Part shown: positions 1 to 64,000 of the stretch, one piece after another
Layout: each line of letters begins with the position of its first letter
Numbering within the stretch: the first letter of the stretch is position 1
Virus record (IMG/VR): IMGVR_UViG_3300027751_000009
Span: 14,891 to 78,890 of that record
Reading direction: 5' to 3' (one strand)
DNA from: a virus
Lineage: Duplodnaviria; Caudoviricetes
DNA: 64,000 bases
The notes under the pieces: generated by a model
What the model was told of the DNA's origin: nothing
The model's input: the letters and a program-made list of their open reading frames with translations, nothing else
The model's database searches: none
Program-made: the position numbers and the translations under genes

Positions 1-2
1 TT

Positions 3-3000
3 ACGATTACAAATTGGGTAAAAATATCCTCAGCTAATACTTCAGGGCAATGGCGTAGTTCTGTTTGGGCTGATGTTACGGTTGCAGCAGCTTTAACAGC
101 AGGGGTAACTGGTGCTATTGGAGATAATCAACAAGTGTTTCCTACTACAAGCACAACTCTTGCGAATTGGAATTATAATATGCCTACTCTTCCAACATTA
201 GCACAATTAAAAGGAGCTAATTTTGGAGTAAGAGTTCAAGCGGCACAAGGTGGTAATGGAACGATTTATACCTATTCAATAGATTCGATTTCTATAACCG
301 TTGATTATACGCCACCTAATTTTAAGCCAACAATAGTTTTAAATACACCAGCTAACTCAGCTATAGGGCAAAGCCTAACCCCAAAATTAGAATTTACGGG
401 TTCTGATGTAGATTTAGATACTTTAGAATATGAAGTTCAGATTGATACTGTTAATACATTTGACAGTCAAGGTTCTACACCTTTAATAAATGCCTTATCT
501 TCTGTACCCGATGCAGGTTTTTTAAATACTGTTAATGGTGGAGATACGCATCCGTTTAATAATAATGAGAAAATAAGTTATACGGTTCAAAGTGCTAATA
601 AATTAACCGCAGTAACACAACACTATTGGAGAGCAAGAGCATTTGATGGTATTGATTGGAGTGATTGGAGTGCCTTTAGAAGTTTTACTACCCTTAATAA
701 TAGATTAATAGGTTTATCCTCTTCTGCAATAACAGTCACAGGTAATTTAACTGTTCAAGTAAGTGGGGAAATTTCTGGTAATACAAATAAGAGGTTAATT
801 TATACTTATGATTTCGATGGGAGTGATGCTACCGCACTTGATGCTGATGGGGTTTGGACTGACGAAATAAATATACAAGATGGGAGTCTTGCTACTTATG
901 GTTCTACATCTACTGAAGGTAGTAATACTCTTAATAATGTTAAAATTGAGGGTACAAATGCACCTTTATTAGCTATTCCTATTGATTATGTAGCAGCAAG
1001 AATGGATGTAGAAATAGATTCATTAGGAATGGATTCTACGGATAACTACATATTAAATACACCTACAGGTGGTTGGACTTGGGCTAAAATTCAAGCATTA
1101 GAAGTTATTCTATGGAAAAGTAATGTAATCACTTATACCAATATCCGTAGTGAAATTTATACTGATGGCTTAGGAGAAAAAGTATCACCTACTTATCTTA
1201 CTCTAATAAAGATAGGAACAGTAGCTAAAGTATATAGAACTCAAATTGTAGTTGCTACTTTTGAAGAGATCGTATCTGGAACTACAACTACAGGTATTTT
1301 AACGGAAGCTGAAAATAGTGGAGCTCTTAGAGGTGTTATAAATAATGTTACCACTACAGTAGGTATTTTAAAAGGTAAGGCAAATTTAATAGGTGTTATT
1401 AATAGTTCTACTACTACAACGGTTACTTCTATAACTTTAAAAATTTATGTAGCTTCTAATGGTATTGCTACAGTTACAGGAGTTATTCATGCATATGCAA
1501 AAGCTTTTGGTGTATCAAATGGTGTTACTACAACCGTTGGTGTTATATTAGGTTACGCTAAAATATTTGGTATTTCTGATGTTATAGTATCTACACAAGG
1601 TATTTTAAGAGGTATAGCTAAAATGAATGGCGCTTCTAATACTTCTTCAACTACAGAAGGGATATTGGCTAATGGAGTTATCATACAGCCTATTGATGGA
1701 ATTATAAATGGCATTGCTACGACTAATGCTATTTTAACAGCTAAAGGGATTGTACAAGCTGTATCTAATGTTGCTTTAACTGTTAGTGGTGTACTAAATG
1801 CAAGAGGTTATTTAGTTGGTGCAATCAATACATCTACTAATCTTACAGCTATACTTTTAGCAAAGGGAAAGCTGGTTGGTTCTGCCGATGGTTTAGGTTC
1901 TTGTGCAGGACTTCTAAATTCTAACCTACAAGGGAGTGTTATCGTTAATACAACGACTAACACTTTTGGTATTTTAACAGGTGATGGTGCACTTGTTGGT
2001 TCTTCAAATGCAACTAATCAACTTATAGGTTTACTTTCTTCTTCACTTCAAGCTGTAGGAACTACCAATGGTACTACAACAATTTCTGGAATATTACAAG
2101 CAAAAGGGGAGTTGAATGGGTTGAGTTTCAACCAATCAACCGAAGAGGGTATCTTAAATGCTATCGGACAATGTATTGGACAATCTATTGGACAGTGTAC
2201 GATAGAAGGCTTATTAGTATCTAATATTATTTTTGGTACTGCTAATGGTAGTACTACTATAAGTGGTCTTATTTCACAAATAGTAAGTATTAGTGCTGTT
2301 AGTAATAATACGGCTTCAACATCAGGTTTACTAAATTCAAATCTTCAAGGTTCTGTAGTTGTCAATACAACTACAATAACCTTCGGTATATTAACTGCAA
2401 GTGGTTCACTTATAAGTGAAATTACATCAGTAACAACATTACAAGGTTTATTAAATGCTATAACGCAAATTCATGCTGAATCCAACGGTCTGACGACTTC
2501 TGTTGGTGTATTGCTTGGTAAAGCGAGTTTGAGTGCAAGCGTTAATAGTTCATCGTCAGTATCAGCAACATTAAATGGATTAGGAGTTAATGAAGGAACG
2601 AGTCAAGGTGCCACTTTGATTTCTGGAGTACTCTTAGCAAAAGGATCACTGAACGCAACTATTAACGCCACTGCCTCAACAACTGCTACTATCGGTAGTG
2701 GTGCTATGTCAGCTACCTCAAATGGTAGTAGTTTATTATCAGGGTTACTAAACTCTAATTTACAAGGCTCTGTAGTGGTTAATACTACTACGATTACAAC
2801 AGCTACATTAACAGGTTTAGGACTACTTGAAAGCGTTACCAACGCTTTTGCGTATGTAGAAGGAATTATAAGTTCATTCGCTTTTATAATTGGAGAGAGC
2901 AATGGTCAGGCAACAACAGAAGGGATACTTACAAGTAATGCTATAAATGGAAACTCTTATGGTAGCACTACAACAAATGGTATTCTTACTGCTAAAGGAA

Positions 3001-3728
3001 ATTTAAACGGAGAAATAAATACGTTAAGTATAGTTACTGCTATTCTTAATGCACTATCAAATACAATAGGTACTTCTAATGGATTAACAACGATAACCTC
3101 AATACTTAAAGGTAAAGGATTATTATTAGGTATATCGAATGGTGTTACTACGACCAGTGCTTCTATAAAGTCTATAGGAGCATTGGAGGGTAGTAGTTCA
3201 TCACTAACAATTTTATTAGGTTTCTTAGAAGGAGTAGGCTCAATAGCTGGTAGTTCCAATGGACAGGCCTCAACAGAAGGTATTCTTATTAGCGATGCTA
3301 TGGCTGGGATTGCTAATGGAACAGCTACAACACAAGGAATACTATCAGCTATAGGCTTATTATCAGGAGAGAGTAATGGTGTTACAGAACTGATTGCAGG
3401 ACTATATCAAACAAACCCTATTTTCGGAACGATTGATGGAGATACTATATTGATAGGTATCTTAACGCAATCTACAGCTCTTTCAGGCACTTCTAATGGA
3501 CTTTCTATTGTAAGTGGAATACTATTAGGTAAACGAGGTTTAGACGTTAAATGCTTCTATGAAGTGCATTATGTAGACCACCAATATTTGATTAAATATA
3601 TTAATGTTAATTTTATAGTGCAATATTTGAAAGTTGAATATCTCACAAAATATAAGATTACTAATTTTGTAGTACAATATCTAACCGAAAAATATAACTC
3701 AAAATATAAATGCGATAAAAATGGATAA
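3..3728 (+). CDS. Large tail-fibre/virion protein, 5'-truncated by the window edge; FN3-like domain followed by dozens of ~19-20-aa GxSNGx(T/S)Tx(x)GxL repeats
   Basis: The frame is open from position 3 (TITNWVKISS...), so the track start at 135 is not the true start. YWRARAFDGIDWSDWS is FN3-like. Long Gly/Ser/Thr/Asn repeat array; lies in the virion block. Confidence 0.65.
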   Translation, partial: TITNWVKISSANTSGQWRSSVWADVTVAAALTAGVTGAIGDNQQVFPTTSTTLANWNYNMPTLPTLAQLKGANFGVRVQAAQGGNGTIYTYSIDSISITVDYTPPNFKPTIVLNTPANSAIGQSLTPKLEFTGSDVDLDTLEYEVQIDTVNTFDSQGSTPLINALSSVPDAGFLNTVNGGDTHPFNNNEKISYTVQSANKLTAVTQHYWRARAFDGIDWSDWSAFRSFTTLNNRLIGLSSSAITVTGNLTVQVSGEISGNTNKRLIYTYDFDGSDATALDADGVWTDEINIQDGSLATYGSTSTEGSNTLNNVKIEGTNAPLLAIPIDYVAARMDVEIDSLGMDSTDNYILNTPTGGWTWAKIQALEVILWKSNVITYTNIRSEIYTDGLGEKVSPTYLTLIKIGTVAKVYRTQIVVATFEEIVSGTTTTGILTEAENSGALRGVINNVTTTVGILKGKANLIGVINSSTTTTVTSITLKIYVASNGIATVTGVIHAYAKAFGVSNGVTTTVGVILGYAKIFGISDVIVSTQGILRGIAKMNGASNTSSTTEGILANGVIIQPIDGIINGIATTNAILTAKGIVQAVSNVALTVSGVLNARGYLVGAINTSTNLTAILLAKGKLVGSADGLGSCAGLLNSNLQGSVIVNTTTNTFGILTGDGALVGSSNATNQLIGLLSSSLQAVGTTNGTTTISGILQAKGELNGLSFNQSTEEGILNAIGQCIGQSIGQCTIEGLLVSNIIFGTANGSTTISGLISQIVSISAVSNNTASTSGLLNSNLQGSVVVNTTTITFGILTASGSLISEITSVTTLQGLLNAITQIHAESNGLTTSVGVLLGKASLSASVNSSSSVSATLNGLGVNEGTSQGATLISGVLLAKGSLNATINATASTTATIGSGAMSATSNGSSLLSGLLNSNLQGSVVVNTTTITTATLTGLGLLESVTNAFAYVEGIISSFAFIIGESNGQATTEGILTSNAINGNSYGSTTTNGILTAKGNLNGEINTLSIVTAILNALSNTIGTSNGLTTITSILKGKGLLLGISNGVTTTSASIKSIGALEGSSSSLTILLGFLEGVGSIAGSSNGQASTEGILISDAMAGIANGTATTQGILSAIGLLSGESNGVTELIAGLYQTNPIFGTIDGDTILIGILTQSTALSGTSNGLSIVSGILLGKRGLDVKCFYEVHYVDHQYLIKYINVNFIVQYLKVEYLTKYKITNFVVQYLTEKYNSKYKCDKNG

Positions 3729-4083
3729 GAATAAAATCAAAAGAATAGATCGTGATACCAGCAAATTGAATTTTGTAATACGTTTTCCAAAAGGAAAGAC
3801 TTATACAGATATTCAGGATATCATATTTTTGGTAAAAGAAACAGATGCTACTGCATTGGAAAACGCTTTAATTACAAAGCTGATGTCTAATTCAGAAATA
3901 GAATTGGTAGCACCTGAATCAGCATTAGTAAGCTTTACTACGAATGATTACGACCCTTTAGAAATAGCGACTCTTTATAGAGCTGCTTTATTCTGTAAGT
4001 GGAATGATACAGATGATTTTGATGAAAATGTAGAAAGGCTATTTGACTTTGAAATAACACAAAACTTTCATAATAATAATTAA
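3721..4083 (+). CDS. Hypothetical virion-associated protein (beta-rich, possibly fibre adaptor)
   Basis: Co-oriented and overlaps the upstream stop; function inferred from context only. Confidence 0.45.
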   Translation: MDKNKIKRIDRDTSKLNFVIRFPKGKTYTDIQDIIFLVKETDATALENALITKLMSNSEIELVAPESALVSFTTNDYDPLEIATLYRAALFCKWNDTDDFDENVERLFDFEITQNFHNNN

Positions 4084-4085
4084 AA

Positions 4086-4322
4086 ATGACAGAGTACCTA
4101 AAAGATATTAATGGTAAAATCAGCATCAAAAGAATTTGGGCTAATAGGCTTATTTGGATTGGTGTAGCGATGAATATCGTTTATTTTATCTTATGGTGCC
4201 ACGCTTATTATAGCGAAAAGAAATTGCTTGAATATCCAACAGAAATGATTTGGGGAATGTTAGGAAGTGGATTAGGTGCCATTGGTTTAACTGTAGTAGA
4301 ACAAAAAACAAATATAACGTAG
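4086..4322 (+). CDS. Putative holin (2 TM segments)
   Basis: 78 aa with two hydrophobic helices (LIWIGVAMNIVYFILW; MIWGMLGSGLGAIGLTVV), upstream of a DUF5675 gene. Confidence 0.55.
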   Translation: MTEYLKDINGKISIKRIWANRLIWIGVAMNIVYFILWCHAYYSEKKLLEYPTEMIWGMLGSGLGAIGLTVVEQKTNIT

Positions 4323-4346
4323 TAGTAATAATTAATCATCCCAATA

Positions 4347-4661
4347 ATGACACAAGAAAAAAAACAACAATTGAAAGAGATATTGCCAACATGGCTAACA
4401 TTAGGAAACATGATTTTGTTAATAGGCTTATTCTATGCAAGAGGACAAACAGATGAAGGTATGAGAAAAGACATTATTAATAATTCGAAAGAAATCATAG
4501 AAATTAGTCGTAAAATAGAAACGCATAAAAGCTCTGCTTATGAACATAGGTCTATGGATGATTTAATGATTAAATTTGTTCCGAGAGAGGAATTAAAAGC
4601 GACACTTGATAATATTGTAAAATCCCAAGACGAGATAAAGCAATTAATTAAAGAAAAATAA
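4347..4661 (+). CDS. Membrane-anchored coiled-coil protein (lysis cassette)
   Basis: N-terminal TM segment followed by a charged helical region. Confidence 0.45.
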   Translation: MTQEKKQQLKEILPTWLTLGNMILLIGLFYARGQTDEGMRKDIINNSKEIIEISRKIETHKSSAYEHRSMDDLMIKFVPREELKATLDNIVKSQDEIKQLIKEK

Positions 4662-4667
4662 TAAGTT

Positions 4668-5108
4668 ATGAAACCAATCGTGAAAGTACATAGATTTTGG
4701 CAAGATGAAAATCAAACATCAGGAAATATTACTGTTATTAGTGCTGATGATAATTTTCCATTATATGCTTCTTTAGGTTTAGAAAGAGGCTGGAAAAATA
4801 ATCAGAACAATATTAGTTGTATTCCTATTGGAACATATCAATTAAAGTTAGAATACTCACCGAGATTTAAAACAGACCTTTGGGAAGTTAAAGGTGTTCC
4901 GGGAAGAGCTGAATGCAAATTTCACGCAAGTAATTACTGGTTTCAATTAAACGGTTGCATAGCACCAGGTTTAAGATATAAAAATATGAACAACGACAAT
5001 TATCGTGATGTTACTAATAGTTCTGATTCATTAAGAGCATTTCACGAAGCACTAAAACCCCATACGGAAGCAATTTTAATTATAACAGGAGAACACAAAA
5101 TTAAATAG
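4668..5108 (+). CDS. DUF5675-family protein (candidate endolysin)
   Basis: Motif LERGWKNNQNNISCIPIGTY..YSPRF..H.SN...L.GCI.PG is typical of DUF5675; lysis context. Confidence 0.7.
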   Translation: MKPIVKVHRFWQDENQTSGNITVISADDNFPLYASLGLERGWKNNQNNISCIPIGTYQLKLEYSPRFKTDLWEVKGVPGRAECKFHASNYWFQLNGCIAPGLRYKNMNNDNYRDVTNSSDSLRAFHEALKPHTEAILIITGEHKIK

Positions 5109-5109
5109 T

Positions 5110-5211
5110 ATGAAAGAGGTTAAACGTTATTTAGTAAACTTAACAAGAGTAGATAAAGTTATTCTCATAATCTCTTTAATGTTATTAATATTTTTAATAA
5201 AAGAAATATGA
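5110..5211 (+). CDS. 33-aa single-TM peptide (not in the ORF track)
   Basis: MKEVKRYLVNLTRVDKVILIISLMLLIFLIKEI*; fills the gap exactly and its stop overlaps the next ATG (ATGA). Confidence 0.55.
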   Translation: MKEVKRYLVNLTRVDKVILIISLMLLIFLIKEI

Positions 5212-5576
5212 AAGTAAAATTCGCAAATCGTTCAGAGAAATTATTAGTGATAGCAGCTTTTATAGTTTTAACTCTGATAACTTTAACAGCTATTCAATCA
5301 ACAAGGAATAAATCTTTACGTGATACCATAAAAAGAAACACTGTTATTGTAAAAGAGCTTGAAGCTGTAAATGAAGATTTGATGGAACAGATAGATATCT
5401 CTGAAACATCAAAAGAAATTATGTTCCAGAAAATGGATAGTGTAGAGAAAAGTGAAACTTATTTTAAAAACAAGTATTATGCAACAAATGAAAAACTTAA
5501 AAGTATTCTTGGTAATTATAATAGCTCTTCTAATGCTACCAAAAATGAGCTATTCACAAACGCTGTCAATAACTGA
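5208..5576 (+). CDS. i-spanin-like protein
   Basis: N-terminal TM plus coiled coil; overlaps the next gene out of frame. Confidence 0.45.
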   Translation: MKVKFANRSEKLLVIAAFIVLTLITLTAIQSTRNKSLRDTIKRNTVIVKELEAVNEDLMEQIDISETSKEIMFQKMDSVEKSETYFKNKYYATNEKLKSILGNYNSSSNATKNELFTNAVNN

Positions 5577-5892
5577 AGTACAGAGAGATAGTATTTTTAA
5601 TAAGATACAAAGAGGTGTTATCAATGCTGAACGTGTAGTTCATTTAAGAAGTGCTTTAAATTCTTGTGACTCTGTAAAGAAAATACAAACAGATATCATA
5701 GGAGTACTTGAATTTCAGAATAAAACAAAAGACATTATCATAACTAATAACCAGGTTATGATAAAATTATTAAAAGAGAATGCTACACTTGAAAAAAAGA
5801 GAGGTCGTAAGAAAGCCTTTTGGAGTTTTATTAAAGGAGTAGGAGTAGGAGCTGGGTTAGCTACTGCAGCAATAATTGTAATAAGTATATAA
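5488..5892 (+). CDS. Secreted/membrane protein, o-spanin-like partner
   Basis: Likely start MKNLKVFLVIIIALLML (signal peptide); coiled coil and C-terminal hydrophobic helix; no lipobox Cys. Confidence 0.4.
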   Translation: MKNLKVFLVIIIALLMLPKMSYSQTLSITEVQRDSIFNKIQRGVINAERVVHLRSALNSCDSVKKIQTDIIGVLEFQNKTKDIIITNNQVMIKLLKENATLEKKRGRKKAFWSFIKGVGVGAGLATAAIIVISI

Positions 5893-5893
5893 G

Positions 5894-6472
5894 ATGGCAA
5901 TAATCAAATTTAAAATAACAAGACTACCTAAACGAGCTATTCTAAAAGTAGATGCTGTTCCAATGGTATTAGGTCAAGAATATACGATACCTCAACAAGC
6001 TCAAATGACTTGTGATGTTTCAGACTTAGGTGTTCCTTATGATGATTTTGGTTATAAATTAGGTAACGATAAAAATATTTGGAGTGCTGAATATAAGTGT
6101 ACTGTAAATGCAAATGTAGATACAGGTGCTTTCATTATCACTAATGAAGTCTTTGATGTTACTATCAATAATACAACAGCTATTCCTATTACGTTAGAGG
6201 ACCAAGTAGACAGAATAACTATAGTTTCTCATAGTCCAAAATACGGAGAGCTTCTTATCAATGGTAGTCAAGCTATATTGGGTAAAACATATATGAGATA
6301 TAATTATTTCAACCTACAATTTAGCTCTAATGCTAATTTGGACACGCAAAATATAGAGTCAATATTATCATATACAAAAGGAAATAAAAATGGTACCTCA
6401 TCAGCGTGTACTTATACTTTTAAGACCACATCGAATTTATCAGGAAGTATTAATGGAATAGCAACAACATAA
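5894..6472 (+). CDS. Virion structural protein ending in half of a GxxNG repeat
   Basis: Beta-rich; C-terminus SGSINGIATT matches the shared tail repeat. Confidence 0.5.
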   Translation: MAIIKFKITRLPKRAILKVDAVPMVLGQEYTIPQQAQMTCDVSDLGVPYDDFGYKLGNDKNIWSAEYKCTVNANVDTGAFIITNEVFDVTINNTTAIPITLEDQVDRITIVSHSPKYGELLINGSQAILGKTYMRYNYFNLQFSSNANLDTQNIESILSYTKGNKNGTSSACTYTFKTTSNLSGSINGIATT

Positions 6473-6474
6473 TC

Positions 6475-6966
6475 ATGAGCACACTTATAGGAAAAACAAT
6501 AGTAGAAGAAGTAGGTAGTTCATTATATAGCTTTCCTCATGCGAACGCATATTATGAAAATAATGTTACAGAAACAGTTATAATTTCAATAGGAGCATTT
6601 ATCAAACCAGCAGGAAGTTGGCTGTCATCAATCTCAGAAGAGTTTACTGTAAATGGTACAGGAAAAATGACTTACAATGGAACAATTCCAAAGCATTTTC
6701 ATATTGTTTCTAATTTTGATATGACCACTTCATCTAATAGTCAGGTAATAGCTTTTAAATGGTTTAAAAACGGAACAACACCTTTACCGGCTCAGGTAAA
6801 AAGAAAAGTTGGTACAGGTTCGGATTTAGGTGCTGGTTCAGTACATGCAGATGCAATGCTTAATCAAAATGATTATGTAGAATTAAAAGTAGCAAACACT
6901 ACTTCAATAACTAATATAACATTACAAAATGTATATTGTTTTGTTATGGGTATGCCAATGATATAA
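6475..6966 (+). CDS. C1q/BclA-like jelly-roll protein (fibre tip/decoration)
   Basis: Pattern FKWFKNG...GSVHADAMLNQNDYVELKVAN resembles C1q-like domains. Confidence 0.5.
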   Translation: MSTLIGKTIVEEVGSSLYSFPHANAYYENNVTETVIISIGAFIKPAGSWLSSISEEFTVNGTGKMTYNGTIPKHFHIVSNFDMTTSSNSQVIAFKWFKNGTTPLPAQVKRKVGTGSDLGAGSVHADAMLNQNDYVELKVANTTSITNITLQNVYCFVMGMPMI

Positions 6967-6976
6967 ATAAAAGATT

Positions 6977-9900
6977 ATGGAATTAAATTTCGAACAATTA
7001 CATCTGTTTGTAGAGGGAATGAAAAGTTCCAGAGAACAAAATGCAGAAGAGCCAAGTTCTTATGAATATGGTTTAAATGGTAGATTATATTCTGAAAATG
7101 GGAAGCTATCTTATTCTTCTATAAAAGGAACTGTTCCTATTTATAACAATCCTAAAATCATAAAGTATTTAGGGTTTTATGCTTTTCCTGATGAATTATT
7201 GTTACTTGTAAAGTATGATGAAAATGCTACAGCCAATTTAACATCAGAAATTTCAACACAAATTATAGCAAATGATATTTCTATCAATCTTGATTTTGGA
7301 ACTACACAATATGTATTCAGTAATGAATTAAGTATAGGCGCTATTGAAAATATAAATCAAGCTACTGTTCAATCTTCTCCACAACCTGTAGAACCATTAA
7401 CAGAAAATTACAATCAATCTGGTGAAATCAAAACGATTGATTTTAACGAGTATTATTTACTAAGTGGTAAAACAGTACCAAATTATCAAATATGCACATT
7501 AGGTAACGCTAATACTATTCCTGAATACAACAAACAGTACTCTGATGCTTTTATAGTTTTAAAGAATGATGGTTATCATGCTTTTAAAGGTAGATTAGCC
7601 TGGAAAGGAAATCTAAATTGGGATATAAATCGTAAGATAACAACAGTAGGAATTGATGAGGGTATTCATTACAAGCGTGTATATTTTACAGATAACTTAA
7701 ATCCTTTACGTGTTATCAATTTAAAAGACAAAAATTTATTCTATAGAACATCAGAAGAATTTAATGTATTACAAGATGCTACATTATTACAACCTAAAGT
7801 AAGAAAAATTACTGAAGGAGGTTCTATAAAGGCTATGTCTGTACAATATGCGTATCGTTTAATGACTGACAATGGACAAGTGACTTCTTTTTCTCCTTTT
7901 TCAGAACTTATAAAAATAGTAAAAGATGAAGATGGTTATGATTTTGCAGGTGGTGCAATTGATAGTTTAACCTCTAAACGTGTAGAATTAGATTGCCCTA
8001 TAATTTCAACACTATATTCAAAAGTTCAATGTATAGCTATAGAATTTAAAACTGATAGCACACCTACGTCTTTTAGAAATTTAGGAATACAAAATGTTGA
8101 TAGTGTTGTTTCTTTTATCCACAGTGGAAATGAAAGTGAATTAGAAGATATTTTAACTATAGAAGAAGTTATTGAAACTAAACACATCTGGACATATTGT
8201 AATGATATAACTATTAAAAATAACAAATTAATAGCAGCAGGACTTAGAAACAAACCTTATTCTCTTCAAGAAAAATATGTAGAAGATTTATTCTTATTTA
8301 AAGGTTGGGATGAATTAGGTGCATCTCATGATAATGCTTTAATAAATCCAACTCCTACTACATATAAATATTTTGATCCTACATATACTGGGGATATGAT
8401 ATATGTAGAGAAACAATTATATACTCGTTTCCTATTTTTTGGAAATGTAACATTGACTTTAAATAACAAGTTAAATCCAAATATTAGAGAGTCTATAACT
8501 TTTAAAAGCAGTGCTGACCAATATATAGATTATACATTAGATGTTGGGGCTTGGTTAAAAGGATTAAGTGCTGGAAAGTTAGAATTGTTTCCAAATCTAA
8601 AAATAGAACAAATAGATTACTCTATTTTATTTAGTCCTATAGACGAGCTTATAAAAACTAATATGTCTAACTATTATTTTACAACTTCTGTAACACAAGT
8701 TATTATAGATTTTGAAAATCAATATAGCATATTAGACACAGCTGTTAATCCTTCAGCTTTAGTTTTTGGAGCTCAAAGTATTGGCTTTAATCAAGGAACA
8801 GGTATAAGAGTTAGTTTCGAACAGCAGGAAGAAGCTATTTTAAATAAGTCACCAGAATTATATGATGGTGGAGAGCTTTTAAAATTACAAACACCATCTT
8901 TAAAAAAGACTTTTGTAAAAGATGAAATATACCGTTTAGGAATACAATGCTATAAATCAGGCTCACCTCTATTTACAATCGTATGTGGAGATATTAAAAC
9001 ACCAGCTGTAGGAGAGTTAGATTATAAGAACCAATCTGATGATGGAAATCAATTATTCGTACATAGACTTGAATTAAAAGTTGAGGTAAGAATACCATGT
9101 GAATTTAAAGACTATATAGACTCTTATCAGATTGTTTATGTGGAACGTACAGAAAACAATAGGACTATTTTAGCACAAGGATTAGCTGGTCCACTTATTA
9201 GATTAGCAACTATAAACCACCCTTCTGTTAATGGTACAGCATATGCGCCTGATGTATATGATAAATGGACACTTCCTTTCAATGGTGGGCCTTTATATTC
9301 AGTTAATGGCTTATTGACTTATACTATGTTAGGTGAGAATTGGGATGATTTTGAAGAATGGTCAGATGATTGGGGTGATACTTCAGATATACGCCAAAGA
9401 GTTTTCACACGTGAAATTGTAAATAGAAGAATGTTTTATTTTGATTCTCCTGATGCTATTTATTCTAAAATTTCAGACCGTAATTTTAAAAATGGAAAGA
9501 TAGAAGTCTTAGGTAGAGTGAATACAGACCATACAGGACATCTTATTAGAAGTCGTTTTCCTGGAGATGAAATTCACCCAGCTTATGTTCTTGACGTAGG
9601 CACTGGCATTGGACTTACATTTGTCAGTGTGCCTCCTGGATTTCAAGAAAGTGAAATTTATAAATCATTGGCTTATTCTAAAAAGATAGGTTATACAAAT
9701 GTTAGTGGTACAAGTTCATCTAAACCATATCACGTCAATGTAAGTGTATTCTCACAATTTACATTAGATAAAAAAACAATAGAAATAGATAAGACTACAG
9801 ATTTATTAGCTAAAGGTGAAGTGTTACCATCAGCGATATTAGGAACTTCATTTGATATTTCAAATATGGCTTTAACATTATTTGCTCAAAATGCTTATAA

Positions 9901-12900
9901 CAGTTCACTATTTTTAAGTGCTGTTTATCATGATAGGTTACAGCGGATATTATGTGGTTCACATAAATCCTCAAATAATAGTGAAGGATATCCATCTATA
10001 TTTATTCGTGCTAAAGAAGATGTTTTTACAGATGATTTTATAGGTGCGCATAGATACAATCCAATAAAATCTAAACCTCATACTTGGGAAGGTGTAAGTA
10101 AGCTTGTAGATATTAATGGAGATTTAACAACTGAAGGTGTTCCCTCTACTGATGCACATGCTATTATCAATATAAAAATGGATAATGAAGGTAGCATATA
10201 TGGAGGAAGAACAAAGTATGCTTTTTCTAAAAATGTATTTATACCATTGAGTGAAGTTATTCCATTAAAAGGAGCTACAGGAGATAACCAATCACAAAAA
10301 TTTAATGTGCAAGGAGATTTTTATGTATCATTATTTTTAAGAACAAAAAATGACTACTCAAATGCTTTACCTCCAGAAAAACACGATATGCATCAAAACA
10401 ATAATTATGTTGACGAGCATTATTTTGCTTCAATAGATGATTGGAACAGAGGTGGTGCATGGGCTTATGCTGTAGTTTTAGAAACAGAAATAGAAAGTAG
10501 ATTAGCAGATAGCTATCGTTTTTATAGAGCATCAGGTGGTGTTAATTTTGATTTAGGTATTAATGAATTTATCAATTCAGCATACTATAAGAAAAATGAT
10601 TTAAGAAAATACATACCGGTTCCATTTAATTTTAAAGATGATCCTTTAATGGTAAGTAGTATATCAGCATCTAAAACAAAATTAACAGGAGATTATGTTG
10701 ATGCTTGGACTACATTCTTACTATATGAGTTCTATGAATTAGAAAAAAGTAAAGGTATCATTACCAATATAACAAATTGGAAAGATGAAATCTTTGCTAT
10801 TCAAGAATATGAAACCAATCAAATAAATGTTGATACTACTAATTTTGTAACAACTAATGAAGGTCAAAGTGTAGCTATACAAAAAGGAACAGGCTCTACT
10901 TTTACAAATCATAAGAAAGTAAGTGATTTTGGTACTTCTATTCGTAGAGCTTTAGCAGAGGGAGAATTTGGGTTTAGCTTTATAGATGAGAAGAACAAAG
11001 CTTTCGTAAAATTCGGAGAAAGTCTTAGTTTACCTTTAGAGATACAATTAAAACTACAAGAATTATTCCAATACAATAAGATTATAGATACAGAAGGTTA
11101 CTATGATGTAAAATATAAAGAGACAAACATTCGTATTCGTACAGAAAGTGGTCTTACTTATCTACTATCATACAATGAACTTTTACAAAAATTCAATGGT
11201 TGGTTAGCTTATGATAATGACATTTATATCACTTATGACAAACGTGTGTTTGCACCATCTTGTCAAATCAGAACTGTTGTTTTAGAATTGCCAGAAATTT
11301 CAAGTAATCTACAAGTGGAAATGCAAGTAGGAAAATATTCTGAATATCAGATAACTGTTGCTGAAGAAGTTTCAGGAAAAGGAACAGCACCAAAACCAGT
11401 TAGCTATACAGCTACGAATTTACCTGATGGATTAAATATCAATATCAATACAGGATTGATTTATGGAGTTCCTACTACAGTCGGTACTTACAATGTTCCT
11501 ATTGTCGTAACAAATAGCGTAGGAGTTTCACAAGTAATATTGATAGTTATTGTAAACCCAGCTACATTAGTTGGAGAAACTAATAGTAGTTCAGAAGTTA
11601 TAGGAGTACTTAGTTATTTAGAAACTGTAAATATTGAAGGTATTTCAAATGGTCAAGCTGATGTTTATGGTAAGCTAAAAGCTAAAGGTTTATTAGAGGT
11701 TACTATTAACGGTATAGCTACCACAAATGGAACTCTTATAGGTAGAGCATATTTCGATGAAGATATAAATGGTAGTAGTACTGTCACAGGTCAAATACAA
11801 GCCATAGGAAGTCTTTTGGGAATATCTAATGGCGTAGCATCAGTTGTAGGAGAAATCACTGGTAAGAGCTTTATTTACGGTATTTCAAATAATGTAGCAA
11901 CAGTAGTAGGAGTATTATTACAACCATTAGAATTTACAGGTTATGCAACTACATATGATATTACTAACGATTGTAGAATATTAGTAACTGGTACATTCTC
12001 TCAATATGGTACACCACATTCAAAACAAACTGTTAATGATATTGCAATTATTGATAGCTGTGGTAATTTAGATGAAACATTCAATGCGAATATAGGTCTT
12101 GGGTTCAATGACTTTATGTATTGGGGTTATGGTTCTGCAATAAGTCACGATGGCTCTATATTTGTTGGTGGTTCATTTACTACCTTTAATGGAGTTAGCA
12201 CAAATAGACTTGTCAAATTAAATCCTGATGGAACAAGAGATTGGTCTTTTGATATAGGAACAGGTTTCAATAAAGCCTCTGCTATACCACTTATAAATAA
12301 AGATGGTAGTGTATTCTATTTCGGTAGATTCGATACTTACAAAGGTGCGTGGAGAGGTCAAATAGTCAAACTAACTCCTAATGGAACAATAGACTATTCA
12401 TTCAGTGGTTACTTTACGAGCAATATCCCTATACAGTTAATGGATGTTGGATATAACCAAATGATAGCTCATGGATATACTGTTGGATATAATGGTAGCT
12501 ATATCCCTCATATCGTTAGAATAGATAAAACAACAGGTCAACGAGATTGGACTTTTAATGTGCCAGTAGGACCTAACATTGCCGGAGAAGGAAAAGTAAT
12601 GTTCAGTTTTGTCGATGGAGAAAAAATTATAATGCTTAGTCAATTCTTTACTCAATGGGATAATTTACCGGCTGGTGGTATTGTAAGGTTAAATAGAAAT
12701 GGTTCAAGAGATGAAACATTTGTTACAGGTACAGGTTTCACTGGTGGAGTAGTTTATAAAGGTGCTGTATTTGAAGGAAAATATATTATATCTGGTACGT
12801 TTACTGCATACAATGGAACACCTTGTCCTCGATTGGTACGATTAAATCAAGATGGTTCATTAGATAATACATTCAATTGGAATAATAATTATGGTGATTA

Positions 12901-15900
12901 TGGACCTTACAATATGGTTGTAATGGGTGAGAACATTTATGTTTCTGAAGCAAGAGGTGCTGGAACAGCACAGTATCTGTTAGTTGTAGATAGAGATGGT
13001 AATGCTAAGAGAATGAAGAAAAACCCTAATAAGTGTATTCCTTTCTCTTGTGGTAGTAGATTAAAAGGTGTTATTTATGCAAAAACATATCCTTATGGTA
13101 TTTTAGGTGTTAGACCTAACGACCAAATAATAGGAGTAAGTAATGGTAGTGCTGTAGTAAGTGCTGATATAATTGACATGCCTAATCCAAACTTAATGGT
13201 AGGAGCAAGTAATAGTAGTTCTACAGCAGAATTATATGTAATTACTTTTGATACAACTTGGAATGTTAATTTGAGTGGTGGTCAGTCTTCTCCATCCGGT
13301 ACATTATATTTTCCTCTAAATATTGAAGAAACTTATGATTTCATTATAGAATGGGGTGATGGAACATCAGATAGACTTACTAATGCTGGTCAAGCTGATA
13401 GACATCATACTTATGTTAGTACTGGAACAAGTATTTATAATGTAAAAATAAATGGTATTATTCCTTTTCATTTTATTTTTGCAGCTTATGGTGTAACTTA
13501 TACTGATGCAGCAAAATTAATATCTGTTGATAGATTTGGTCCTATGAAATTTTCTCAATTTGGAAGAACATTTAACGGTTGTATGAATTTAACAACTTTA
13601 GCTGATGATCCTAATTTTGAAACATTTACAAGTGGTGAACTTGTATTTCAAGATAATGAAAAATTAGTATCAGATATTACTAATTGGGATACGAGTAGAG
13701 TAACTACTATGAAAGGAATGTTTTCATACACCTCTAATTTCAATCAAGATATTACTAATTGGGATACAAGTAATGTAACGAATATGGAAGATATGTTCTT
13801 AAGTTGTTATGATTTTAGTATAAATCTTTTTGGGTTAGATGTTAGTAAGGTTACAAATACTAACCACATGTTTTACAAATGTTTTAAATTTAATGGTACA
13901 GTACCAGCATTTGGTCCTCTTTTGCAGAGTGCAATTCGAATGTTTTATGACTGTACAATATTCAACCAACCTTTAAGTCATTTAGATGTAAGTGGATTGC
14001 AAAACGCAAATAGTATGTTTCTAGCTTGTACAACTTTTAATCAAGATATTAGCGGTTGGAGACCTCAAATTACAAATGCAAATAGTATGTTTAATTATAC
14101 TCCATTTTTCAATTCAGATCTTAATGATTGGGATATGAGTAATTGTGAAGAAATGACCTCAATGTTTAGTGGTTCAGCCTTTAATAAACCATTAAATCTT
14201 TGGAATACAAGTAGTTTAAAACTTACTCGATTTATGTTTGACTATAATCAGGTCTTTAATCAAGATATTAGTAGTTGGGATATGAGAAAAGTAGAAGACG
14301 CAGAAGCCATGTTTCAATATGCTAATGCTTTTAATCAAGACCTTAGTGGTTGGCAGTTTGAAAATTTAAAACATGCAGGCTTTATGGCTGGTAACAAAGG
14401 ATATACTGATGAATGGAATTTCTCTAAATTAGAGACTGTTAGACGCTTCTTTGGAGATGTTTATAAAGGAGACCTAAATAAATTTGATATAAGTAATATA
14501 ACAGACTTTACTTGGATTTTTGGAGGAAGTAATATTAATAAAGATTTTTCAAGTTGGGATGTTAGTCATGTAACTACAATCAATTTTTTTGCAGGAAATA
14601 ACGCTGCTTTCAATCAACCTTTAAATCATTGGGATGTTAGTAATGTTACAGATATGAGTCAAGCATTTTGGAATACACCATCTTTTAAACAAGATATTAG
14701 TGACTGGAATATTAGTAATGTTACAAATATATCTACATTCTTTGGTGGTACTACTAATTACCCTACACATCTTGTTGATGCTTGTATAATAAAATGGAGT
14801 CAATTACCTTCTTTAAAAATCACTAGCATAACATTTGGAATTGGGAAGCATTCTGAAGCTTCGGTAGCTGCAAAAGCATTACTATTAAGTAATGGTGTAA
14901 ATGTTACTACTGGTGGTTTGATGGCTGGAAAATGGTGTATAGGGAAATCTATAAAAGCTAAAGCTACAACAATAGGCTCTTTAAGACAAACAGTATCTAT
15001 GGCCGCTACTTCAAACGGATTAGCTACTATAGATAACACTATGATAAGATTAGGAATATTATCAATACAAGGAATTTCTAATGGTTTAAGTACAAGTTCA
15101 CTTGCTACAAATCCTTTTATCCTTGAAGTTACAACTACTACACAAAACCAAAATGTGATATTGCCTCTTGCTAAAACTTATAATTATGCTACTAATACAA
15201 GTCTTGTAGTTGAGTCAAATGTTGATTGGGGTGATGGTGTTGAACAATATATTGAGTCTAATACTTCTCTTAATAAATCTCACATTTATGCTGAACCAGG
15301 AGTTTATCAAGTTAAACTAACAGGAAGAATAGATGCTTTATATCCACTTAGTTATGGAAATACTAATAGTGCCTTTACTGATATAATTCAATGGGGAACT
15401 AATGAATTTAAAGAATTAACAGGAGCATTTAAAGGTTATCCAAATTTAAAATCTACAGGAGTAGGACCAATATTTTTTTCAGGAGAACATCTTACAGGTT
15501 TATTTCAAGATTCTACTTTAATAACTTCTGTATCTGAAAATTTATTTACTAAATGTCCAAATTTAAAATCAAATGCTTTTAAACAAACATTTAAAAATTG
15601 TAGATTAACAACAATTCATGAAGACTTATTTAAATCTAATACTGGAGTTTATAATTCAGCTTTTTATGAAACTTTTAAAGATAATAAGTTAATTTCAATA
15701 CCTGAAAATTTATTCAGATATAATACAGAAGTACATGATTATGCATTCTATGGTACTTTTCAAAATAATGAAATAACAACAATACCAGTTGATTTATTTA
15801 AGTATAATACTAAAGCATTAAATTATACTTTTACACATACGTTTAATGGTAATTCACTTTTAACAGTAATTCCAGATAATATTTTCACGAATTTCAAAGG

Positions 15901-16783
15901 TACATTAGCTCCTTTTACTTCAACGTTCTCTAATACGGGTATTCTATCAATACCAGAAACCTTATTTGCAGGATTAGTAGATATAAAAGGTGGTGCTTTT
16001 TCAAGTACTTTTTCAGGTAGTCAAATAACATCAATACCAGCTGATTTATTTAAGGATAATATAAATGTAACTTCTTTTGCGGGTACTTTTGCAGGTACTA
16101 AAATAACAACAATACCAGCCGATTTATTTAGATATAACACAAAGGTTGGTGTATCTGCTTTTAGTTCTTGTTTTAATTCTTGTTCAGAATTAGAAATAGT
16201 TCCTTCTGATTTATTTAGATATAATACAGAAGCTTCTGCTTCTGCTTTTATTTTTACATTTGCACAAACACCTAAATTAAAAACAATACCAGCTGATTTA
16301 TTTAGGTACAATACTAAAGTAACGACAAATGCATTTCAATATCTTTTTTATCTTAGTGGTATAACAACTTTACCAGCTGATTTATTTAGATATAATGTTT
16401 TAGCTAGTAATTACGCTTTTTATCTTATGTGTTATGGTGCAAACGAATTATTAACATTACCAGAAGGTTTATTTAGATATAATGTGAATGCTAATGTTGG
16501 TGCTTTTGATTACACTTTTTATGATTGTAATAAATTACAATTAAATAGAAATATATTTTATAATGATGGAGAACAGGCAACACGCTTTGCAGGTAGTACT
16601 GATATAACTTTTTCTGCTACTTTCAATAAATCAGAAGATTTAGGATTACCAGGAGAAGCCCCTGATTTATGGAATTGTAACTTAGGTACTACACCGGGAG
16701 CACATTCAGGTACTTTTGGTGGATTAGGGAATAACTCAACTAGTTTAAGTAATTATAATTTAATACCTGTAGATTGGAAATAA
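6977..16783 (+). CDS. Tail stabilisation/muzzle protein N-part (~1430 aa) fused to He_PIG Ig domain, delta-60-type propeller, PKD-like+DUF285 LRR and PKD-like+BspA-type LRR modules
   Basis: RVYFTDNLNPLRVINL and LSYNELLQKFNGWLAY resemble crAss-like muzzle proteins. YTATNLPDGLNIN..TGLIYGVPTTVGTY is He_PIG-like; VGGSFTTFNG..RLVKLNPDGTRD is delta-60-like; EWGDG..HTY is PKD-like; NQDISSWDxSNVTxM is DUF285-like; TIPADLFRYNT is a BspA-type LRR. Confidence 0.7.
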   Translation: MELNFEQLHLFVEGMKSSREQNAEEPSSYEYGLNGRLYSENGKLSYSSIKGTVPIYNNPKIIKYLGFYAFPDELLLLVKYDENATANLTSEISTQIIANDISINLDFGTTQYVFSNELSIGAIENINQATVQSSPQPVEPLTENYNQSGEIKTIDFNEYYLLSGKTVPNYQICTLGNANTIPEYNKQYSDAFIVLKNDGYHAFKGRLAWKGNLNWDINRKITTVGIDEGIHYKRVYFTDNLNPLRVINLKDKNLFYRTSEEFNVLQDATLLQPKVRKITEGGSIKAMSVQYAYRLMTDNGQVTSFSPFSELIKIVKDEDGYDFAGGAIDSLTSKRVELDCPIISTLYSKVQCIAIEFKTDSTPTSFRNLGIQNVDSVVSFIHSGNESELEDILTIEEVIETKHIWTYCNDITIKNNKLIAAGLRNKPYSLQEKYVEDLFLFKGWDELGASHDNALINPTPTTYKYFDPTYTGDMIYVEKQLYTRFLFFGNVTLTLNNKLNPNIRESITFKSSADQYIDYTLDVGAWLKGLSAGKLELFPNLKIEQIDYSILFSPIDELIKTNMSNYYFTTSVTQVIIDFENQYSILDTAVNPSALVFGAQSIGFNQGTGIRVSFEQQEEAILNKSPELYDGGELLKLQTPSLKKTFVKDEIYRLGIQCYKSGSPLFTIVCGDIKTPAVGELDYKNQSDDGNQLFVHRLELKVEVRIPCEFKDYIDSYQIVYVERTENNRTILAQGLAGPLIRLATINHPSVNGTAYAPDVYDKWTLPFNGGPLYSVNGLLTYTMLGENWDDFEEWSDDWGDTSDIRQRVFTREIVNRRMFYFDSPDAIYSKISDRNFKNGKIEVLGRVNTDHTGHLIRSRFPGDEIHPAYVLDVGTGIGLTFVSVPPGFQESEIYKSLAYSKKIGYTNVSGTSSSKPYHVNVSVFSQFTLDKKTIEIDKTTDLLAKGEVLPSAILGTSFDISNMALTLFAQNAYNSSLFLSAVYHDRLQRILCGSHKSSNNSEGYPSIFIRAKEDVFTDDFIGAHRYNPIKSKPHTWEGVSKLVDINGDLTTEGVPSTDAHAIINIKMDNEGSIYGGRTKYAFSKNVFIPLSEVIPLKGATGDNQSQKFNVQGDFYVSLFLRTKNDYSNALPPEKHDMHQNNNYVDEHYFASIDDWNRGGAWAYAVVLETEIESRLADSYRFYRASGGVNFDLGINEFINSAYYKKNDLRKYIPVPFNFKDDPLMVSSISASKTKLTGDYVDAWTTFLLYEFYELEKSKGIITNITNWKDEIFAIQEYETNQINVDTTNFVTTNEGQSVAIQKGTGSTFTNHKKVSDFGTSIRRALAEGEFGFSFIDEKNKAFVKFGESLSLPLEIQLKLQELFQYNKIIDTEGYYDVKYKETNIRIRTESGLTYLLSYNELLQKFNGWLAYDNDIYITYDKRVFAPSCQIRTVVLELPEISSNLQVEMQVGKYSEYQITVAEEVSGKGTAPKPVSYTATNLPDGLNININTGLIYGVPTTVGTYNVPIVVTNSVGVSQVILIVIVNPATLVGETNSSSEVIGVLSYLETVNIEGISNGQADVYGKLKAKGLLEVTINGIATTNGTLIGRAYFDEDINGSSTVTGQIQAIGSLLGISNGVASVVGEITGKSFIYGISNNVATVVGVLLQPLEFTGYATTYDITNDCRILVTGTFSQYGTPHSKQTVNDIAIIDSCGNLDETFNANIGLGFNDFMYWGYGSAISHDGSIFVGGSFTTFNGVSTNRLVKLNPDGTRDWSFDIGTGFNKASAIPLINKDGSVFYFGRFDTYKGAWRGQIVKLTPNGTIDYSFSGYFTSNIPIQLMDVGYNQMIAHGYTVGYNGSYIPHIVRIDKTTGQRDWTFNVPVGPNIAGEGKVMFSFVDGEKIIMLSQFFTQWDNLPAGGIVRLNRNGSRDETFVTGTGFTGGVVYKGAVFEGKYIISGTFTAYNGTPCPRLVRLNQDGSLDNTFNWNNNYGDYGPYNMVVMGENIYVSEARGAGTAQYLLVVDRDGNAKRMKKNPNKCIPFSCGSRLKGVIYAKTYPYGILGVRPNDQIIGVSNGSAVVSADIIDMPNPNLMVGASNSSSTAELYVITFDTTWNVNLSGGQSSPSGTLYFPLNIEETYDFIIEWGDGTSDRLTNAGQADRHHTYVSTGTSIYNVKINGIIPFHFIFAAYGVTYTDAAKLISVDRFGPMKFSQFGRTFNGCMNLTTLADDPNFETFTSGELVFQDNEKLVSDITNWDTSRVTTMKGMFSYTSNFNQDITNWDTSNVTNMEDMFLSCYDFSINLFGLDVSKVTNTNHMFYKCFKFNGTVPAFGPLLQSAIRMFYDCTIFNQPLSHLDVSGLQNANSMFLACTTFNQDISGWRPQITNANSMFNYTPFFNSDLNDWDMSNCEEMTSMFSGSAFNKPLNLWNTSSLKLTRFMFDYNQVFNQDISSWDMRKVEDAEAMFQYANAFNQDLSGWQFENLKHAGFMAGNKGYTDEWNFSKLETVRRFFGDVYKGDLNKFDISNITDFTWIFGGSNINKDFSSWDVSHVTTINFFAGNNAAFNQPLNHWDVSNVTDMSQAFWNTPSFKQDISDWNISNVTNISTFFGGTTNYPTHLVDACIIKWSQLPSLKITSITFGIGKHSEASVAAKALLLSNGVNVTTGGLMAGKWCIGKSIKAKATTIGSLRQTVSMAATSNGLATIDNTMIRLGILSIQGISNGLSTSSLATNPFILEVTTTTQNQNVILPLAKTYNYATNTSLVVESNVDWGDGVEQYIESNTSLNKSHIYAEPGVYQVKLTGRIDALYPLSYGNTNSAFTDIIQWGTNEFKELTGAFKGYPNLKSTGVGPIFFSGEHLTGLFQDSTLITSVSENLFTKCPNLKSNAFKQTFKNCRLTTIHEDLFKSNTGVYNSAFYETFKDNKLISIPENLFRYNTEVHDYAFYGTFQNNEITTIPVDLFKYNTKALNYTFTHTFNGNSLLTVIPDNIFTNFKGTLAPFTSTFSNTGILSIPETLFAGLVDIKGGAFSSTFSGSQITSIPADLFKDNINVTSFAGTFAGTKITTIPADLFRYNTKVGVSAFSSCFNSCSELEIVPSDLFRYNTEASASAFIFTFAQTPKLKTIPADLFRYNTKVTTNAFQYLFYLSGITTLPADLFRYNVLASNYAFYLMCYGANELLTLPEGLFRYNVNANVGAFDYTFYDCNKLQLNRNIFYNDGEQATRFAGSTDITFSATFNKSEDLGLPGEAPDLWNCNLGTTPGAHSGTFGGLGNNSTSLSNYNLIPVDWK

Positions 16784-16808
16784 ATTTAACTAATGCAACA
16801 CCTTAATT

Positions 16809-18068
16809 ATGGCAAAGAGTAAAATAGTAATAAAGTTTTTATCAATATGTGAACAAGGAGATAGACTTGATATCGTAGTTGATAGACAAAGTGGACCAGT
16901 TTTATTAAGAGAAAGTTTTACAAGAACTTTAAGTACAAGTGGAGTTTCTAATACTGGTTTAGTTGCATATTCAACAAGTCCATCAAGAGCCGCATCAAAT
17001 TATTATGATGCTTTAGTAAGAGATTATAGCGGTTATACTTTTTTGACTTTTAGTTACAATTCTGTTCTTGGTACAGTAACAATATCAGCGGTTGATGAAT
17101 GTACTATCTTAACAACATTTCGTGTTGCTTCAATACCAATAGCAAACCCAGATACTAAAGTAGAACCTACTATTACAAATGAAGATTGTCGTGGAGATAT
17201 AGTTGCTGAATTTGAGAGTGCTGTTTATTTTAACCATATTTATTATCCTTGTGATAAAGTAATTGCAGAGATTAAAACAACAGTCCAATTAGCTACTTCT
17301 GACCAATTTGATTATAGTTTAGGATTAGAAAATCCTTTAAGTCTATCATTAGACAGAGGTATTACTTATCGAATGACAGGGTTAGATATTAATGGTAATG
17401 CTTATGATTTTTCATTTCAGACACCTTCAATATTAAATGTGAGTTTAGTTACTATAAATGTTCGTAATGAAGTAGGACAAGCAGTAGTAGATATTATTAA
17501 TGAAACTAATTTAGAACTTCAATATAATATTGATAATGGAGCTTGGCAAGTTGGAACTACTTTTTATGTTCCTTTAGGAGCTTCCTATGTATTGTATGTA
17601 AAAGATGCTTATGGTTGTGAAGACTCATTAAGTTTTACAGTAGATGAAACTGTTATCAGTACCCCATTAATAGGGGAAAGTAGGTACTGTCCAGACCTTC
17701 ATGAATTAAATGTAGGAAAATTCTTAAATTTGTTCGGTAAGCAACACACAATGAAATTAGGTTTCGTATGTAATGCAAGTCCACAGTACACTAAAATATT
17801 TAAACATATTCAAATGATATTAAGCACTGATTATGCTATCAAGAACGTTCAAGTAAAGACTTCTTTGAAACAAGAAAGATTTGTTCCGGGTAGTCATATG
17901 ACTTATAGAATACGAGAAGGTATGCACTCTGTTCCTTTAAAGAACCCACAAGATGTGGCTGATTTAAGAGGTAGCTGGGCTTATATCGAATTAGAAATAG
18001 AATCTATTAATAACACTAAGGTTGATTTATTCTCTGTAATAATGCACCTAAGAAAAAGTACAACATAA
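16809..18068 (+). CDS. SprB-like-repeat protein carrying the C-terminal part of the muzzle protein
   Basis: LQYNIDNGAWQ...YVLYVKDAYGC is SprB-like. From 17688, LHELNVGKFLNLFGKQ..LGFVCN..P...KIF...REG....LRGSW..SV...RKS resembles crAss-like muzzle C-termini. Confidence 0.55.
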   Translation: MAKSKIVIKFLSICEQGDRLDIVVDRQSGPVLLRESFTRTLSTSGVSNTGLVAYSTSPSRAASNYYDALVRDYSGYTFLTFSYNSVLGTVTISAVDECTILTTFRVASIPIANPDTKVEPTITNEDCRGDIVAEFESAVYFNHIYYPCDKVIAEIKTTVQLATSDQFDYSLGLENPLSLSLDRGITYRMTGLDINGNAYDFSFQTPSILNVSLVTINVRNEVGQAVVDIINETNLELQYNIDNGAWQVGTTFYVPLGASYVLYVKDAYGCEDSLSFTVDETVISTPLIGESRYCPDLHELNVGKFLNLFGKQHTMKLGFVCNASPQYTKIFKHIQMILSTDYAIKNVQVKTSLKQERFVPGSHMTYRIREGMHSVPLKNPQDVADLRGSWAYIELEIESINNTKVDLFSVIMHLRKSTT

Positions 18069-18865
18069 TGGCACTAACAGACACACCTCCGAGTTACTTA
18101 GACAATTTAAGAAACAATTTCGATGCATGGAAAGAAAAAGCTGATAAAGCTCAAAAGATAAAAAACCCATCTTATGAGCCTGTTAGTTTAAATCCTCCTG
18201 AAAAAAGTTTATCTGATGAACCTGGTTATGTAGACTATAAAGACTTTGATGAATCAGCTGACCCTAACTATCAACCAAGTACAGAACAAGGGATAAAAAG
18301 GACTGAGAAACTTATTGATAGACACGTCAATAAGAGTATTAAGATGAAAGATAAAGCTGATAGCCTTAGAGCAACAAACCCTGATAGGGCTAATAGAATA
18401 ATGGATAGAAGTGAGAAACGATTGAATAGAGTATCTGAAAAAGCAGAAGGTCTTATGGACCCTGAATATGCAAGTTCATTAGGTAGTGATGTAGCCGCTG
18501 GTGGTATCGCCGCTTTAGGAGAACTACCGAGTATTGTAAATCAGTTTTCTGATAAACCAGAGTCGGCAAAAGAAGCTACCGGTAAAAGTTTATCTTTAAC
18601 AGCGAGTGGAGCAAAAATAGGAATGGCAGCAGCTGGACCTTGGGGTGCGGCAGTTGGAGCAGTAGTTGGTTTTGGTAGTGGTATTATTGCTAATTCAGGT
18701 TGGAGAAAAGATCTTATGGAAAAAAACGATAAGATAGCACAAGTAGATTTAGATAATCAAAAGCAAGATAGAATGAAGCAATTATTTGAGAACTCTAATT
18801 CTGAACAATTACAGCAAGAGCAAAAAATGTTAGCACAATCATTAGGATATACACGAATTTCTTAA
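18068..18865 (+). CDS. Internal virion (ejection/pilot) protein
   Basis: Glycine-zipper GAKIGMAAAGPWGAAVGAVVG; located between the muzzle and vRNAP genes. Confidence 0.6.
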   Translation: MALTDTPPSYLDNLRNNFDAWKEKADKAQKIKNPSYEPVSLNPPEKSLSDEPGYVDYKDFDESADPNYQPSTEQGIKRTEKLIDRHVNKSIKMKDKADSLRATNPDRANRIMDRSEKRLNRVSEKAEGLMDPEYASSLGSDVAAGGIAALGELPSIVNQFSDKPESAKEATGKSLSLTASGAKIGMAAAGPWGAAVGAVVGFGSGIIANSGWRKDLMEKNDKIAQVDLDNQKQDRMKQLFENSNSEQLQQEQKMLAQSLGYTRIS

Positions 18866-18875
18866 ACATAATATT

Positions 18876-21257
18876 ATGGCAGTACCAACAGTAACAGCAT
18901 TAGATAGACTTCTAATAGACAATATGAAAAAAGGTCTTGGGATAGAGTCTGGAGAAAAAAAATACAAGGCCCTTAATACTTATAAAGGTCCTAATGGAGA
19001 TAAGAAACCTACCTATGCATTTGGATTATATCAATTCGTTCCTTATTCTCATTTAGAAGATATGAGAAAGTATGCTGAAAAATATCCAGAATTAGGTATG
19101 GATATTAAAGATATGCCTACTTATGCTCAATTTAAAAAATTGCAAAATGCTAAAGATGATAAAGCAGTAGATGAATTATTTCAAGTTTTATATAATAATA
19201 AAGAATTTCAAGATGCTTTTTATGACCAATGGATGACTAAAGATATCATCCCTAATTCCAAAAAGTTACATGCTGAATTTGGTGAAAAGTATAATTTACC
19301 ATTAGAAGCTTTTATTGCTTCTTCACATATTATGGGTTCTACAGGTGCAAGAACGAAATGGCTTGAAGCAGAGAAAAACCCAGCTGTTTTAGATGAAATT
19401 ATTGATCCTCAAAATCCTATTTCAACTAATGATTACATTAAGAAATTCACAAAAGGAATTACAGATAAAGGTGGACAGTTAACTTATACTACACCTGAAG
19501 AAGATGCTATATTAGACCCTAATTACACCAATGTTGAAAACATTAAAAACAGTGTTCTTGATAATGCAGTAACACCAGAACAAAAAGGTTGGAAAAAGCA
19601 TTTCACTGAATATGATGAATTAAAGAAGACTTATATTCAAAAGCAAAACGACTTACAAAAAGCAGAAGAAGATGGTTTAGACGCTTCAATAATACAAGCA
19701 GAAAAAGATGTTAAAGACGCTGAATATAATCTATATAAAAAAGGATATACTTTACAAAATGTTATAGACGAGAAAAGACTTAAACAAGCTGAAGAAGATG
19801 TTAAGTTGTATAGGAAAGGACATCAAAAAGAAAAAGATGCTCAACAAGTAATTAAAGAGCTTAAAGGGAATGTTTTAGGAAAACCTAAACAAGTAGCTAA
19901 TAAAGCTGAATGGTTAGAAGATAGACAGCCTAATTCTGGTTGGAAACTCAATAGTGGTTTAAGTCCTGAAGCAGTTAAAGAAGATAGAGATAAGAGAGAA
20001 CTTTATTTAGAACAACACAGGAATATTTTAGTAGGAGATCCGATTAATCCTACAGACCCCTCTATTATTCAGAAGATAGACCAAGAAAAAGATAAGAGAG
20101 AAAAAGCTAAGGTCGTTATTCAGAATAAAGTAAAGAAAGCTAAAGATAATATCAAATCTATTACTGATGATAAAAAAGATGTAACAGAAGATTTACCTCC
20201 AGAAGAAGAAGTACTTCCTGATGCTCCTATAGACCCTTTAGAAATTGCTAAAATAAATAAGGAGGCTGGTGATTACCTTTCACGTTTTGATGAGCCTATC
20301 GAAAATATAAGGCCTGATGTATTTGATTATGATGCTGGTAATTGGAAACAAGAAATTCCATTTGAAGCTATCGGTGCTGGTGCTTTAGGTTTAATGGGAA
20401 TGGCTGATGCTAAAACACCATTGCCAGAGAGAGATGATAAGATTTCAAATGCTATTTTACAATATAGCAATGATTTGAAAATGATGGCTCAAATGGGATT
20501 AAAACCCGAAGAGGAAGCTAAGATGAAGCAAGAGATAGCCGAAGCTTATCAGCAAGGAATTACAAATATTGTAAAAGCATCAGGTGGAAATAGAAATTTA
20601 GTATTGGGTGCTTTAGGTGGTTTAAATAAAGGTGTTATTGATGGTATTTCAAATATAGGTTTATTAGATATGACTAAGAAAGCTGATGCTTTTGATAAGT
20701 ATGGAAAGACCTTAGAATATATTGATAACTTCAATAGAACTAAATCTATAGACAACTACAAGGTAAAACTTGAAGATGCTCAATCAAAAAGATTAAGTGG
20801 TGCTCAATTAGCTTCTTCTGCTTTCGCTAAAATGGCTGATGATATTCAATATGCTAAAGAGAATGGTCCAGGTTCTATAAACCATAGATATAAACAAGCT
20901 ATGCTGTATGAAATAACAGGTGTTAATGCTGGTATCAAAGATGATGGTAGTGGAACAATACCCGGAACAGCAAGTTACGTCAGAGCGCAACGTGCTATTG
21001 CTGATCAAGCTTACTACGATAGAAAGATAAAATACGATACAGAAGTAAACGCTCAAAATAGCTTTTTAGCATTACCTGAAAAAGATAAAATCTATTGGAA
21101 AAATAATGGTGGCTATGTGAATTTTAGACAACAATATCAAAGCCCTAAAGAACAAGACTCCAATGGTTCATTAATACCAACTCCAATGGAGGAAGTCATA
21201 AATAGAACATCACAGTATAGCCCTGATGATGATTTTAACTCATACTCTAAAATATAA
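18876..21257 (+). CDS. Internal virion protein with N-terminal lytic transglycosylase-like domain
   Basis: GIESG...AFGLYQF...ASHIMG fits SLT/lysozyme-like motifs; helical C-terminal half. Confidence 0.55.
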   Translation: MAVPTVTALDRLLIDNMKKGLGIESGEKKYKALNTYKGPNGDKKPTYAFGLYQFVPYSHLEDMRKYAEKYPELGMDIKDMPTYAQFKKLQNAKDDKAVDELFQVLYNNKEFQDAFYDQWMTKDIIPNSKKLHAEFGEKYNLPLEAFIASSHIMGSTGARTKWLEAEKNPAVLDEIIDPQNPISTNDYIKKFTKGITDKGGQLTYTTPEEDAILDPNYTNVENIKNSVLDNAVTPEQKGWKKHFTEYDELKKTYIQKQNDLQKAEEDGLDASIIQAEKDVKDAEYNLYKKGYTLQNVIDEKRLKQAEEDVKLYRKGHQKEKDAQQVIKELKGNVLGKPKQVANKAEWLEDRQPNSGWKLNSGLSPEAVKEDRDKRELYLEQHRNILVGDPINPTDPSIIQKIDQEKDKREKAKVVIQNKVKKAKDNIKSITDDKKDVTEDLPPEEEVLPDAPIDPLEIAKINKEAGDYLSRFDEPIENIRPDVFDYDAGNWKQEIPFEAIGAGALGLMGMADAKTPLPERDDKISNAILQYSNDLKMMAQMGLKPEEEAKMKQEIAEAYQQGITNIVKASGGNRNLVLGALGGLNKGVIDGISNIGLLDMTKKADAFDKYGKTLEYIDNFNRTKSIDNYKVKLEDAQSKRLSGAQLASSAFAKMADDIQYAKENGPGSINHRYKQAMLYEITGVNAGIKDDGSGTIPGTASYVRAQRAIADQAYYDRKIKYDTEVNAQNSFLALPEKDKIYWKNNGGYVNFRQQYQSPKEQDSNGSLIPTPMEEVINRTSQYSPDDDFNSYSKI

Positions 21258-21260
21258 ATT

Positions 21261-23477
21261 ATGTCAGAAGGATTAGCATCAGCAGGTTTAACAGGTTTAA
21301 CAGCAAATGTTGGTAGACGTGAATCAGCTCAACAAGAATTAGCCACTTTGGGTAAACTTGTTGAAATGAAAAAACAGAAAGAAGTAGAAGAACAACAAGC
21401 AGCTTTAATAGAACAGCAATACTATGATAAGATTAGAGCTGAAGCTGATAAGATGCTTGTAGGAGATAGAAAAGCTATCAATGAAAAGAGCAAGTCTATT
21501 CAAGGCCAAATCAGACAGCAGATAAAAGCTTTTGGAGGTTCCAGAGCTAAATTTATGGCTAATGGTGGTTTAAGTATGATAGGTGACTATACTAATCAAG
21601 TACTTAATTCTGACGAAGTACAACAATATAAAGAGAACAAAATAAATCTTGAACGCTTGTTTGATGCACAAGGGAAAAAGTTAGGACACTTAATTTCTGA
21701 TGGAGATATGCAGAGTTTACGTAACTACCAAAGTGAGGGTAAAGGCAAAATTAAATATAGTGGTTTAATGAATGAATTAGTTATGCCTGATGAAATGGCT
21801 TTTGCTTTTGGTACTCAGGCTACCGCTACAGACATTCTTTATAATGAAGAAAATTTTATGAAAACTGTAGGGAACTTCCAAATAGATCACCCTGAAATGG
21901 CAGAGGAAATGCAAACTTGGTCACAAGCAAAATTACACGAAGAAATGAGAGCTTATGCTACGGCTAAAGGATATGCTGTTCATGGTAAAAATACAGCTAT
22001 GGCAGCTGCAATGAACCAGTCAAGAGGTACTGGTGGTAATCCTGCAAATGCAAAAGAAACCTTAGTTAAAAAAGTAAGTGGTGCTTTAGCTTGGAGTTTG
22101 AAAATGGAAAATAAGGTAGTTTCAATAGACCAAATAAGAAATCAATCATTAGCGAATAATGAAATGCTTAGAGGTTTATATGGAACTGTTGGTAATGAGA
22201 AATATTCAAGTGTAGGTAAGATAAATGGTACTATTATTGAATCAGTAGGAGAAGTTGCAGGAGAAGTATTTACATTAGGTTTATGGGATTATGACAACAA
22301 TGCAAGTTACAGAATAAAAGGTGGTCTTAAACTAAGTTCTCAAATCGCTAATGCGGCTTTTAAAACACAAAACGGAGAAAGCTATACTATGGTAAATGGT
22401 GTTTATGAAAACTTTGACCCTATGGTTATGGATAACTTACACGCTGCAAATGGTGTGCCTATTGGAGATAAATCAAAGCTACCTAAAGGAGCTTGGAGAA
22501 ACAAAGGTGCTGTTATGGCATATAAGATAAAAGCACAAGATGGTAAAGGTTATCTGGTTGTAGAAGCTACAGATAATCATGGTAAGATAGATAATGGTGC
22601 TGCTAAAAGAAACAAGACTATGTATTCCAATGATATGAAAGATGAAGATGGTAACGATTTACCAATTGAAGGAATGATGAGTATGTATGTTGCTTTACAA
22701 GACCCTAAAGGCTTAACGTATTATCAAGAGATAGATTTTCAAGGAGAAGAAAGACAAAGTACTTTCGGAACACATATGGGAGATTACGATGAATTATCTG
22801 ACCAATTATTAGAGAACAAACAAGTAAAAGATACTTATGACAGAAACTTGTTAAGAGCTAAAGTACAAAGAGAAGGTAAAGCTGAAATACCTATTGCTCA
22901 TGAAACATTTGATAATAACCCTGTATTCAAAGCACAAACTTTATTAAACGAGAAAACAGTTGGTGGTGATGGTCGTTCAAGATTAATGAAAGCATTCTAT
23001 ATGTCTTACTTTGATTTATATACTAAAAATGAAGACTCTCCAGGTTATGATATAGATAAAGGTATTGAAGAAAATCATTTCAAAACTGTACTTGATGGTA
23101 TGGGTATGGGTACTTATTTGAGAAGTCCAAAATATGATGATTATCAGATATTGAGTCAAATGAGAGTTGAACTTTCAAAACCTCAACATAATACATCTGA
23201 TGAAATGACTGAAAATAATCAGATATTACTTGAAAAAATAAGCAATTATTTTACTCAAACAGATATCGTAAAAGGACAGAAACCTAAATTAAGAGAAGGT
23301 GCTGACTTTGGTTTTACACCTGGCAGTAGTTGGGAAGTAGTAAAAGATTTCAAAGGTAAATCTCATGAAGAAGGTGGTATTGATATTACCATAGACCGTA
23401 AAGGTGTAAATATTAATAAAGGTAAAGTAAAAGCCAAAAAAGGTGTTGTATTTAACGGTAAACATTTTCAATTATGA
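21261..23477 (+). CDS. Internal virion cargo protein
   Basis: Position in the cargo block; C-terminal GKSHEEGGI motif. Confidence 0.55.
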   Translation: MSEGLASAGLTGLTANVGRRESAQQELATLGKLVEMKKQKEVEEQQAALIEQQYYDKIRAEADKMLVGDRKAINEKSKSIQGQIRQQIKAFGGSRAKFMANGGLSMIGDYTNQVLNSDEVQQYKENKINLERLFDAQGKKLGHLISDGDMQSLRNYQSEGKGKIKYSGLMNELVMPDEMAFAFGTQATATDILYNEENFMKTVGNFQIDHPEMAEEMQTWSQAKLHEEMRAYATAKGYAVHGKNTAMAAAMNQSRGTGGNPANAKETLVKKVSGALAWSLKMENKVVSIDQIRNQSLANNEMLRGLYGTVGNEKYSSVGKINGTIIESVGEVAGEVFTLGLWDYDNNASYRIKGGLKLSSQIANAAFKTQNGESYTMVNGVYENFDPMVMDNLHAANGVPIGDKSKLPKGAWRNKGAVMAYKIKAQDGKGYLVVEATDNHGKIDNGAAKRNKTMYSNDMKDEDGNDLPIEGMMSMYVALQDPKGLTYYQEIDFQGEERQSTFGTHMGDYDELSDQLLENKQVKDTYDRNLLRAKVQREGKAEIPIAHETFDNNPVFKAQTLLNEKTVGGDGRSRLMKAFYMSYFDLYTKNEDSPGYDIDKGIEENHFKTVLDGMGMGTYLRSPKYDDYQILSQMRVELSKPQHNTSDEMTENNQILLEKISNYFTQTDIVKGQKPKLREGADFGFTPGSSWEVVKDFKGKSHEEGGIDITIDRKGVNINKGKVKAKKGVVFNGKHFQL

Positions 23478-24775
23478 AAAATCAGAAAGTAGAAGTTGAA
23501 GGTGGAGAAGTAGCAATAAAAAACAGTAATGGAGATATTGCTATTATTCCTAAAGAAAAGAAAGAATTGATAGAGCAACTAATAGCACAAGGACTACACG
23601 AAGAAGTAGATGCATTAGTTTCATTTTTACCTAAGATGAAAGACTATGCAGCTGGTGGTAGTTTATTTGAAGCTGAAACAGGAGAAGACCCAATTAAGCC
23701 TGGTGAATCTAAAGCGGCCTATTGGAAGCGTATGGAGAATACTTATGGCTCTGGTGTTAAACATCGTCAAATCTATATGGACCTTTGGGATAAGCCTATT
23801 CCAGCTACTCAAATAAGAGATAGCTATCATATTGGAAATACTACTTCAAACACTAAAAACAACCCTGAACTTCAATCTTTAAAAAATCAATATGAAAGTA
23901 CTTTTGCAGAGCAACAACAAGCAAGGTTAAATGCTGAAAATGCTTTAAACCAACAACCTGATTTTTCGAAACCTTTTGATCCAAAAATTCAAGAGCTCAA
24001 CAAACTTAGAGCAATGACACCGAGAGAGCGTGAGGCAAACTGGCAACAATTTGACAAATATTATCAAAATGCAGTAATGCCTTTTTATGATAAAAGACAA
24101 ACATTAATAGACCAATTTAATAATAATCCAGCAAGTAGAATATCTGTTGATAATCCTGAAACATCTTGGAAAGAAATAATAAACAACAATCCTGATATAG
24201 AAGATAGAGAATTATTATTTGCTTCGTTAATGGATGAAGGTGCTGATTTTTTTACAAATAATAATATAGGCGGAGAAAGGGCATCTTATGATGGCTATCA
24301 TACATTTGGATTAGACTCTTTCGGAGAACGTTTTCATGAATTTGAGAAAAAAGGTTATATCCCTAAAGATATGAGACAAAGAATAAAATTCAAATATGCT
24401 ATTAATGAAAAAGGTGAAGAAAGAATTTCCGCAGATTTCACTAATTTAAAAGATATAATTATAGCTAAGAATGCTTTTATGAAACAAGGTAAAAGTACTG
24501 TACTTGCAAAAGCAAAAGAATTAGGTATTACTTTATCGCCACAAGCATTAGACTACTTTACTGTATCTTCGTATAATCTTGGAGAAGGTGGTGCGCGTAA
24601 AATGATGGAATCTTATCATAAAGCTGGTATATTAGATGAAAATGATACTTTCTTAAATGATGATGCATATCCGGGATATAGAGCAAATGCACAAGGAATA
24701 TCAGCACACGCCAATGCAAAAAGAAGAGTACAAGCCACCAATATGTTAAGAGGTGAAAAAACATTAAAAAAATAA
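23474..24775 (+). CDS. Internal virion cargo protein, possible C-terminal lysozyme-like domain
   Basis: N-terminal VEVEGGE...IIP...LP..YAAGG; C-terminal SSYNLGEGG resembles the SLT motif (A/S)YNxG. Confidence 0.5.
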   Translation: MKNQKVEVEGGEVAIKNSNGDIAIIPKEKKELIEQLIAQGLHEEVDALVSFLPKMKDYAAGGSLFEAETGEDPIKPGESKAAYWKRMENTYGSGVKHRQIYMDLWDKPIPATQIRDSYHIGNTTSNTKNNPELQSLKNQYESTFAEQQQARLNAENALNQQPDFSKPFDPKIQELNKLRAMTPREREANWQQFDKYYQNAVMPFYDKRQTLIDQFNNNPASRISVDNPETSWKEIINNNPDIEDRELLFASLMDEGADFFTNNNIGGERASYDGYHTFGLDSFGERFHEFEKKGYIPKDMRQRIKFKYAINEKGEERISADFTNLKDIIIAKNAFMKQGKSTVLAKAKELGITLSPQALDYFTVSSYNLGEGGARKMMESYHKAGILDENDTFLNDDAYPGYRANAQGISAHANAKRRVQATNMLRGEKTLKK

Positions 24776-24793
24776 GTCTAAAAAGTTAGTATT

Positions 24794-27700
24794 ATGACCG
24801 ATTTCCTAAAAGTATTACAGCAAGCACAAGTCGATAAAAATGTTTCTCAAAGAAACCCTGTAGGTTCTCCAACAGATGGTGAGAATGAAATCACTTTAAC
24901 AGAACAAGATATAGATAACGCTAATAAGCCACAAGGTAGATTAGTAAAAGACCCTACGAATGTTAATGTGCAAGATGGTCCTAACTATCCTGGCAATGGT
25001 ATTTCGCCTGAAGAAGATCCGACAGCTGGTATGACTCCTGAACAAATTGCTTTAGAGCAAACACGTATGGATAGAACACCTGTTCAGGGAGAGATATCAG
25101 AGCCTCTTCCTGAAAACCCTTATACGTGGACACCTGAATACACTCAAAGAGGTTTCGTAGAAGAAATAGGAACAAGTTTAATGCGTGGTTTTGGGAAACA
25201 CGTTGTTGGTGGTACTGGAGATATTTTAGCTTTAGTAAATGGTCTTATTCCTGGTTGGGAAATCAGAGAGGGAAATGCACTTTCAAGAGGACTTCAAGAA
25301 GTAGGTAAAGAGTTTGAAGAAAACTACAAAGTCTTTATGCCTGATGAATTAAAAGACAATGAGTTTACATTAGCCACTTTTACCAATCCTAATTTCTGGA
25401 CTAAAACTGCAGCTGAATACATACCTCAATTAGTAGAAATGATTATCCTTTCCAAAGGTGCTGGTGGTGTTGCTAAAAGAACAGCCCAAAGTGGTGTTAA
25501 AGGATTGTCTAAAGGAATGACAAGAGAGAGCTTAGAACGAATAGGTTCTAAAGTTGTTGCTAATTCAGAAGCACAAGTTATGAAAGGTGTTGCTGCTCAA
25601 TCAAACAAAATATTAGGTCAAGGTCCTAAAGGTTGGAGAGCACTCTTTATGGATACAACAGGAGAAGCTACTGCTGGGTTTGCTACAGGTGCTGAAATGT
25701 TTGGTGGTGGTTTAGGTATGAACTTACTTGCAGGATTGCAAAATGCTGGTGGATTAATGAATGAAATGAAAGATTTAAGAGACTCTGATGGTAATCTTTT
25801 ATATACAGAAGAGCAATTAGCTGATATGGCATCAAGTACTATGATAGAGAATCTGAAGTACTTACCAGTTGATATGTTATCCTATGGTATGGTATATGCT
25901 AAATCTACAGGTCAATTCAATAAACTTTTAAATCCTTTCAATAAAACACAAGGAAAGAAATTCTTTAATTCAGCAGAGCAATTAACAGCATCAAGTAAAT
26001 CTTTTACAAGAAGTATTACTCCTATTATGCAAGCTGTAAATGCAACAGAAAGCAAACTTCTTAAATATGGTAAGAAACTTAAAAATACTGCAAGTGCTGT
26101 ATCTAAACCATTGTTTGAGGGATATGAAGAAACCTTTCAAGAAACATTCGAAGATTGGGCTAAAAAGAAAGCTGTAGCGAAAGTTACAGGACAACCTATA
26201 ACCATTGATGGAAAGAAAAGTGATGGCTCTATGCCTTCTTATTTTGAGTTCTATTTATCTAAAGAAAATGAAGCTACACGTACCATTGCATTTGCATTAG
26301 GTATGTTAGGTGGTGCTGGTTCCAATATTGTAGAAGCTGTAAATAAGAAAGCTGAAATAGCAGCTAAAAATTATAGCAGAGCAGAACTTATGAAACGTGC
26401 TGCAAAGAACGAACTTGAATATGACTATCAAGCTATATTTCTTAAAGAGCAATTAGTAGATAATGCTATGGATGGTAATGTCGATAGTGTAGCAATGCTT
26501 GAAGCTATGGCAGAAGAAGGTATTATCAGTGAGGATATGAAATCTGATTACATAACATTTGCTAAAAATATGACTTTAGAAGCTGTTAAAGCAAAGTCAC
26601 TTGGTCTTAATGATTTAGGAAAGGTAGCTTACTTAAACCATAAGTTCAATGAACAAGCGAATAAGAACGGTTACAAATTTGAAAAAGCTAAAGTAGATGA
26701 GAAGATAAAAAATCTTAATGAAGAGTATCAAGGAAAAGAAGATACCAAAGAGTATAAAGCTAAAATGAAAGATGTAGAAGACTCTTGGGAAACTATGGAG
26801 AATATGTTTGCTAGAGATATTCATGAAGCTCAACAAGGTATTTTAGGAATTTTATCAGGTAAGAAAGGTGACGTTTCTAATATTACACATGAAAAACTTA
26901 AAGCTGTACAAAATCAAGAAGGAAATACTGTAGCGATAGCTTTAAGTGAGCAAGATTATAATGACTACTATAACAAAACCAATGATGAAATCTATAAAGA
27001 TGCAAGGAACAAGAAATACGACCCGAGAGGTATGTTTTCTAAATTAGGTTCCGGCGTTAAAAATGCTTTCAAAACAGTTAAAGAAGGTCTTATAGGTTTT
27101 AAAGAAAAAACAGAAGAGAAGATCGCTGAAATCAAGAATAAAGGTCTTGATGGTTTGACACCAGAACAACGAACTCAATACGACAAAGCTAAGGCATCAA
27201 AAGAAGCTATTGATACAGAATTAGCGTCTATGAAAATAGGTGAAGATGGAGTCACTAAAGATAGCTACAATGCGAAGAAAGCAGAAGCTACAGCTCTTGA
27301 AGTTGAGATGGCTGACTTATTAGCTAAATCTAAAGCGAATATTCAGTCTACTATTAAAAATGCAAAAGGTGGTAGAGCTTATATGGACCCTCTACTTGAA
27401 CCTGAAGAAGAAGCAGATGAAGAAGCTCCTGTTCGTAAGCCTGGTATGATGGATAAGTTAATCAAATCGTTATTTACCAAGAAAAATCAAACAGAAGAAA
27501 ATATCATAGCTACTGAAGAAGAGATAGCTAAGAAATTAGAAGATGCAAAGATTGACTTTACAGATGAAGTAAAAGCTAAAAAAGCTTTAGAGAGATTGAT
27601 AAGTACAGAAGATGGTGTTATTCAATCACTTCAAACAAAAGATGATTTCAATAAGGAAGAGTTCATAGCTTACCTTATGAAGATGGGTAAAGAAGGAAAT

Positions 27701-30700
27701 TTCAAATCAGAAACTAAAATTGAGAAAGAAGCTCGTATAGACCGTAATGCTAAAAAGAAGAAGAAAACAGAAGAAATTAAAAAAGCACAACGTGAAACGC
27801 CTACAGGTAAGAATGTAAGACAACACGATTTAGGGAAGAAATTTAACGACCCTAACTGGAATAAAGAATACAAGAAGATAGTTAAGCAAGACCCTACACA
27901 AGCTACGCTATTGCAAGAAGAATATGATGAATATTTGTCAAGCATACAAGCTGGACTAAAATATGGGCCAACAGCTATCATTCAACAAGTAGCTGTAAAC
28001 CAACATTTACGACAATTATATCCTGATAGTAAAATTCAAGCATATGCTATGAACAATATGGTAGATGCTTTAGGTGGAACAAAAGCATTAGGTTACGCTG
28101 CTTTAGCTGGTATTTTTATTGATGAGAAAGTTTGGTTTCAAAGTGAAATCTTTATGCACGAATTTGCACATATCCATTATTCACTTTCTAAAAATGACCC
28201 TGCAACAGTAGAGCTTATGAAACAAGCGTTGAATGATAAGCAATTGGTAAGTAGAATAGAAGATGAATATGCTGATGATGTCGTTTACTATTATGCACAA
28301 CCGGGTTGGAAATCTGGTATGAAAAAGGATAAAATCTTTTTTGGAGATATGACTGCTGAACAGAAAGATCAATTAGGGAAACCCCATAGGAACGGTGTTC
28401 TTATGGCTCGTAAAGCTCCTATGCACGAACAACCTGTTATTATGGATGAATTGTTTGCTAATTACTTACAAGGACCTATGTCTAAAAAGTTCTCTAAATA
28501 TTTCAATCCAAGAACAGATTTACCAAGACAAGCACAAGTTAAAAATTGGTGGAGACGTATTAAAGATAAAGCTAAAAAGCAAGAAGATAACAACTTCAAT
28601 TTAGCTCAAAAATTATCTGAAGAAAAATTAGATGGTACTAATATCAACGACCATATCATGAATAACTTTGTATCTATGATACAAGGAAAGCCTGTTACTG
28701 TAGGTGGTAGATTTGCTCTTGACAATGAAAAGAGTACAATTACCAAAGAGGATAATTTAGATATTATGAAAAGGCTACGTGAAGAGCAAGCTAAATCAAG
28801 AAATAAGCAAAACAAAGCAGATATAAAAATGGTAGAGGCTTTTTATGCTCCTATCAAAATAGATGAGGATAAAAAGGGTACTCTTGTAGATGATTGGGAT
28901 TTATGGGATAGACCTTTACCAGAAGCGAATGAAGAGTTTTCACAAGTTGATGCGTTAGAGAAATTAAATCAAGACATAGAAACTAACATAGGAACAATGT
29001 GGGATGATAATTACAATGCCACAATGATGAAAACTACAGAAGTTATAAAACACTTTGTAGAGCAATTTAATAAAGTATCTAACGAAAGAAAATCAGCTGA
29101 AATAGAAGCTGTTAAAAATGATCCTAAAGCTAAAAAAGTTGATGCTATGTACACTGAAGGTATTAACCTTAATAAGTTTACAGAGGGATTAATGGATTTA
29201 GCTTATATGTATGATTCACCTATTGATTTTATCAGAGTTTTAGAACAAACAAATGATATTCATCAAAAAGAATTTATGAAACATCTTAATGCTGAATTTA
29301 AACAAGATGCATTACAGAGGTTAGTAACTATGCATTTGCTATATGGAAATACAGCAATAATACCCGGTATCATTCATACTGTTGATAAGAATGGAGAATA
29401 CACTTCTGTAACAGCTCAATCAGCTAATGACCCTATTATCATTAAAAGAACATTAAAACAATTATCTCGTAAAACTATAGAACAGAAAAATCTATTAGAA
29501 GATGCTATTGATATTTTAGAGAGAGGTGATATTGAAACTAGAGAAGTTCAAGAAGCTGCTGCTGAAATAATCAAGTTCTATGGTCATGATTTAAACATTG
29601 CTAAAAAGATAATTGGAAATGGATATCTTATTATAAATAAGAAAAACGTTCCTATTGTATCAGCTTTAAAGCAATTATTAAATGCTACTGAACAGGAGAT
29701 TATTCCTTTTACTGGAAACAAGTCTAATGATGAATTTATGATGGCTGGTACTGTGAGAACTAAGTTAAAGCCTATAAAAGATAGAAATGAGAGAATTATA
29801 TCATCTATTCTATTAACAGGAAAACGTTTTGGTTCTACAAGTGTTGTTAAGGGGCCTACTGGGAACAATGTTACCACAAGAATGTTTAGCAATCACGCTA
29901 TTAAATTATTCAATAAGATTGTTGTTGATTTAAAAAACTCTGAATATACTGGTAAAGCTAAGAAAGAATTTATCACGAAATATTCTAATAGTGATAAATC
30001 TGTAACAGTATCTTCTTTTAACCCTCTTTTAGAGTCGTTTTATGACAACTTCCATTTGAAAGGAGAGTTGCCTTTAATGGTTCTTGACTTTGGTAGTAAG
30101 AATGAAATGTTCAATAAAGCTAAAAATTATAAAGATATGTCTGCTGAACAGCAACTTATCAATGAGTTGTTACAATTTACAGAGAGTATCAAGAATGAAG
30201 ATTCTAATTATTTAGGCTCTATGGATATTTTAGGGAACTCATCAAGACGTTTATTAGTAGGATTGCCACGTATTGAAAATATACTTACTGCTGATGGCAA
30301 TTTCAATGCTAAAGGAGCCTCCCATCTTAATAAGATTTTTAGTATTTATGAGTCTTTAAACAAGGATAAGAAAAAAGCAATGGAAGGCATACCTAATAAA
30401 ATAGGTGCTAACTTTCCTCAATTTGAAAAAGCCATTAAAAAGGATGCTGACAAATGGATAAAATATCTTGCTGAACATTCTGAAAGCTTATCTAAAGTAA
30501 AAAGTTTACAGCCATTCTATCAAACTAAAGATGGAACAGTCCTTAATAAACTAACTAAAGAAGGAGAAACTTTAATAAAGAACTTTATCTTTAATAGAGT
30601 AGCCAATACATTCTATGTTCACGAAATGATGAGTCCAGGTTTATTTTTAGATGGACTTACCAAAAATAACAAAGGACATGTAGCGCCTGTAATAGCATTA

Positions 30701-33700
30701 GACCCTCGATTAAGAGTTGAAATGCTACCTATGGATGATGAGTTTAAATTAACCAGACCATTAAAAGATGAAAATGGTAAGGAAACAGAAGCTGCTTTTA
30801 GAAAGCGTTTTAAGCAATGGGAGAAAAATGTTATCGTTAGTAATGATGGTATTCAATATATCTTACCAGAACACGCTGATGCTATACAAGCTTTAAATAA
30901 AGATTTCAATAAAGGTTATAAGCTATACTCACATACTATAGAGAAAGAGAATGCTTGGTTTGCAAATCAGACTTCTCAAATGAAAGGTTATACCACTGTA
31001 CTTACAGAAGAAGCTGTGACTAATGGTAATCAACAGCATCTGTACCCTATATGGAAAATTCTTACCAATAGAAATGAGAAGTTTAAAGCCGACTATCTAA
31101 AGAAATATGGAGAAGAATATGATCCTAATTTCAGAACTCAAACAAGTGTTGATAGTGATAGACCTAAATACATTCCAATAGTAACACCTGTAAGTGCTGA
31201 AAAAGCTGGGTTATTTCATACAAAAGAACTATTAGGTTTAAAGACTAAATTCAGTTTAGAGCAACTTAAAAACCCTGAAGTACAAAAAGAATATGAAGCT
31301 TTATTAGATAAACTATACTATACTGAAAGTGGTTTTGTAGGATTAGATGGTTCTAATTTTGGACCTCAACAGATAATGGATAAGCGTTATACACAAGCGA
31401 CATTCGGAACGCAAGTATTAACGTCTATACCACACGCTAAGAAAGGAGCGCCACTGAATAATGCATTGCGTATACAAGAGCTTATCAATCAACAGAAATG
31501 GGTAAACTTTAAAAAGGCTGTTCTTGATGAAATGGCGAGTTATGAAATTGATGATGATTTTAAATACAGTAGATTTATAAGAGAAGCTGCTAATAAATTA
31601 AATTCAGACCCTTATACTATTGCGGCTTTAACTTATGGAGAGTTACCTTATTCACCTCACGTTGCTGATTTCGCAGGAAACCAATTTAGAGCTCAAATTA
31701 TCAGACATGGTAACAATCTAAAAGTAACAGGTACTTATGGACAGACCATTTCAGATATGGGATATAAATTTGTAACTGATAAAAATGTAGAAGGTTTTAT
31801 AAATAGACCGAATAGAGATAAAACTTATCCAGCTGTAGAACAGTTTATAGATGAGCAAGGGAATGTAAGAAGAAAAAACAATCCTAAAGTATCTAAAGAA
31901 TATATAAATGGTACTTCAAAGCTAAACTCTTATGGTTGGAAAATTGTCGATGGGAAACAAGTTACTGTTCCATTTGAAATTGTACTTCCTGAACCATTAC
32001 CTGGAGATCAGACTGTAGCAAGAGAGTCTATATATGATGAGTTTGGCGGTGTTGATAATGCAAGAGGAAAGTTATTACATAGAAATAAAAAAGGTTTTTT
32101 AACGAATTTCAATACCTTAAAAAGATTAAAGTTATTACATCCTAATGGTACTGTAAATACAGAAGCTATGGATTTAATGCTTGAAGAAAATGGTATCTAC
32201 TCATCTCCTGTAAAAAACGAAAGAAATCGTATTGGTACTTATATACCTGGAGAAACAGTAATGCTTACAAGAATACCACATAACGGACCAGCTTTCGTAG
32301 GTGTTGCAGAAGTGGTAGGTTTTCACGATACCGGAGCTTCAAATATTATTGTTCCTGCTGAATATAGTTGGTTAGTCGGAGCTGACCACGATGGAGATGC
32401 TTTATTTATTTATCAAGCCTCTAAAAGAAAAGATGGTTCTATAGATGAGAGAATGGGAGACTCTTCGGCTGCTAAGGATAAAGGTACTATTAGAGAAGCT
32501 GGATATGGAAATTGGAATAAAGCATTTGATATGTTAATAGAACAATGGACAGCTGAAGATATGCGTATAACTTTAGAAACACCATTGCGTTTTGAGAGTA
32601 ATATGGATGCTATCATAGAAGAAAATAATGAAGCTTTAAATCCAGAGCAATATAAACAACAAAGAGCATTAGAAGAAAAACTAAATAGAGGTCTTATAGA
32701 CCAAAAAGCTTTTGAAAAAAAGTTAGCTGTTATAAAAGCGGAGGCAGACTTTGTTATTCCTTTTGGTACTGAACATTACACAAAGCAATATAACAACTCT
32801 GTAGTTGCTCAACAGACTATTGGTATCGCTTTTAATACGCATAGAGCCTTGAACTTATTAGCTACCTATGAAACAATGTTATCTAATGGTACTGTTAAAG
32901 GTAAAAATTCAAAAGGTGAAATAACTGAAAAACCAAAATTAGTAAACATCAATATAGATGGACAAGTAGAGAGAGGTTTTACAGATAGGAATGCAGACAA
33001 ACCAATAAATAAGAATAAAGGTATTAATTCACGTATTCACTTATCTACTATTCTTGCCAATATCGTATTGGATAGTACTAAGAATGGACACGCTGATGCT
33101 TTAAACTTAAACATTAATAGTATTTCTTCAGCAATGATATTAGTGAACTTAGGGTTTGATATTCAGAAAATAGGGTTACTATTTAATCACCCTATGGCAA
33201 AAGAATACATAGAGAAACGTAATGAAATGGGGAATGACTATTTGGAAACTGGTAGTTATAAGTCTATAATTTATAAATATAAAGAGAAGTATGAAAATAC
33301 CTCTTTAGAGATCTATAGCAATCCAAGTGAATTTAGTGTTACTGTAGACCCAAAGTCAAATCGTTATAATAGTGATGAAAATGGATTTGCTATTCTAAGA
33401 CTGATGCATTATTTATCCAAAATAAGTGATGATATTTCAATCATAACTGATATTACTTCAGGTCATAACAAGATGGAATTAAATGTATTTGCTTTAGAGA
33501 AGCAAGTAACGGATCTAAATGCTTTAATAACTAACAAGAAGCGTGAAGCTGAAATGGTTGGTAAAAAAGAAGGAAAGAAAAATTCTACTCTTTATTTTAG
33601 AGAGAAATCTGATTTAGCTGAAAATTCAATAGAACCATTAATTATAGATAGTCCTGAATTAAAGCATTATAAGAGAATGGCTTTAGAATTTATCAAGCAT

Positions 33701-36700
33701 CAAAGACGTTTGAGTATTATTGAAAACCCTTCTATTAGAGATATTATTACACTTGTAAAAGATAAAGTGACAGCTTCTGCTTTAAGTGGTAGAGAGTTAA
33801 AGCATTTTTCTGAATATCTTGTTCCTTTTATCTATGGTAGATTGTTAGGTGTTAATAATATTGACGTATCAGAGATAAATGATATTTTCCAATATGAAGA
33901 TGAAATTGCAGTTGGAGAAGATGCGCTATTGCCATTAGCTACAGAGTTGAAGAATTATGCAGAAATGTTAGATGATGAGCTACATACTTATTGGGAAGAC
34001 CCAAACAATGTTGGAAATAAAGATACTGATTATACACGTTCTCGTTTATTCAAGCAAGGTATCATTATAGAAGCTGGAAAAATAAAACTAAATCCACAAG
34101 TATTACAACAACATTATACGCACCCTGATAGAATAATGCTACAGAATGAATTTTCTGAATTGCCATTAGCCTTACAACGTAAATTAGTATTGTATGATTT
34201 AGTGAAAAATGGTTGGAATGGAGAAGAGTCTTTATATCCTATTTTCCCTTATGATATTACATCTTATATAACTTCAAGAGCTAAAATGTTTAAAGAAAAT
34301 GAAGAAGAATTTGCTGATAATATCATTAAAAAAGCGTACAAAAGAATACGTGATTTAGAATCATTAGCGGCAGAAGAAAATGATATGAACTATTTGCCAA
34401 GTGTCTTTTTAAATAAAGAGCTTCCAAATTTAACAGACGATCCAAGCTCTAAATCTTTTGAAGAGTTGTATAAAAAATTAGGGCACAATAAAGCTGTTAC
34501 CAATAGGATAAATGGTAGAGAAAACTTTAGAGTAAATGTATCTTATATCAGTGGTGGTAAGAGAATAAATAAGGTTATCGAAATTAATGCTATTGGCCCT
34601 TATGTTACTAAAGATGATGGTATAACCGAGTATAGTGAGTCTAAAGCTAAAGATAATGACGAATGGTCAGCTATAGCAAGAGATTTAATAACAAGTAAAA
34701 CAAGTAGAGGTTTTAAACTTGTTGGAGAACCTAAATTAGAATTATTAGAAACAAGTAATAATGTGCCTAAGAGAGCTCATATGATATTGATTAATGATAA
34801 TTCAACTGATGATAATGGTGGTTTTATAAAAGATGATGGTGTAGTTCCTAACATATTGAGTAAAGAGGCTATTGATGAAGATGCTATTTTGCAAGAAGAA
34901 AAGAACTCTAAAAAAAAAAGTAGTGTCGTAGGTAGATTTTTTAAAGATGATTACTATAATTATACAAGAGAGGACTCACTAGACCAATCAGAACTAATGA
35001 ACGCTTATGAATATAAGCAATCTTTAACATACATTCAGGAGGCTCGTATTTGGCTTAATTATCTAAGAGATAAGAAAAAGACAAACAGCTTCCTGGAAAA
35101 GTATAAAGAAGGAGAATTTAAAAAGCATCTACAAGATATAGATACTGAAGAAGTTTTAAAACTTTATAACACTTGGGGTAGATATGATGCTTATGCAGCG
35201 GCTAACATTATGGTTCCTGTTATGCTTGAACTTACCCAACGTGCTTCCAATGAACAATCAGCACTTACTAAAGTACAAGAAGGTCAAAATGATATTGGTG
35301 TAATCAAAGCTTGGTTTCAAACTAATAACATAGACTCTACACATCCAGCAACACAAGCTGTACAACGTGAATTAGAGACAGAGTTTAAAGGCTTTATGAA
35401 TGAACGTAAGAAATATCTTACGCGTATCAATGATGCTACAGAAAACTTATATGCTGAAAAATTCAATTACAATCCAGCTAAAAATAGTTTCATAAAGAAA
35501 ATACAGAGAGCTGCAGTATTACTATTTAAAAATCGTGATGATATTTACCGTATTCTTTATGGCAATATTATTACTACAGAATATCGTACAGAACGTGGTA
35601 AAGACCAAAAACGATATGCATTATTATCTGATAATATCTTACGACAAAAATTAGCTAATAATGAAATCACACAAGTTGAATACAACTTTGCTAAAACATT
35701 TCGTGAGATCACTAATGAGTTAGACCCAAAGATAAATGACGATAAATATATTGGTGGAGGAATACCAGCGATTGGTATGGGAAGATTAGAGTCTTTTGGT
35801 AGGAAAGGACTATTAGGTGTCTTAATTAACTCTCGACCAATAGATGAGGCTATAGGTGATGTAGAGTTAGAGTTTGAAGGTCAATTAATGAGATTTAAAC
35901 ATATAGAAGATATCTTTAGACAAGATAAAAAGAGCAGTTGGAAAACTAATAAAGAGTATATACAACTTCGCAATAAAGCAAAGAAACTCTTTAAAGTTAA
36001 AAAGAATGAAGATGGCTCTATGTTTAAGCATGAAGATGTGTTCAACCATACTATCTTAGGTGATGGAATGGTAAACAACTTTGCGAATGGTGGTTGGATA
36101 AATGCAGACCATATGGCTTCATTAGATTTAAACAAAGCACTCTCTGATTTTACACATACTCAACTATTCATTACAGGTAATAAGAACTTTAAAGGTTTTA
36201 AAGCACTACAAGCTACTGTAGATGGACTTTTATTACATAACAAGATGAAAGGCTTTGTAAACCAAAACAAGTTCGTTAGAAAGGTTTATAAGGAGTATTT
36301 CTTAAAAGCTAAGAAATTACAAAAAGACAGTTCTGGAGATAGAGTGATAGATGCTATTGTTAGAGGAAACCTATTATACATAATGGGTTGGAAACTATTA
36401 GCAGTAGGTAAAGGAATGTACACTATTGGAAATGTTGTAGTAGGAAAGTATAACAACATTAAAAATCAAGGTGGTAAAGCCTGGTTAATGGGAGAGAGTA
36501 GATTTTGGGGTAAACATAAAAAAGCTATGGGTATCTTAAAAACTATAAACTTTACAGATGCTAATTTCTATGACGATGTGAACTTACAATCCTCATCAGG
36601 ATTAGATTCTATATTTACTGATATTGCTCTTTGGCCTATGATGGCTTCAGAGAAATGGATTCAAGGTGTACACTTTTTAGGAATGTTATCAAAAGAGCAA

Positions 36701-37285
36701 TATGATAAATTTGATGAAAATGGTAACTACAAAGTAGGAGAGACTGAAATAACAGCACAAGAGCTTACTAAAATGGAGAATGAAGTTAAGAACTCACATG
36801 GTAAAGGTTACACACCTACAGACCAGAGATTGATACAACGTTACTCTTGGGGTAGAGCTATTATGCAGTTCAGTCGTTTTATACCTACAATGGTATATGA
36901 CAAGTTTGCTAAAGAAGATGTAAATATCTACGGAGAAAAACATATTGGTAGCTTAACAGCTGTATGGGAAATGATAGCTAAGTTTACAGGTGGTGAAATA
37001 CCTATCGGTCAACTTGGTGCTTACCGGGCAGGATTAGAACCTCAAATAAGAGCTCGTTTTGATGCAGGACTAAAAGGATTGGCAATGATTTCTGTAGCTA
37101 TTATAGCAGGAGAAACTATGAATTTAGGTGTAGCAAGAGAGCTTACTGGTGATGCTAATTATTTAGTAAATACCAGCAAGCTTGAATTTAAAGCTATGCC
37201 ATCTTCAGTAAGAACAATTTTAAATATGCTAAGTGGTCTTGCACCAACATCTGATGCAGTAGCTATGGAAGGGAAAGGATTATAA
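24794..37285 (+). CDS. Virion-packaged RNA polymerase polyprotein (crAss-like, double-psi beta-barrel) with zincin domain
   Basis: 4163 aa; TRIPH...GADHDGDAL (D2531-D2535, nt 32384-32398) is the catalytic DxDGD motif; HEFAH at aa 1122 with downstream DELFA; last gene of the virion block, as in crAss-like phages. Confidence 0.85.
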   Translation: MTDFLKVLQQAQVDKNVSQRNPVGSPTDGENEITLTEQDIDNANKPQGRLVKDPTNVNVQDGPNYPGNGISPEEDPTAGMTPEQIALEQTRMDRTPVQGEISEPLPENPYTWTPEYTQRGFVEEIGTSLMRGFGKHVVGGTGDILALVNGLIPGWEIREGNALSRGLQEVGKEFEENYKVFMPDELKDNEFTLATFTNPNFWTKTAAEYIPQLVEMIILSKGAGGVAKRTAQSGVKGLSKGMTRESLERIGSKVVANSEAQVMKGVAAQSNKILGQGPKGWRALFMDTTGEATAGFATGAEMFGGGLGMNLLAGLQNAGGLMNEMKDLRDSDGNLLYTEEQLADMASSTMIENLKYLPVDMLSYGMVYAKSTGQFNKLLNPFNKTQGKKFFNSAEQLTASSKSFTRSITPIMQAVNATESKLLKYGKKLKNTASAVSKPLFEGYEETFQETFEDWAKKKAVAKVTGQPITIDGKKSDGSMPSYFEFYLSKENEATRTIAFALGMLGGAGSNIVEAVNKKAEIAAKNYSRAELMKRAAKNELEYDYQAIFLKEQLVDNAMDGNVDSVAMLEAMAEEGIISEDMKSDYITFAKNMTLEAVKAKSLGLNDLGKVAYLNHKFNEQANKNGYKFEKAKVDEKIKNLNEEYQGKEDTKEYKAKMKDVEDSWETMENMFARDIHEAQQGILGILSGKKGDVSNITHEKLKAVQNQEGNTVAIALSEQDYNDYYNKTNDEIYKDARNKKYDPRGMFSKLGSGVKNAFKTVKEGLIGFKEKTEEKIAEIKNKGLDGLTPEQRTQYDKAKASKEAIDTELASMKIGEDGVTKDSYNAKKAEATALEVEMADLLAKSKANIQSTIKNAKGGRAYMDPLLEPEEEADEEAPVRKPGMMDKLIKSLFTKKNQTEENIIATEEEIAKKLEDAKIDFTDEVKAKKALERLISTEDGVIQSLQTKDDFNKEEFIAYLMKMGKEGNFKSETKIEKEARIDRNAKKKKKTEEIKKAQRETPTGKNVRQHDLGKKFNDPNWNKEYKKIVKQDPTQATLLQEEYDEYLSSIQAGLKYGPTAIIQQVAVNQHLRQLYPDSKIQAYAMNNMVDALGGTKALGYAALAGIFIDEKVWFQSEIFMHEFAHIHYSLSKNDPATVELMKQALNDKQLVSRIEDEYADDVVYYYAQPGWKSGMKKDKIFFGDMTAEQKDQLGKPHRNGVLMARKAPMHEQPVIMDELFANYLQGPMSKKFSKYFNPRTDLPRQAQVKNWWRRIKDKAKKQEDNNFNLAQKLSEEKLDGTNINDHIMNNFVSMIQGKPVTVGGRFALDNEKSTITKEDNLDIMKRLREEQAKSRNKQNKADIKMVEAFYAPIKIDEDKKGTLVDDWDLWDRPLPEANEEFSQVDALEKLNQDIETNIGTMWDDNYNATMMKTTEVIKHFVEQFNKVSNERKSAEIEAVKNDPKAKKVDAMYTEGINLNKFTEGLMDLAYMYDSPIDFIRVLEQTNDIHQKEFMKHLNAEFKQDALQRLVTMHLLYGNTAIIPGIIHTVDKNGEYTSVTAQSANDPIIIKRTLKQLSRKTIEQKNLLEDAIDILERGDIETREVQEAAAEIIKFYGHDLNIAKKIIGNGYLIINKKNVPIVSALKQLLNATEQEIIPFTGNKSNDEFMMAGTVRTKLKPIKDRNERIISSILLTGKRFGSTSVVKGPTGNNVTTRMFSNHAIKLFNKIVVDLKNSEYTGKAKKEFITKYSNSDKSVTVSSFNPLLESFYDNFHLKGELPLMVLDFGSKNEMFNKAKNYKDMSAEQQLINELLQFTESIKNEDSNYLGSMDILGNSSRRLLVGLPRIENILTADGNFNAKGASHLNKIFSIYESLNKDKKKAMEGIPNKIGANFPQFEKAIKKDADKWIKYLAEHSESLSKVKSLQPFYQTKDGTVLNKLTKEGETLIKNFIFNRVANTFYVHEMMSPGLFLDGLTKNNKGHVAPVIALDPRLRVEMLPMDDEFKLTRPLKDENGKETEAAFRKRFKQWEKNVIVSNDGIQYILPEHADAIQALNKDFNKGYKLYSHTIEKENAWFANQTSQMKGYTTVLTEEAVTNGNQQHLYPIWKILTNRNEKFKADYLKKYGEEYDPNFRTQTSVDSDRPKYIPIVTPVSAEKAGLFHTKELLGLKTKFSLEQLKNPEVQKEYEALLDKLYYTESGFVGLDGSNFGPQQIMDKRYTQATFGTQVLTSIPHAKKGAPLNNALRIQELINQQKWVNFKKAVLDEMASYEIDDDFKYSRFIREAANKLNSDPYTIAALTYGELPYSPHVADFAGNQFRAQIIRHGNNLKVTGTYGQTISDMGYKFVTDKNVEGFINRPNRDKTYPAVEQFIDEQGNVRRKNNPKVSKEYINGTSKLNSYGWKIVDGKQVTVPFEIVLPEPLPGDQTVARESIYDEFGGVDNARGKLLHRNKKGFLTNFNTLKRLKLLHPNGTVNTEAMDLMLEENGIYSSPVKNERNRIGTYIPGETVMLTRIPHNGPAFVGVAEVVGFHDTGASNIIVPAEYSWLVGADHDGDALFIYQASKRKDGSIDERMGDSSAAKDKGTIREAGYGNWNKAFDMLIEQWTAEDMRITLETPLRFESNMDAIIEENNEALNPEQYKQQRALEEKLNRGLIDQKAFEKKLAVIKAEADFVIPFGTEHYTKQYNNSVVAQQTIGIAFNTHRALNLLATYETMLSNGTVKGKNSKGEITEKPKLVNINIDGQVERGFTDRNADKPINKNKGINSRIHLSTILANIVLDSTKNGHADALNLNINSISSAMILVNLGFDIQKIGLLFNHPMAKEYIEKRNEMGNDYLETGSYKSIIYKYKEKYENTSLEIYSNPSEFSVTVDPKSNRYNSDENGFAILRLMHYLSKISDDISIITDITSGHNKMELNVFALEKQVTDLNALITNKKREAEMVGKKEGKKNSTLYFREKSDLAENSIEPLIIDSPELKHYKRMALEFIKHQRRLSIIENPSIRDIITLVKDKVTASALSGRELKHFSEYLVPFIYGRLLGVNNIDVSEINDIFQYEDEIAVGEDALLPLATELKNYAEMLDDELHTYWEDPNNVGNKDTDYTRSRLFKQGIIIEAGKIKLNPQVLQQHYTHPDRIMLQNEFSELPLALQRKLVLYDLVKNGWNGEESLYPIFPYDITSYITSRAKMFKENEEEFADNIIKKAYKRIRDLESLAAEENDMNYLPSVFLNKELPNLTDDPSSKSFEELYKKLGHNKAVTNRINGRENFRVNVSYISGGKRINKVIEINAIGPYVTKDDGITEYSESKAKDNDEWSAIARDLITSKTSRGFKLVGEPKLELLETSNNVPKRAHMILINDNSTDDNGGFIKDDGVVPNILSKEAIDEDAILQEEKNSKKKSSVVGRFFKDDYYNYTREDSLDQSELMNAYEYKQSLTYIQEARIWLNYLRDKKKTNSFLEKYKEGEFKKHLQDIDTEEVLKLYNTWGRYDAYAAANIMVPVMLELTQRASNEQSALTKVQEGQNDIGVIKAWFQTNNIDSTHPATQAVQRELETEFKGFMNERKKYLTRINDATENLYAEKFNYNPAKNSFIKKIQRAAVLLFKNRDDIYRILYGNIITTEYRTERGKDQKRYALLSDNILRQKLANNEITQVEYNFAKTFREITNELDPKINDDKYIGGGIPAIGMGRLESFGRKGLLGVLINSRPIDEAIGDVELEFEGQLMRFKHIEDIFRQDKKSSWKTNKEYIQLRNKAKKLFKVKKNEDGSMFKHEDVFNHTILGDGMVNNFANGGWINADHMASLDLNKALSDFTHTQLFITGNKNFKGFKALQATVDGLLLHNKMKGFVNQNKFVRKVYKEYFLKAKKLQKDSSGDRVIDAIVRGNLLYIMGWKLLAVGKGMYTIGNVVVGKYNNIKNQGGKAWLMGESRFWGKHKKAMGILKTINFTDANFYDDVNLQSSSGLDSIFTDIALWPMMASEKWIQGVHFLGMLSKEQYDKFDENGNYKVGETEITAQELTKMENEVKNSHGKGYTPTDQRLIQRYSWGRAIMQFSRFIPTMVYDKFAKEDVNIYGEKHIGSLTAVWEMIAKFTGGEIPIGQLGAYRAGLEPQIRARFDAGLKGLAMISVAIIAGETMNLGVARELTGDANYLVNTSKLEFKAMPSSVRTILNMLSGLAPTSDAVAMEGKGL

Positions 37286-37465
37286 TTTCTTCCATTTAAT
37301 ATTTTTAGCTTCCCTTTTAAGCGCCTCATCAAAAGCTTTTCTTTGTTGGGGCGTTAAATTTTCATCTAATTCTTTCCAATAATTTTTAGGACGATTTTTA
37401 GAAAGTTCATTCATAAGTTCTTCTAAATCTTTTATTGTCGTTATATATTTTTTCTTTTTAGTCAT
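37280..37465 (-). CDS. Hypothetical protein
   Basis: Co-oriented with the - strand block and tightly packed. Confidence 0.6.
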   Translation of the reverse strand: MTKKKKYITTIKDLEELMNELSKNRPKNYWKELDENLTPQQRKAFDEALKREAKNIKWKKL

Positions 37466-37468
37466 AAT

Positions 37469-37840
37469 TTATAAATTAGGTGGTGGAGGTGGAGGCGGTG
37501 GTGGTGCCATTCTTTTTGGTGGAGGTGGTGGAAACCTTATTATCTTTTTTGGTGCCTGTACAATATTGTTTTGCCTCTCAATTTCAGGCTTGACTTTCTT
37601 CTCATAAAGAAGTTTATAGAGTTGATGTATCTCATACCCTAAATACTTTTGGACAAACGGTTCTTTTTTTGATAGTACAGGTCTTTCATATCTATATTGA
37701 TAAGCTAATCGGACTAAAGGCCAATGTTTGCTATAATTATCTATATGTGGATATACCTGATATCCATATTTTAAGCATATAGACATTATCTTGACTTCTT
37801 TTTTTGTTGCAAAGTAATGAGCTTTAGCCTTATTAGCCAT
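37469..37840 (-). CDS. Hypothetical protein with polyproline C-terminus
   Basis: Ends FPPPPPKRMAPPPPPPPPPNL. Confidence 0.65.
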   Translation of the reverse strand: MANKAKAHYFATKKEVKIMSICLKYGYQVYPHIDNYSKHWPLVRLAYQYRYERPVLSKKEPFVQKYLGYEIHQLYKLLYEKKVKPEIERQNNIVQAPKKIIRFPPPPPKRMAPPPPPPPPPNL

Positions 37841-37843
37841 TGT

Positions 37844-38275
37844 TTATAATTTGATTTTAATTTGTTCTTCTGGTAAAGGTATTTCACAAGTAAAGATTTC
37901 CATTGCTAAACGTCTACATTTTTCGTGGAACTCTTCTTGATCTGTAGTACTATTCTCTTTAGTGCTTTTAGACATTCTTACATATTCTCCTGTATCTGTA
38001 TGCTTTTCTTCATAGTTACAATTGAACTTTAGAAATTCGTGAACTTCTTGTGCTGTAAGATACTCTCCCCATTCTTGCTCTAACAACTTCTGCCAGATAA
38101 CAACAATAACACCAAAGTAATATCTGTTCTGCTTAACGCTACGCTCTTTACTATTGACTTTAATAGTTAGAGTTACTGTCTTGCCATTAAAAGAAGTGAT
38201 AGCTTCTCTAATACGATTAATATTACGAGAGAAGCTACCATTCTTTATTTCAGTTATGATTTCAAACTGTTTCAT
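37844..38275 (-). CDS. NinB/YbcN-like recombination protein
   Basis: RSVKQNRYYFG...VHEFLK...STKENST..QEEF...IPLP pattern. Confidence 0.55.
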   Translation of the reverse strand: MKQFEIITEIKNGSFSRNINRIREAITSFNGKTVTLTIKVNSKERSVKQNRYYFGVIVVIWQKLLEQEWGEYLTAQEVHEFLKFNCNYEEKHTDTGEYVRMSKSTKENSTTDQEEFHEKCRRLAMEIFTCEIPLPEEQIKIKL

Positions 38276-38592
38276 TACACTAAGTCTTCAAATTTTTGTC
38301 CTTTTAATAATGCTACCATTTTTAATGCAAATTCTTCACTCACATGAGGTCTATGTAATGGAACTCCTATTGGTTGTTCAAATTTGATTGGTTGCTTATG
38401 CATTTCTTCACTTGCTTGTTTAAACTCCAAAGATTTAAGTTCATCATACGGTGCTACATATATAACAAAATCTTTGCTCACATATATAACTACATTGGCT
38501 TGTGTATTATAAAACAAACCAGTATGTGGATATTTCTCTTTAAGATAAACATCAGAGACATCTATCTTACTTTCATGAATTTCTATTTTCAT
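38275..38592 (-). CDS. Hypothetical protein
   Basis: Packed operon with 1-nt stop/start overlaps. Confidence 0.6.
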   Translation of the reverse strand: MKIEIHESKIDVSDVYLKEKYPHTGLFYNTQANVVIYVSKDFVIYVAPYDELKSLEFKQASEEMHKQPIKFEQPIGVPLHRPHVSEEFALKMVALLKGQKFEDLV

Positions 38593-38819
38593 TATTCTTT
38601 AATATTTGAAACGATAATATTTGTTACATAAATATCATCATTAAGTTTATAAAAATTAACATCATAATTTATTTTCATTGGAATATTCAAGAAGTTTACA
38701 AAAACAGGATAATAGTTTTTTATACCTAATGACTTCGTAAATTCATTCAATGTATTCTCAAACATATCTTCATGTTCTTGTATTAATATCTTGTTGCGTT
38801 CCGAAAAATAAATAACCAT
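38592..38819 (-). CDS. Hypothetical protein
   Basis: Packed operon. Confidence 0.6.
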   Translation of the reverse strand: MVIYFSERNKILIQEHEDMFENTLNEFTKSLGIKNYYPVFVNFLNIPMKINYDVNFYKLNDDIYVTNIIVSNIKE

Positions 38820-38965
38820 TAGTAAGTAGTTTTCTTTAGCTTTAAAATTCTACCTGTTAGTTGTCCACTTACAAGTTCTACGCTATGAATAGCGAAATCT
38901 TCTGTTACTTCATTATCTTGATTTAAAACGATAACTCTGTCTACTTTTGATAAGTCTATTTTCAT
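38819..38965 (-). CDS. 48-aa hypothetical protein (not in the ORF track)
   Basis: MKIDLSKVDRVIVLNQDNEVTEDFAIHSVELVSGQLTGRILKLKKTTY*; fills the gap exactly. Confidence 0.55.
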   Translation of the reverse strand: MKIDLSKVDRVIVLNQDNEVTEDFAIHSVELVSGQLTGRILKLKKTTY

Positions 38966-38968
38966 AAT

Positions 38969-39484
38969 TTATTGTGTTATAAATAAGGTGCAATACCAAT
39001 ATCTGTTACTACTACTTTTTACAATTCCTATACCTATGTAATCCCATTCAGCATTAAGCATATTCTTTCTATGGCTTTCACTTTTTACCCAAGCATTAAA
39101 TACACCATCAGGACTGTTATAGCCAAAACCTATATTCTCTCCTACACTATCAGCACCAAGCTGAATTAACTCATTAGCTTCATCTACCCATTGTAAATGA
39201 CTCAATTCATTTTGAGATATCATTTCAAGGCATCTTAGTTTAGATAATTCAGTAGCATAGCTATCAGCTTTTAATACCTTATCAACATTACAGTCTTTCC
39301 TATAAGTATTAATAAGTGTAAATAAATGCTGTTCTAAAGTTCCTAATTTAGCTGGTATGTAATGATAGTCAAGCCCTTTTGTAAAAGGATTGTTTCTTGA
39401 CCTAAAAGTTACATATTGATAAATTACAGCTGTAGCAAGTGCGATACAGAATAAGGTAATAATTATAATAGCAATTGGACTCAT
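38969..39484 (-). CDS. Membrane-anchored CAP (SCP/PR-1, YkwD-like) domain protein
   Basis: LINTYR...LSH...GENIG.GY.SPDGVFNAWVKSESHRKNMLN..WDYIGIG is the canonical CAP signature; N-terminal TM segment. Confidence 0.85.
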   Translation of the reverse strand: MSPIAIIIITLFCIALATAVIYQYVTFRSRNNPFTKGLDYHYIPAKLGTLEQHLFTLINTYRKDCNVDKVLKADSYATELSKLRCLEMISQNELSHLQWVDEANELIQLGADSVGENIGFGYNSPDGVFNAWVKSESHRKNMLNAEWDYIGIGIVKSSSNRYWYCTLFITQ

Positions 39485-40152
39485 ATAGTGTTTTTTAATA
39501 AGGTTTCTATTTCTGTTTTTTGTTTGTTTACATAGGCTAACATTGTTGTTACTGGATATTTAATCTTTCGTAACTGTTTACCACCATCAGTTAATAAATA
39601 ACGTTGAGGTGTAAAGGTTTTAATAAATAAGGCTGACTTAAATCCTGTTCCACTCATAGGCATAGGAACTACCTTATTGATATAAATTCTACTCCTATCC
39701 CAAAGTATTCTATTCTTTAAAGGAAAGGTTATACTTGAACTTACTTTGCCACCTTTACGTTGTACGCTATTGGTTGGCTTAACGTCTACATATGATACTA
39801 TTGGATAGTCATCATTTTCATCTGTTTGCTCATGTTTATTTTTATGAGCTACAAAAACAGGTCTTCCGAATTGAAATATTTCTGATTCATTTATTTCTTC
39901 ATAAAATAGATATTCAGCTTCTTTATTCCAATATATTTTATAATCATATGAATACTCAATCTTTGGAAATAAAGCAAAAGCTTCTATCTCTTTTTCTTTC
40001 CTTTTAAAGCGTTTGTAACGCCCATATTCTGCTATGGGCGCTACTAAGAACACTTCTGTTTCTCTTTCGAATGATTTTATATAGCCTGAACTTTGCATTT
40101 CTAAAAGCCACCATTCAAAATAGGTTTCTATGCCATTAATTTCCGTCTTCAT
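39481..40152 (-). CDS. PD-(D/E)XK-like nuclease
   Basis: YSYDY...YVDVKP catalytic-like pattern. Confidence 0.45.
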   Translation of the reverse strand: MKTEINGIETYFEWWLLEMQSSGYIKSFERETEVFLVAPIAEYGRYKRFKRKEKEIEAFALFPKIEYSYDYKIYWNKEAEYLFYEEINESEIFQFGRPVFVAHKNKHEQTDENDDYPIVSYVDVKPTNSVQRKGGKVSSSITFPLKNRILWDRSRIYINKVVPMPMSGTGFKSALFIKTFTPQRYLLTDGGKQLRKIKYPVTTMLAYVNKQKTEIETLLKNTI

Positions 40153-41182
40153 TATTCAAGAAGTTTAAGATTTTAAGCATATAATTTCCTAATCCAGCTA
40201 CTGCTGAACTTTTAGCTTTTTCTTCTTTTTCACAAGTAGTAGGTAGTTCTCCTATATATTCTATAAGAGCTTCCATAGCACCTTTAAAGTTCTCTCCAAA
40301 AGTAATATCAGGACCAGGAACTTGTGGTATATCATCGTCAATAACTGGTGCTATCATTTCTTTTATACCATAATTCTCTGTGCTTTCAATTTTCTCCTTT
40401 GCTTTTTCTAATTCAATTTTCTGATGTATATCATCAATCTTTGAATTAATTAATCGCAATGAAGTTGAAATAATACCATTGTATGAGGCTTTTAAGTTCT
40501 CTACTTGGTCTGGTAACAATGTATTAATATGTTCTTCAGGTAAAGAAAATTCAGAGGCTTCAAGTATATGTTTTTCATTATCCAATGCTTTTATAGAATA
40601 ATGGTCTATCTTTTCAATAGTAGCATTTAATATCTCTTGATATTCTCTGCTATACTTTCCAAAAACATTAGAGCGTTCTAAAGCTATCTTTTGTTCTGTC
40701 GTTTCCTCACTAAGCTCTGCTATCTTCGCTGTAGTTGCTGCATTCTTTTTAGCTAATGCTTCTTCTTTCTTTCTTTCTTCCTCATCTATATAAGGCTTAA
40801 ATTCAACGTCTAAATACTTTTCTTGTATTTCCTTAGCTTCCTCTAAGAAAGTCTTCTCTATACGGTCTAAATCCTTTCCTGTGGCAAGTAAAGGTGCTTT
40901 GATTTCTTTCTTAGCCTTACGTGTACTCGCATTAAATGAACGAATAGTAGCTTTCGCATCTTTATACTGCTGAATAGTCTCTGCATTTTCAGCATCGTAT
41001 TTGATAGCTTTAAAGCCATCAATAATAACCATACTCTCCACTAAAGGATTTAGTAGGTTCAATCCACTTACCTTTAAATCTTTGGTAAGTTTGGTTATTA
41101 ACTTCTGTGTAGAAGGTGGTAACTTTTTAAATTCATCTGTATTAATTACAGTGATCATAGTTGGTTCTTCATTTTTGGACAT
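40136..41182 (-). CDS. Coiled-coil protein, DUF1351-like
   Basis: KDAKATIRSFN.STRKAKKEIKAPL...EEERKKEE helical pattern. Confidence 0.4.
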   Translation of the reverse strand: MSKNEEPTMITVINTDEFKKLPPSTQKLITKLTKDLKVSGLNLLNPLVESMVIIDGFKAIKYDAENAETIQQYKDAKATIRSFNASTRKAKKEIKAPLLATGKDLDRIEKTFLEEAKEIQEKYLDVEFKPYIDEEERKKEEALAKKNAATTAKIAELSEETTEQKIALERSNVFGKYSREYQEILNATIEKIDHYSIKALDNEKHILEASEFSLPEEHINTLLPDQVENLKASYNGIISTSLRLINSKIDDIHQKIELEKAKEKIESTENYGIKEMIAPVIDDDIPQVPGPDITFGENFKGAMEALIEYIGELPTTCEKEEKAKSSAVAGLGNYMLKILNFLNNEDGN

Positions 41183-41447
41183 TATATTCTGCTTTTAATA
41201 ATTCCTCTTTTATTGTTTTTAAATCTTTGATATACGTTTCCATTGTTAGCATATTATCTGTATGTAGTTCGTTCATACGTAATCGTATAATCTTTGCTAC
41301 TGCGTTCTCTACTGAATTGTAGTACCCTATAATTTCTGTAATAGGTATGTCTTTATCATTTCTTCTACCTGTGGCAAATTTCAATGTATGATTGTAATTA
41401 TCAACTTCAATGAAATATGAACCAAATTCTTTAGCTGTTATTATCAT
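41169..41447 (-). CDS. Hypothetical protein (DUF5405-like)
   Basis: D.YNHTL...IIGYYNSVENA pattern; weak. Confidence 0.4.
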   Translation of the reverse strand: MIITAKEFGSYFIEVDNYNHTLKFATGRRNDKDIPITEIIGYYNSVENAVAKIIRLRMNELHTDNMLTMETYIKDLKTIKEELLKAEYNVQK

Positions 41448-42304
41448 TTTTGTAGTTTTATCATTTCTAATGTATCGAATGCTAATTGATATTTACTTTT
41501 AAAATAAGTACCTCTGTTCAATCTTAATTTAACAAGGTTCCAAGTTTCTGTAAATCTATCTATACCCTCTGTAAGACCATAGATATCTGTATAGGCTTTA
41601 AGTACAGCTGTATGATAATCAGATACCTTAGTATTTGTTAATAACTCATATACAGTTATCTCACCATAAGACTTTAATCCTCCTATGTTATCAACAGTGT
41701 CACCTAAAAGCATCTGTCTCATTAAAAATACCCAAGCATCTTTTTTAGATATTTCTTTAAATTCACCTTTCTTCATATCGAAATGTGTACCCGGACATTG
41801 CTCTGCATCTTTATCTTCTGACAAGATAAAAGTATCTTCATCTTGTAGCATAGATATTAAATCGTCTGCTTCTAAATCTTTGAATAGAAGTGTTGGATAT
41901 CGTTCCTTAATGTATTTTATAACACTAAACTTATCATCTTCTTGTTTCTCATATAAGAGCTGACTGGTTCTGTTTCCTTTATACTTTTTCTCATAAGCAA
42001 CATTATATCTGTATGTATGCTCTGTAACACCTGAAAAACAAAAGATTAGTCCTTTAGGGTTAAACCAATCCAATAATCTATCTATCTCTTGTTGAGTATA
42101 GGTAGCTATATTGTTAGTGGTCTTATCATAAATTTTAATCTCTTTGCTCTCCATTTCTTTAAGAACTTTATTGATAACTCTATACTTAATAAAATCAGCA
42201 TCTATAAGTCCAATCTTATTAATCATCAAAGGTGTGTGCATTGGTACTATGATATCCATTGTCTGATTTTTACAATTACATAAATTATAAGCATAGGCAA
42301 CCAA
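41444..42304 (-). CDS. 5'-3' exonuclease (T7 gp6/T5 D15/FEN family)
   Basis: IDADF, YKGNR, EADDLI, DKD, GDTVDNIGG motifs. Confidence 0.85.
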   Translation of the reverse strand: MVAYAYNLCNCKNQTMDIIVPMHTPLMINKIGLIDADFIKYRVINKVLKEMESKEIKIYDKTTNNIATYTQQEIDRLLDWFNPKGLIFCFSGVTEHTYRYNVAYEKKYKGNRTSQLLYEKQEDDKFSVIKYIKERYPTLLFKDLEADDLISMLQDEDTFILSEDKDAEQCPGTHFDMKKGEFKEISKKDAWVFLMRQMLLGDTVDNIGGLKSYGEITVYELLTNTKVSDYHTAVLKAYTDIYGLTEGIDRFTETWNLVKLRLNRGTYFKSKYQLAFDTLEMIKLQK

Positions 42305-42450
42305 AATACATAGTCTAATAGTAATGTAATAAAGTTGCTTCTTGAATAGTCCATAAAATGACGTTTACGTAATAAAGGTTCTGTTTCATGATGTATTAAT
42401 ACTCCGATTAATACATAGATTGCTACATATATAATGATATTAATAATCAT
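42247..42450 (-). CDS. Small 2-TM membrane protein
   Basis: Two hydrophobic segments. Confidence 0.5.
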   Translation of the reverse strand: MIINIIIYVAIYVLIGVLIHHETEPLLRKRHFMDYSRSNFITLLLDYVFWLPMLIIYVIVKIRQWIS

Positions 42451-42715
42451 TCGTTACTCGATTTATTTCCTGAATACATTGTATTGTTTTCATTCTTCTT
42501 GTTTTAAATTGATAAGATTTCATCTGTTGGATAATTTGAGGTGGATTATCAGCTTTAATAGTTGGGATAACTGTTTCCCTATTGCTCTCCATATCATTCA
42601 TAATTTTGAAGTAAGCCAATATAGAAATAGACTGATAAACGTTTCTTGCTTTTCTTGAAGTCGCCCATACTCTACCTAAACTACCTAATAGAATTAACCC
42701 TCTTAATATTTGCAT
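42440..42715 (-). CDS. Hypothetical protein
   Basis: Packed operon. Confidence 0.55.
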   Translation of the reverse strand: MQILRGLILLGSLGRVWATSRKARNVYQSISILAYFKIMNDMESNRETVIPTIKADNPPQIIQQMKSYQFKTRRMKTIQCIQEINRVTNDY

Positions 42716-42727
42716 AGAATTGTTGTT

Positions 42728-42797
42728 AAAAATGAAGAGAGGCGGTAAGGAAAATTGCTGTAAACCTTACCCATTGCTCAGGCGAGACCTCTCTTCA
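42728..42797 (-). terminator. Large structured terminator/attenuator-like RNA after ssb
   Basis: 10-bp stem UGAAGAGAGG/CCUCUCUUCA enclosing a 7-bp stem GGUAAGG/CCUUACC and a small CUC-GCCU-GAG hairpin, followed by UUUUU. Confidence 0.55.
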
Positions 42798-42805
42798 AAA
42801 GTTAA

Positions 42806-43750
42806 TTAAAATGGTACATCATCTTCATTTTCATCTACCATATCTAATGTAGGTGCTGAAGAAACAGGAGCTGTTGGTGCTGCTGCTGGTGCTGGTGGTG
42901 TAGCAACTTTAGGTGGCTGAATTATTTCCATCTTACCATGTGCTACTAATAAATCATCTGTCCAATTTGAAGCTATATATTCTTCATATGTGAAATCAGT
43001 TACAAGCATTTGCTTGATAGGTTCTGTTGAAGATACAGGTGCTCTCTGAATAGGTGGAGCTGCTTTAGGTGCTTGTCCTGTACCATTATTAGTAAATTGT
43101 TCTCTTGTAGCAAAAGCACCACCATTATTTGCGTAACGTACTGCTTCCTCACTTTCTTTTATCATTTTTTGAAGATAATCAGGTAGTTTAGTAAACTCTT
43201 CAGTTCTAAAACATTCTCCTTTTTCATCAATCATAAAAGATAATAAATCATTAGTTCTCACTACTGATTCCCAATCAAAATTATAAGTTGTTCTCAACTT
43301 ATCAGTAAGACCTTTAATACTTCCAATGTTATTATAAATAATAGTTGGGTCGTCTTTCTTTGGTCTATTTATGATATCAACAATAAATGTTCTACCTAAA
43401 TATTGACCTATACTCCAACCATTTTTGTATTCGCTTTTAGGTACAATTCTACCTTCTGCTCCATCAATAATCTTGGTCTTTAAGTTTGAGGTTTCCCCTA
43501 ACATAAAAGTGTACTCTTGGCTCACTACTGTTGAGCGTGCTTCTGTATCTCCCTCATTAAATAATTGCTTTAATAAAGGAAATTCAAATATCAATCTCAC
43601 TATACGTGAGCTTTTGTCAAAGTACTTATTGTACTGTGTTCCACAATCAACTATGGAATATAAAATACCAGGATTTGGTCCTGCTTCTAAAACTTGTTTG
43701 TCTAATCTCTTCTTTGAAGAATTAGGTACTATAAAATCATTTGCGTTCAT
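42806..43750 (-). CDS. ssb: Phage single-stranded DNA-binding protein
   Basis: IVDCGTQ...VRLIFEFP OB-fold-type start, Pro/Ala linker, acidic tail DENEDDVPF; replication context. Confidence 0.7.
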   Translation of the reverse strand: MNANDFIVPNSSKKRLDKQVLEAGPNPGILYSIVDCGTQYNKYFDKSSRIVRLIFEFPLLKQLFNEGDTEARSTVVSQEYTFMLGETSNLKTKIIDGAEGRIVPKSEYKNGWSIGQYLGRTFIVDIINRPKKDDPTIIYNNIGSIKGLTDKLRTTYNFDWESVVRTNDLLSFMIDEKGECFRTEEFTKLPDYLQKMIKESEEAVRYANNGGAFATREQFTNNGTGQAPKAAPPIQRAPVSSTEPIKQMLVTDFTYEEYIASNWTDDLLVAHGKMEIIQPPKVATPPAPAAAPTAPVSSAPTLDMVDENEDDVPF

Positions 43751-44085
43751 TTCTGTACTGTTTTTAAATATGAATATAATCGTTTACTTGCATTGAGTCT
43801 AAAACCAATCAATATGGAGAAATAACTATGAATGCGAATTTTGCTCTTTTTTCTTTTGGATATTATTTGTGTGTCTACTTCATATAAGATATTGTTTAAA
43901 TAATTAGTTATTACTGTGTATGCTACTATATAGCTAACATTGTTAGCCTTAGCCGTATCAGTTACGTGCCTAATGAAGTCCTCTTTTAAAAAGACCTCAT
44001 TAGTTAAGTAACTGTAACAATCGGATTGTGAAGTAAATTTTCTGACATTTTTACTTTTGTCTTGTGATAAGTCTTTAATGTACAT
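43747..44085 (-). CDS. Hypothetical protein, possibly divergent HU/IHF-like
   Basis: Two helices then KIRIHSYFSI; adjacent to the HU-like gene. Confidence 0.35.
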   Translation of the reverse strand: MYIKDLSQDKSKNVRKFTSQSDCYSYLTNEVFLKEDFIRHVTDTAKANNVSYIVAYTVITNYLNNILYEVDTQIISKRKKSKIRIHSYFSILIGFRLNASKRLYSYLKTVQK

Positions 44086-44372
44086 TAATAACAGACTTTT
44101 TCTGATAAGAATTTCTTCAGCTTTTTAGGTACTCTAAAGTATATGTAGTATTTCTTTGGTGATGTAACCATTACATCTTTCTGAAAGTTTAAATACTTTT
44201 TCTTCTGTCTTACTTTTATTAGAATAGTACCTAACTCTCTAAATGTAATATGAGTACCAAACTTTATCTTTTCTAACATACTGTTTTCCACAAATGCTAA
44301 AATATCTTTGCTTTGTTTAAGAGAAAGACCAAACTTTTCTGATACTTCTCTATTAAATTCTTTAAAATGCAT
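44085..44372 (-). CDS. HU/IHF-family DNA-binding protein
   Basis: Likely start MHFKEF; ITFRELGTILIKVRQKKKYLNFQ....YFRVPKKLK matches the HU arm. Confidence 0.75.
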   Translation of the reverse strand: MHFKEFNREVSEKFGLSLKQSKDILAFVENSMLEKIKFGTHITFRELGTILIKVRQKKKYLNFQKDVMVTSPKKYYIYFRVPKKLKKFLSEKVCY

Positions 44373-44394
44373 ATCTGATTTTTTAACAAATATA

Positions 44395-44431
44395 AACAAA
44401 AAATAGAAACAACACCATAGTAGTGTTGTTT
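44395..44431 (-). terminator. Intrinsic terminator-like hairpin after dnaB
   Basis: AAACAACAC-N7-GUGUUGUUU followed by CUAUUUUUU on the - strand. Confidence 0.5.
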
Positions 44432-44540
44432 TAATAAAAAAAAACAACTACCTTTGGCTCGAAGTTCTACAAAATGTGAGATAATCACTACTTCATTAGA
44501 TATATAAAGAGAGGCTATTTGGATATTAAGCCTCTCTTTT

Positions 44541-45905
44541 TTATTCATACTTACCACTAAAATTATAACTATTAATAGTCATATTAATAGGATTAATAAA
44601 CAAGTGAATAGTAGTAGTTCCAATATCTCTCCCCTTACCTATAATAAACTCCGTATGGAACAGTTCAGAGAAACCAGGTGTTTGTCCTTTCTGTTCATCA
44701 TAATAAGCTTCTCTATATAAGAATGCTACAATATCAGCATCTTCTTCTATACTACTTGACTCTTTTAAATCTGATAGTTTAGGTCTTTTATTCTCTCTGT
44801 TCTCTACTGCTCTACTTAATTGAGATAAAGCAACAAAAGCAACATAAAGCTCTTTAGCTATAGATTTCAACTCTCTTGTAATAATAGTCACTAATACTCT
44901 TAGTTCCATCTTATCAACACTACCAGTTCTTTGTATGTAATCTAAAAAGAATAGCTTAGTATTAAACTTAGCTACATATTCTTTAGACTTTCGTACTATG
45001 TCCTCAATAGTTCTGATTTTATCATCAATAACAAGATTTGATTGCTCTATATACCTATCAGCTTGTATTACTTTCATCAATTCATCATTAGACAGTTCCC
45101 CTTTTTTTATTCTTTTGTATTCAATACCAGTGATCAGTCCAATCAATTTAGATTTCAACTGATTACGTGCCATTTCTAATGAAAAGAATACTACGTGATT
45201 ACCTTCCATTGCAGAGTTCCAAGCTGATATTAAAGCATAGGTAGTTTTACCCATACCTGGTCTTGCTGCTATGATAACTAATTCGCCTAAAGAATAACCG
45301 CCTGTAAATGAATCAATAGCATCTACAGAGGTAGTAATACCTGTAGACTTACCTTCTGATTTATTTTTAACCTTATTACGTATTTCAGTTTCGTAATCAT
45401 TTTCTTGTTGCGTAGTAATATTAACAGTTAACCTATTATAAAGTTTATTATAGGCACTAATAATATTATCTCCAACTTGAAGTACATCTCGATTGTTCCA
45501 ATTCCCATAAAGCACATCGTAGGCTTTATGGTTCCAGAAATCAAATAACACATATTGTTTAAGCATCATTATGTGATGCTCTAATAGTACGTGAGAGTTA
45601 ATTCCTTTTTGTAGAATATCAATAACTTCATACTCAAAAGTCTTTGCATTATTAAATCTAAACTTATCAGGTCTAAATTGACAAATAGTAACTACTGTTG
45701 GTATAATGCCATTTTCATAACATTCTAATACTGCTTTAAAAATAAATTGGTGAGTAAAAGAATGAAAGTCTAATATAGTAAGGTTGTGTTTTAGAACAAG
45801 TTCTTTAACACCACTCTTATTATCGGCTCCTATAATACTTGCCAATACTTGTATCTCAATATTTATCCTATGATAGACATCATAATTTTTCTCTGTTTTT
45901 TCCAT
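44541..45905 (-). CDS. dnaB: Replicative DnaB-like helicase
   Basis: IIAARPGMGKT Walker A, FFSLEM, FLDYIQ, ALSQLSRAVENRENKRPKLSDLKESSSIEEDAD. Confidence 0.95.
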   Translation of the reverse strand: MEKTEKNYDVYHRINIEIQVLASIIGADNKSGVKELVLKHNLTILDFHSFTHQFIFKAVLECYENGIIPTVVTICQFRPDKFRFNNAKTFEYEVIDILQKGINSHVLLEHHIMMLKQYVLFDFWNHKAYDVLYGNWNNRDVLQVGDNIISAYNKLYNRLTVNITTQQENDYETEIRNKVKNKSEGKSTGITTSVDAIDSFTGGYSLGELVIIAARPGMGKTTYALISAWNSAMEGNHVVFFSLEMARNQLKSKLIGLITGIEYKRIKKGELSNDELMKVIQADRYIEQSNLVIDDKIRTIEDIVRKSKEYVAKFNTKLFFLDYIQRTGSVDKMELRVLVTIITRELKSIAKELYVAFVALSQLSRAVENRENKRPKLSDLKESSSIEEDADIVAFLYREAYYDEQKGQTPGFSELFHTEFIIGKGRDIGTTTIHLFINPINMTINSYNFSGKYE

Positions 45906-45908
45906 AAT

Positions 45909-47243
45909 CTATGCTGATTTTAATTTGACTTCTTTTTGCTTTGCTATCTTCTTGATAGTTCTAAGGTTCTTTGTAAGAGTAGCTATAATAGGTTTATTAT
46001 ACCTTGATGCTTTATTGCCTAAACCTCTGGATTGAACTATGGTAAAATTCTCTAATGAAACTTCTATAGTTTCTTTAGGTTTTCCTTTATAGTAACCACA
46101 AAGTAATAGTGCATCTTCTTCTCTATGATATCCATTAGTATGAATACAATGCTTAAAAAGATTACCTAATTTCTCTACTTCATCTACAGTTTTTATAACT
46201 GTGATCATTACATCTCCATTTTTAAATTCAAGTTCTTTCCATCGTTCCATACGTTTACTATACCACTCTTTATCTTTACGTAATTTTTCAAGCTCTGCTT
46301 GTTTACGTTCTTCATCTTTCATTCTTCTTATAGCTTCATATTGCTTTTGTTTTTTCTTGACATAGACATTATGAGCTTCTTTAAAGTTCTCTGGACAAAC
46401 ATATTTAGGACTTCTTAAATCTTTACCAAATTCTTCTAAAAGCTTTAAGTAATCTAAATAATTTTCCATTTTCTTTATCTTATATTTATTTCTAAATACT
46501 ATCTTAAATGAAGACCAATATTTCTGTATCTGCTCTCTTCTGTAGCTATAACAACAAGTTTGAAAGCCATCTACATATCCAAGTTTTAGCAATGTTTCAG
46601 CTATTGGAAAAGTAAGCAATAACCAGAACGTAGTAAACGGTGTAATATTATCATCGTATTTTTCAAGACCATTTCTTTTAATGATAGGTAGATATTTAAT
46701 ACGTGGATAAGTATAGTTTACATGTTGGTCGTGTGCATTGATAGACTTGTTATTCTTTAGAGAGAACTCTCCAAAAAATCTACTACCATACCAACCAGCC
46801 ATTCTACCATAACCAATGATAGCGTGTTTACCTTGTTCGTTAAGATATATTCTTGAATTTTCAAAAATCCAATAAACACCTTTCTCTTTCGTTTTGTAGG
46901 TACATCGTATTTCAAATAGTCTGATAACTTGATACTCTTTGAAAGTTGTTATTATTCTGAACTCTCTTGTTTCTCCGTATGTTCTATGTTGCGTTGAAAC
47001 TATTTTTAGTTTATGCTTACAGTTAGGACAGTTATCACCCATTACTTCATCTTGCCAACCTTGTGTAGTATGAACTTTATATACGTGACCACAATGTAGA
47101 CAATGGATATTTCCTGACTTATTACGGAAAGCAACAAAGCTATGTGCGTTCTCTCTGGCCCACTTCATTTGGGTTTGAGTTATCTTTGGTAGCTTTTTAT
47201 CTAAAGCCACTATCTCTCTCTGAAATTTAGTCTTTGCTTGCAT
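45909..47243 (-). CDS. PcfJ-like protein
   Basis: CLHCG/CPNC zinc ribbon; DYLKLLEEFGKDL...P..F...H..; C-terminal HCI...Y...ETIEV..QSRG..N; next to a PcfK-like gene. Confidence 0.85.
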   Translation of the reverse strand: MQAKTKFQREIVALDKKLPKITQTQMKWARENAHSFVAFRNKSGNIHCLHCGHVYKVHTTQGWQDEVMGDNCPNCKHKLKIVSTQHRTYGETREFRIITTFKEYQVIRLFEIRCTYKTKEKGVYWIFENSRIYLNEQGKHAIIGYGRMAGWYGSRFFGEFSLKNNKSINAHDQHVNYTYPRIKYLPIIKRNGLEKYDDNITPFTTFWLLLTFPIAETLLKLGYVDGFQTCCYSYRREQIQKYWSSFKIVFRNKYKIKKMENYLDYLKLLEEFGKDLRSPKYVCPENFKEAHNVYVKKKQKQYEAIRRMKDEERKQAELEKLRKDKEWYSKRMERWKELEFKNGDVMITVIKTVDEVEKLGNLFKHCIHTNGYHREEDALLLCGYYKGKPKETIEVSLENFTIVQSRGLGNKASRYNKPIIATLTKNLRTIKKIAKQKEVKLKSA

Positions 47244-47653
47244 TAGAATAAAGTAGGTTCGTTATCACTTGATAATGTTGAGGTTTTAGGTGCCTCTGGT
47301 TTCTTTAACATTTTATTTCGTTCTTGTTGTATAAGACTGTCGATAGCTTTCTGTTTAGCTTCAGCTTTTTCTTCTTCTGTAAGAACTACTGTGTGATTAA
47401 CAACAACACTACCATTAAATGCACCACCTATTTCAATATTATCTTCATCGTAATAATGATAAGCCATATTGAATATCTCACTATCTTCAAATCCATTACA
47501 TCCACTTTTCTGAACTTGATTTAGAATATAGGTAATACAATCATCTATATTCTTTTCTTCATTTTGAAATCTAACCTCAAAGAAAGGATCTTCGGATGCT
47601 CTTTCATTTAAGTCTTTTAGAATTGCTTCCTTAAACGCTTTCGTTGTTTTCAT
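47243..47653 (-). CDS. acrIIA9: PcfK-like / anti-CRISPR AcrIIA9-family protein
   Basis: KNIDDCITYILNQVQKSGCNGF.D.EI...AYHYYDEDNIEIG....VVVNH.V.LTEEEKAEA closely matches the AcrIIA9/PcfK sequence as I recall it. Confidence 0.8.
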   Translation of the reverse strand: MKTTKAFKEAILKDLNERASEDPFFEVRFQNEEKNIDDCITYILNQVQKSGCNGFEDSEIFNMAYHYYDEDNIEIGGAFNGSVVVNHTVVLTEEEKAEAKQKAIDSLIQQERNKMLKKPEAPKTSTLSSDNEPTLF

Positions 47654-47861
47654 CTTCTATATCTTCTATTGAATTATAATCTTCTATGTCTGTCATTTCA
47701 TAGTACTTGCTAAATTCTTTAGCAAAAGTTCTTGATAATTTGTTCCTGTTTACTTGGTCTGCTTTTTTAATAGCATATCCAATTTGTCTGAAAAAACCAC
47801 CACCGTACTTAATCATATTGTTAGCAATATAGTGGTACTCTATCGGTTCCCAATGTTTCAT
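47631..47861 (-). CDS. Hypothetical protein
   Basis: YGGGFFRQIG.A...AD..NR.KL...F motif seen in small phage proteins. Confidence 0.6.
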   Translation of the reverse strand: MKHWEPIEYHYIANNMIKYGGGFFRQIGYAIKKADQVNRNKLSRTFAKEFSKYYEMTDIEDYNSIEDIEDENNESV

Positions 47862-48073
47862 ATCAATTGACAGCTCTTAACTGTTTTTGTTTTACATACG
47901 TGACAATAACCTTTATCTTGGTCAGGTTCATATTGATAGACAGCATTACAGCCATCATTCATACATATACCAGGAACAATACTTCTCAACATTGTTTCCA
48001 TTAATAGTTCATCAATAGTTCTATAGCCTTGCTCTCTGGCTATCATTTGTAATTTACTCATTGTTTTGCTCAT
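47858..48073 (-). CDS. Small Zn-binding protein
   Basis: CMNDGC...EPDQDKGYCHVC. Confidence 0.6.
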   Translation of the reverse strand: MSKTMSKLQMIAREQGYRTIDELLMETMLRSIVPGICMNDGCNAVYQYEPDQDKGYCHVCKTKTVKSCQLI

Positions 48074-48229
48074 AACTTTTCATTTAAAAATTCACATATT
48101 ACTCCTGCTACAATATCGTGTCTATGCGATATTGGTGCTATATAGACTTTCCATATAGGTTTCTTCGGGTCACTACTGATATTCTTTTCTACAACATCAG
48201 CTGACCATTCACGTTTTTGAACTCTATAC

Positions 48230-48424
48230 CTATTCATTTGTAAGTTGATATTCTTCTATGTTTCCTGAAATAACATTTTCAACTAAACATTCAATTAATA
48301 GTTGTGTAGGTTCGTAATCATAACAAGCTATTCCTATATCTTCCAATAGAGCTTCTATTTCCCATCTATCTAATTTACGTGCAATATCACATATACGTTG
48401 CATTTCTATTTCTTCTGTTGTCAT
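48230..48424 (-). CDS. Hypothetical acidic protein
   Basis: Packed operon. Confidence 0.55.
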   Translation of the reverse strand: MTTEEIEMQRICDIARKLDRWEIEALLEDIGIACYDYEPTQLLIECLVENVISGNIEEYQLTNE

Positions 48425-48591
48425 AATCTATATTTTACTTTAGCTATTATTTTATTATACATTTCATCTTTATTTTCTCCAGGTTCATTTTCGAAATATT
48501 CTTCTACTAATGAATTAGCATGTTCTTTTAATGAAGAGATTACCCATTCTGATAATTTTTGGGTTACTAAATCTTTTACTGCTTCTGTCAT
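48421..48591 (-). CDS. 56-aa hypothetical protein (not in the ORF track)
   Basis: MTEAVKDLVTQKLSEW...KVKYRL*; ATGA overlaps at both ends. Confidence 0.6.
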   Translation of the reverse strand: MTEAVKDLVTQKLSEWVISSLKEHANSLVEEYFENEPGENKDEMYNKIIAKVKYRL

Positions 48592-48899
48592 AGTTTTAAG
48601 GATTTGATTGCTGTTAGTTTTGTTTTGTCAAACCAATGATCGCCCGGCTTACCTTTGTTATCTTGAAAGACTGATATCTTTAAAACGATATCATCTACAG
48701 AATATTTGAATATCCATACATTAATATTCTTGTATATACCTGCTCTTTTAGTAATAACAGTTTGTAAAAAATCGTGAGAATTTGATTTTGAACTCCCTAC
48801 TTTGATTTTGATTTCTCCTGTTTGTTTGAAACCAAATGATTTGTCTGATTTGTATTTACATGCTGTAACATCAAGCCAGATTGGATAACTTCTGCTCAT
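48588..48899 (-). CDS. Hypothetical protein
   Basis: MSRSYPIW.DVTACKY start; packed operon. Confidence 0.6.
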   Translation of the reverse strand: MSRSYPIWLDVTACKYKSDKSFGFKQTGEIKIKVGSSKSNSHDFLQTVITKRAGIYKNINVWIFKYSVDDIVLKISVFQDNKGKPGDHWFDKTKLTAIKSLKL

Positions 48900-48914
48900 A
48901 ATATTTATTGTGTT

Positions 48915-49223
48915 TTAAAATAATGTTTGTTGTCCTAATGGCATAGAGTAATAACATTCAGGTGCGCCATAAATACCTGTACGTTTATCTTCAAGCTTTA
49001 CTAACTTTTTATTAAAAGCTAAATTGCTTAATGCACGTCTTATTGACGTTAGTGGAACACTAATATTATTAGGGTATTTCTCCCAAACTAATGAAGCTGA
49101 TAACTTAATATGCTTCCTCATTATGTTCATTACTATTTCTTCTTGCGATTGAGTTTCTTTTACTCTTACTTTTACTACCTCTGGTTTTTCATTGGTAGTA
49201 TTGTGAAACGATTTACTTTCCAT
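48915..49223 (-). CDS. Winged-helix-like DNA-binding protein
   Basis: PLTSIRRALSNL....L.K....R.G.YG pattern. Confidence 0.5.
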   Translation of the reverse strand: MESKSFHNTTNEKPEVVKVRVKETQSQEEIVMNIMRKHIKLSASLVWEKYPNNISVPLTSIRRALSNLAFNKKLVKLEDKRTGIYGAPECYYSMPLGQQTLF

Positions 49224-49225
49224 AA

Positions 49226-49426
49226 TTAAGTTGTTTCTACGTAAAGAACAATATCTTGATTGTTACTCATTTCTTGTTCTAATATTTCATAGACACTACG
49301 TTGGTCGCAAGCGTCTTGAATATTTATTTGCCAATCTACTTCTGCTATAATATCATAAGCAAATATGGCTCTTTCATTCCAAAGGCTTATAGCCTCTTTA
49401 ACTGTTATTTCAGCTCCAATAAACAT
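49226..49426 (-). CDS. Hypothetical protein
   Basis: Packed operon. Confidence 0.55.
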   Translation of the reverse strand: MFIGAEITVKEAISLWNERAIFAYDIIAEVDWQINIQDACDQRSVYEILEQEMSNNQDIVLYVETT

Positions 49427-49429
49427 AAT

Positions 49430-49855
49430 TTAAAATTCTATTTTTAATTGAAAGTCACCTGTATATCCTTTGTCTTTACAAATCTTAACAAATTCTTCAG
49501 GTGTTTCCAGGTTATACTTCATATCATCGAGGATAAGTTTCTCTATGTGTTTATAGTACCATACTTTAAACCTACGATTGTTCATACCGTAATTTTCGAT
49601 AATCTCATCGTATTCTATATTTGTTAATGGTCTATCACATATGTAAGTCCAATAGTTCTCTACGCCACTCTTACGTGATTGGTAAGGCATTGTATCTATG
49701 ATAAAGGCTATTTGTAAACCTTTGGAACTTTTCTTGTTGTAGAGAGCGTATTTAGCTCTAAAAGAATGTTTAGGTAAGTGTTTCTTTATGAACTTTATTT
49801 CCCTTTTAGTAAACTTATAATCTTTAGGTTTACTATAAAGTTCTATCAAGTCCAT
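49430..49855 (-). CDS. Hypothetical protein
   Basis: Packed operon. Confidence 0.6.
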   Translation of the reverse strand: MDLIELYSKPKDYKFTKREIKFIKKHLPKHSFRAKYALYNKKSSKGLQIAFIIDTMPYQSRKSGVENYWTYICDRPLTNIEYDEIIENYGMNNRRFKVWYYKHIEKLILDDMKYNLETPEEFVKICKDKGYTGDFQLKIEF

Positions 49856-50331
49856 TAAACAACTTTTAATCCTTCATTCTTGTCTTCTATACGTTTATGT
49901 ACGACTTCCATTGTAATAGCATTACGATAGAGCTCATTGCATAGTACTGTGATTTCTTCTTCATATTGATTAATAGCATTTTCACAATTATTAGCCCAAT
50001 CCCAAAACTCTGCATAATCTTGTAACATTTCATCATCATCTTCCCAATCATCTATGGTATCTCTATCATATGCTATTTGAAAGTCATAATAAGAGCCAAA
50101 ATCGTGAGGACATAAATTCCAATAGAAATATGCTTTATCGTGAAATTTCAATGGTACTTTCAACTGATCACTCTCTGTAAAGAAAGCTGTCATTATTTGT
50201 CGTTCAATCGCTGCTTTAGCTTTATAGGTATCTGTACCTACTTGTGCAAAGCCTACTGTTCCGAGATATATAATATCCCATCTATTCGGTAGTGTTTTCA
50301 TATTATTTCCATTCGTTATAACCGACTTCAA
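49855..50331 (-). CDS. Hypothetical protein
   Basis: Packed operon; W....PHDFGSYY motif. Confidence 0.6.
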   Translation of the reverse strand: MKSVITNGNNMKTLPNRWDIIYLGTVGFAQVGTDTYKAKAAIERQIMTAFFTESDQLKVPLKFHDKAYFYWNLCPHDFGSYYDFQIAYDRDTIDDWEDDDEMLQDYAEFWDWANNCENAINQYEEEITVLCNELYRNAITMEVVHKRIEDKNEGLKVV

Positions 50332-50521
50332 AAGCTATTGAGTCGAATTTTCTTATTACTGTACCATACATACCTTTTTTTGCGTATGATTTAGCACACT
50401 TCTTATCTATAGAACTCTTGTCGTTACCAGCCCAACAATGTTCTGTTAAGTCCATTACTACATCTACGTTATGTAGAAAGTTTAAATACTTTTCGTAATC
50501 TGATTTAGATTTTAATGCCAT
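50303..50521 (-). CDS. Hypothetical protein
   Basis: YG...R..D.IAFEVGYNEW motif. Confidence 0.6.
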   Translation of the reverse strand: MALKSKSDYEKYLNFLHNVDVVMDLTEHCWAGNDKSSIDKKCAKSYAKKGMYGTVIRKFDSIAFEVGYNEWK

Positions 50522-50544
50522 AATTGTTTATTGTTTTATTAATA

Positions 50545-50832
50545 TTATTCGTAATCTACTACAATTCTCGTTCTATTATAAAAAGAATTTTTGTCTAAAA
50601 CTTTTTCTTCTCCTATTTCATATATAGCATAAGTAACAATAGCTATTCCATCTATTATTCCAAGTCTTTGTCCTTCTATTGGCATAAAAGGAAGTTCTAC
50701 TTCATAATAAATAGCTTCATAATCTTTATCGTATAACCATCCTTGTGGTTTATAGTATTTGATATAATCTTCTTCAGTATGGCAACAGCCATCTGTTTTA
50801 AAAGGGTCTAACTCTACTAATACTTTTATCAT
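50545..50832 (-). CDS. Hypothetical protein (paralog of next gene)
   Basis: Starts MIKVLVE. Confidence 0.6.
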   Translation of the reverse strand: MIKVLVELDPFKTDGCCHTEEDYIKYYKPQGWLYDKDYEAIYYEVELPFMPIEGQRLGIIDGIAIVTYAIYEIGEEKVLDKNSFYNRTRIVVDYE

Positions 50833-51053
50833 CTTTCAATTTCTACAAATAATTCAACTTCTCTACATAAGTTCTCATTATTGATTAAATAATCAATACC
50901 CTTAACTTTGAAAGTAGTCCAATTTAGATCTCGTTCTGTGTCTCTTACAGGAAAAGAAATAAGCTCTCCTATTCTCGGTACATTATTTGTATAGAAATAT
51001 GAAGGGCATTCTTTTCTGCCTTCTCCATCATATTCTACTAATACTTTTATCAT
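50829..51053 (-). CDS. Hypothetical protein (paralog of previous gene)
   Basis: Starts MIKVLVE. Confidence 0.6.
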   Translation of the reverse strand: MIKVLVEYDGEGRKECPSYFYTNNVPRIGELISFPVRDTERDLNWTTFKVKGIDYLINNENLCREVELFVEIER

Positions 51054-51054
51054 T

Positions 51055-51735
51055 TTATAAAAATTTATATGTTTCTCCTATTGTTTTAATTGAAGTGCTT
51101 TGCCAAGCACCATTTCTTATGGACATAATATTTCCCCAATGCTTATGAAACATTCTCATAAATGGTTCGTATTTGTTTTTCCATTTTTCAAGCCTCTTAT
51201 CATATTCTTTCTCTGCTAACTCATTGATTCTATCATTGAAATCTCTACCTCTGGACTCATACCAATCTTCTTTGTGAGAATGTATTTCCCACATTTCTTC
51301 ACAAATTTCATCGTACTTAAAGTTCGGAATAACACCTAAAGGATAGTGATGTAATTCAGCTTCATCAGTAGTTAGTATCAATGTATCATCATTCATCGCT
51401 AATACTATAGCTGTACCCATATATGCTGCTGATAGTTCTCTATGATACATATCATGTTTGTTTGGAAATCTCCAATCGCATATACCTTCTGATTCATCAA
51501 TATTAAAGAAATAATCATCTTGAAAAGATGCAACTTCATACTCACATATAAGTTCGTATTTTGTATCTATTTCATCTTGTGTAAGGTCTTCGAATTTCTC
51601 TTCGTCAATATCCTCTACACGTTCTTTAACAGTTTTATCTTTATCAGGATATGATTCAGTAAAGTCTAAAAAGAAAGTAGTAGGATTATACCTACTACTA
51701 TCAAAACTTTTTATTATTGGATTACCTGCTCCCAT
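51055..51735 (-). CDS. Hypothetical acidic protein
   Basis: Packed operon. Confidence 0.6.
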   Translation of the reverse strand: MGAGNPIIKSFDSSRYNPTTFFLDFTESYPDKDKTVKERVEDIDEEKFEDLTQDEIDTKYELICEYEVASFQDDYFFNIDESEGICDWRFPNKHDMYHRELSAAYMGTAIVLAMNDDTLILTTDEAELHHYPLGVIPNFKYDEICEEMWEIHSHKEDWYESRGRDFNDRINELAEKEYDKRLEKWKNKYEPFMRMFHKHWGNIMSIRNGAWQSTSIKTIGETYKFL

Positions 51736-51998
51736 TAGTCTACATATGTATAATCGTTAGCTGAAATCCATTCTATCTTAATACCTCTTGCTTTCGCTAT
51801 AAGATGCATATTTTCAAGTACTCCCCAACTGTTAGGTGGATTGTAGTTTACAACGTGTGATGCTGTATCGACTTGAATTGTCGGGTCTTTGCCGTCCCAA
51901 TAAGCTATTGGTAACGCACTGTCGATGTGCCTTAATTCTTCTTCTGTATAAACAGCTTTCATTAAGTCACCTTTACTTCTGACTTTAATTGTTCTCAT
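51735..51998 (-). CDS. Hypothetical protein
   Basis: Packed operon. Confidence 0.55.
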   Translation of the reverse strand: MRTIKVRSKGDLMKAVYTEEELRHIDSALPIAYWDGKDPTIQVDTASHVVNYNPPNSWGVLENMHLIAKARGIKIEWISANDYTYVD

Positions 51999-52007
51999 AA
52001 TTTTCTT

Positions 52008-52178
52008 TTATAAAATATTAACTTCTTTTTCATCTTTTGGAATTATCTGTTGTACTTTTTTAAGGTTTATTTCATACTCTCCAAAGTTTGAATTAACAGA
52101 GTTCTTTAAACGTTCCAATACAAGTTTAGCTTCTCTTAATGTTGGAACTGTAATACTTAATTTGATTTTGTAGCTCAT
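52008..52178 (-). CDS. 56-aa hypothetical protein (not in the ORF track)
   Basis: MSYKIKLSITVPTLREAK...EVNIL*; ATGA overlap with the upstream stop. Confidence 0.55.
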   Translation of the reverse strand: MSYKIKLSITVPTLREAKLVLERLKNSVNSNFGEYEINLKKVQQIIPKDEKEVNIL

Positions 52179-52411
52179 TTATCTATTGTATTAATTAATT
52201 CATTACAATTACTATACATAATCTTCTTATCAAAATCTCTTACTAATTTCCAATCTATCACACCTTCTTTATTATCATTACAATAATTAATAAGTTCGTG
52301 ATAGTATGGGTCTATTGTGCTCTTGAAAGTTTCTGAATACTTCCATTTACCACTTGCTAATTTTCTATAAAATTTATACATTATGCGTGTTTGGTAGTTT
52401 CTTGAACCCAC
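52175..52411 (-). CDS. Hypothetical protein
   Basis: Packed operon; true start probably MYKFYRK. Confidence 0.5.
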   Translation of the reverse strand: MGSRNYQTRIMYKFYRKLASGKWKYSETFKSTIDPYYHELINYCNDNKEGVIDWKLVRDFDKKIMYSNCNELINTIDK

Positions 52412-52833
52412 TGTGATAACTTAAGAGTCATCTCTTCAAATTCCATTACATCTTCAGGATAGTGCTCATTCATTAAATCAGCATCATCTTCTTCAGTTAA
52501 CCAATGTATCAATAATTTATTCTGTGCCTCTCTAAAGTTTTTCAGTAAAGTATAGGCTTCAACAGAAAGATTAGGTTTTGGATTCATATCGTTTTTAGCG
52601 AATATATTCCAAAAGTCTTCTTCAACTCGATATAATGAAGTATCTGGAGTATAATCATTAGTATCTAAATCTAATGTGAAACTACCATCAAGCATTTCTC
52701 TAATGTATAAAGCACCTTCATAAACATGTAGCTTTGCAGTTCCTTTAACCATTTCATGGTCAACATCATATAATGTATGATATTGTTGTTGATTCATTTC
52801 AACTCTTGTTCTTCTAAATTCTTCTAATGTCAT
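52381..52833 (-). CDS. Hypothetical protein
   Basis: Packed operon. Confidence 0.6.
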   Translation of the reverse strand: MTLEEFRRTRVEMNQQQYHTLYDVDHEMVKGTAKLHVYEGALYIREMLDGSFTLDLDTNDYTPDTSLYRVEEDFWNIFAKNDMNPKPNLSVEAYTLLKNFREAQNKLLIHWLTEEDDADLMNEHYPEDVMEFEEMTLKLSQWVQETTKHA

Positions 52834-52835
52834 AA

Positions 52836-53018
52836 TTATTCGTTTCTTAAATCTGTTATTTCTCCATCAAATATTCCCCAAGAACAGTTTGATATATGTC
52901 TTCCCTGTTCTATTAAAAATTCTTCTATGCGTTCAGCACTCCAATCACAATCTACATCGTATAGAAACAGTCCATTTACGGACTGGTCTATACAAGCTAC
53001 AGGAATTAAATATCCCAT
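52836..53018 (-). CDS. Hypothetical protein
   Basis: Packed operon. Confidence 0.55.
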   Translation of the reverse strand: MGYLIPVACIDQSVNGLFLYDVDCDWSAERIEEFLIEQGRHISNCSWGIFDGEITDLRNE

Positions 53019-53932
53019 TATTCGTCTCCATCAAAATTGTTAAACACTTTGTCTATCAGCTGTACCAAATAACTATTGGTTAGTTTCTCTGGTTTAGTAT
53101 CTCTTATGATATTTATCAGCTGACTGAAATAAGCTATATCTACACCTATCAATTGTTCTTCTAATATGACAGGGTTTTTAAGGTCTAAGTCTGAAATTTG
53201 AAATAACATTTTCAATATTTCTCCTGCGTTAATAGTCCACTGACGCGTAATGAATTTCTTCATTCGTATTACAGAGGTTAAAGGATATTTACTTCCCTGA
53301 TAACGTAGCTCTTTAGTCAATAGACTTTCCAATGCTCTGATATTTGTTACCAAACCATCTTTATAAGTCCAATAGTTTGTAGCGTGTATGAAATCAAATG
53401 ATTCGTGTATCTGTTCAGCTGTACCACTAAAACGTAATACTATCTGAATATCATCTGATAATGATATTGCATTTTGAGAATAGAAAATAGGAAAGTATTT
53501 CTTTCCTTTAGCTTTTTGTTCTTCTATATCTTCATTTGCAATAGCTATACCAGCACCATCAATTTGTAATTTCACTTGACCAGGATGTAATGACTTATAC
53601 ATTACTGCCATAAATGAAGTGTTACCATAAGGCATATCCGTATAGTTTTCTTCAGGTGGTAACAATCCTAAATAATGTTCTCTGTTATTACCATCAAGTA
53701 CAGTAAGGTCATTAAATTTAGCATAGTGCTTTGCTAATTTTAATAATACAGAATGGTCTTGTATATAAATATCAAAATCATTGATATCTTCTTTTAATAG
53801 CATACTTGCTATTGAGCCTCCTGATAGTAAGATATTCTCTCTTACTTCAATAGTTAGAACTTCATCGGTTATTGTTGATAACCAATCTTCCATTTTCTTC
53901 TTAATTACTTTGTTAATTGTTTTTACTTTCAT
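53018..53932 (-). CDS. Nucleotidyltransferase (Pol-beta superfamily)
   Basis: LSGGSIAS...INDFDIY signature; later SFDFIH. Confidence 0.7.
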   Translation of the reverse strand: MKVKTINKVIKKKMEDWLSTITDEVLTIEVRENILLSGGSIASMLLKEDINDFDIYIQDHSVLLKLAKHYAKFNDLTVLDGNNREHYLGLLPPEENYTDMPYGNTSFMAVMYKSLHPGQVKLQIDGAGIAIANEDIEEQKAKGKKYFPIFYSQNAISLSDDIQIVLRFSGTAEQIHESFDFIHATNYWTYKDGLVTNIRALESLLTKELRYQGSKYPLTSVIRMKKFITRQWTINAGEILKMLFQISDLDLKNPVILEEQLIGVDIAYFSQLINIIRDTKPEKLTNSYLVQLIDKVFNNFDGDE

Positions 53933-53956
53933 CTTATTATATTTTAAATATTAAAC

Positions 53957-53989
53957 ATAAAAAAACCACTTAAATTAATAAGTGGTTTT
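53957..53989 (-). terminator. Intrinsic terminator
   Basis: AAAACCACUUA-N6-UAAGUGGUUUU followed by a U-run on the - strand. Confidence 0.65.
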
Positions 53990-53993
53990 AATA

Positions 53994-54263
53994 TTAAAAT
54001 TTTCCGTTATCTAAATTATTTAGCCATAAATTCAAATCAGATAAATTTAATTTAGGTATCATATCTCTATTGCCATTAGCATACAATATGTTTAACTCAT
54101 AAGGAAAAGCTATATTGGTATGTGCCATTTGACCTGTAGATATTCTTGCTGAATTACCATTATCAAATGATATATCAGCAAACTTGTCAAGCTCTGTAAT
54201 CTTGATGTCATTATCAAGAGTTCTAAAGTCTTGCCATTCTAATTTTGGGATGATATATTTCAT
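53994..54263 (-). CDS. Hypothetical protein
   Basis: Packed operon. Confidence 0.55.
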   Translation of the reverse strand: MKYIIPKLEWQDFRTLDNDIKITELDKFADISFDNGNSARISTGQMAHTNIAFPYELNILYANGNRDMIPKLNLSDLNLWLNNLDNGKF

Positions 54264-55111
54264 TATTTATTCTTCTTCTTTGCTTCTTGGTCTTTAATTA
54301 CTTTTTCTAATTGTGAAATTCTTAAATCTGTATTGTTCTGTTCCCATTTGATAGCATCAATGCTCTTTTGTGGAAAACCTAACTCTACAGCTTTTCTGAT
54401 AACTTCATCAAAGCGTTCCTTTAATTCAGTTATATCTTCTTCAGGCATTACTAAAGTAGGTAGTTCTTCTTCTACTACTACTTCCTCAACTACAGGTGGT
54501 GGTGCTACTTTAGGAATGTCTTTAACGATAACCATTACACCTCTACGATTAAGATAGTTTTCTCCTTTGTTTTTCTTAATCTGTTCTATAACATCTTTAG
54601 GTTGTAATGATACATCAGATATTGGTGGCAATGGTATTTTAACCTTTGGTTCTTTTACAGCATTTTCAGCTTTCTTCATAGTAGCTACTACAACTTTTTC
54701 TTCTATGATTGGTTTTAAAGGTGCTGGTGCTTTCTCTATAATAGCTTCTTTTAAAGGCTCATTAACTTCGAATGCTTCTTGTGGTGTTATCAATGGTAAA
54801 GCAAAGCTATCTTCTATAACTTCTATTTCTTCTTCAGTGATAACTTTAGCTGTTAAGTTTCCAGTAGCTACATATGTAGGTCTTTTAAAACTACCTTCAA
54901 TTGGTGCTATGACTTCAATAGGCTTCTTCTTAGCTACTTTCTTCTTCTTGATAGGTGTTTCTACCTTTTCTTCTTTTAAAATCTCTGTATCAGTCTTTTC
55001 TTGTTGATAAAGAAAATCCTGAATAACATCTATGATGTTTTCTGAAATTGATTCTGTTTCAAATGATACTTTACTTAAAATACCATCTGTCATTACTGTT
55101 GTTACTTTCAT
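54263..55111 (-). CDS. Low-complexity K/E/P-rich hypothetical protein
   Basis: Long ORF on the coding strand. Confidence 0.6.
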   Translation of the reverse strand: MKVTTVMTDGILSKVSFETESISENIIDVIQDFLYQQEKTDTEILKEEKVETPIKKKKVAKKKPIEVIAPIEGSFKRPTYVATGNLTAKVITEEEIEVIEDSFALPLITPQEAFEVNEPLKEAIIEKAPAPLKPIIEEKVVVATMKKAENAVKEPKVKIPLPPISDVSLQPKDVIEQIKKNKGENYLNRRGVMVIVKDIPKVAPPPVVEEVVVEEELPTLVMPEEDITELKERFDEVIRKAVELGFPQKSIDAIKWEQNNTDLRISQLEKVIKDQEAKKKNK

Positions 55112-55251
55112 TTGTTCTGGTTTTTATAATTATTAATCTCGTTTCTTAATTCTTTGAATATCTTTTGAGCGTGTCGTTTTGTAAACAATACACCAAAATA
55201 AAACCCTATAAAAATAGAGGATGATATTACTATTATTGCTTCTACAAGCAT
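55108..55251 (-). CDS. 47-aa single-TM protein (not in the ORF track)
   Basis: MLVEAIIVISSSIFIGFYFGVLFTKRHAQK...*; overlaps both neighbours. Confidence 0.6.
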   Translation of the reverse strand: MLVEAIIVISSSIFIGFYFGVLFTKRHAQKIFKELRNEINNYKNQNK

Positions 55252-55598
55252 TACCTCTTTGGACATAATCTTGCTATTAAATGTTTTAAAAATAGTTTCT
55301 TTTGTTCTATGATTTCTTTCATATGCTCATCTTCATAATACCAAGCCATATCCCACCAAGAGTAAGAGTGTTCATTTTTATTATAATGAATATTTTTATA
55401 GAACTTTACATACTTATCTTTTGATGGTCTATGCTTTCTTATATAAGCTAATGTTCTATTCATTTCTTTATCTGTTATAGTTCCTTGTCCATGTAACTTT
55501 TTAATTGTGTTACAAATATAAAAGTTGCCATTAAACAAATGAGAGTTTTCATAACTTAAAGTCTGTTCTGCTAACGATAATATATCTTTGATAAACAT
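55251..55598 (-). CDS. Hypothetical protein
   Basis: Packed operon. Confidence 0.6.
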   Translation of the reverse strand: MFIKDILSLAEQTLSYENSHLFNGNFYICNTIKKLHGQGTITDKEMNRTLAYIRKHRPSKDKYVKFYKNIHYNKNEHSYSWWDMAWYYEDEHMKEIIEQKKLFLKHLIARLCPKR

Positions 55599-56008
55599 TA
55601 TTGAGCGTTTTTTTCAAGGTCTTTTAAAAACTCTATAACATCATCTCCAATGAAAGCTACTTTCTTTTTCATAGCTTCTGCATTAGTATCAAATATTCTA
55701 TGGAAAGCTTCTGCTTTCATATAGATAATCTCTCCTGTTCTATATGCTCCCTCTGGATTGATAGTTCCATTAGAGAACTTTTCGCTTTTATGTTCATCGC
55801 AACCTACAAGTGCATAGAAACCATTATCAAATTTCTCTTGTACTTCAGGTGAGATACCCCAACCAGTGATAGTATTAAGTTTTAAGGATTGTTTCAATCG
55901 TCCTGTTTCCCTATCAATTCTTGTGTCTAACAGTAAATTGTCTGTGTCATATGGTTGTCCTGTGACAACACATATTTTTTGTTCTAAACTTACGTGTGAT
56001 TTGCTCAT
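55598..56008 (-). CDS. Hypothetical protein
   Basis: Packed operon. Confidence 0.6.
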   Translation of the reverse strand: MSKSHVSLEQKICVVTGQPYDTDNLLLDTRIDRETGRLKQSLKLNTITGWGISPEVQEKFDNGFYALVGCDEHKSEKFSNGTINPEGAYRTGEIIYMKAEAFHRIFDTNAEAMKKKVAFIGDDVIEFLKDLEKNAQ

Positions 56009-56301
56009 TAGTTTTTCTGATTTAATTTATTAATATATTCATCGCATTTCTGTATGATAATTGTCATTTCATCATCATCAGTAAGTTCAAAGATGTCTGG
56101 CTTCTCATAGCCTATTAGATTAGTTCCTTTAGGAAATATCTGACTCCACTCATATACATAGCCTTCATTCATTCCATCATCATCTATATCTTCAGCTCTG
56201 CTATCGTGTACATCAAACCATTTTCCAATAGCGTGATCGTTACCATACCATATTGTGATATGCTCTGTTAATTTTTTAGAATGTCTACTCATAGTCTTCA
56301 T
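56008..56301 (-). CDS. Hypothetical protein
   Basis: YGNDH..GKWFDV motif. Confidence 0.6.
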   Translation of the reverse strand: MKTMSRHSKKLTEHITIWYGNDHAIGKWFDVHDSRAEDIDDDGMNEGYVYEWSQIFPKGTNLIGYEKPDIFELTDDDEMTIIIQKCDEYINKLNQKN

Positions 56302-56704
56302 CTATTTGCCATAAATGATGGCAATAAGGTTGCAAGTTCACAAACTCTTCTTCTGGTGGAAACAGCTGTGCCATTGTTACATCGTTTGGAACATAGTAAT
56401 ATCTTGCTGCTTTAATCTCTTTATAACTCGGTGATGCATTATGTTTGCTTATAGACAAATGCCATTTACCGTTATCTATAGAAACCATAACAGTACATTT
56501 CTTAAACCTAAATGTTCCCTCTTTATATTTCTTATCATCATAACCAGGCTTTACTAATTGTACAGCACTGTCTATCTCATAAGCTGTAGCACCATCTTCA
56601 TTCAAAAAGTATATTAAATTACACTTGTATTTAATACTCCATTTGATAGCTGTAATCTTTGTGATGTAATCATCACATACTTTAATCTTATCTCCTATTT
56701 TCAT
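56285..56704 (-). CDS. Conserved phage protein (DUF7694-like C-terminal domain)
   Basis: WHLSIS....PSYKEIK.AR.......MAQLFPP.EEFVNL..YC.HLWQ. Confidence 0.6.
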   Translation of the reverse strand: MKIGDKIKVCDDYITKITAIKWSIKYKCNLIYFLNEDGATAYEIDSAVQLVKPGYDDKKYKEGTFRFKKCTVMVSIDNGKWHLSISKHNASPSYKEIKAARYYYVPNDVTMAQLFPPEEEFVNLQPYCHHLWQIDEDYE

Positions 56705-57483
56705 CTTTTTCTTATTCCAATTGTGTTAGGTATATACCAATATGAATTATTAGCATTGTCTTCTCTAAAACTTGTTTCATAGCTACCTACTCTACGTTGT
56801 ATAGCTATATCAGTTTCTATGTATAGTGATGCTTCTGGACCACCTTCTAAATACATCATATTTCGTATGTTATATGGTGATTGTAGCATAATATTTATGA
56901 AGTCGTGCATCTTGTATGGTGAACGACAATGTATTAATAATACATTCCCTTTTCTATCCATAGCAATACAAGCTACACTCCACATCTTGTCTTGTAAAGA
57001 CCATACATTCTTTTGCTTTAAATCTATCATTCTGATAGATTGTGCATATGAATGATATTTAGTTTTAAGTTCATTCCAGTCTTGATGTTCTGTATCTATG
57101 ATTTGTACTCTTGGTACACTATCATCTTTCCTATTGAAAGCTAATATAGCTTTATCTTTATTACGCATAGGATTGTTATAGTTCTCATAGTTTTTCATGT
57201 AACCCATATTCTTGTAGTTACGTTGGAACATACCAGCATTTATAGTAGCAACAAGATTGTTCTCTTTTGCTGTCTGTTCTACAGTTTTCATCTGTTCGTT
57301 AAATAAGAGAAAACTATATTTCTCTGGGTCTATTTTTAAAATAGTAATAGTACTGTTATCATAAATAGATTTTTGAGATACCTTATACTCTGATATCTCT
57401 AATCCATTCTGTAAGTACTTCCATTTTGTTTGTGCTTGTGTTGCTACAGCAAACAAGCATATCATCATTGTTGTTCCTTTCAT
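56701..57483 (-). CDS. Phosphodiester glycosidase (NAGPA/DUF2233) family, secreted
   Basis: Signal peptide; INAGMF...; IAMDRKGNVLLIH; MMYLEGGPEASL (the LDGGGS equivalent). Confidence 0.7.
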   Translation of the reverse strand: MKGTTMMICLFAVATQAQTKWKYLQNGLEISEYKVSQKSIYDNSTITILKIDPEKYSFLLFNEQMKTVEQTAKENNLVATINAGMFQRNYKNMGYMKNYENYNNPMRNKDKAILAFNRKDDSVPRVQIIDTEHQDWNELKTKYHSYAQSIRMIDLKQKNVWSLQDKMWSVACIAMDRKGNVLLIHCRSPYKMHDFINIMLQSPYNIRNMMYLEGGPEASLYIETDIAIQRRVGSYETSFREDNANNSYWYIPNTIGIRKR

Positions 57484-57572
57484 AATGTGATTATTTTAAG
57501 CTTAAACAATAACCATATTATCATAGCTTCTATTAAAGAACCTATAACACTTGCTATAATTAGTGATTGCAT
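57480..57572 (-). CDS. 30-aa single-TM peptide (not in the ORF track)
   Basis: MQSLIIASVIGSLIEAMIIWLLFKLKIITL*; ATGA overlap with the next gene. Confidence 0.5.
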   Translation of the reverse strand: MQSLIIASVIGSLIEAMIIWLLFKLKIITL

Positions 57573-57883
57573 ATTGTTTTTATTTTATTATGCATTAATA
57601 CTGCTTCTTTAAAAGATACATTATGTTCCTTTTGAAGTTTCTTTATAGATATTATGAATTTACCACGTTTAGTGGTACGCACCCTAAAACAAGAGTGCGT
57701 ATCTTTATTCTTATATCCATAGAAATCTTGACCTATGATTTCTCTCTCTATTTTCTTCCATAAAATTTTAGACCCTATGGTGTACTTTGATGCCTCTTTA
57801 TGAGGTACATAAATCTTACCCATTAGGTACGTTTTGTATGTTGTTTCTTCGTAGGTATGGTGCATATACAAGTGTATATCCAA
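57560..57883 (-). CDS. Hypothetical basic protein
   Basis: Coding strand; true start may be internal (MGKIY). Confidence 0.5.
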   Translation of the reverse strand: MDIHLYMHHTYEETTYKTYLMGKIYVPHKEASKYTIGSKILWKKIEREIIGQDFYGYKNKDTHSCFRVRTTKRGKFIISIKKLQKEHNVSFKEAVLMHNKIKTICNH

Positions 57884-58226
57884 TACCCATTACACATAAT
57901 GCACCAGCTATTGTTACTCCCAATGTGACTGTTGCATATATACTTCCTGTGAATATAACTATATCAATAAACCTATTAGATTTAGTGATAAGCCATTTCA
58001 AGTGTGCGTTCTGTTCTACTAATGCTATGAGTCCACCAAGCATTAGTGTTCCCATTATTACCTGACTGCCTATGGCTGCCGAAAACAATAGTCCTCCCGT
58101 TACTAATACACCACCAAATATCAATGCACCTGTTGTCAAAGACATAGGTTTGATTACTGGTAGGTTTAGATTAAAAACAGGCTCATCTACGTGAGCCTGT
58201 TCTCCTACAAATCTATCTCTTCTCAA
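57816..58226 (-). CDS. Multi-TM membrane protein
   Basis: About four hydrophobic Gly-rich helices. Confidence 0.6.
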   Translation of the reverse strand: MRRDRFVGEQAHVDEPVFNLNLPVIKPMSLTTGALIFGGVLVTGGLLFSAAIGSQVIMGTLMLGGLIALVEQNAHLKWLITKSNRFIDIVIFTGSIYATVTLGVTIAGALCVMGIGYTLVYAPYLRRNNIQNVPNG

Positions 58227-58228
58227 AA

Positions 58229-59392
58229 TTATATTGAAGGTTTAAGTTGTGCATCTAATGACGCATTTACTTGCTTCTTAAATTCGCTTGTTTGTATAGC
58301 GATATTACTTCCTGCCTTTTGTATTTGGCTGAATAATAATGCTGGTACTGCATATACAGGTGCAATAATTCTATTGCTACGCATAAGTGCTGCATCTTTA
58401 AGTTCCGCTCTTGTTTGGTCAGGGTGTAACCCTAACGGTTTGATAGCTGCCGCCTCAGCCCAAGCACCACCTACTGCCATTAATGCACAAGCATCACTGG
58501 CCATATTCCACGCTACTATCCAAGTGGTAGAAACTACTTTGATACCAATCTCTGTAGCTTGTGCACCACCTCTACGCATTCTGCGTGTCATTGGTACAAC
58601 AACCTCTGCTTTGTGGACTTGCTCTTTAGGAGCTTCCACTTTAGGTGGTTGTGTTTTGTCAGCTGGTTTAGTTGCACCAGGTGCATTAGCTAACATAGCA
58701 TTCATAATAGCAATTTGTTCCTTTAACTGTTCTTCAGTTAGGAATACTTGCTCTTGTGTTTGTACTTCAGGTTCCACTTGTTCAGTTCCAATAGGAGCTG
58801 GTGGTACTTGAACTACCTTTGGTTTTTCAATAGGTGTTACCTTTTTAGCTCTCGATTTACGAGTAGCTTTAGGTTTTACAACCTCTTCTACTACCACTGT
58901 TGGTGGTGCAGGTGCTTTAACTGTTTTTGTTTCCACTTTTTTCTTGTTTTTAGTGGTTACTGATTTAGTAGTTGGTGTTACTACTGCATTTGCATCAATG
59001 GATGCTACTGTGTTTACTGTTGATTTTTTCATTTCGTTTGTTTTTCTATTGTTTAATAATTCTAATGTTTCTAATGCTTCACTTGTTTTCTTATCTATCC
59101 AATCAATGTCTTTTCTGAATAGTTCCCCTGTTTCGTGATCTCCGATTCTTGGGTTGAATATGTCCTCTACTTTTGATAAATCATTAAGTAGTATTTCCGG
59201 TGATGATACTTGTGTCATTTCTGCCACAAAATCATACTTCTTACGGAACATTCTAAAGACCATATTGTAATAGCCTCTAATTCCATCAACAAAGTCTGTT
59301 TTGTCGTATGGGTACATTGGTTGTGTTTCATTTTCAATAATGAAAAAGAACTCTTGTGGTGTTTCAACCACGATTGCTTTTGGTCGTGCCAT
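58229..59392 (-). CDS. Early protein with K/T/P-rich linker; preceded by the hairpin motif
   Basis: 387-aa ORF on the coding strand. Confidence 0.65.
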   Translation of the reverse strand: MARPKAIVVETPQEFFFIIENETQPMYPYDKTDFVDGIRGYYNMVFRMFRKKYDFVAEMTQVSSPEILLNDLSKVEDIFNPRIGDHETGELFRKDIDWIDKKTSEALETLELLNNRKTNEMKKSTVNTVASIDANAVVTPTTKSVTTKNKKKVETKTVKAPAPPTVVVEEVVKPKATRKSRAKKVTPIEKPKVVQVPPAPIGTEQVEPEVQTQEQVFLTEEQLKEQIAIMNAMLANAPGATKPADKTQPPKVEAPKEQVHKAEVVVPMTRRMRRGGAQATEIGIKVVSTTWIVAWNMASDACALMAVGGAWAEAAAIKPLGLHPDQTRAELKDAALMRSNRIIAPVYAVPALLFSQIQKAGSNIAIQTSEFKKQVNASLDAQLKPSI

Positions 59393-59423
59393 TTGTATAT
59401 ATGCCTGTTTCCAGGACTTTATT
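59393..59423 (-). promoter_or_regulatory. Conserved hairpin motif, copy D
   Basis: AATAAAG T CCTG GAAA CAGG C ATATATACAA then ATG. Confidence 0.7.
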
Positions 59424-59426
59424 AAA

Positions 59427-59672
59427 TTACGATGTTAATAGATTAACTACTTCTGTTAAGTATTTAATATCCATTGTGTTTTGCCCTAATATGATTATCC
59501 TTCTGATATCATCTTCATAAAGACATCTGTTCTTGTCTACAGTAATAGGTATGGCTATAGTAATGCCATCACTATTTGTGATTTGTAGTTCATATTTGTA
59601 CTCTACTCTCAATTTAGTTGAATACTCTCTTTTAACCAATTTCGTTTCTGATACTATCTGTACTGTGTTCAT
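59427..59672 (-). CDS. Hypothetical protein
   Basis: Packed operon. Confidence 0.55.
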   Translation of the reverse strand: MNTVQIVSETKLVKREYSTKLRVEYKYELQITNSDGITIAIPITVDKNRCLYEDDIRRIIILGQNTMDIKYLTEVVNLLTS

Positions 59673-59674
59673 AG

Positions 59675-60097
59675 TTATTTGTTTTGAGTGTTATTATATT
59701 TTTCTCTTAAGCGATTATACATATCTGCTTTATTTTGAATATAATGGTCTATAAGAATATTACCTTCTTCGAATGTATAATTGTCAATGATTGCTTTCAA
59801 TTCCTCACATTGTTTAGTGACCCATTGTTTATCATGAGTACTATTATTATATCTGTGGTTTGTATCAAACCCAATTTTCCAATACTCATTATCTTTTGTC
59901 CATTCATTGAATGTTATTTCTTGATGGAAATCAGGAATACTTAAATACCCATAAGGGTCTAAGTCTGTTAGTAATTGATGTATAAGATATGGATGTCCTT
60001 TTGGAATTAGAACATAACCATTTCCCCAACCTCTTTCACCAGGGTAGTTCATAAAATTGTTCTCTTGATAGCCGAATAATTCAATTTTTGTTTTCAT
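59675..60097 (-). CDS. Conserved phage protein
   Basis: GWGNGYV.IP.GHP...H.EITF...W.IGFDTNH motif. Confidence 0.6.
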   Translation of the reverse strand: MKTKIELFGYQENNFMNYPGERGWGNGYVLIPKGHPYLIHQLLTDLDPYGYLSIPDFHQEITFNEWTKDNEYWKIGFDTNHRYNNSTHDKQWVTKQCEELKAIIDNYTFEEGNILIDHYIQNKADMYNRLREKYNNTQNK

Positions 60098-60098
60098 T

Positions 60099-60320
60099 TT
60101 AACAAATGTTTTTAGTTATTAATGTTATTAATGTTTTAAGCCTTGTAGCTTCTGCTTCAAGTTCTTTAATCTTGTTAAGGATTTGATGTACTCGATGTCC
60201 TGTTGCTGTATCTATGGATACATACTTCTCATCTAATAATTCATTGACTAATCCTCTGTACACTTTAGCTGTGTGTACCAATCTTTGTTCTCTTTTAGAG
60301 ATGTGACCTATTTTACTCAC
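60099..60320 (-). CDS. Hypothetical protein (GTG start); preceded by the hairpin motif
   Basis: Packed operon. Confidence 0.6.
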   Translation of the reverse strand: MSKIGHISKREQRLVHTAKVYRGLVNELLDEKYVSIDTATGHRVHQILNKIKELEAEATRLKTLITLITKNIC

Positions 60321-60350
60321 GATATATATGCCCTATTAAGGGACTTTATT
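60321..60350 (-). promoter_or_regulatory. Conserved hairpin motif, copy C
   Basis: AATAAAG T CCCT TAAT AGGG C ATATATATC then GTG. Confidence 0.7.
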
Positions 60351-60942
60351 GATTATGTTTTAATTTCCTTAAAGCTTTCATTTTAGTTAAAACTTTGGCT
60401 TTATGTAATTTGTAGCATTCCATTTTAAATACAGCTAATGAACCATTATTACGATATCTGTTATTGTATATGATTACATATCTATTATACAATTTGGTGT
60501 CCATCTTATTGAACCATTGCTGTGCTTCTTTATCAAGTTCATATTCTCTTCTAATCTTACGATTTGTATCGAAGATGAATTTGTTTGTTTCTGGATAGTC
60601 AGTAGCTAATATCTCTTGGTCATGTGACCAATACATATGACATTGACCTTTTGATTCTTCTAATGCAAATTCTAAGCCTTCTAAATCATCTATGTATGTG
60701 ATATAACCTCTCATTTGACCGAAGTCATAAAAGCTTAATAATAAGCCTTTCTTCTTACGACCATAAATGTCTACTATGAATATCCCCTGTTTTAAACAGT
60801 TTAGTAATGTTTGAGTATTTGCTGAACATAAATCAAAGTGATTATCTATATCTAACTCATTATGTAAATAATAGTGTGATAAATGTTCTCCTCTTTTGTT
60901 ATACTCACAATGTTTTGAAGGATATATAATTGATTTCTTCAT
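60346..60942 (-). CDS. Hypothetical protein
   Basis: Likely start MKKSIIY at 60942, one nt after the upstream stop. Confidence 0.6.
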   Translation of the reverse strand: MKKSIIYPSKHCEYNKRGEHLSHYYLHNELDIDNHFDLCSANTQTLLNCLKQGIFIVDIYGRKKKGLLLSFYDFGQMRGYITYIDDLEGLEFALEESKGQCHMYWSHDQEILATDYPETNKFIFDTNRKIRREYELDKEAQQWFNKMDTKLYNRYVIIYNNRYRNNGSLAVFKMECYKLHKAKVLTKMKALRKLKHNQ

Positions 60943-60943
60943 C

Positions 60944-61231
60944 TTATTCTCCAATTGATTGTTCGTAATCCCAAGTGAATGCTTTGTTACCATCAGCATC
61001 TATATACTTATAACCTTTAAACTCTTTTTGTTTTTTAGGTTCAAACTTTACATCATTACGTGTAGATACTACTCGTAGTTGTTCTGGCTCTATATACACA
61101 TCTGTATATAAACCATTAGCATTCTCTATAGTGATACCTATACGGTCACTATTCTCCATTTCAAAGAAATCAAACGTCAAGCTACCATACTGTAACTTGG
61201 TAATTGTTCTCTTAAACATTGTTTTACTCAT
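60944..61231 (-). CDS. Hypothetical protein; preceded by the hairpin motif
   Basis: Likely start MSKTMFKR at 61231. Confidence 0.6.
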   Translation of the reverse strand: MSKTMFKRTITKLQYGSLTFDFFEMENSDRIGITIENANGLYTDVYIEPEQLRVVSTRNDVKFEPKKQKEFKGYKYIDADGNKAFTWDYEQSIGE

Positions 61232-61260
61232 CTTATATTGCCTCATTAAAGGACTTTATT
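61232..61260 (-). promoter_or_regulatory. Conserved hairpin motif, copy B
   Basis: AATAAAG T CCTT TAAT GAGG C AATATAAG then ATG. Confidence 0.7.
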
Positions 61261-61518
61261 TAATTGTCTTAATATCTTTTAAAGAATATCAACCCCTTTT
61301 TTTTTGTGCTCTTATGAGCACCCCTACTACCTACATATCTAACAATAGTACCTAACAGTTATCTGTTGCTATACTATTCTATATGTCTGCCGTAGTAGTA
61401 ATACCTTTTTAACCCAATAATACTACCCAATAGGCTTCATCAGAACAGCTCTCTTTTGAGAGGTGTTTATGAAGTAGAGATATAGTATTATATTATCTCT
61501 TTTTTAGCAAAAGAGTGA

Positions 61519-61526
61519 CAAACGTA
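61519..61526 (-). promoter_or_regulatory. Bacteroidota -7 promoter box (TAnnTTTG), leftward
   Basis: TACGTTTG on the - strand, in the divergent intergenic region; no clear -33 box. Confidence 0.45.
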
Positions 61527-61562
61527 GTGGTACTGTGGTGTACAGCTGATATTTGCTGAAAA

Positions 61563-61640
61563 AAAAGTAGTCTTTATGACTACTTTTGTATCTAAATGTT
61601 GACAAATAGTGTCAAAAAGTAGTCTTTATGACTACTTTTT
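61563..61640. repeat. Palindromic operator/iteron array
   Basis: AAAAGTAGTC-TTTAT-GACTACTTTT at 61563-61587 and 61615-61639, with TTGACA-AATAG-TGTCAA (61599-61615) between them. Confidence 0.85.
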
Positions 61641-61644
61641 ATGT

Positions 61645-61652
61645 TACATTTG
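61645..61652 (+). promoter_or_regulatory. Bacteroidota -7 promoter box (TAnnTTTG), rightward
   Basis: TACATTTG about 20 nt upstream of the likely ATG at 61673. Confidence 0.5.
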
Positions 61653-61672
61653 ACTGTTCGCAAATACTATGA

Positions 61673-62060
61673 TATGATAACCAACATTGAAGACTATCTA
61701 AATAGTCATACCAGACAGTTTACTACCGATGATTACATCTTTAATTCTTATAATGCTCCTAATACAACCTATCAGGTGTCCAATGAGCTCGATGAGCTGT
61801 TGTTAACCTTGTCATACAGTGGTATGAAGTGTTGGCATAGGTGCCTTTCCTTACTAAAGCGTAATACTGATGCTACTAAAGCGTGTACTGTGGTGCTGTC
61901 GCTCCACCTGTTCACTGATATAGTATCTAAAAAGTATTACTACTTTGGTATTAAGGAGTTGGTTGAACGCTCGCTGCTGCTCGCTACCAACGATAAGAAT
62001 GTGTTTATCGTTAACATAAAACATGCTAACAAACTTTATAAGCCAAAGCTGGATATATAA
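61673..62060 (+). CDS. RepL-like winged-helix protein (replication initiator/regulator)
   Basis: The only + strand gene in the early region; VSKKYYYFGIKELVERSLL....KNVFIVNI resembles the RepL wHTH; likely start MITNIED; followed by a terminator. Confidence 0.5.
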
Positions 62061-62125
62061 ATATTATCCATATCTTTGTAACTCATAGAACTGTTGTTAT
62101 CTGTTTTTGCGAACGATAAACACTG

Positions 62126-62157
62126 AATAGCCAGCGTAACCGCTGGCTATTTCTTTT
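62126..62157 (+). terminator. Intrinsic terminator between convergent genes
   Basis: AATAGCCAGCG-TAAC-CGCTGGCTATT then TCTTTT. Confidence 0.8.
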
Positions 62158-62677
62158 AGTACATAATCGGTTTGTGATACAGATTAGGTGCTTCTAAACC
62201 ATAATGTAGATTAGAATGCAGAACTGTAGCTTCACGAAACCTTTGGTACTGACTTACTGCTTTCTTAACAGTACGGTCATATGCTACTACTTTGTTGGTA
62301 ATAGCATCTCGCATCACTTCACCTAAGCTATTCTTAACTGGATTGTATATTTCATCTACACATTCCAATTTATAGTTCTCTAAAGCTGGTACACCATCAG
62401 CTGGCTTGAAGTGTACTAAGGCAAATGGGCTCTCGTTATAGAGTGCTCTAGTGCTCTTGTTTACATCAATGATATCATCTGTAATGTACAGTTGATTGGC
62501 ATATCTGTTGTTCACATTAATTTTTGTGTCTTGTTTCTTGTTAAGCAATCTCCACATCAATAATGCAGATAGATTAACTGTTACACAAGTCCACTCTCTT
62601 TGGTTAGCATAAGCATATTGAAACAATGCTGTACGCTTTCCATAGTTGACATTTGTCAAATAATGAAATAGTTTCAT
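62156..62677 (-). CDS. Hypothetical protein
   Basis: Likely start MKLFHY at 62677 (the track start overlaps the upstream gene). Confidence 0.55.
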   Translation of the reverse strand: MKLFHYLTNVNYGKRTALFQYAYANQREWTCVTVNLSALLMWRLLNKKQDTKINVNNRYANQLYITDDIIDVNKSTRALYNESPFALVHFKPADGVPALENYKLECVDEIYNPVKNSLGEVMRDAITNKVVAYDRTVKKAVSQYQRFREATVLHSNLHYGLEAPNLYHKPIMY

Positions 62678-62729
62678 AATATAGTTGTCGATTGATCCAC
62701 TGCTGACCACAGCTTTAAATGTTATATTA

Positions 62730-63053
62730 TTATAATGATTGATTTTCCCAGACGTATCCTGCCTGAAAATCACATTTTATTTCGTATTTATTTAATACAT
62801 TTCTAACAATGTTATTGTCGTACCAGCCTTTACCTGGTTGGATACTACAAATTATTGTTTTTATTTTAGGATTAGGTCCGCCTCTCATATAAGCGTAAGA
62901 CCCATACTCTTGGTTCTGAAGTTTCATCTCTCCTATTTCAGAGAAATTAAATATCAATTGACATTTTTTGTTAACTGATAATTTCTCTAAATCTTTGTAC
63001 AGTTTAGAACCTTTGATTCTAACTATTGCTTCGCATGTTTCTTTTGTTTTCAT
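62730..63053 (-). CDS. Hypothetical protein
   Basis: Packed operon. Confidence 0.6.
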   Translation of the reverse strand: MKTKETCEAIVRIKGSKLYKDLEKLSVNKKCQLIFNFSEIGEMKLQNQEYGSYAYMRGGPNPKIKTIICSIQPGKGWYDNNIVRNVLNKYEIKCDFQAGYVWENQSL

Positions 63054-63325
63054 TTATTAAGGTCTTTAGAGATACGTTTGTCTAAATCATTAAACTCATT
63101 AGCTATAGCTATTATACCTGCTATAACCTTTGGATTAGTAGATAGATTCTCAACTGACTTGAATATATTACTATACACACTAATAACTTGATTAACCATC
63201 TTGATATCATCTGTTTGTGTTTCTTTAGCTAACTCTGATTGAACTGCTAATAAGCATCTGTTTACTAATGATGCTATTTCATAAGCCTTGATAGCTTTCT
63301 CTGCAATACTCTTTTCTGGTCCCAT
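63050..63325 (-). CDS. Hypothetical helical protein
   Basis: Packed operon. Confidence 0.6.
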   Translation of the reverse strand: MGPEKSIAEKAIKAYEIASLVNRCLLAVQSELAKETQTDDIKMVNQVISVYSNIFKSVENLSTNPKVIAGIIAIANEFNDLDKRISKDLNK

Positions 63326-63327
63326 GA

Positions 63328-63510
63328 TTACTTGCCAGATTTAGATTGTTCGTACCCAGTCTTTAGTCCTTTAAAGAACCCAGACCCTACTTGTTTCAAT
63401 AAGCCTAAACCCATTGATGCATACACTACTGCATTAGCTGTAATGTCAATTGTTGTTTGCTCTACCACTGATACAGCAGGAGCTTTCTTTGTTGCGGCTT
63501 TCTTTGCCAT
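63328..63510 (-). CDS. Small basic/amphipathic early protein downstream of the hammerhead
   Basis: Likely start MAKKAATKK at 63510 by analogy with the other motif copies. Confidence 0.6.
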   Translation of the reverse strand: MAKKAATKKAPAVSVVEQTTIDITANAVVYASMGLGLLKQVGSGFFKGLKTGYEQSKSGK

Positions 63511-63537
63511 GTTTTTTGCGCTCATTGCGACTTTATT
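63511..63537 (-). promoter_or_regulatory. Conserved hairpin motif, copy A
   Basis: AATAAAG T CGC AATGA GCG C AAAAAAC then ATG. Confidence 0.6.
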
Positions 63538-63543
63538 TATTAA

Positions 63544-63598
63544 TACTCCGTTTCATCCTCTTGGAATCATCAGGCACACCACACAGTGTACTACAGAA
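63544..63598 (-). ncRNA. Type III hammerhead ribozyme
   Basis: UUCU-GUA|-GUACAC-UGUGUG-GUGUGC-CUGAUGA-UUCC-AAGA-GGAU-GAAA-CGGAG: complete core, GUA cleavage triplet, stems I-III all pair. Confidence 0.85.
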
Positions 63599-63634
63599 AA
63601 TGAGTAGTTTATAGTCATACTCAGGACTATTGAA

Positions 63635-63862
63635 TTATAGTAGTATTTCCGCCCACTCTGATTGTTCAGCATAGGACACATAACCTTTGACAGTACCAGC
63701 TAATGTTTTTCTACCCGGATATACTCCACCAACTCTGATGTATGTATTTCCACAGTAACCTTTGAATACTTCTCTTGGCTCTTGAATGATAAAGATATCG
63801 GTCTCTACAATTCCGGTTCTACCATCTATAACTCTTAGCTTAAACTCTAATGTTCTCATCAC
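63635..63862 (-). CDS. Hypothetical early protein
   Basis: First - strand ORF in the window. Confidence 0.55.
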   Translation of the reverse strand: MMRTLEFKLRVIDGRTGIVETDIFIIQEPREVFKGYCGNTYIRVGGVYPGRKTLAGTVKGYVSYAEQSEWAEILL

Positions 63863-64000
63863 TAATTTTTTAAGTTATAAAAGACTCTCTTTTTCGGATA
63901 AATAGTTTATACCCCCCCTACCCGAAAATTGATTGAAGGGAGGGGTCAAACTACAATCTGTTACCCTCCCGCGTATAAATTTTTTTATAAAGTCTTTTTG

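Follow-up and report, generated by a model that had tools for sequence, protein, structure and literature searches.

The early region and its four copies of M

The window, a 64,000-nucleotide stretch of the genome of a marine crAss-like phage, carries a short element on the - strand of its early region, here called motif M, directly before four start codons. The initial annotation had reported four such copies, A to D, and reading of the - strand confirmed that all are real and lie where they had been placed. The elements and genes referred to below are as follows.

63883..63945, - strand: element E1 (C-box 63945-63938; G-box 63923-63912; AAAAAGAGAGTC 63894-63883)
63511..63539, - strand: motif M copy A, divergent, with a CGC/GCG stem and AATGA loop (AATAAAGT 63537-63530; CGC-AATGA-GCG 63529-63519; C 63518; ATG 63510)
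62683..62716, - strand: element F (AGCUGUGGUCAGCAGUGGAUCAAUCGACAA), a conserved leader just upstream of ATG 62677
62125..62152, both strands: bidirectional terminator hairpin of 11-12 bp, which ends the E1-driven first operon
61519..61526, - strand: TACGTTTG, a -7 box (TAnnTTTG), about 265 nt upstream of copy B
61233..61262, - strand: motif M copy B, CCUU-UAAU-GAGG, with one U.G wobble (AATAAAGT 61260-61253; CCTT-TAAT-GAGG 61252-61241; C 61240; ATG 61231)
60323..60352, - strand: motif M copy C, CCCU-UAAU-AGGG (AATAAAGT 60350-60343; CCCT-TAAT-AGGG 60342-60331; C 60330; GTG 60320)
59396..59425, - strand: motif M copy D, CCUG-GAAA-CAGG (AATAAAGT 59423-59416; CCTG-GAAA-CAGG 59415-59404; C 59403; ATG 59392)
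58229-59392, - strand: D-family gene
57816-58226, - strand: P136-family membrane-protein gene

The conserved C after each stem is separated from the start codon by 7 nt in copy A (ATG 63510), 8 nt in B (ATG 61231), 9 nt in C (GTG 60320) and 10 nt in D (ATG 59392), in agreement with the 7-10 nt first described. Copy A precedes the gene for a 60-aa basic protein with a Lys-rich N-terminus, copy B stands at the head of a two-gene cassette and copy D precedes a 387-aa D-family gene, while the AAUAAAG of copy C contains the stop codon of the upstream gene; M overlaps the preceding stop codon also in L013d. An in-frame ATG, 15 nt upstream of the start, had been noted in the loops of A and B. It is present (ORFs 63328..63525 and 60944..61246), but is probably incidental, because it is not conserved at the orthologous sites of the relative L013. 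The D-family and P136-family pair (57816..59392) is the gene pair found most consistently behind M, and D-family homologues follow M also in L017, L021, L022, L048, L024, L052 and L053. Copy D is probably the ancestral site of M.

The octamer AATAAAGT alone occurs at chance frequency (13 found, 11.4 expected). When the complete 79-kb genome, both strands included, was searched with a covariance model built from relatives only (R2), it recovered copies D (34.7 bits, E 6e-7), C (29.0 bits, E 2.7e-5) and B (28.8 bits, E 3e-5), with copy A as the fourth match (13.4 bits, E 0.8; 14.9 bits in a second model, R1, as the best match outside the training copies) and no other standout; the matches were confined to the early region. 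Copy A is not significant by itself but is supported by orthology, the corresponding site in L013 (3605-3635) being a strong member. A possible fifth copy proposed at 62719-62701 was matched by neither R1 nor R2 at E<=10 and belongs to element F, the sequence of which also precedes the alternative-cassette ORF X, in L013 and in L024. The family had not been recognised initially, and Rfam likewise gave no match at gathering score in the window or seven relatives, and no relevant match at E<=10 within 59000-64000.

The stem of M varies while pairing is retained

From 5' to 3', M is composed of an A-rich tract, AAG, one bulged base, CC(U)N, the loop, N(A)GG, CA, a leader and the start codon. The 5-bp stem consists of G-C, a bulged U or A, C-G, C-G, U-A and N-N', and encloses a small, A-rich loop of 4-7 nt that is frequently GAAA or UAAU, with variants including AAUGA and CAAAAA. 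The leader is G-poor and, in nearly every copy, places 8-13 nt between the last G of the stem and the start; one L158 copy, lying 62 nt from the next ATG, is an exception.

As first claimed, the stems covary: all 145 pair cells of 29 distinct copies were paired, with compensatory changes at three pairs, a statistic partly inflated by the manner in which the copies were collected. The outer pair was GC in 28 copies and AU in one, the third pair UA in 27, CG in one and UG in one, and the innermost pair, which adjoins the loop, GC in 15, AU in 11, UA in two and UG in one. The covariation score was 0.31, as compared with 0.11 after shuffling (none of 500 shuffles reached 0.31), and pairing collapsed when the stem partners were slid. 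A scan in which only the sequence AGNCC..GGCR was fixed served as an ascertainment check, and both inner pairs were formed in 15 of 32 early-strand matches as compared with none of 25 on the wrong strand. Among IMG/VR matches with the innermost pair left free, that pair was formed in 16 of 19 in a leader context and 35 of 73 elsewhere; 8 of the 19 leader-context copies had a GAAA or GUAA loop. Four wobbles were G.U when read in the sense orientation, and one was A.C. The C-purine right after the stem was kept in 28 of 29 copies; it also resembles a transcription start, a counterpoint to reading M at the level of RNA.

In minimum-free-energy folds of the RNA, all four window copies formed the hairpin, including the G-C pair over the bulged U that had been suggested to close the stem. 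At -2.7 to -5.5 kcal/mol the RNA hairpins are weak, and their stability does not exceed that of shuffled sequence (z +0.45 to -0.84); single-stranded DNA folds reached -1.2 to -2.9 kcal/mol, and the copy B hairpin was absent on either strand. L017, L031, L052 and L053 contain a long-loop class (CCU, 12-13 nt with CUAAAUAU, AGG) of only 3-4 pairs, in which sequence counts as much as structure. Taken together, these comparisons of sequence support the view that M is a selected, strand-specific cis element for a set of early-gene cassettes.

M is shared by unrelated cassettes

M is present in other Flavobacteriaceae phages, in other viral contigs and in roughly 4% of the Flavobacteriaceae genomes sampled, where the chromosomal copies sit in two-gene modules. 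One leader is shared by unrelated genes in unrelated phages and in the bacterial modules. The protein encoded behind copy A is 32% identical over its full length to its L013 orthologue, and M is retained at both; the orthologous M stems of the window and L013 differ through double changes, the copy C orthologue (gene 480-704) having CCUA-UAAU-UAGG. Where the two genomes differ in the order and content of their cassettes, the divergence starts at M: the B cassette (61526-60364) is missing from L013, with homology resuming at copy C, and a unit of M and a 73-aa gene is differently located in the two.

Since a leader of roughly 30 nt is common to otherwise unrelated cassettes, it probably doubles as a recombination point for cassette exchange. 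Another reading, that M has little role in expression and is either a junction sequence kept for such recombination or a weak terminator-like element of the opposite strand, would draw on the same breakpoints and the same shared leader, and the + strand of M does read as a hairpin followed by CUUUAUU. Recombination alone, however, would account neither for compensatory substitution in the stem nor for the bias towards one strand or the constant spacing to the start, and an intrinsic terminator needs a longer stem than 4-5 bp, so that we think this reading improbable. M resembles the PeSL of T4-type phages in forming repeated stem-loop cassettes before small, non-essential early genes, with breakpoints of insertion, deletion and swapping at the cassettes, as seen between the window and L013; PeSL combine a strong sigma70-type promoter with a real terminator stem-loop (PMC2839356, PMC4122927). 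M has no TAnnTTTG box or -35/-10 pair, and its stem is far below terminator grade; it is not a PeSL.

Transcription signals around M

E1 consists of a C-box, a G-box, about 20 nt and then an invariant AAAAGAGAGT, which is unchanged in 15 relatives. All relatives, to terminase identities as low as 41%, have it at the head of the early region, where it precedes the first start codon by 20-55 nt (21-24 nt upstream of GTG 63862 / ATG 63859 in the window), and it is far more conserved than M. Complete E1 also occurs in three Flavobacteriaceae chromosomes. Where E1 and M co-occur, E1 comes first, followed by M and then the ATG (L018, Gaetbulibacter, Gilvirhabdus and Altibacter), and the two have an A(A/G)AGUC core in common. 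We read E1 as a promoter-like signal separate from M.

Because the terminator at 62125..62152 ends the first operon, copies B-D belong to another transcription unit than copy A. With copy A in the E1 operon and B-D behind a strong terminator, one promoter class cannot explain all four copies. TACGTTTG, which we take from the TAnnTTTG consensus to be a -7 box of the Bacteroidota type, could serve the B-D unit as a host-RNAP promoter.

A virion protein of 4163 aa carries GADHDGD, of the two-barrel type, and has no PF00940 match. Phage P23-45 also has a two-barrel virion RNAP, the AT-rich promoters of which were defined by mapped transcription start sites; the text of the preprint does not mention a hairpin (10.1101/2022.12.01.518664). 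Like M, the P23-45 motif is conserved upstream of pre-early genes, but by analogy it would correspond better to E1 than to M in the crAss-like clade.

A DNA-hairpin promoter for the virion polymerase was among the three mechanisms first proposed for M. It would be a compact functional analogue of the N4 early promoters, used by the vRNAP or another RNAP, with transcription starting at the C-A after the stem to give leaders of 7-12 nt and each cassette an autonomous expression unit. The restriction of M to the early region, the nearly invariant C-purine, the core shared with E1 and the fact that the B cassette otherwise has just a weak host-type box 265 nt away are all in its favour, as is the preference of the crAss-like vRNAP gp66 for single-stranded templates, in phages for which an early promoter motif is not known (10.1101/2020.03.07.982082). 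N4 injects a T7-like single-subunit virion RNAP and has three promoter copies at the leading genome end. Each is a template-strand hairpin that supercoiling extrudes and SSB stabilises, centred at -11, with 5-7 bp in the stem and three nucleotides in the loop, the central one a purine (PMC4496689). In both systems short inverted repeats with conserved flanks, the non-conserved stem bases of which vary freely while pairing, precede early genes, and in both the phage injects an RNA polymerase of its own.

M differs in having 3-4 bp plus an outer G-C over a bulge, loops of 4-7 or 12-13 nt, and a fixed distance to the start codon; the DNA fold is lacking for copy B, and on the template strand the sense G.U wobbles would turn into A.C mismatches. 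The polymerase of the phage is of the two-barrel type, which lowers membership but not the functional analogy. M has no G-box, unlike the deeply conserved E1, and four lineages have it downstream of E1 and before the ATG; the relatives L015 and L016 keep E1 yet lack M, and copy A stands in a different transcription context from B-D. G002, a 59-kb podophage-type genome of a different family, judged 92% complete, has no detectable RNA polymerase: it carries M but lacks E1 and a DxDxD giant protein, and it gave no match to PF00940, PF00623 or the window's vRNAP. Membership of the N4 type is unsupported, as stem and loop size, template-strand DNA fold and a T7-like RNAP are all missing. Although most of its testable defining features thus fail, we still carry the hairpin promoter as an unlikely candidate.

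Discussion

We consider an RNA leader hairpin, serving as a translational operator or a processing site, to be the most likely role of M. A reading at the level of mRNA is favoured by the fixed spacing to the start, the frequent GNRA loops and the sense-orientation G.U wobbles, by stems too weak for DNA extrusion, by the position of M downstream of E1 and by its presence in a phage without detectable RNA polymerase. Tentatively, and at a little short of an even chance, we favour an operator that would act on translation initiation across a small regulon of early-gene cassettes, the form of the initial proposals (a translational operator or enhancer) that fits best. The host group lacks Shine-Dalgarno-led initiation. 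M sits about 9-25 nt upstream of the start, the expected contact zone of the small ribosomal subunit in such hosts, and it is from this position that action on initiation is deduced. The mRNA would present an A-rich single strand, a 5-bp bulged hairpin, CA and an unstructured, G-poor 8-13 nt leading into the start codon, and a putative trans-factor would read the base of the helix. Transcription would start elsewhere, at E1 for the first operon and probably at the host-type promoter for the B-D unit. The motif, its conservation, pairing, spacing and distribution, and its place between E1 and the start codon are observed; action at the RNA level, an effect on translation and the existence of a trans-factor are what we infer.

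Phage translational operators, among them the coat-protein operators of MS2, Qbeta and PP7 and the T4 gene 32 and RegA sites, are read by proteins and lie in the ribosome-binding region of specific genes. M shares with them a bulged hairpin with a 4-nt loop, or a structure followed by an unstructured A/U-rich leader, and its position is comparable, the stem ending 8-13 nt before the start in nearly all copies. It differs in that the start codon lies outside M, and in being multi-copy and common to unrelated phages; the known operators have a specific RNA-binding repressor, whereas the factor binding M is only putative. No RNA-binding family was found among 58 early and middle proteins, most early ORFs being without annotation. 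As the proteins most often encoded behind M, of the D and P136 families, resemble membrane proteins rather than RNA binders, simple autoregulation is unsupported.

The same RNA-level evidence would serve a site of RNA processing or stability, at which a host or phage endoribonuclease cuts the A-rich strand or just 3' of the stem, so that the hairpin would mark either the new 5' end of the following cistron or the 3' end of the preceding one, uncoupling the cassettes of a polycistronic early RNA. An A-rich single strand adjoining a hairpin is a typical context for endonucleases of the RNase E/Y type. M lies at cistron junctions, overlapping the upstream stop in copy C and L013d, and also comes after long untranslated stretches, the leader of roughly 265 nt ahead of B being one. 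Nevertheless, a pure cut site would have no need to stay 8-13 nt from the following start, neither copy B nor the chromosomal modules have a cistron upstream that could be protected, and no nuclease was recognised among the early and middle proteins. We give this reading a minor share of the probability.

The third initial proposal, a boxB-like site, fared worst, since it leaves the tie to start codons unexplained. A nut-like site (boxA + boxB), in which the nascent hairpin and upstream strand load a phage antitermination factor on the polymerase, would fit a conserved single-stranded box followed by a short hairpin with a GNRA-like loop, as in the early transcripts of lambda, and also the strong terminator after the first operon and the Lys-rich N-terminus of the 60-aa copy A protein. 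Lambda nut sites are promoter-proximal, one per operon and not tied to start codons, and their boxB loop is conserved. In M the loops vary, and up to four copies occur within operons, each with its conserved C 7-10 nt before a start, so that a lambda-type nut site is rejected; antitermination has no obvious role in the chromosomal two-gene modules, and no N-like protein was recognised among the early and middle proteins. We regard any nut-like function as highly improbable.

It is possible, though at present speculative, that E1 and M together constitute the early expression signal of the marine crAss-like clade, E1 being the promoter of the two-barrel vRNAP and M a leader element or a second, hairpin-type promoter, and that the complete signal has been copied by some Flavobacteriaceae before chromosomal membrane-protein modules in defence-gene neighbourhoods. 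If so, E1 would be the long-sought promoter of the crAss-type two-barrel virion RNA polymerase, and the polymerase of an incoming phage would switch on a host (or satellite) gene at injection.

A bulged hairpin precedes four early start codons

Re-reading of the sequence confirmed four copies of a bulged hairpin, here called M, which the initial annotation had placed directly before early-gene start codons on the - strand at 63537 (copy A), 61260 (copy B), 60350 (copy C) and 59423 (copy D); stems, loops and spacings were as described there. The string AATAAAGT by itself occurs at chance frequency, while the composite motif is above chance. To find related viral contigs we used the terminase, whose gene is ∼2.5 kb away from the early region, on the other side of the record junction. 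A covariance-model scan, as the annotation had proposed, was then made over both strands of the whole genome with a model (R2) whose alignment (A7) contained the relatives' copies exclusively. R2 recovered copies D (E 6e-7), C (2.7e-5) and B (3.1e-5); copy A was its fourth-ranked match (E 0.8), and there was no other standout in the whole genome. We accept copy A because the orthologous site in the relative L013 is a strong member, though the encoded proteins are just 32% identical. Copy C and L013d are likewise orthologous sites that both carry M. Rfam is without M, in keeping with the annotator's failure to recognize the family.

In an alignment of 29 distinct copies (A9), the 5' half of M consists of an A-rich tract, AAG, a bulged U, A or C, and CC-U-N, followed by the loop; the 3' half reads N'-A-GG, C, A and a nearly G-free leader before the ATG, which lies 8–13 nt from the stem's last G. 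Standard pairs occupy 145/145 pair cells. Where the stem closes over the bulge, the outer pair is GC in 28 copies and AU in 1; the third pair counts UA 27, CG 1, UG 1, and the innermost, loop-adjacent pair GC 15, AU 11, UA 2, UG 1. The covariation score is 0.31 as compared with 0.11 in shuffles and was reached by 0/500 of them; sliding the partners makes the pairing collapse.

Several copies had been gathered with patterns that required pairing or fixed the outer bases, and because this biases the collection towards pairing, two ascertainment checks were made. A scan by sequence only found both inner pairs in 15/32 early-strand hits and in 0/25 wrong-strand hits. When the innermost pair was left free in the pattern used on IMG/VR, it was paired in 16/19 leader-context hits, as compared with 35/73 elsewhere. 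Folded as RNA, the hairpins have low thermodynamic stability (-2.7 to -5.5 kcal/mol), no better than that of shuffles, so that covariation carries the structural case. In contigs L017, L031, L052 and L053 there is a long-loop class, with 12–13 nt containing CUAAAUAU between CCU and AGG, which retains just three or four pairs.

A possible fifth copy in the annotation was not recovered by the covariance models. Its sequence, AGCUGUGGUCAGCAGU..AUCGACA, is also found before another ORF of the same genome, in L013 and in the relative L024; this recurrence at other leaders assigns it to a separate leader element, F, in which sequence is kept and no covariation was seen.

Window 62683-62716, - strand: element F, ∼30-nt conserved leader (CUGUGGUCAGCAGUGGAUCAAUCGACAA), 5–12 nt before start codons
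Record bases ∼105-150, - strand; L013 ∼3010; L024 ∼5490: further sites of element F

We rejected a type III hammerhead at window 63544-63598 (- strand), 7 nt upstream of copy A: the CUGAUGA and GAAA core letters exist there, and the search gave no Rfam hammerhead match at E<=10. The sequence was not seen in those relatives' leader regions that were read. Separately, GCGAAGC mini-hairpins within longer stems lie directly upstream of M or F in L017 (∼6600-6625) and L024 (∼5505-5530).

Genome context

The window spans bases 14891-78890 of a 78,890-bp record, which represents a divergent crAss-like phage present in estuarine samples (JGI 3300009024, 3300009080 and 3300027753 series). PF25731, the Crassvirus muzzle protein, is matched by a 3268-aa ORF (E 1e-66); the capsid matches Crass_capsid weakly, and the terminase shares 22–26% identity with Crassvirales terminases. 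At residue 2531 of the 4163-aa ORF (24794-37285) stands GADHDGD, the pattern that two-barrel RNA polymerases have in their catalytic loop; when this virion RNAP region was compared with phage records and with the PDB, nothing matched. Upstream of start codons the sequence is rich in A/T and has no Shine-Dalgarno motifs, and TAnnTTTG boxes stand before late genes; with a Bacteroidota host, both are to be expected.

At the window's right end the - strand carries the early genes, which continue over the record junction. The record ends carry identical elements of 120 bp (containing E1, a promoter-like element that heads the early region) and 99 bp, flanking two different small ORFs of 75 aa and 60 aa.

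Record bases 1-452 (L012) and window 63531-64000: duplicated 120-bp/99-bp elements

Metagenome contigs L002–L004 have one of these ORFs and L005 the other. Within the population these cassettes are alternatives to each other; the duplication at the record's ends probably reflects assembly of both. Only one early-region gene (61641-62060) is on the + strand. Its position is kept in L013, L016, L017 and L018, and it sits between a terminator (62125-62152) and paired palindromes, within 61519-62157, with TAnnTTTG boxes facing both directions.

M among phages

In the crAss-like clade there are four copies of M in the window, and L013, whose terminase is 87% identical, also has four; a single copy is usual for the more distant L046, L024, L018, L017/21/22/48, L029 and L030, and M is absent from members L015 and L016. 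The commonest position is before the clade-specific D-family gene (387 aa in the window), then the P136 gene.

Window 57816-59392, - strand: D-family and P136 genes, conserved early pair

In D-family proteins (250–440 aa), an N-terminal domain is joined by a disordered linker, basic and rich in Pro/Lys, to a helical hairpin conserved at the C-terminus; the family forms only 17 representative clusters among 1.8 billion proteins. The low-confidence D-protein model (pLDDT 62) has a basic linker that is disordered, and a long hairpin of helices. P136 is a small multi-pass hydrophobic membrane protein. As neither resembles an RNA binder, autoregulation by the D or P136 protein encoded downstream was rejected. 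Between the window and L013, M-headed cassettes have been inserted or moved and homology breakpoints fall at M, which in its evolutionary behaviour is like PeSL cassettes.

Outside the clade, M is present in many other viral contigs. The 81-kb record L158/G001 has four clustered copies, and a 59-kb genome judged 92% complete (G002) also carries M. The G002 terminase clusters with those of Flavobacterium 'elemo', Cellulophaga and Tenacibaculum podophages; its 2201-aa protein has no DxDxD motif, its 2347-aa protein has thrombospondin repeats, and comparison of G002 with PF00940, PF00623 and the window's polymerase region gave no match.

Neither DNA nor the 387-aa protein, used as query, brought up close relatives in the phage collection or in IMG/VR; contigs with the exact 387-aa protein are only strains at least 99.7% identical and hence carry no covariation information. 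A 36-nt M query gave only chance matches by blastn against 50,697 phage records. A study of phi14:2 found no common motif upstream of its early transcripts (10.1101/2020.03.07.982082); M and E1 are both absent from that phage's early region.

E1, a candidate early promoter

E1 heads the early region in every relative, down to 41% terminase identity, and occurs once per genome at a variable 20–55 nt upstream of the first early start codon.

Window 63883-63945, - strand: E1
Record bases 330-452 (L012): second copy of E1

It comprises a C-rich box, TTTT, a G-rich box (GGGGTAGGGGGG, or the self-complementary form GGGGTACCCC), 17–20 nt and AAAAGAGAGTC; AAAAGAGAGT is invariant in 15 sequences from relatives at 41–100% terminase identity. 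Extremely conserved alongside the polymerase, fixed in internal spacing and variable in distance to the gene, E1 shows the traits of a promoter or of some equivalent entry signal, and is the best candidate for a virion-RNAP early promoter or leading-end signal. In P23-45, a conserved AT-rich promoter is usable by two-barrel virion polymerases (10.1101/2022.12.01.518664). The contig end lies within ∼100 nt of E1 in three long contigs.

The contig L018 reads E1, 17 nt, M, 10 nt, ATG, and in Gaetbulibacter, Gilvirhabdus and Altibacter a complete E1 stands upstream of M by about 20 to 60 nt; the two are in series where they co-occur. L015 and L016 have E1 and lack M, and in the sequence covered, G002 (whole record) and G001 (20-kb stretch around the M cluster) have M and lack E1. 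Since each occurs without the other, E1 and M are independent.

M in bacterial chromosomes

A 21-mer of the commonest M variant gave three classes of match in bacterial genomes, two of them irrelevant to M: a coding coincidence in the DKVLEIGTG-coding stretch of a methyltransferase, and a repeat element in Lachnospiraceae. True copies lie 7–9 nt upstream of starts in the chromosomes of the Flavobacteriaceae Gaetbulibacter, Gilvirhabdus, Altibacter, Lutibacter and Hyunsoonleella. With one or two copies per 3–4-Mb genome, and a match in 6/151 sampled Flavobacteriaceae genomes, M is too rare in hosts to be a general host signal. The chromosomal modules consist of E1 plus M, or M alone, before one or two genes.

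L197 6400-7640: M module, Gaetbulibacter sp. M235
L204 40-830: M module, Gilvirhabdus luticola
L187 2900-3490: M module, Altibacter sp. HG106
L207 and L182: M modules

Behind M lie P136 homologues, alone or after a 204–214-aa protein, with 32–65% identity to the phage proteins and 47–54% to the window's; genes nearby encode, among others, an AbiEii-like ATPase and a type I restriction-modification methylase. Such modules may be remnants of phages, may be satellites, or may be host genes placed under a phage promoter.

In Lachnospiraceae the 21-mer (AUAAAGUCCUGGAAACAGGCA) occupies the middle of a longer repeat unit present in many copies, between UUUUCUAU/AUAGAAAA arms and with no adjoining start codon (L181, L184, L196 and ∼20 other loci in Lacrimispora, Hungatella and others; L076 and L172 in IMG/VR). 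This repeat is probably unrelated to M.

Possible function of M

We class M as a 'phage early-gene leader regulatory hairpin'. Our tentative preference is for a putative RNA hairpin that would govern how translation starts on a few early cassettes. Such a leader hairpin is favoured by the fixed start-codon distance, by an inner stem selected for pairing and not for sequence, by the frequency of GNRA loops, by the failure of copy B to fold as DNA, and by intra-operon sites that overlap upstream stop codons; wobbles in the sense orientation (four G.U as compared with one A.C) point weakly the same way. It is favoured also by the occurrence of M in two different transcription contexts in one genome, copy A being within the E1 operon and copies B–D behind a 12-bp terminator and a host-type box at 61526. 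M is like phage translational operators in place and shape, while its likeness to nut sites is superficial. The hairpin might instead be an RNA processing or stability site, the nearest alternative to translation control, which we consider improbable.

The annotation had also suggested a hairpin promoter. The conserved C-purine after the stem, the A(A/G)AGUC core common to M and E1, and the want of a convincing promoter adjoining copy B would suit this proposal; nevertheless it is doubtful, because M, which is like N4 promoters in context only, falls short of them in the features that can be tested. The annotator's interpretation is partly supported. Two further candidates were rejected: a host sigma-type promoter inside M, whose loop is TATAAT-like only inconsistently and which contains no TAnnTTTG box, and a split Shine-Dalgarno (AAAG plus GAGG), which fits just copy B. 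The mechanism of M is now sharply testable.

M is a candidate new cis-regulatory RNA motif in a bacterial group that initiates translation without Shine-Dalgarno pairing; were it a mere leader hairpin of modest effect, it would be a useful, ordinary addition to phage regulatory motifs. E1 and the chromosomal E1–M modules may outweigh M itself in importance. For crAss-like virion RNAPs no early promoter has been described, and the present clade contributes E1 and M, each a sharply delimited candidate signal. Because dozens of natural variants exist, with compensatory changes pre-made, and complete E1–M modules reside in the chromosomes of cultivable Flavobacteriaceae, the start of the crAss-like phage programme becomes directly testable.

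Follow-up and report, generated by a model that had tools for sequence, protein, structure and literature searches.

The gap between the first and second genes of a leftward operon in this phage contains a short sequence that reads as a hammerhead ribozyme. The question that this locus raises is whether the sequence is a working self-cleaving RNA, the remains of one, or something that only looks like one, and what a cut at this place would do for the genes on either side of it. The window, that is the whole stretch of 64,000 nucleotides analyzed here, makes up the right-hand part of an IMG/VR contig of 78,890 bp, and positions are those of the window unless they are given for another contig. 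The 762-aa protein adjoining the region is a large terminase (TerL), with its best GenBank matches to crAss-like phages at ~25% identity and to Flavobacterium phages. The phage, which comes from an estuary, is probably a distant crAss-like phage with a host in the Bacteroidota. No match to the region was found among GenBank phages by blastn or megablast.

Anatomy and chance expectation of the element

All the parts of a type III hammerhead listed in an earlier note on this DNA could be read directly on the minus strand between 63598 and 63546. The complete element, from the outer stem III pair to its partner, spans 53 bases (63546..63598). It begins with the 5' arm of stem III, UUCUGU (63598-63593, with U16.1 at 63593), which runs into the triplet GUA (63594-63592). 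The predicted scissile bond (63591..63592) lies 3' of A17 (63592) and 5' of G1.1 (63591); this position was derived from the hammerhead consensus, N-U-H followed by the cut, and agrees with the cut between 63592 and 63591 that the note had predicted. Stem I is a hairpin at 63574..63591, GUACAC(U)/(G)GUGUGC, with 6 pairs and a closing U.G, and its loop is GUGU when the closing U.G is counted as a pair and UGUGUG when it is not. There follow the core strand C3-A9, CUGAUGA (63567..63573), stem II with U10.1.U11.1, then UCC/GGA and a loop of AAGA (63555..63566), and a last segment at 63546..63554, in which G12 A13 A14 A15.1 (GAAA, 63554-63551) precede the 3' arm of stem III, CGGAG (63550-63546).

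The invariant hammerhead core (C3 U4 G5 A6 N7 G8 A9, G12 A13 A14, A15.1-U16.1, H17) is complete, with 11 of 11 invariant nucleotides intact. Three helices surround it: stem I of 6-7 pairs and stem II of 3 pairs plus U.U, both closed by loops, and stem III of 6 pairs, which is open. Two places depart from the usual form. The pair at 10.1-11.1, which is Watson-Crick and usually G-C in type III hammerheads, is U.U in the window, and stem III has two U.G wobbles where most members of the family described below have U-A.

Folding with RNAfold gave the three-way junction as the minimum-energy fold of the 55-mer, with an unremarkable folding energy (z = -0.88). When the 141-nt context was folded the energy was no better than that of shuffled sequence (z = +0.42), and in the minimum-energy fold stem III was displaced by an alternative pairing that sequesters GAAA. 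This competing pairing (63545-63606, minus strand) joins UACUC with GAGUA and UUUC with GAAA, and so rivals the catalytic stem III in a longer transcript; on the folding model it could delay or modulate cleavage. Two further hairpins on the minus strand were predicted in the 141-nt fold. One is a small hairpin, AUAGUC...GACUAU (63611..63630), at the boundary of the first-gene cassette and 12 nt upstream of the hammerhead, and the other is a leader hairpin (63518..63531), called motif A in the note, between the ribozyme and AUG 63510.

The number of matches to be expected by chance was estimated from 72 Mb of first-order Markov sequence, as a count per genome over both strands. It was 0.37 for stems of at least 3/2/3 pairs, 0.03 for at least 4/3/4 and 0.004 for at least 5/3/5. 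No simulated match with stems of at least 6/3/6 occurred in the 72 Mb, and the window candidate is 7/3(+U.U)/6; the chance expectation for this motif is below about 1e-3 per genome. A descriptor scan of the 78.9-kb genome, relaxed stems included, found no further hammerhead-like site. Rarity in one genome settles little when very many windows are scanned, and homologues were therefore sought.

A phage hammerhead family and its U.U members

An ORF75-based scan of viral contigs and a search with an exact 30-mer of the ribozyme found no relatives, and homologues of ORF65, the gene downstream of the element, were confined to its own species. With TerL, 32 related viral contigs were retrieved. The closer relatives (TerL 66-87% identity; L017, L019-L022, L044 and L046) gave no hammerhead core and no model match in the equivalent 2-4 kb early region. 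These contigs keep the flanking synteny (a RepL-like gene, the ORF205 homologue and terminase-side genes), and since the closest syntenic relatives have no hammerhead, phages of this group can do without one. The small early ORFs that they carry from the ORF205 homologue to that of p133 are entirely different; turnover of the early region among the relatives is very fast.

A more distant relative, L036 (TerL 42% identity), has a canonical type III hammerhead (L036:1779-1827, minus strand) with a GUC site and G10.1-C11.1. Its element lengths are those of the window hammerhead (7 bp in stem I and 4 bp in stem II, each closed by a loop of 4 nt), and the UUCUGU arm is shared. It too is intergenic, on the strand opposite the structural genes and ~25 nt ahead of an AUG.

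In Rfam no family reached its gathering score in the whole window, RF00008 had no match in the whole genome, and the Rfam hammerhead models gave no match at E<=10 in a 251-nt search around the site, so that the check proposed in the note, Infernal with Rfam Hammerhead_3, left the window element unreported. RF00008 (Hammerhead_3, clan CL00010) has its topology (stem III open), core and cleavage-site rule in common with the window element, but its gathering score is 48.5 bits, and even the L036 hammerhead, which it aligned end to end, scored only 32.3 bits (E 3e-5 in a 401-nt search). On its own the silence of Rfam would speak against a hammerhead; because this canonical sibling likewise falls below the threshold, it was not counted against the ribozyme, and RF00008 appears to be poorly tuned to hammerheads of this phage family.

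The positions common to the window and L036 hammerheads were used as a search pattern, which matched 13 loci in IMG/VR and 100 stretches in JGI metagenomes. Of 74 unique pattern sequences, 55 fold as proper hammerheads and the remainder look like chance. A covariance-model search of the pattern loci yielded 95 members (94 distinct sequences), many of them outside the pattern, and many contigs carry 2-6 family hammerheads. In two contigs there are six within 3.5-6 kb, apparently one per intergenic gap (L111, between 63 and 3468 on the minus strand; L130, between 6487 and 12702 on the plus strand), a clustered arrangement like that in prophages.

Covariation was assessed across the family; all copies of the window's own element are identical, and therefore none is available within the species. 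In the alignment of 94 sequences 96.7% of cells were paired, compared with 74.0% in shuffles, and there were 369 two-sided changes, at 14 of the 17 pairs, compared with 79 in shuffles. None of 500 shuffles reached the observed values for pairing and two-sided changes. Fitting the alignment to the model favours pairing, but the margin over the controls was large; partners that had been slid were only 39-53% paired, which argues that the covariation signal is real. Stem I pairs covary heavily across the family.

A model built from 91 members with the window left out (R2) scored the window element at 64.9 bits (E 1.7e-13) over its full length. This was the sole match in the 64 kb, and R2 had no other in the contig L001. 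As ~20 positions had been fixed by the fishing pattern and resemble the window by construction, part of the 64.9 bits is owed to that construction; loop 1, the element lengths and the features of stem II were free. Loop 1 of the window, GUGU, is the commonest in the family (26/95), whilst its loop 2, AAGA, is rare (3/95, the family mode being AAAA). Loop 2 is purine-rich both in the window and in the family, which may bear on the loop 1 - loop 2 tertiary contact associated with fast cleavage at low Mg2+. The CUGAUGA heptamer of the window is present in 83 of the 95 members.

By this comparative evidence the window element is a genuine type III hammerhead, and homologues and covariation strongly support the note's assignment to that type. 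That an AT-rich genome should match the descriptor by chance would be compatible with the unremarkable folding energy, and at 0.004 matches per genome for 5/3/5 stems some are expected across very many windows. Chance would not account for the score from the independent model R2, nor for loop 1, the element lengths and the combination of U.U with A17, which were free of the search pattern and yet match a recurrent subclass, nor for a position on the sense strand, in an intergenic gap and at a family-typical distance from a start codon. We give this reading almost no credence; it is effectively refuted by the covariation, the U.U subclass and the R2 score.

The U10.1.U11.1 pair was found in 17 of the 95 family members. 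Around it there are five inner stem II pairings (UCC/GGA, UCU/AGA, UGC/GCA, UCA/UGA and AAG/CUU), the stem I arm takes 14 forms and the stem III arm four, and U.U and G-C forms stand side by side in six contigs. Such recurrence with varied stems, together with the coexistence with G-C, suggests that U-U is a maintained feature and not a product of decay. The pair is also associated with the base at the cleavage site. Among the U.U members A17 was seen in 16, U17 in one and C17 in none (alignment A2, family loci L049-L161), against C17 in 66 of the 76 members with G10.1-C11.1 (Fisher's exact test p = 3e-12, which is not a strict probability as the sequences are related). It may be that the cleavage-site base and the stem II-proximal pair are functionally coupled. 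The window element, with U.U and A17, is a genuine member of the subclass.

U10.1-U11.1 has been described before as a natural hammerhead variant, in which stem II likewise begins with U-U next to the core; the authors note that, of the mispairs tried there by mutagenesis in earlier work, U-U was reported to be the most active (Perreault et al., 2011; PMC3088659). The same paper used such a mispair at 10.1-11.1 as a first-pass criterion for rejection (PMC3088659). The difference here is that U-U forms a recurrent subclass tied to A17, a link of which the excerpted text makes no mention (PMC3088659). With 17 family members and a published natural variant, the note's concern that the U-U pair might inactivate the ribozyme is largely removed.

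The element could still be an inactive or barely active relic, a former hammerhead disabled by the U.U, the two G.U pairs in stem III and the competing fold. In addition to the non-canonical 10.1-11.1 pair, the silence of Rfam, the pairing of GAAA with UUUC in the longer transcript and the close relatives without a hammerhead at the site would be in line with this. Decay would be hard to reconcile with a U.U kept in 17 members with compensatory changes around it, beside canonical copies in the same genomes, with the description of U-U as a natural variant and its reported rank as the most active mispair there, or with a core whose 11 invariant nucleotides are all in place; the G.U pairs still pair, and the element is invariant in 15 contigs, though all are of one species. 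We consider a relic unlikely. From the comparisons, the element probably functions as a type III hammerhead ribozyme, one of a large family carried by phages, and we infer that it cleaves in vivo.

The variable first gene and a possible role for the cut

The genes of the leftward operon are, in order, ORF75 (or the allele ORF60), ORF65, ORF91, ORF107 and ORF205. ORF75, the first ORF (63635..63862, minus strand), is one of two alternative cassette alleles, and the hammerhead starts 36 nt past its stop. ORF65 lies downstream (63328..63525, minus strand; alternative start at AUG 63510), with a leader that would start at the ribozyme cut. The element is where the note had placed it, in the gap between the first and second ORFs and on the sense strand. 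The operon is presumed to be early from its position.

The two alleles came to light at the ends of the contig. Its first 99 bases (L001:1-99) are identical to window 63531-63629, and its last 124 bases (window 63877-64000) are identical to contig positions 330-453 (L001:330-453). Both ends read R - small ORF - P, with ORF60 at the left and ORF75 at the right. Independent contigs with an identical ORF65 protein have a single unit, composed of TerL-side genes, P, one small ORF, R and ORF65, in which the cassette slot holds ORF75 in most and ORF60 in L005. The presence of both alleles in one contig is thus explained by an assembly that wraps a circular or terminally redundant genome. The 99-nt perfect repeat was considered as a second, independent hammerhead copy, and this was rejected as the contig ends overlap and the independent contigs show one copy; there is one hammerhead per genome.

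ORF75 and ORF60 (window 63630-63876 versus L001:100-329) look unrelated, with only a short QSEW-type patch common to both. Judged by sequence comparison, they are alternative alleles of a swappable first-gene cassette between perfectly identical flanks. The downstream flanks are identical from 63629 downwards, which puts the boundary of the cassette at 63629/63630 and 31 nt ahead of the ribozyme. Whichever allele lies upstream, the 125-nt intergenic gap shows 100% identity among 15 independent contigs, all within one species. In two low-coverage contigs (L015:100-258 and L016:54-212) ORF75 carries a one-base deletion, TGTGGAAAT to TGTGAAAT, with truncation to 52 aa; either this is an error of sequencing, or it indicates that the phage can dispense with the first gene.

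Upstream of ORF75, the 124-nt block at 63877-64000 (minus strand) is identical in both allele contexts. In this block a C-rich/G-rich imperfect inverted repeat (CCCCTCCC ... GGGTAGGGGGGG) precedes TATAAA, which makes the block a candidate promoter or regulatory region for the operon. A scan of 63300-64000 found no sigma-70-like site on the minus strand and no terminator-like site, and no PHROGs family was found for the small early proteins. One estuary metatranscriptome contains a fifth of the sampled words from this genome; its assembled contigs cover 63400-63560 and 62453-62698 only, and as contigs they show neither ends, strands nor levels.

The family is placed in a regular manner with respect to translation starts. 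In 57 of the 94 distinct members an ATG-ORF starts 15-45 nt past the 3' end of the hammerhead (median 29 nt), compared with 12.7% of random positions on the same loci and strand, and a Shine-Dalgarno sequence often lies between the hammerhead and the start codon. From the 3' end of the window hammerhead the distance is 20 nt to AUG 63525 and 35 nt to AUG 63510, so that the 15-45 nt rule holds with either start.

This spacing also bears on the reading that the sequence works mainly at the level of DNA, as a homology arm or recombination boundary for cassette exchange, or as a non-catalytic RNA element such as a protein-binding leader, with an incidental likeness to a hammerhead. The ORF60 and ORF75 alleles do stand between perfectly identical blocks, the downstream one starting at 63629 so close to the hammerhead, and several independent assemblies break exactly at this downstream flank of the cassette. 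A recombination arm would, however, leave unexplained both the family-wide catalytic core with covarying stems in unrelated contexts and the fixed spacing to start codons, and the roles of recombination arm and ribozyme are not mutually exclusive. We regard a mainly DNA-level or non-catalytic function as quite improbable.

Returning to a functional ribozyme, its placement ahead of start codons makes co-transcriptional self-cleavage after A63592 the most likely mechanism. The leftward operon would be transcribed as ORF75 (or ORF60), ORF65, ORF91, ORF107 and ORF205, and the 53-nt motif would fold during transcription and cut itself between A63592 and G63591. The upstream piece would be the mRNA of the variable first gene, with a 2',3'-cyclic phosphate end. 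The downstream piece would begin with a 5'-OH on a base-paired G, the ribozyme remnant acting as a structured, cap-like 5' end, and would continue through a short A/U-rich leader of 20 or 35 nt to the start of ORF65. The message of the variable first gene would in this way be split from that of the downstream genes, and these conserved genes would receive a fixed 5' end and leader whatever stands upstream.

From the placement next to a variable cassette we infer that the cut has a leader-defining or insulating role. A 5'-OH on a base-paired G is expected to be a poor substrate for 5'-end-dependent RNases. RiboJ, an engineered hammerhead insulator placed just upstream of the ribosome-binding region, strips variable upstream RNA and makes expression context-independent, and the natural element may serve the same purpose.

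A broader proposal would join this role to the unusual pair. U.U with A17 would be a co-evolved alternative active-site arrangement, and so a distinct functional subclass rather than a tolerated defect, and the family would act as natural 'insulators' that give fixed 5'-OH leaders, here shielding conserved genes from a hypervariable first-gene cassette. Taken as a whole, this proposal is speculative and we put it forward tentatively.

Comparison with known phage hammerheads

With this analysis the leftward and presumably early operon of a probable distant crAss-like phage gains a well-supported, predicted self-cleaving ribozyme. It also exposes a populous family of type III phage hammerheads, missed by Rfam thresholds and regularly found ~30 nt ahead of start codons; in a sizeable subclass U.U, together with A17, stands in place of G10.1-C11.1, a pair that is normally invariant. 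The regularities in spacing and in U.U/A17 bear on the role of phage hammerheads, which may be to separate messages, to protect 5' ends or to insulate translation starts. As for the element, it exemplifies a phenomenon described in 2011, and the family-level regularities are the more interesting by-product.

It was in that year that hammerheads became known from the intergenic regions of phages and prophages, one of them situated directly ahead of a first early ORF (Perreault et al., 2011; PMC3088659). A literature search for hammerhead and crAss found no paper linking hammerheads to crAss-like phages. Like the window element, the phage and prophage hammerheads of Perreault et al. are sense-strand elements with an intact consensus core, and the gaps that they occupy separate small phage genes, and the role proposed for them is the processing of polycistronic phage RNA into shorter messages, with which the message separation suggested here agrees (PMC3088659). 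The prophage clusters in that account flank genes with several hammerheads; contigs of the window's wider family similarly have their 2-6 copies flanking single genes, whereas the window genome has a single copy (PMC3088659).

A further parallel is HHphage of the haloviruses HF1/HF2, where no more than 3 nt separate the cut from the 5' end mapped for an early transcript (PMC3088659). HHphage and the window element have this logic in common: an early message would owe its 5' end to a ribozyme, by a cut that in the window is predicted. HHphage is described in the same paper as a high-salt structural variant located 13 nt before the first ORF of an archaeal virus (PMC3088659), whereas the window element folds as a standard type III hammerhead, is followed after 20-35 nt by the second ORF and comes from a phage whose host is probably a member of the Bacteroidota.
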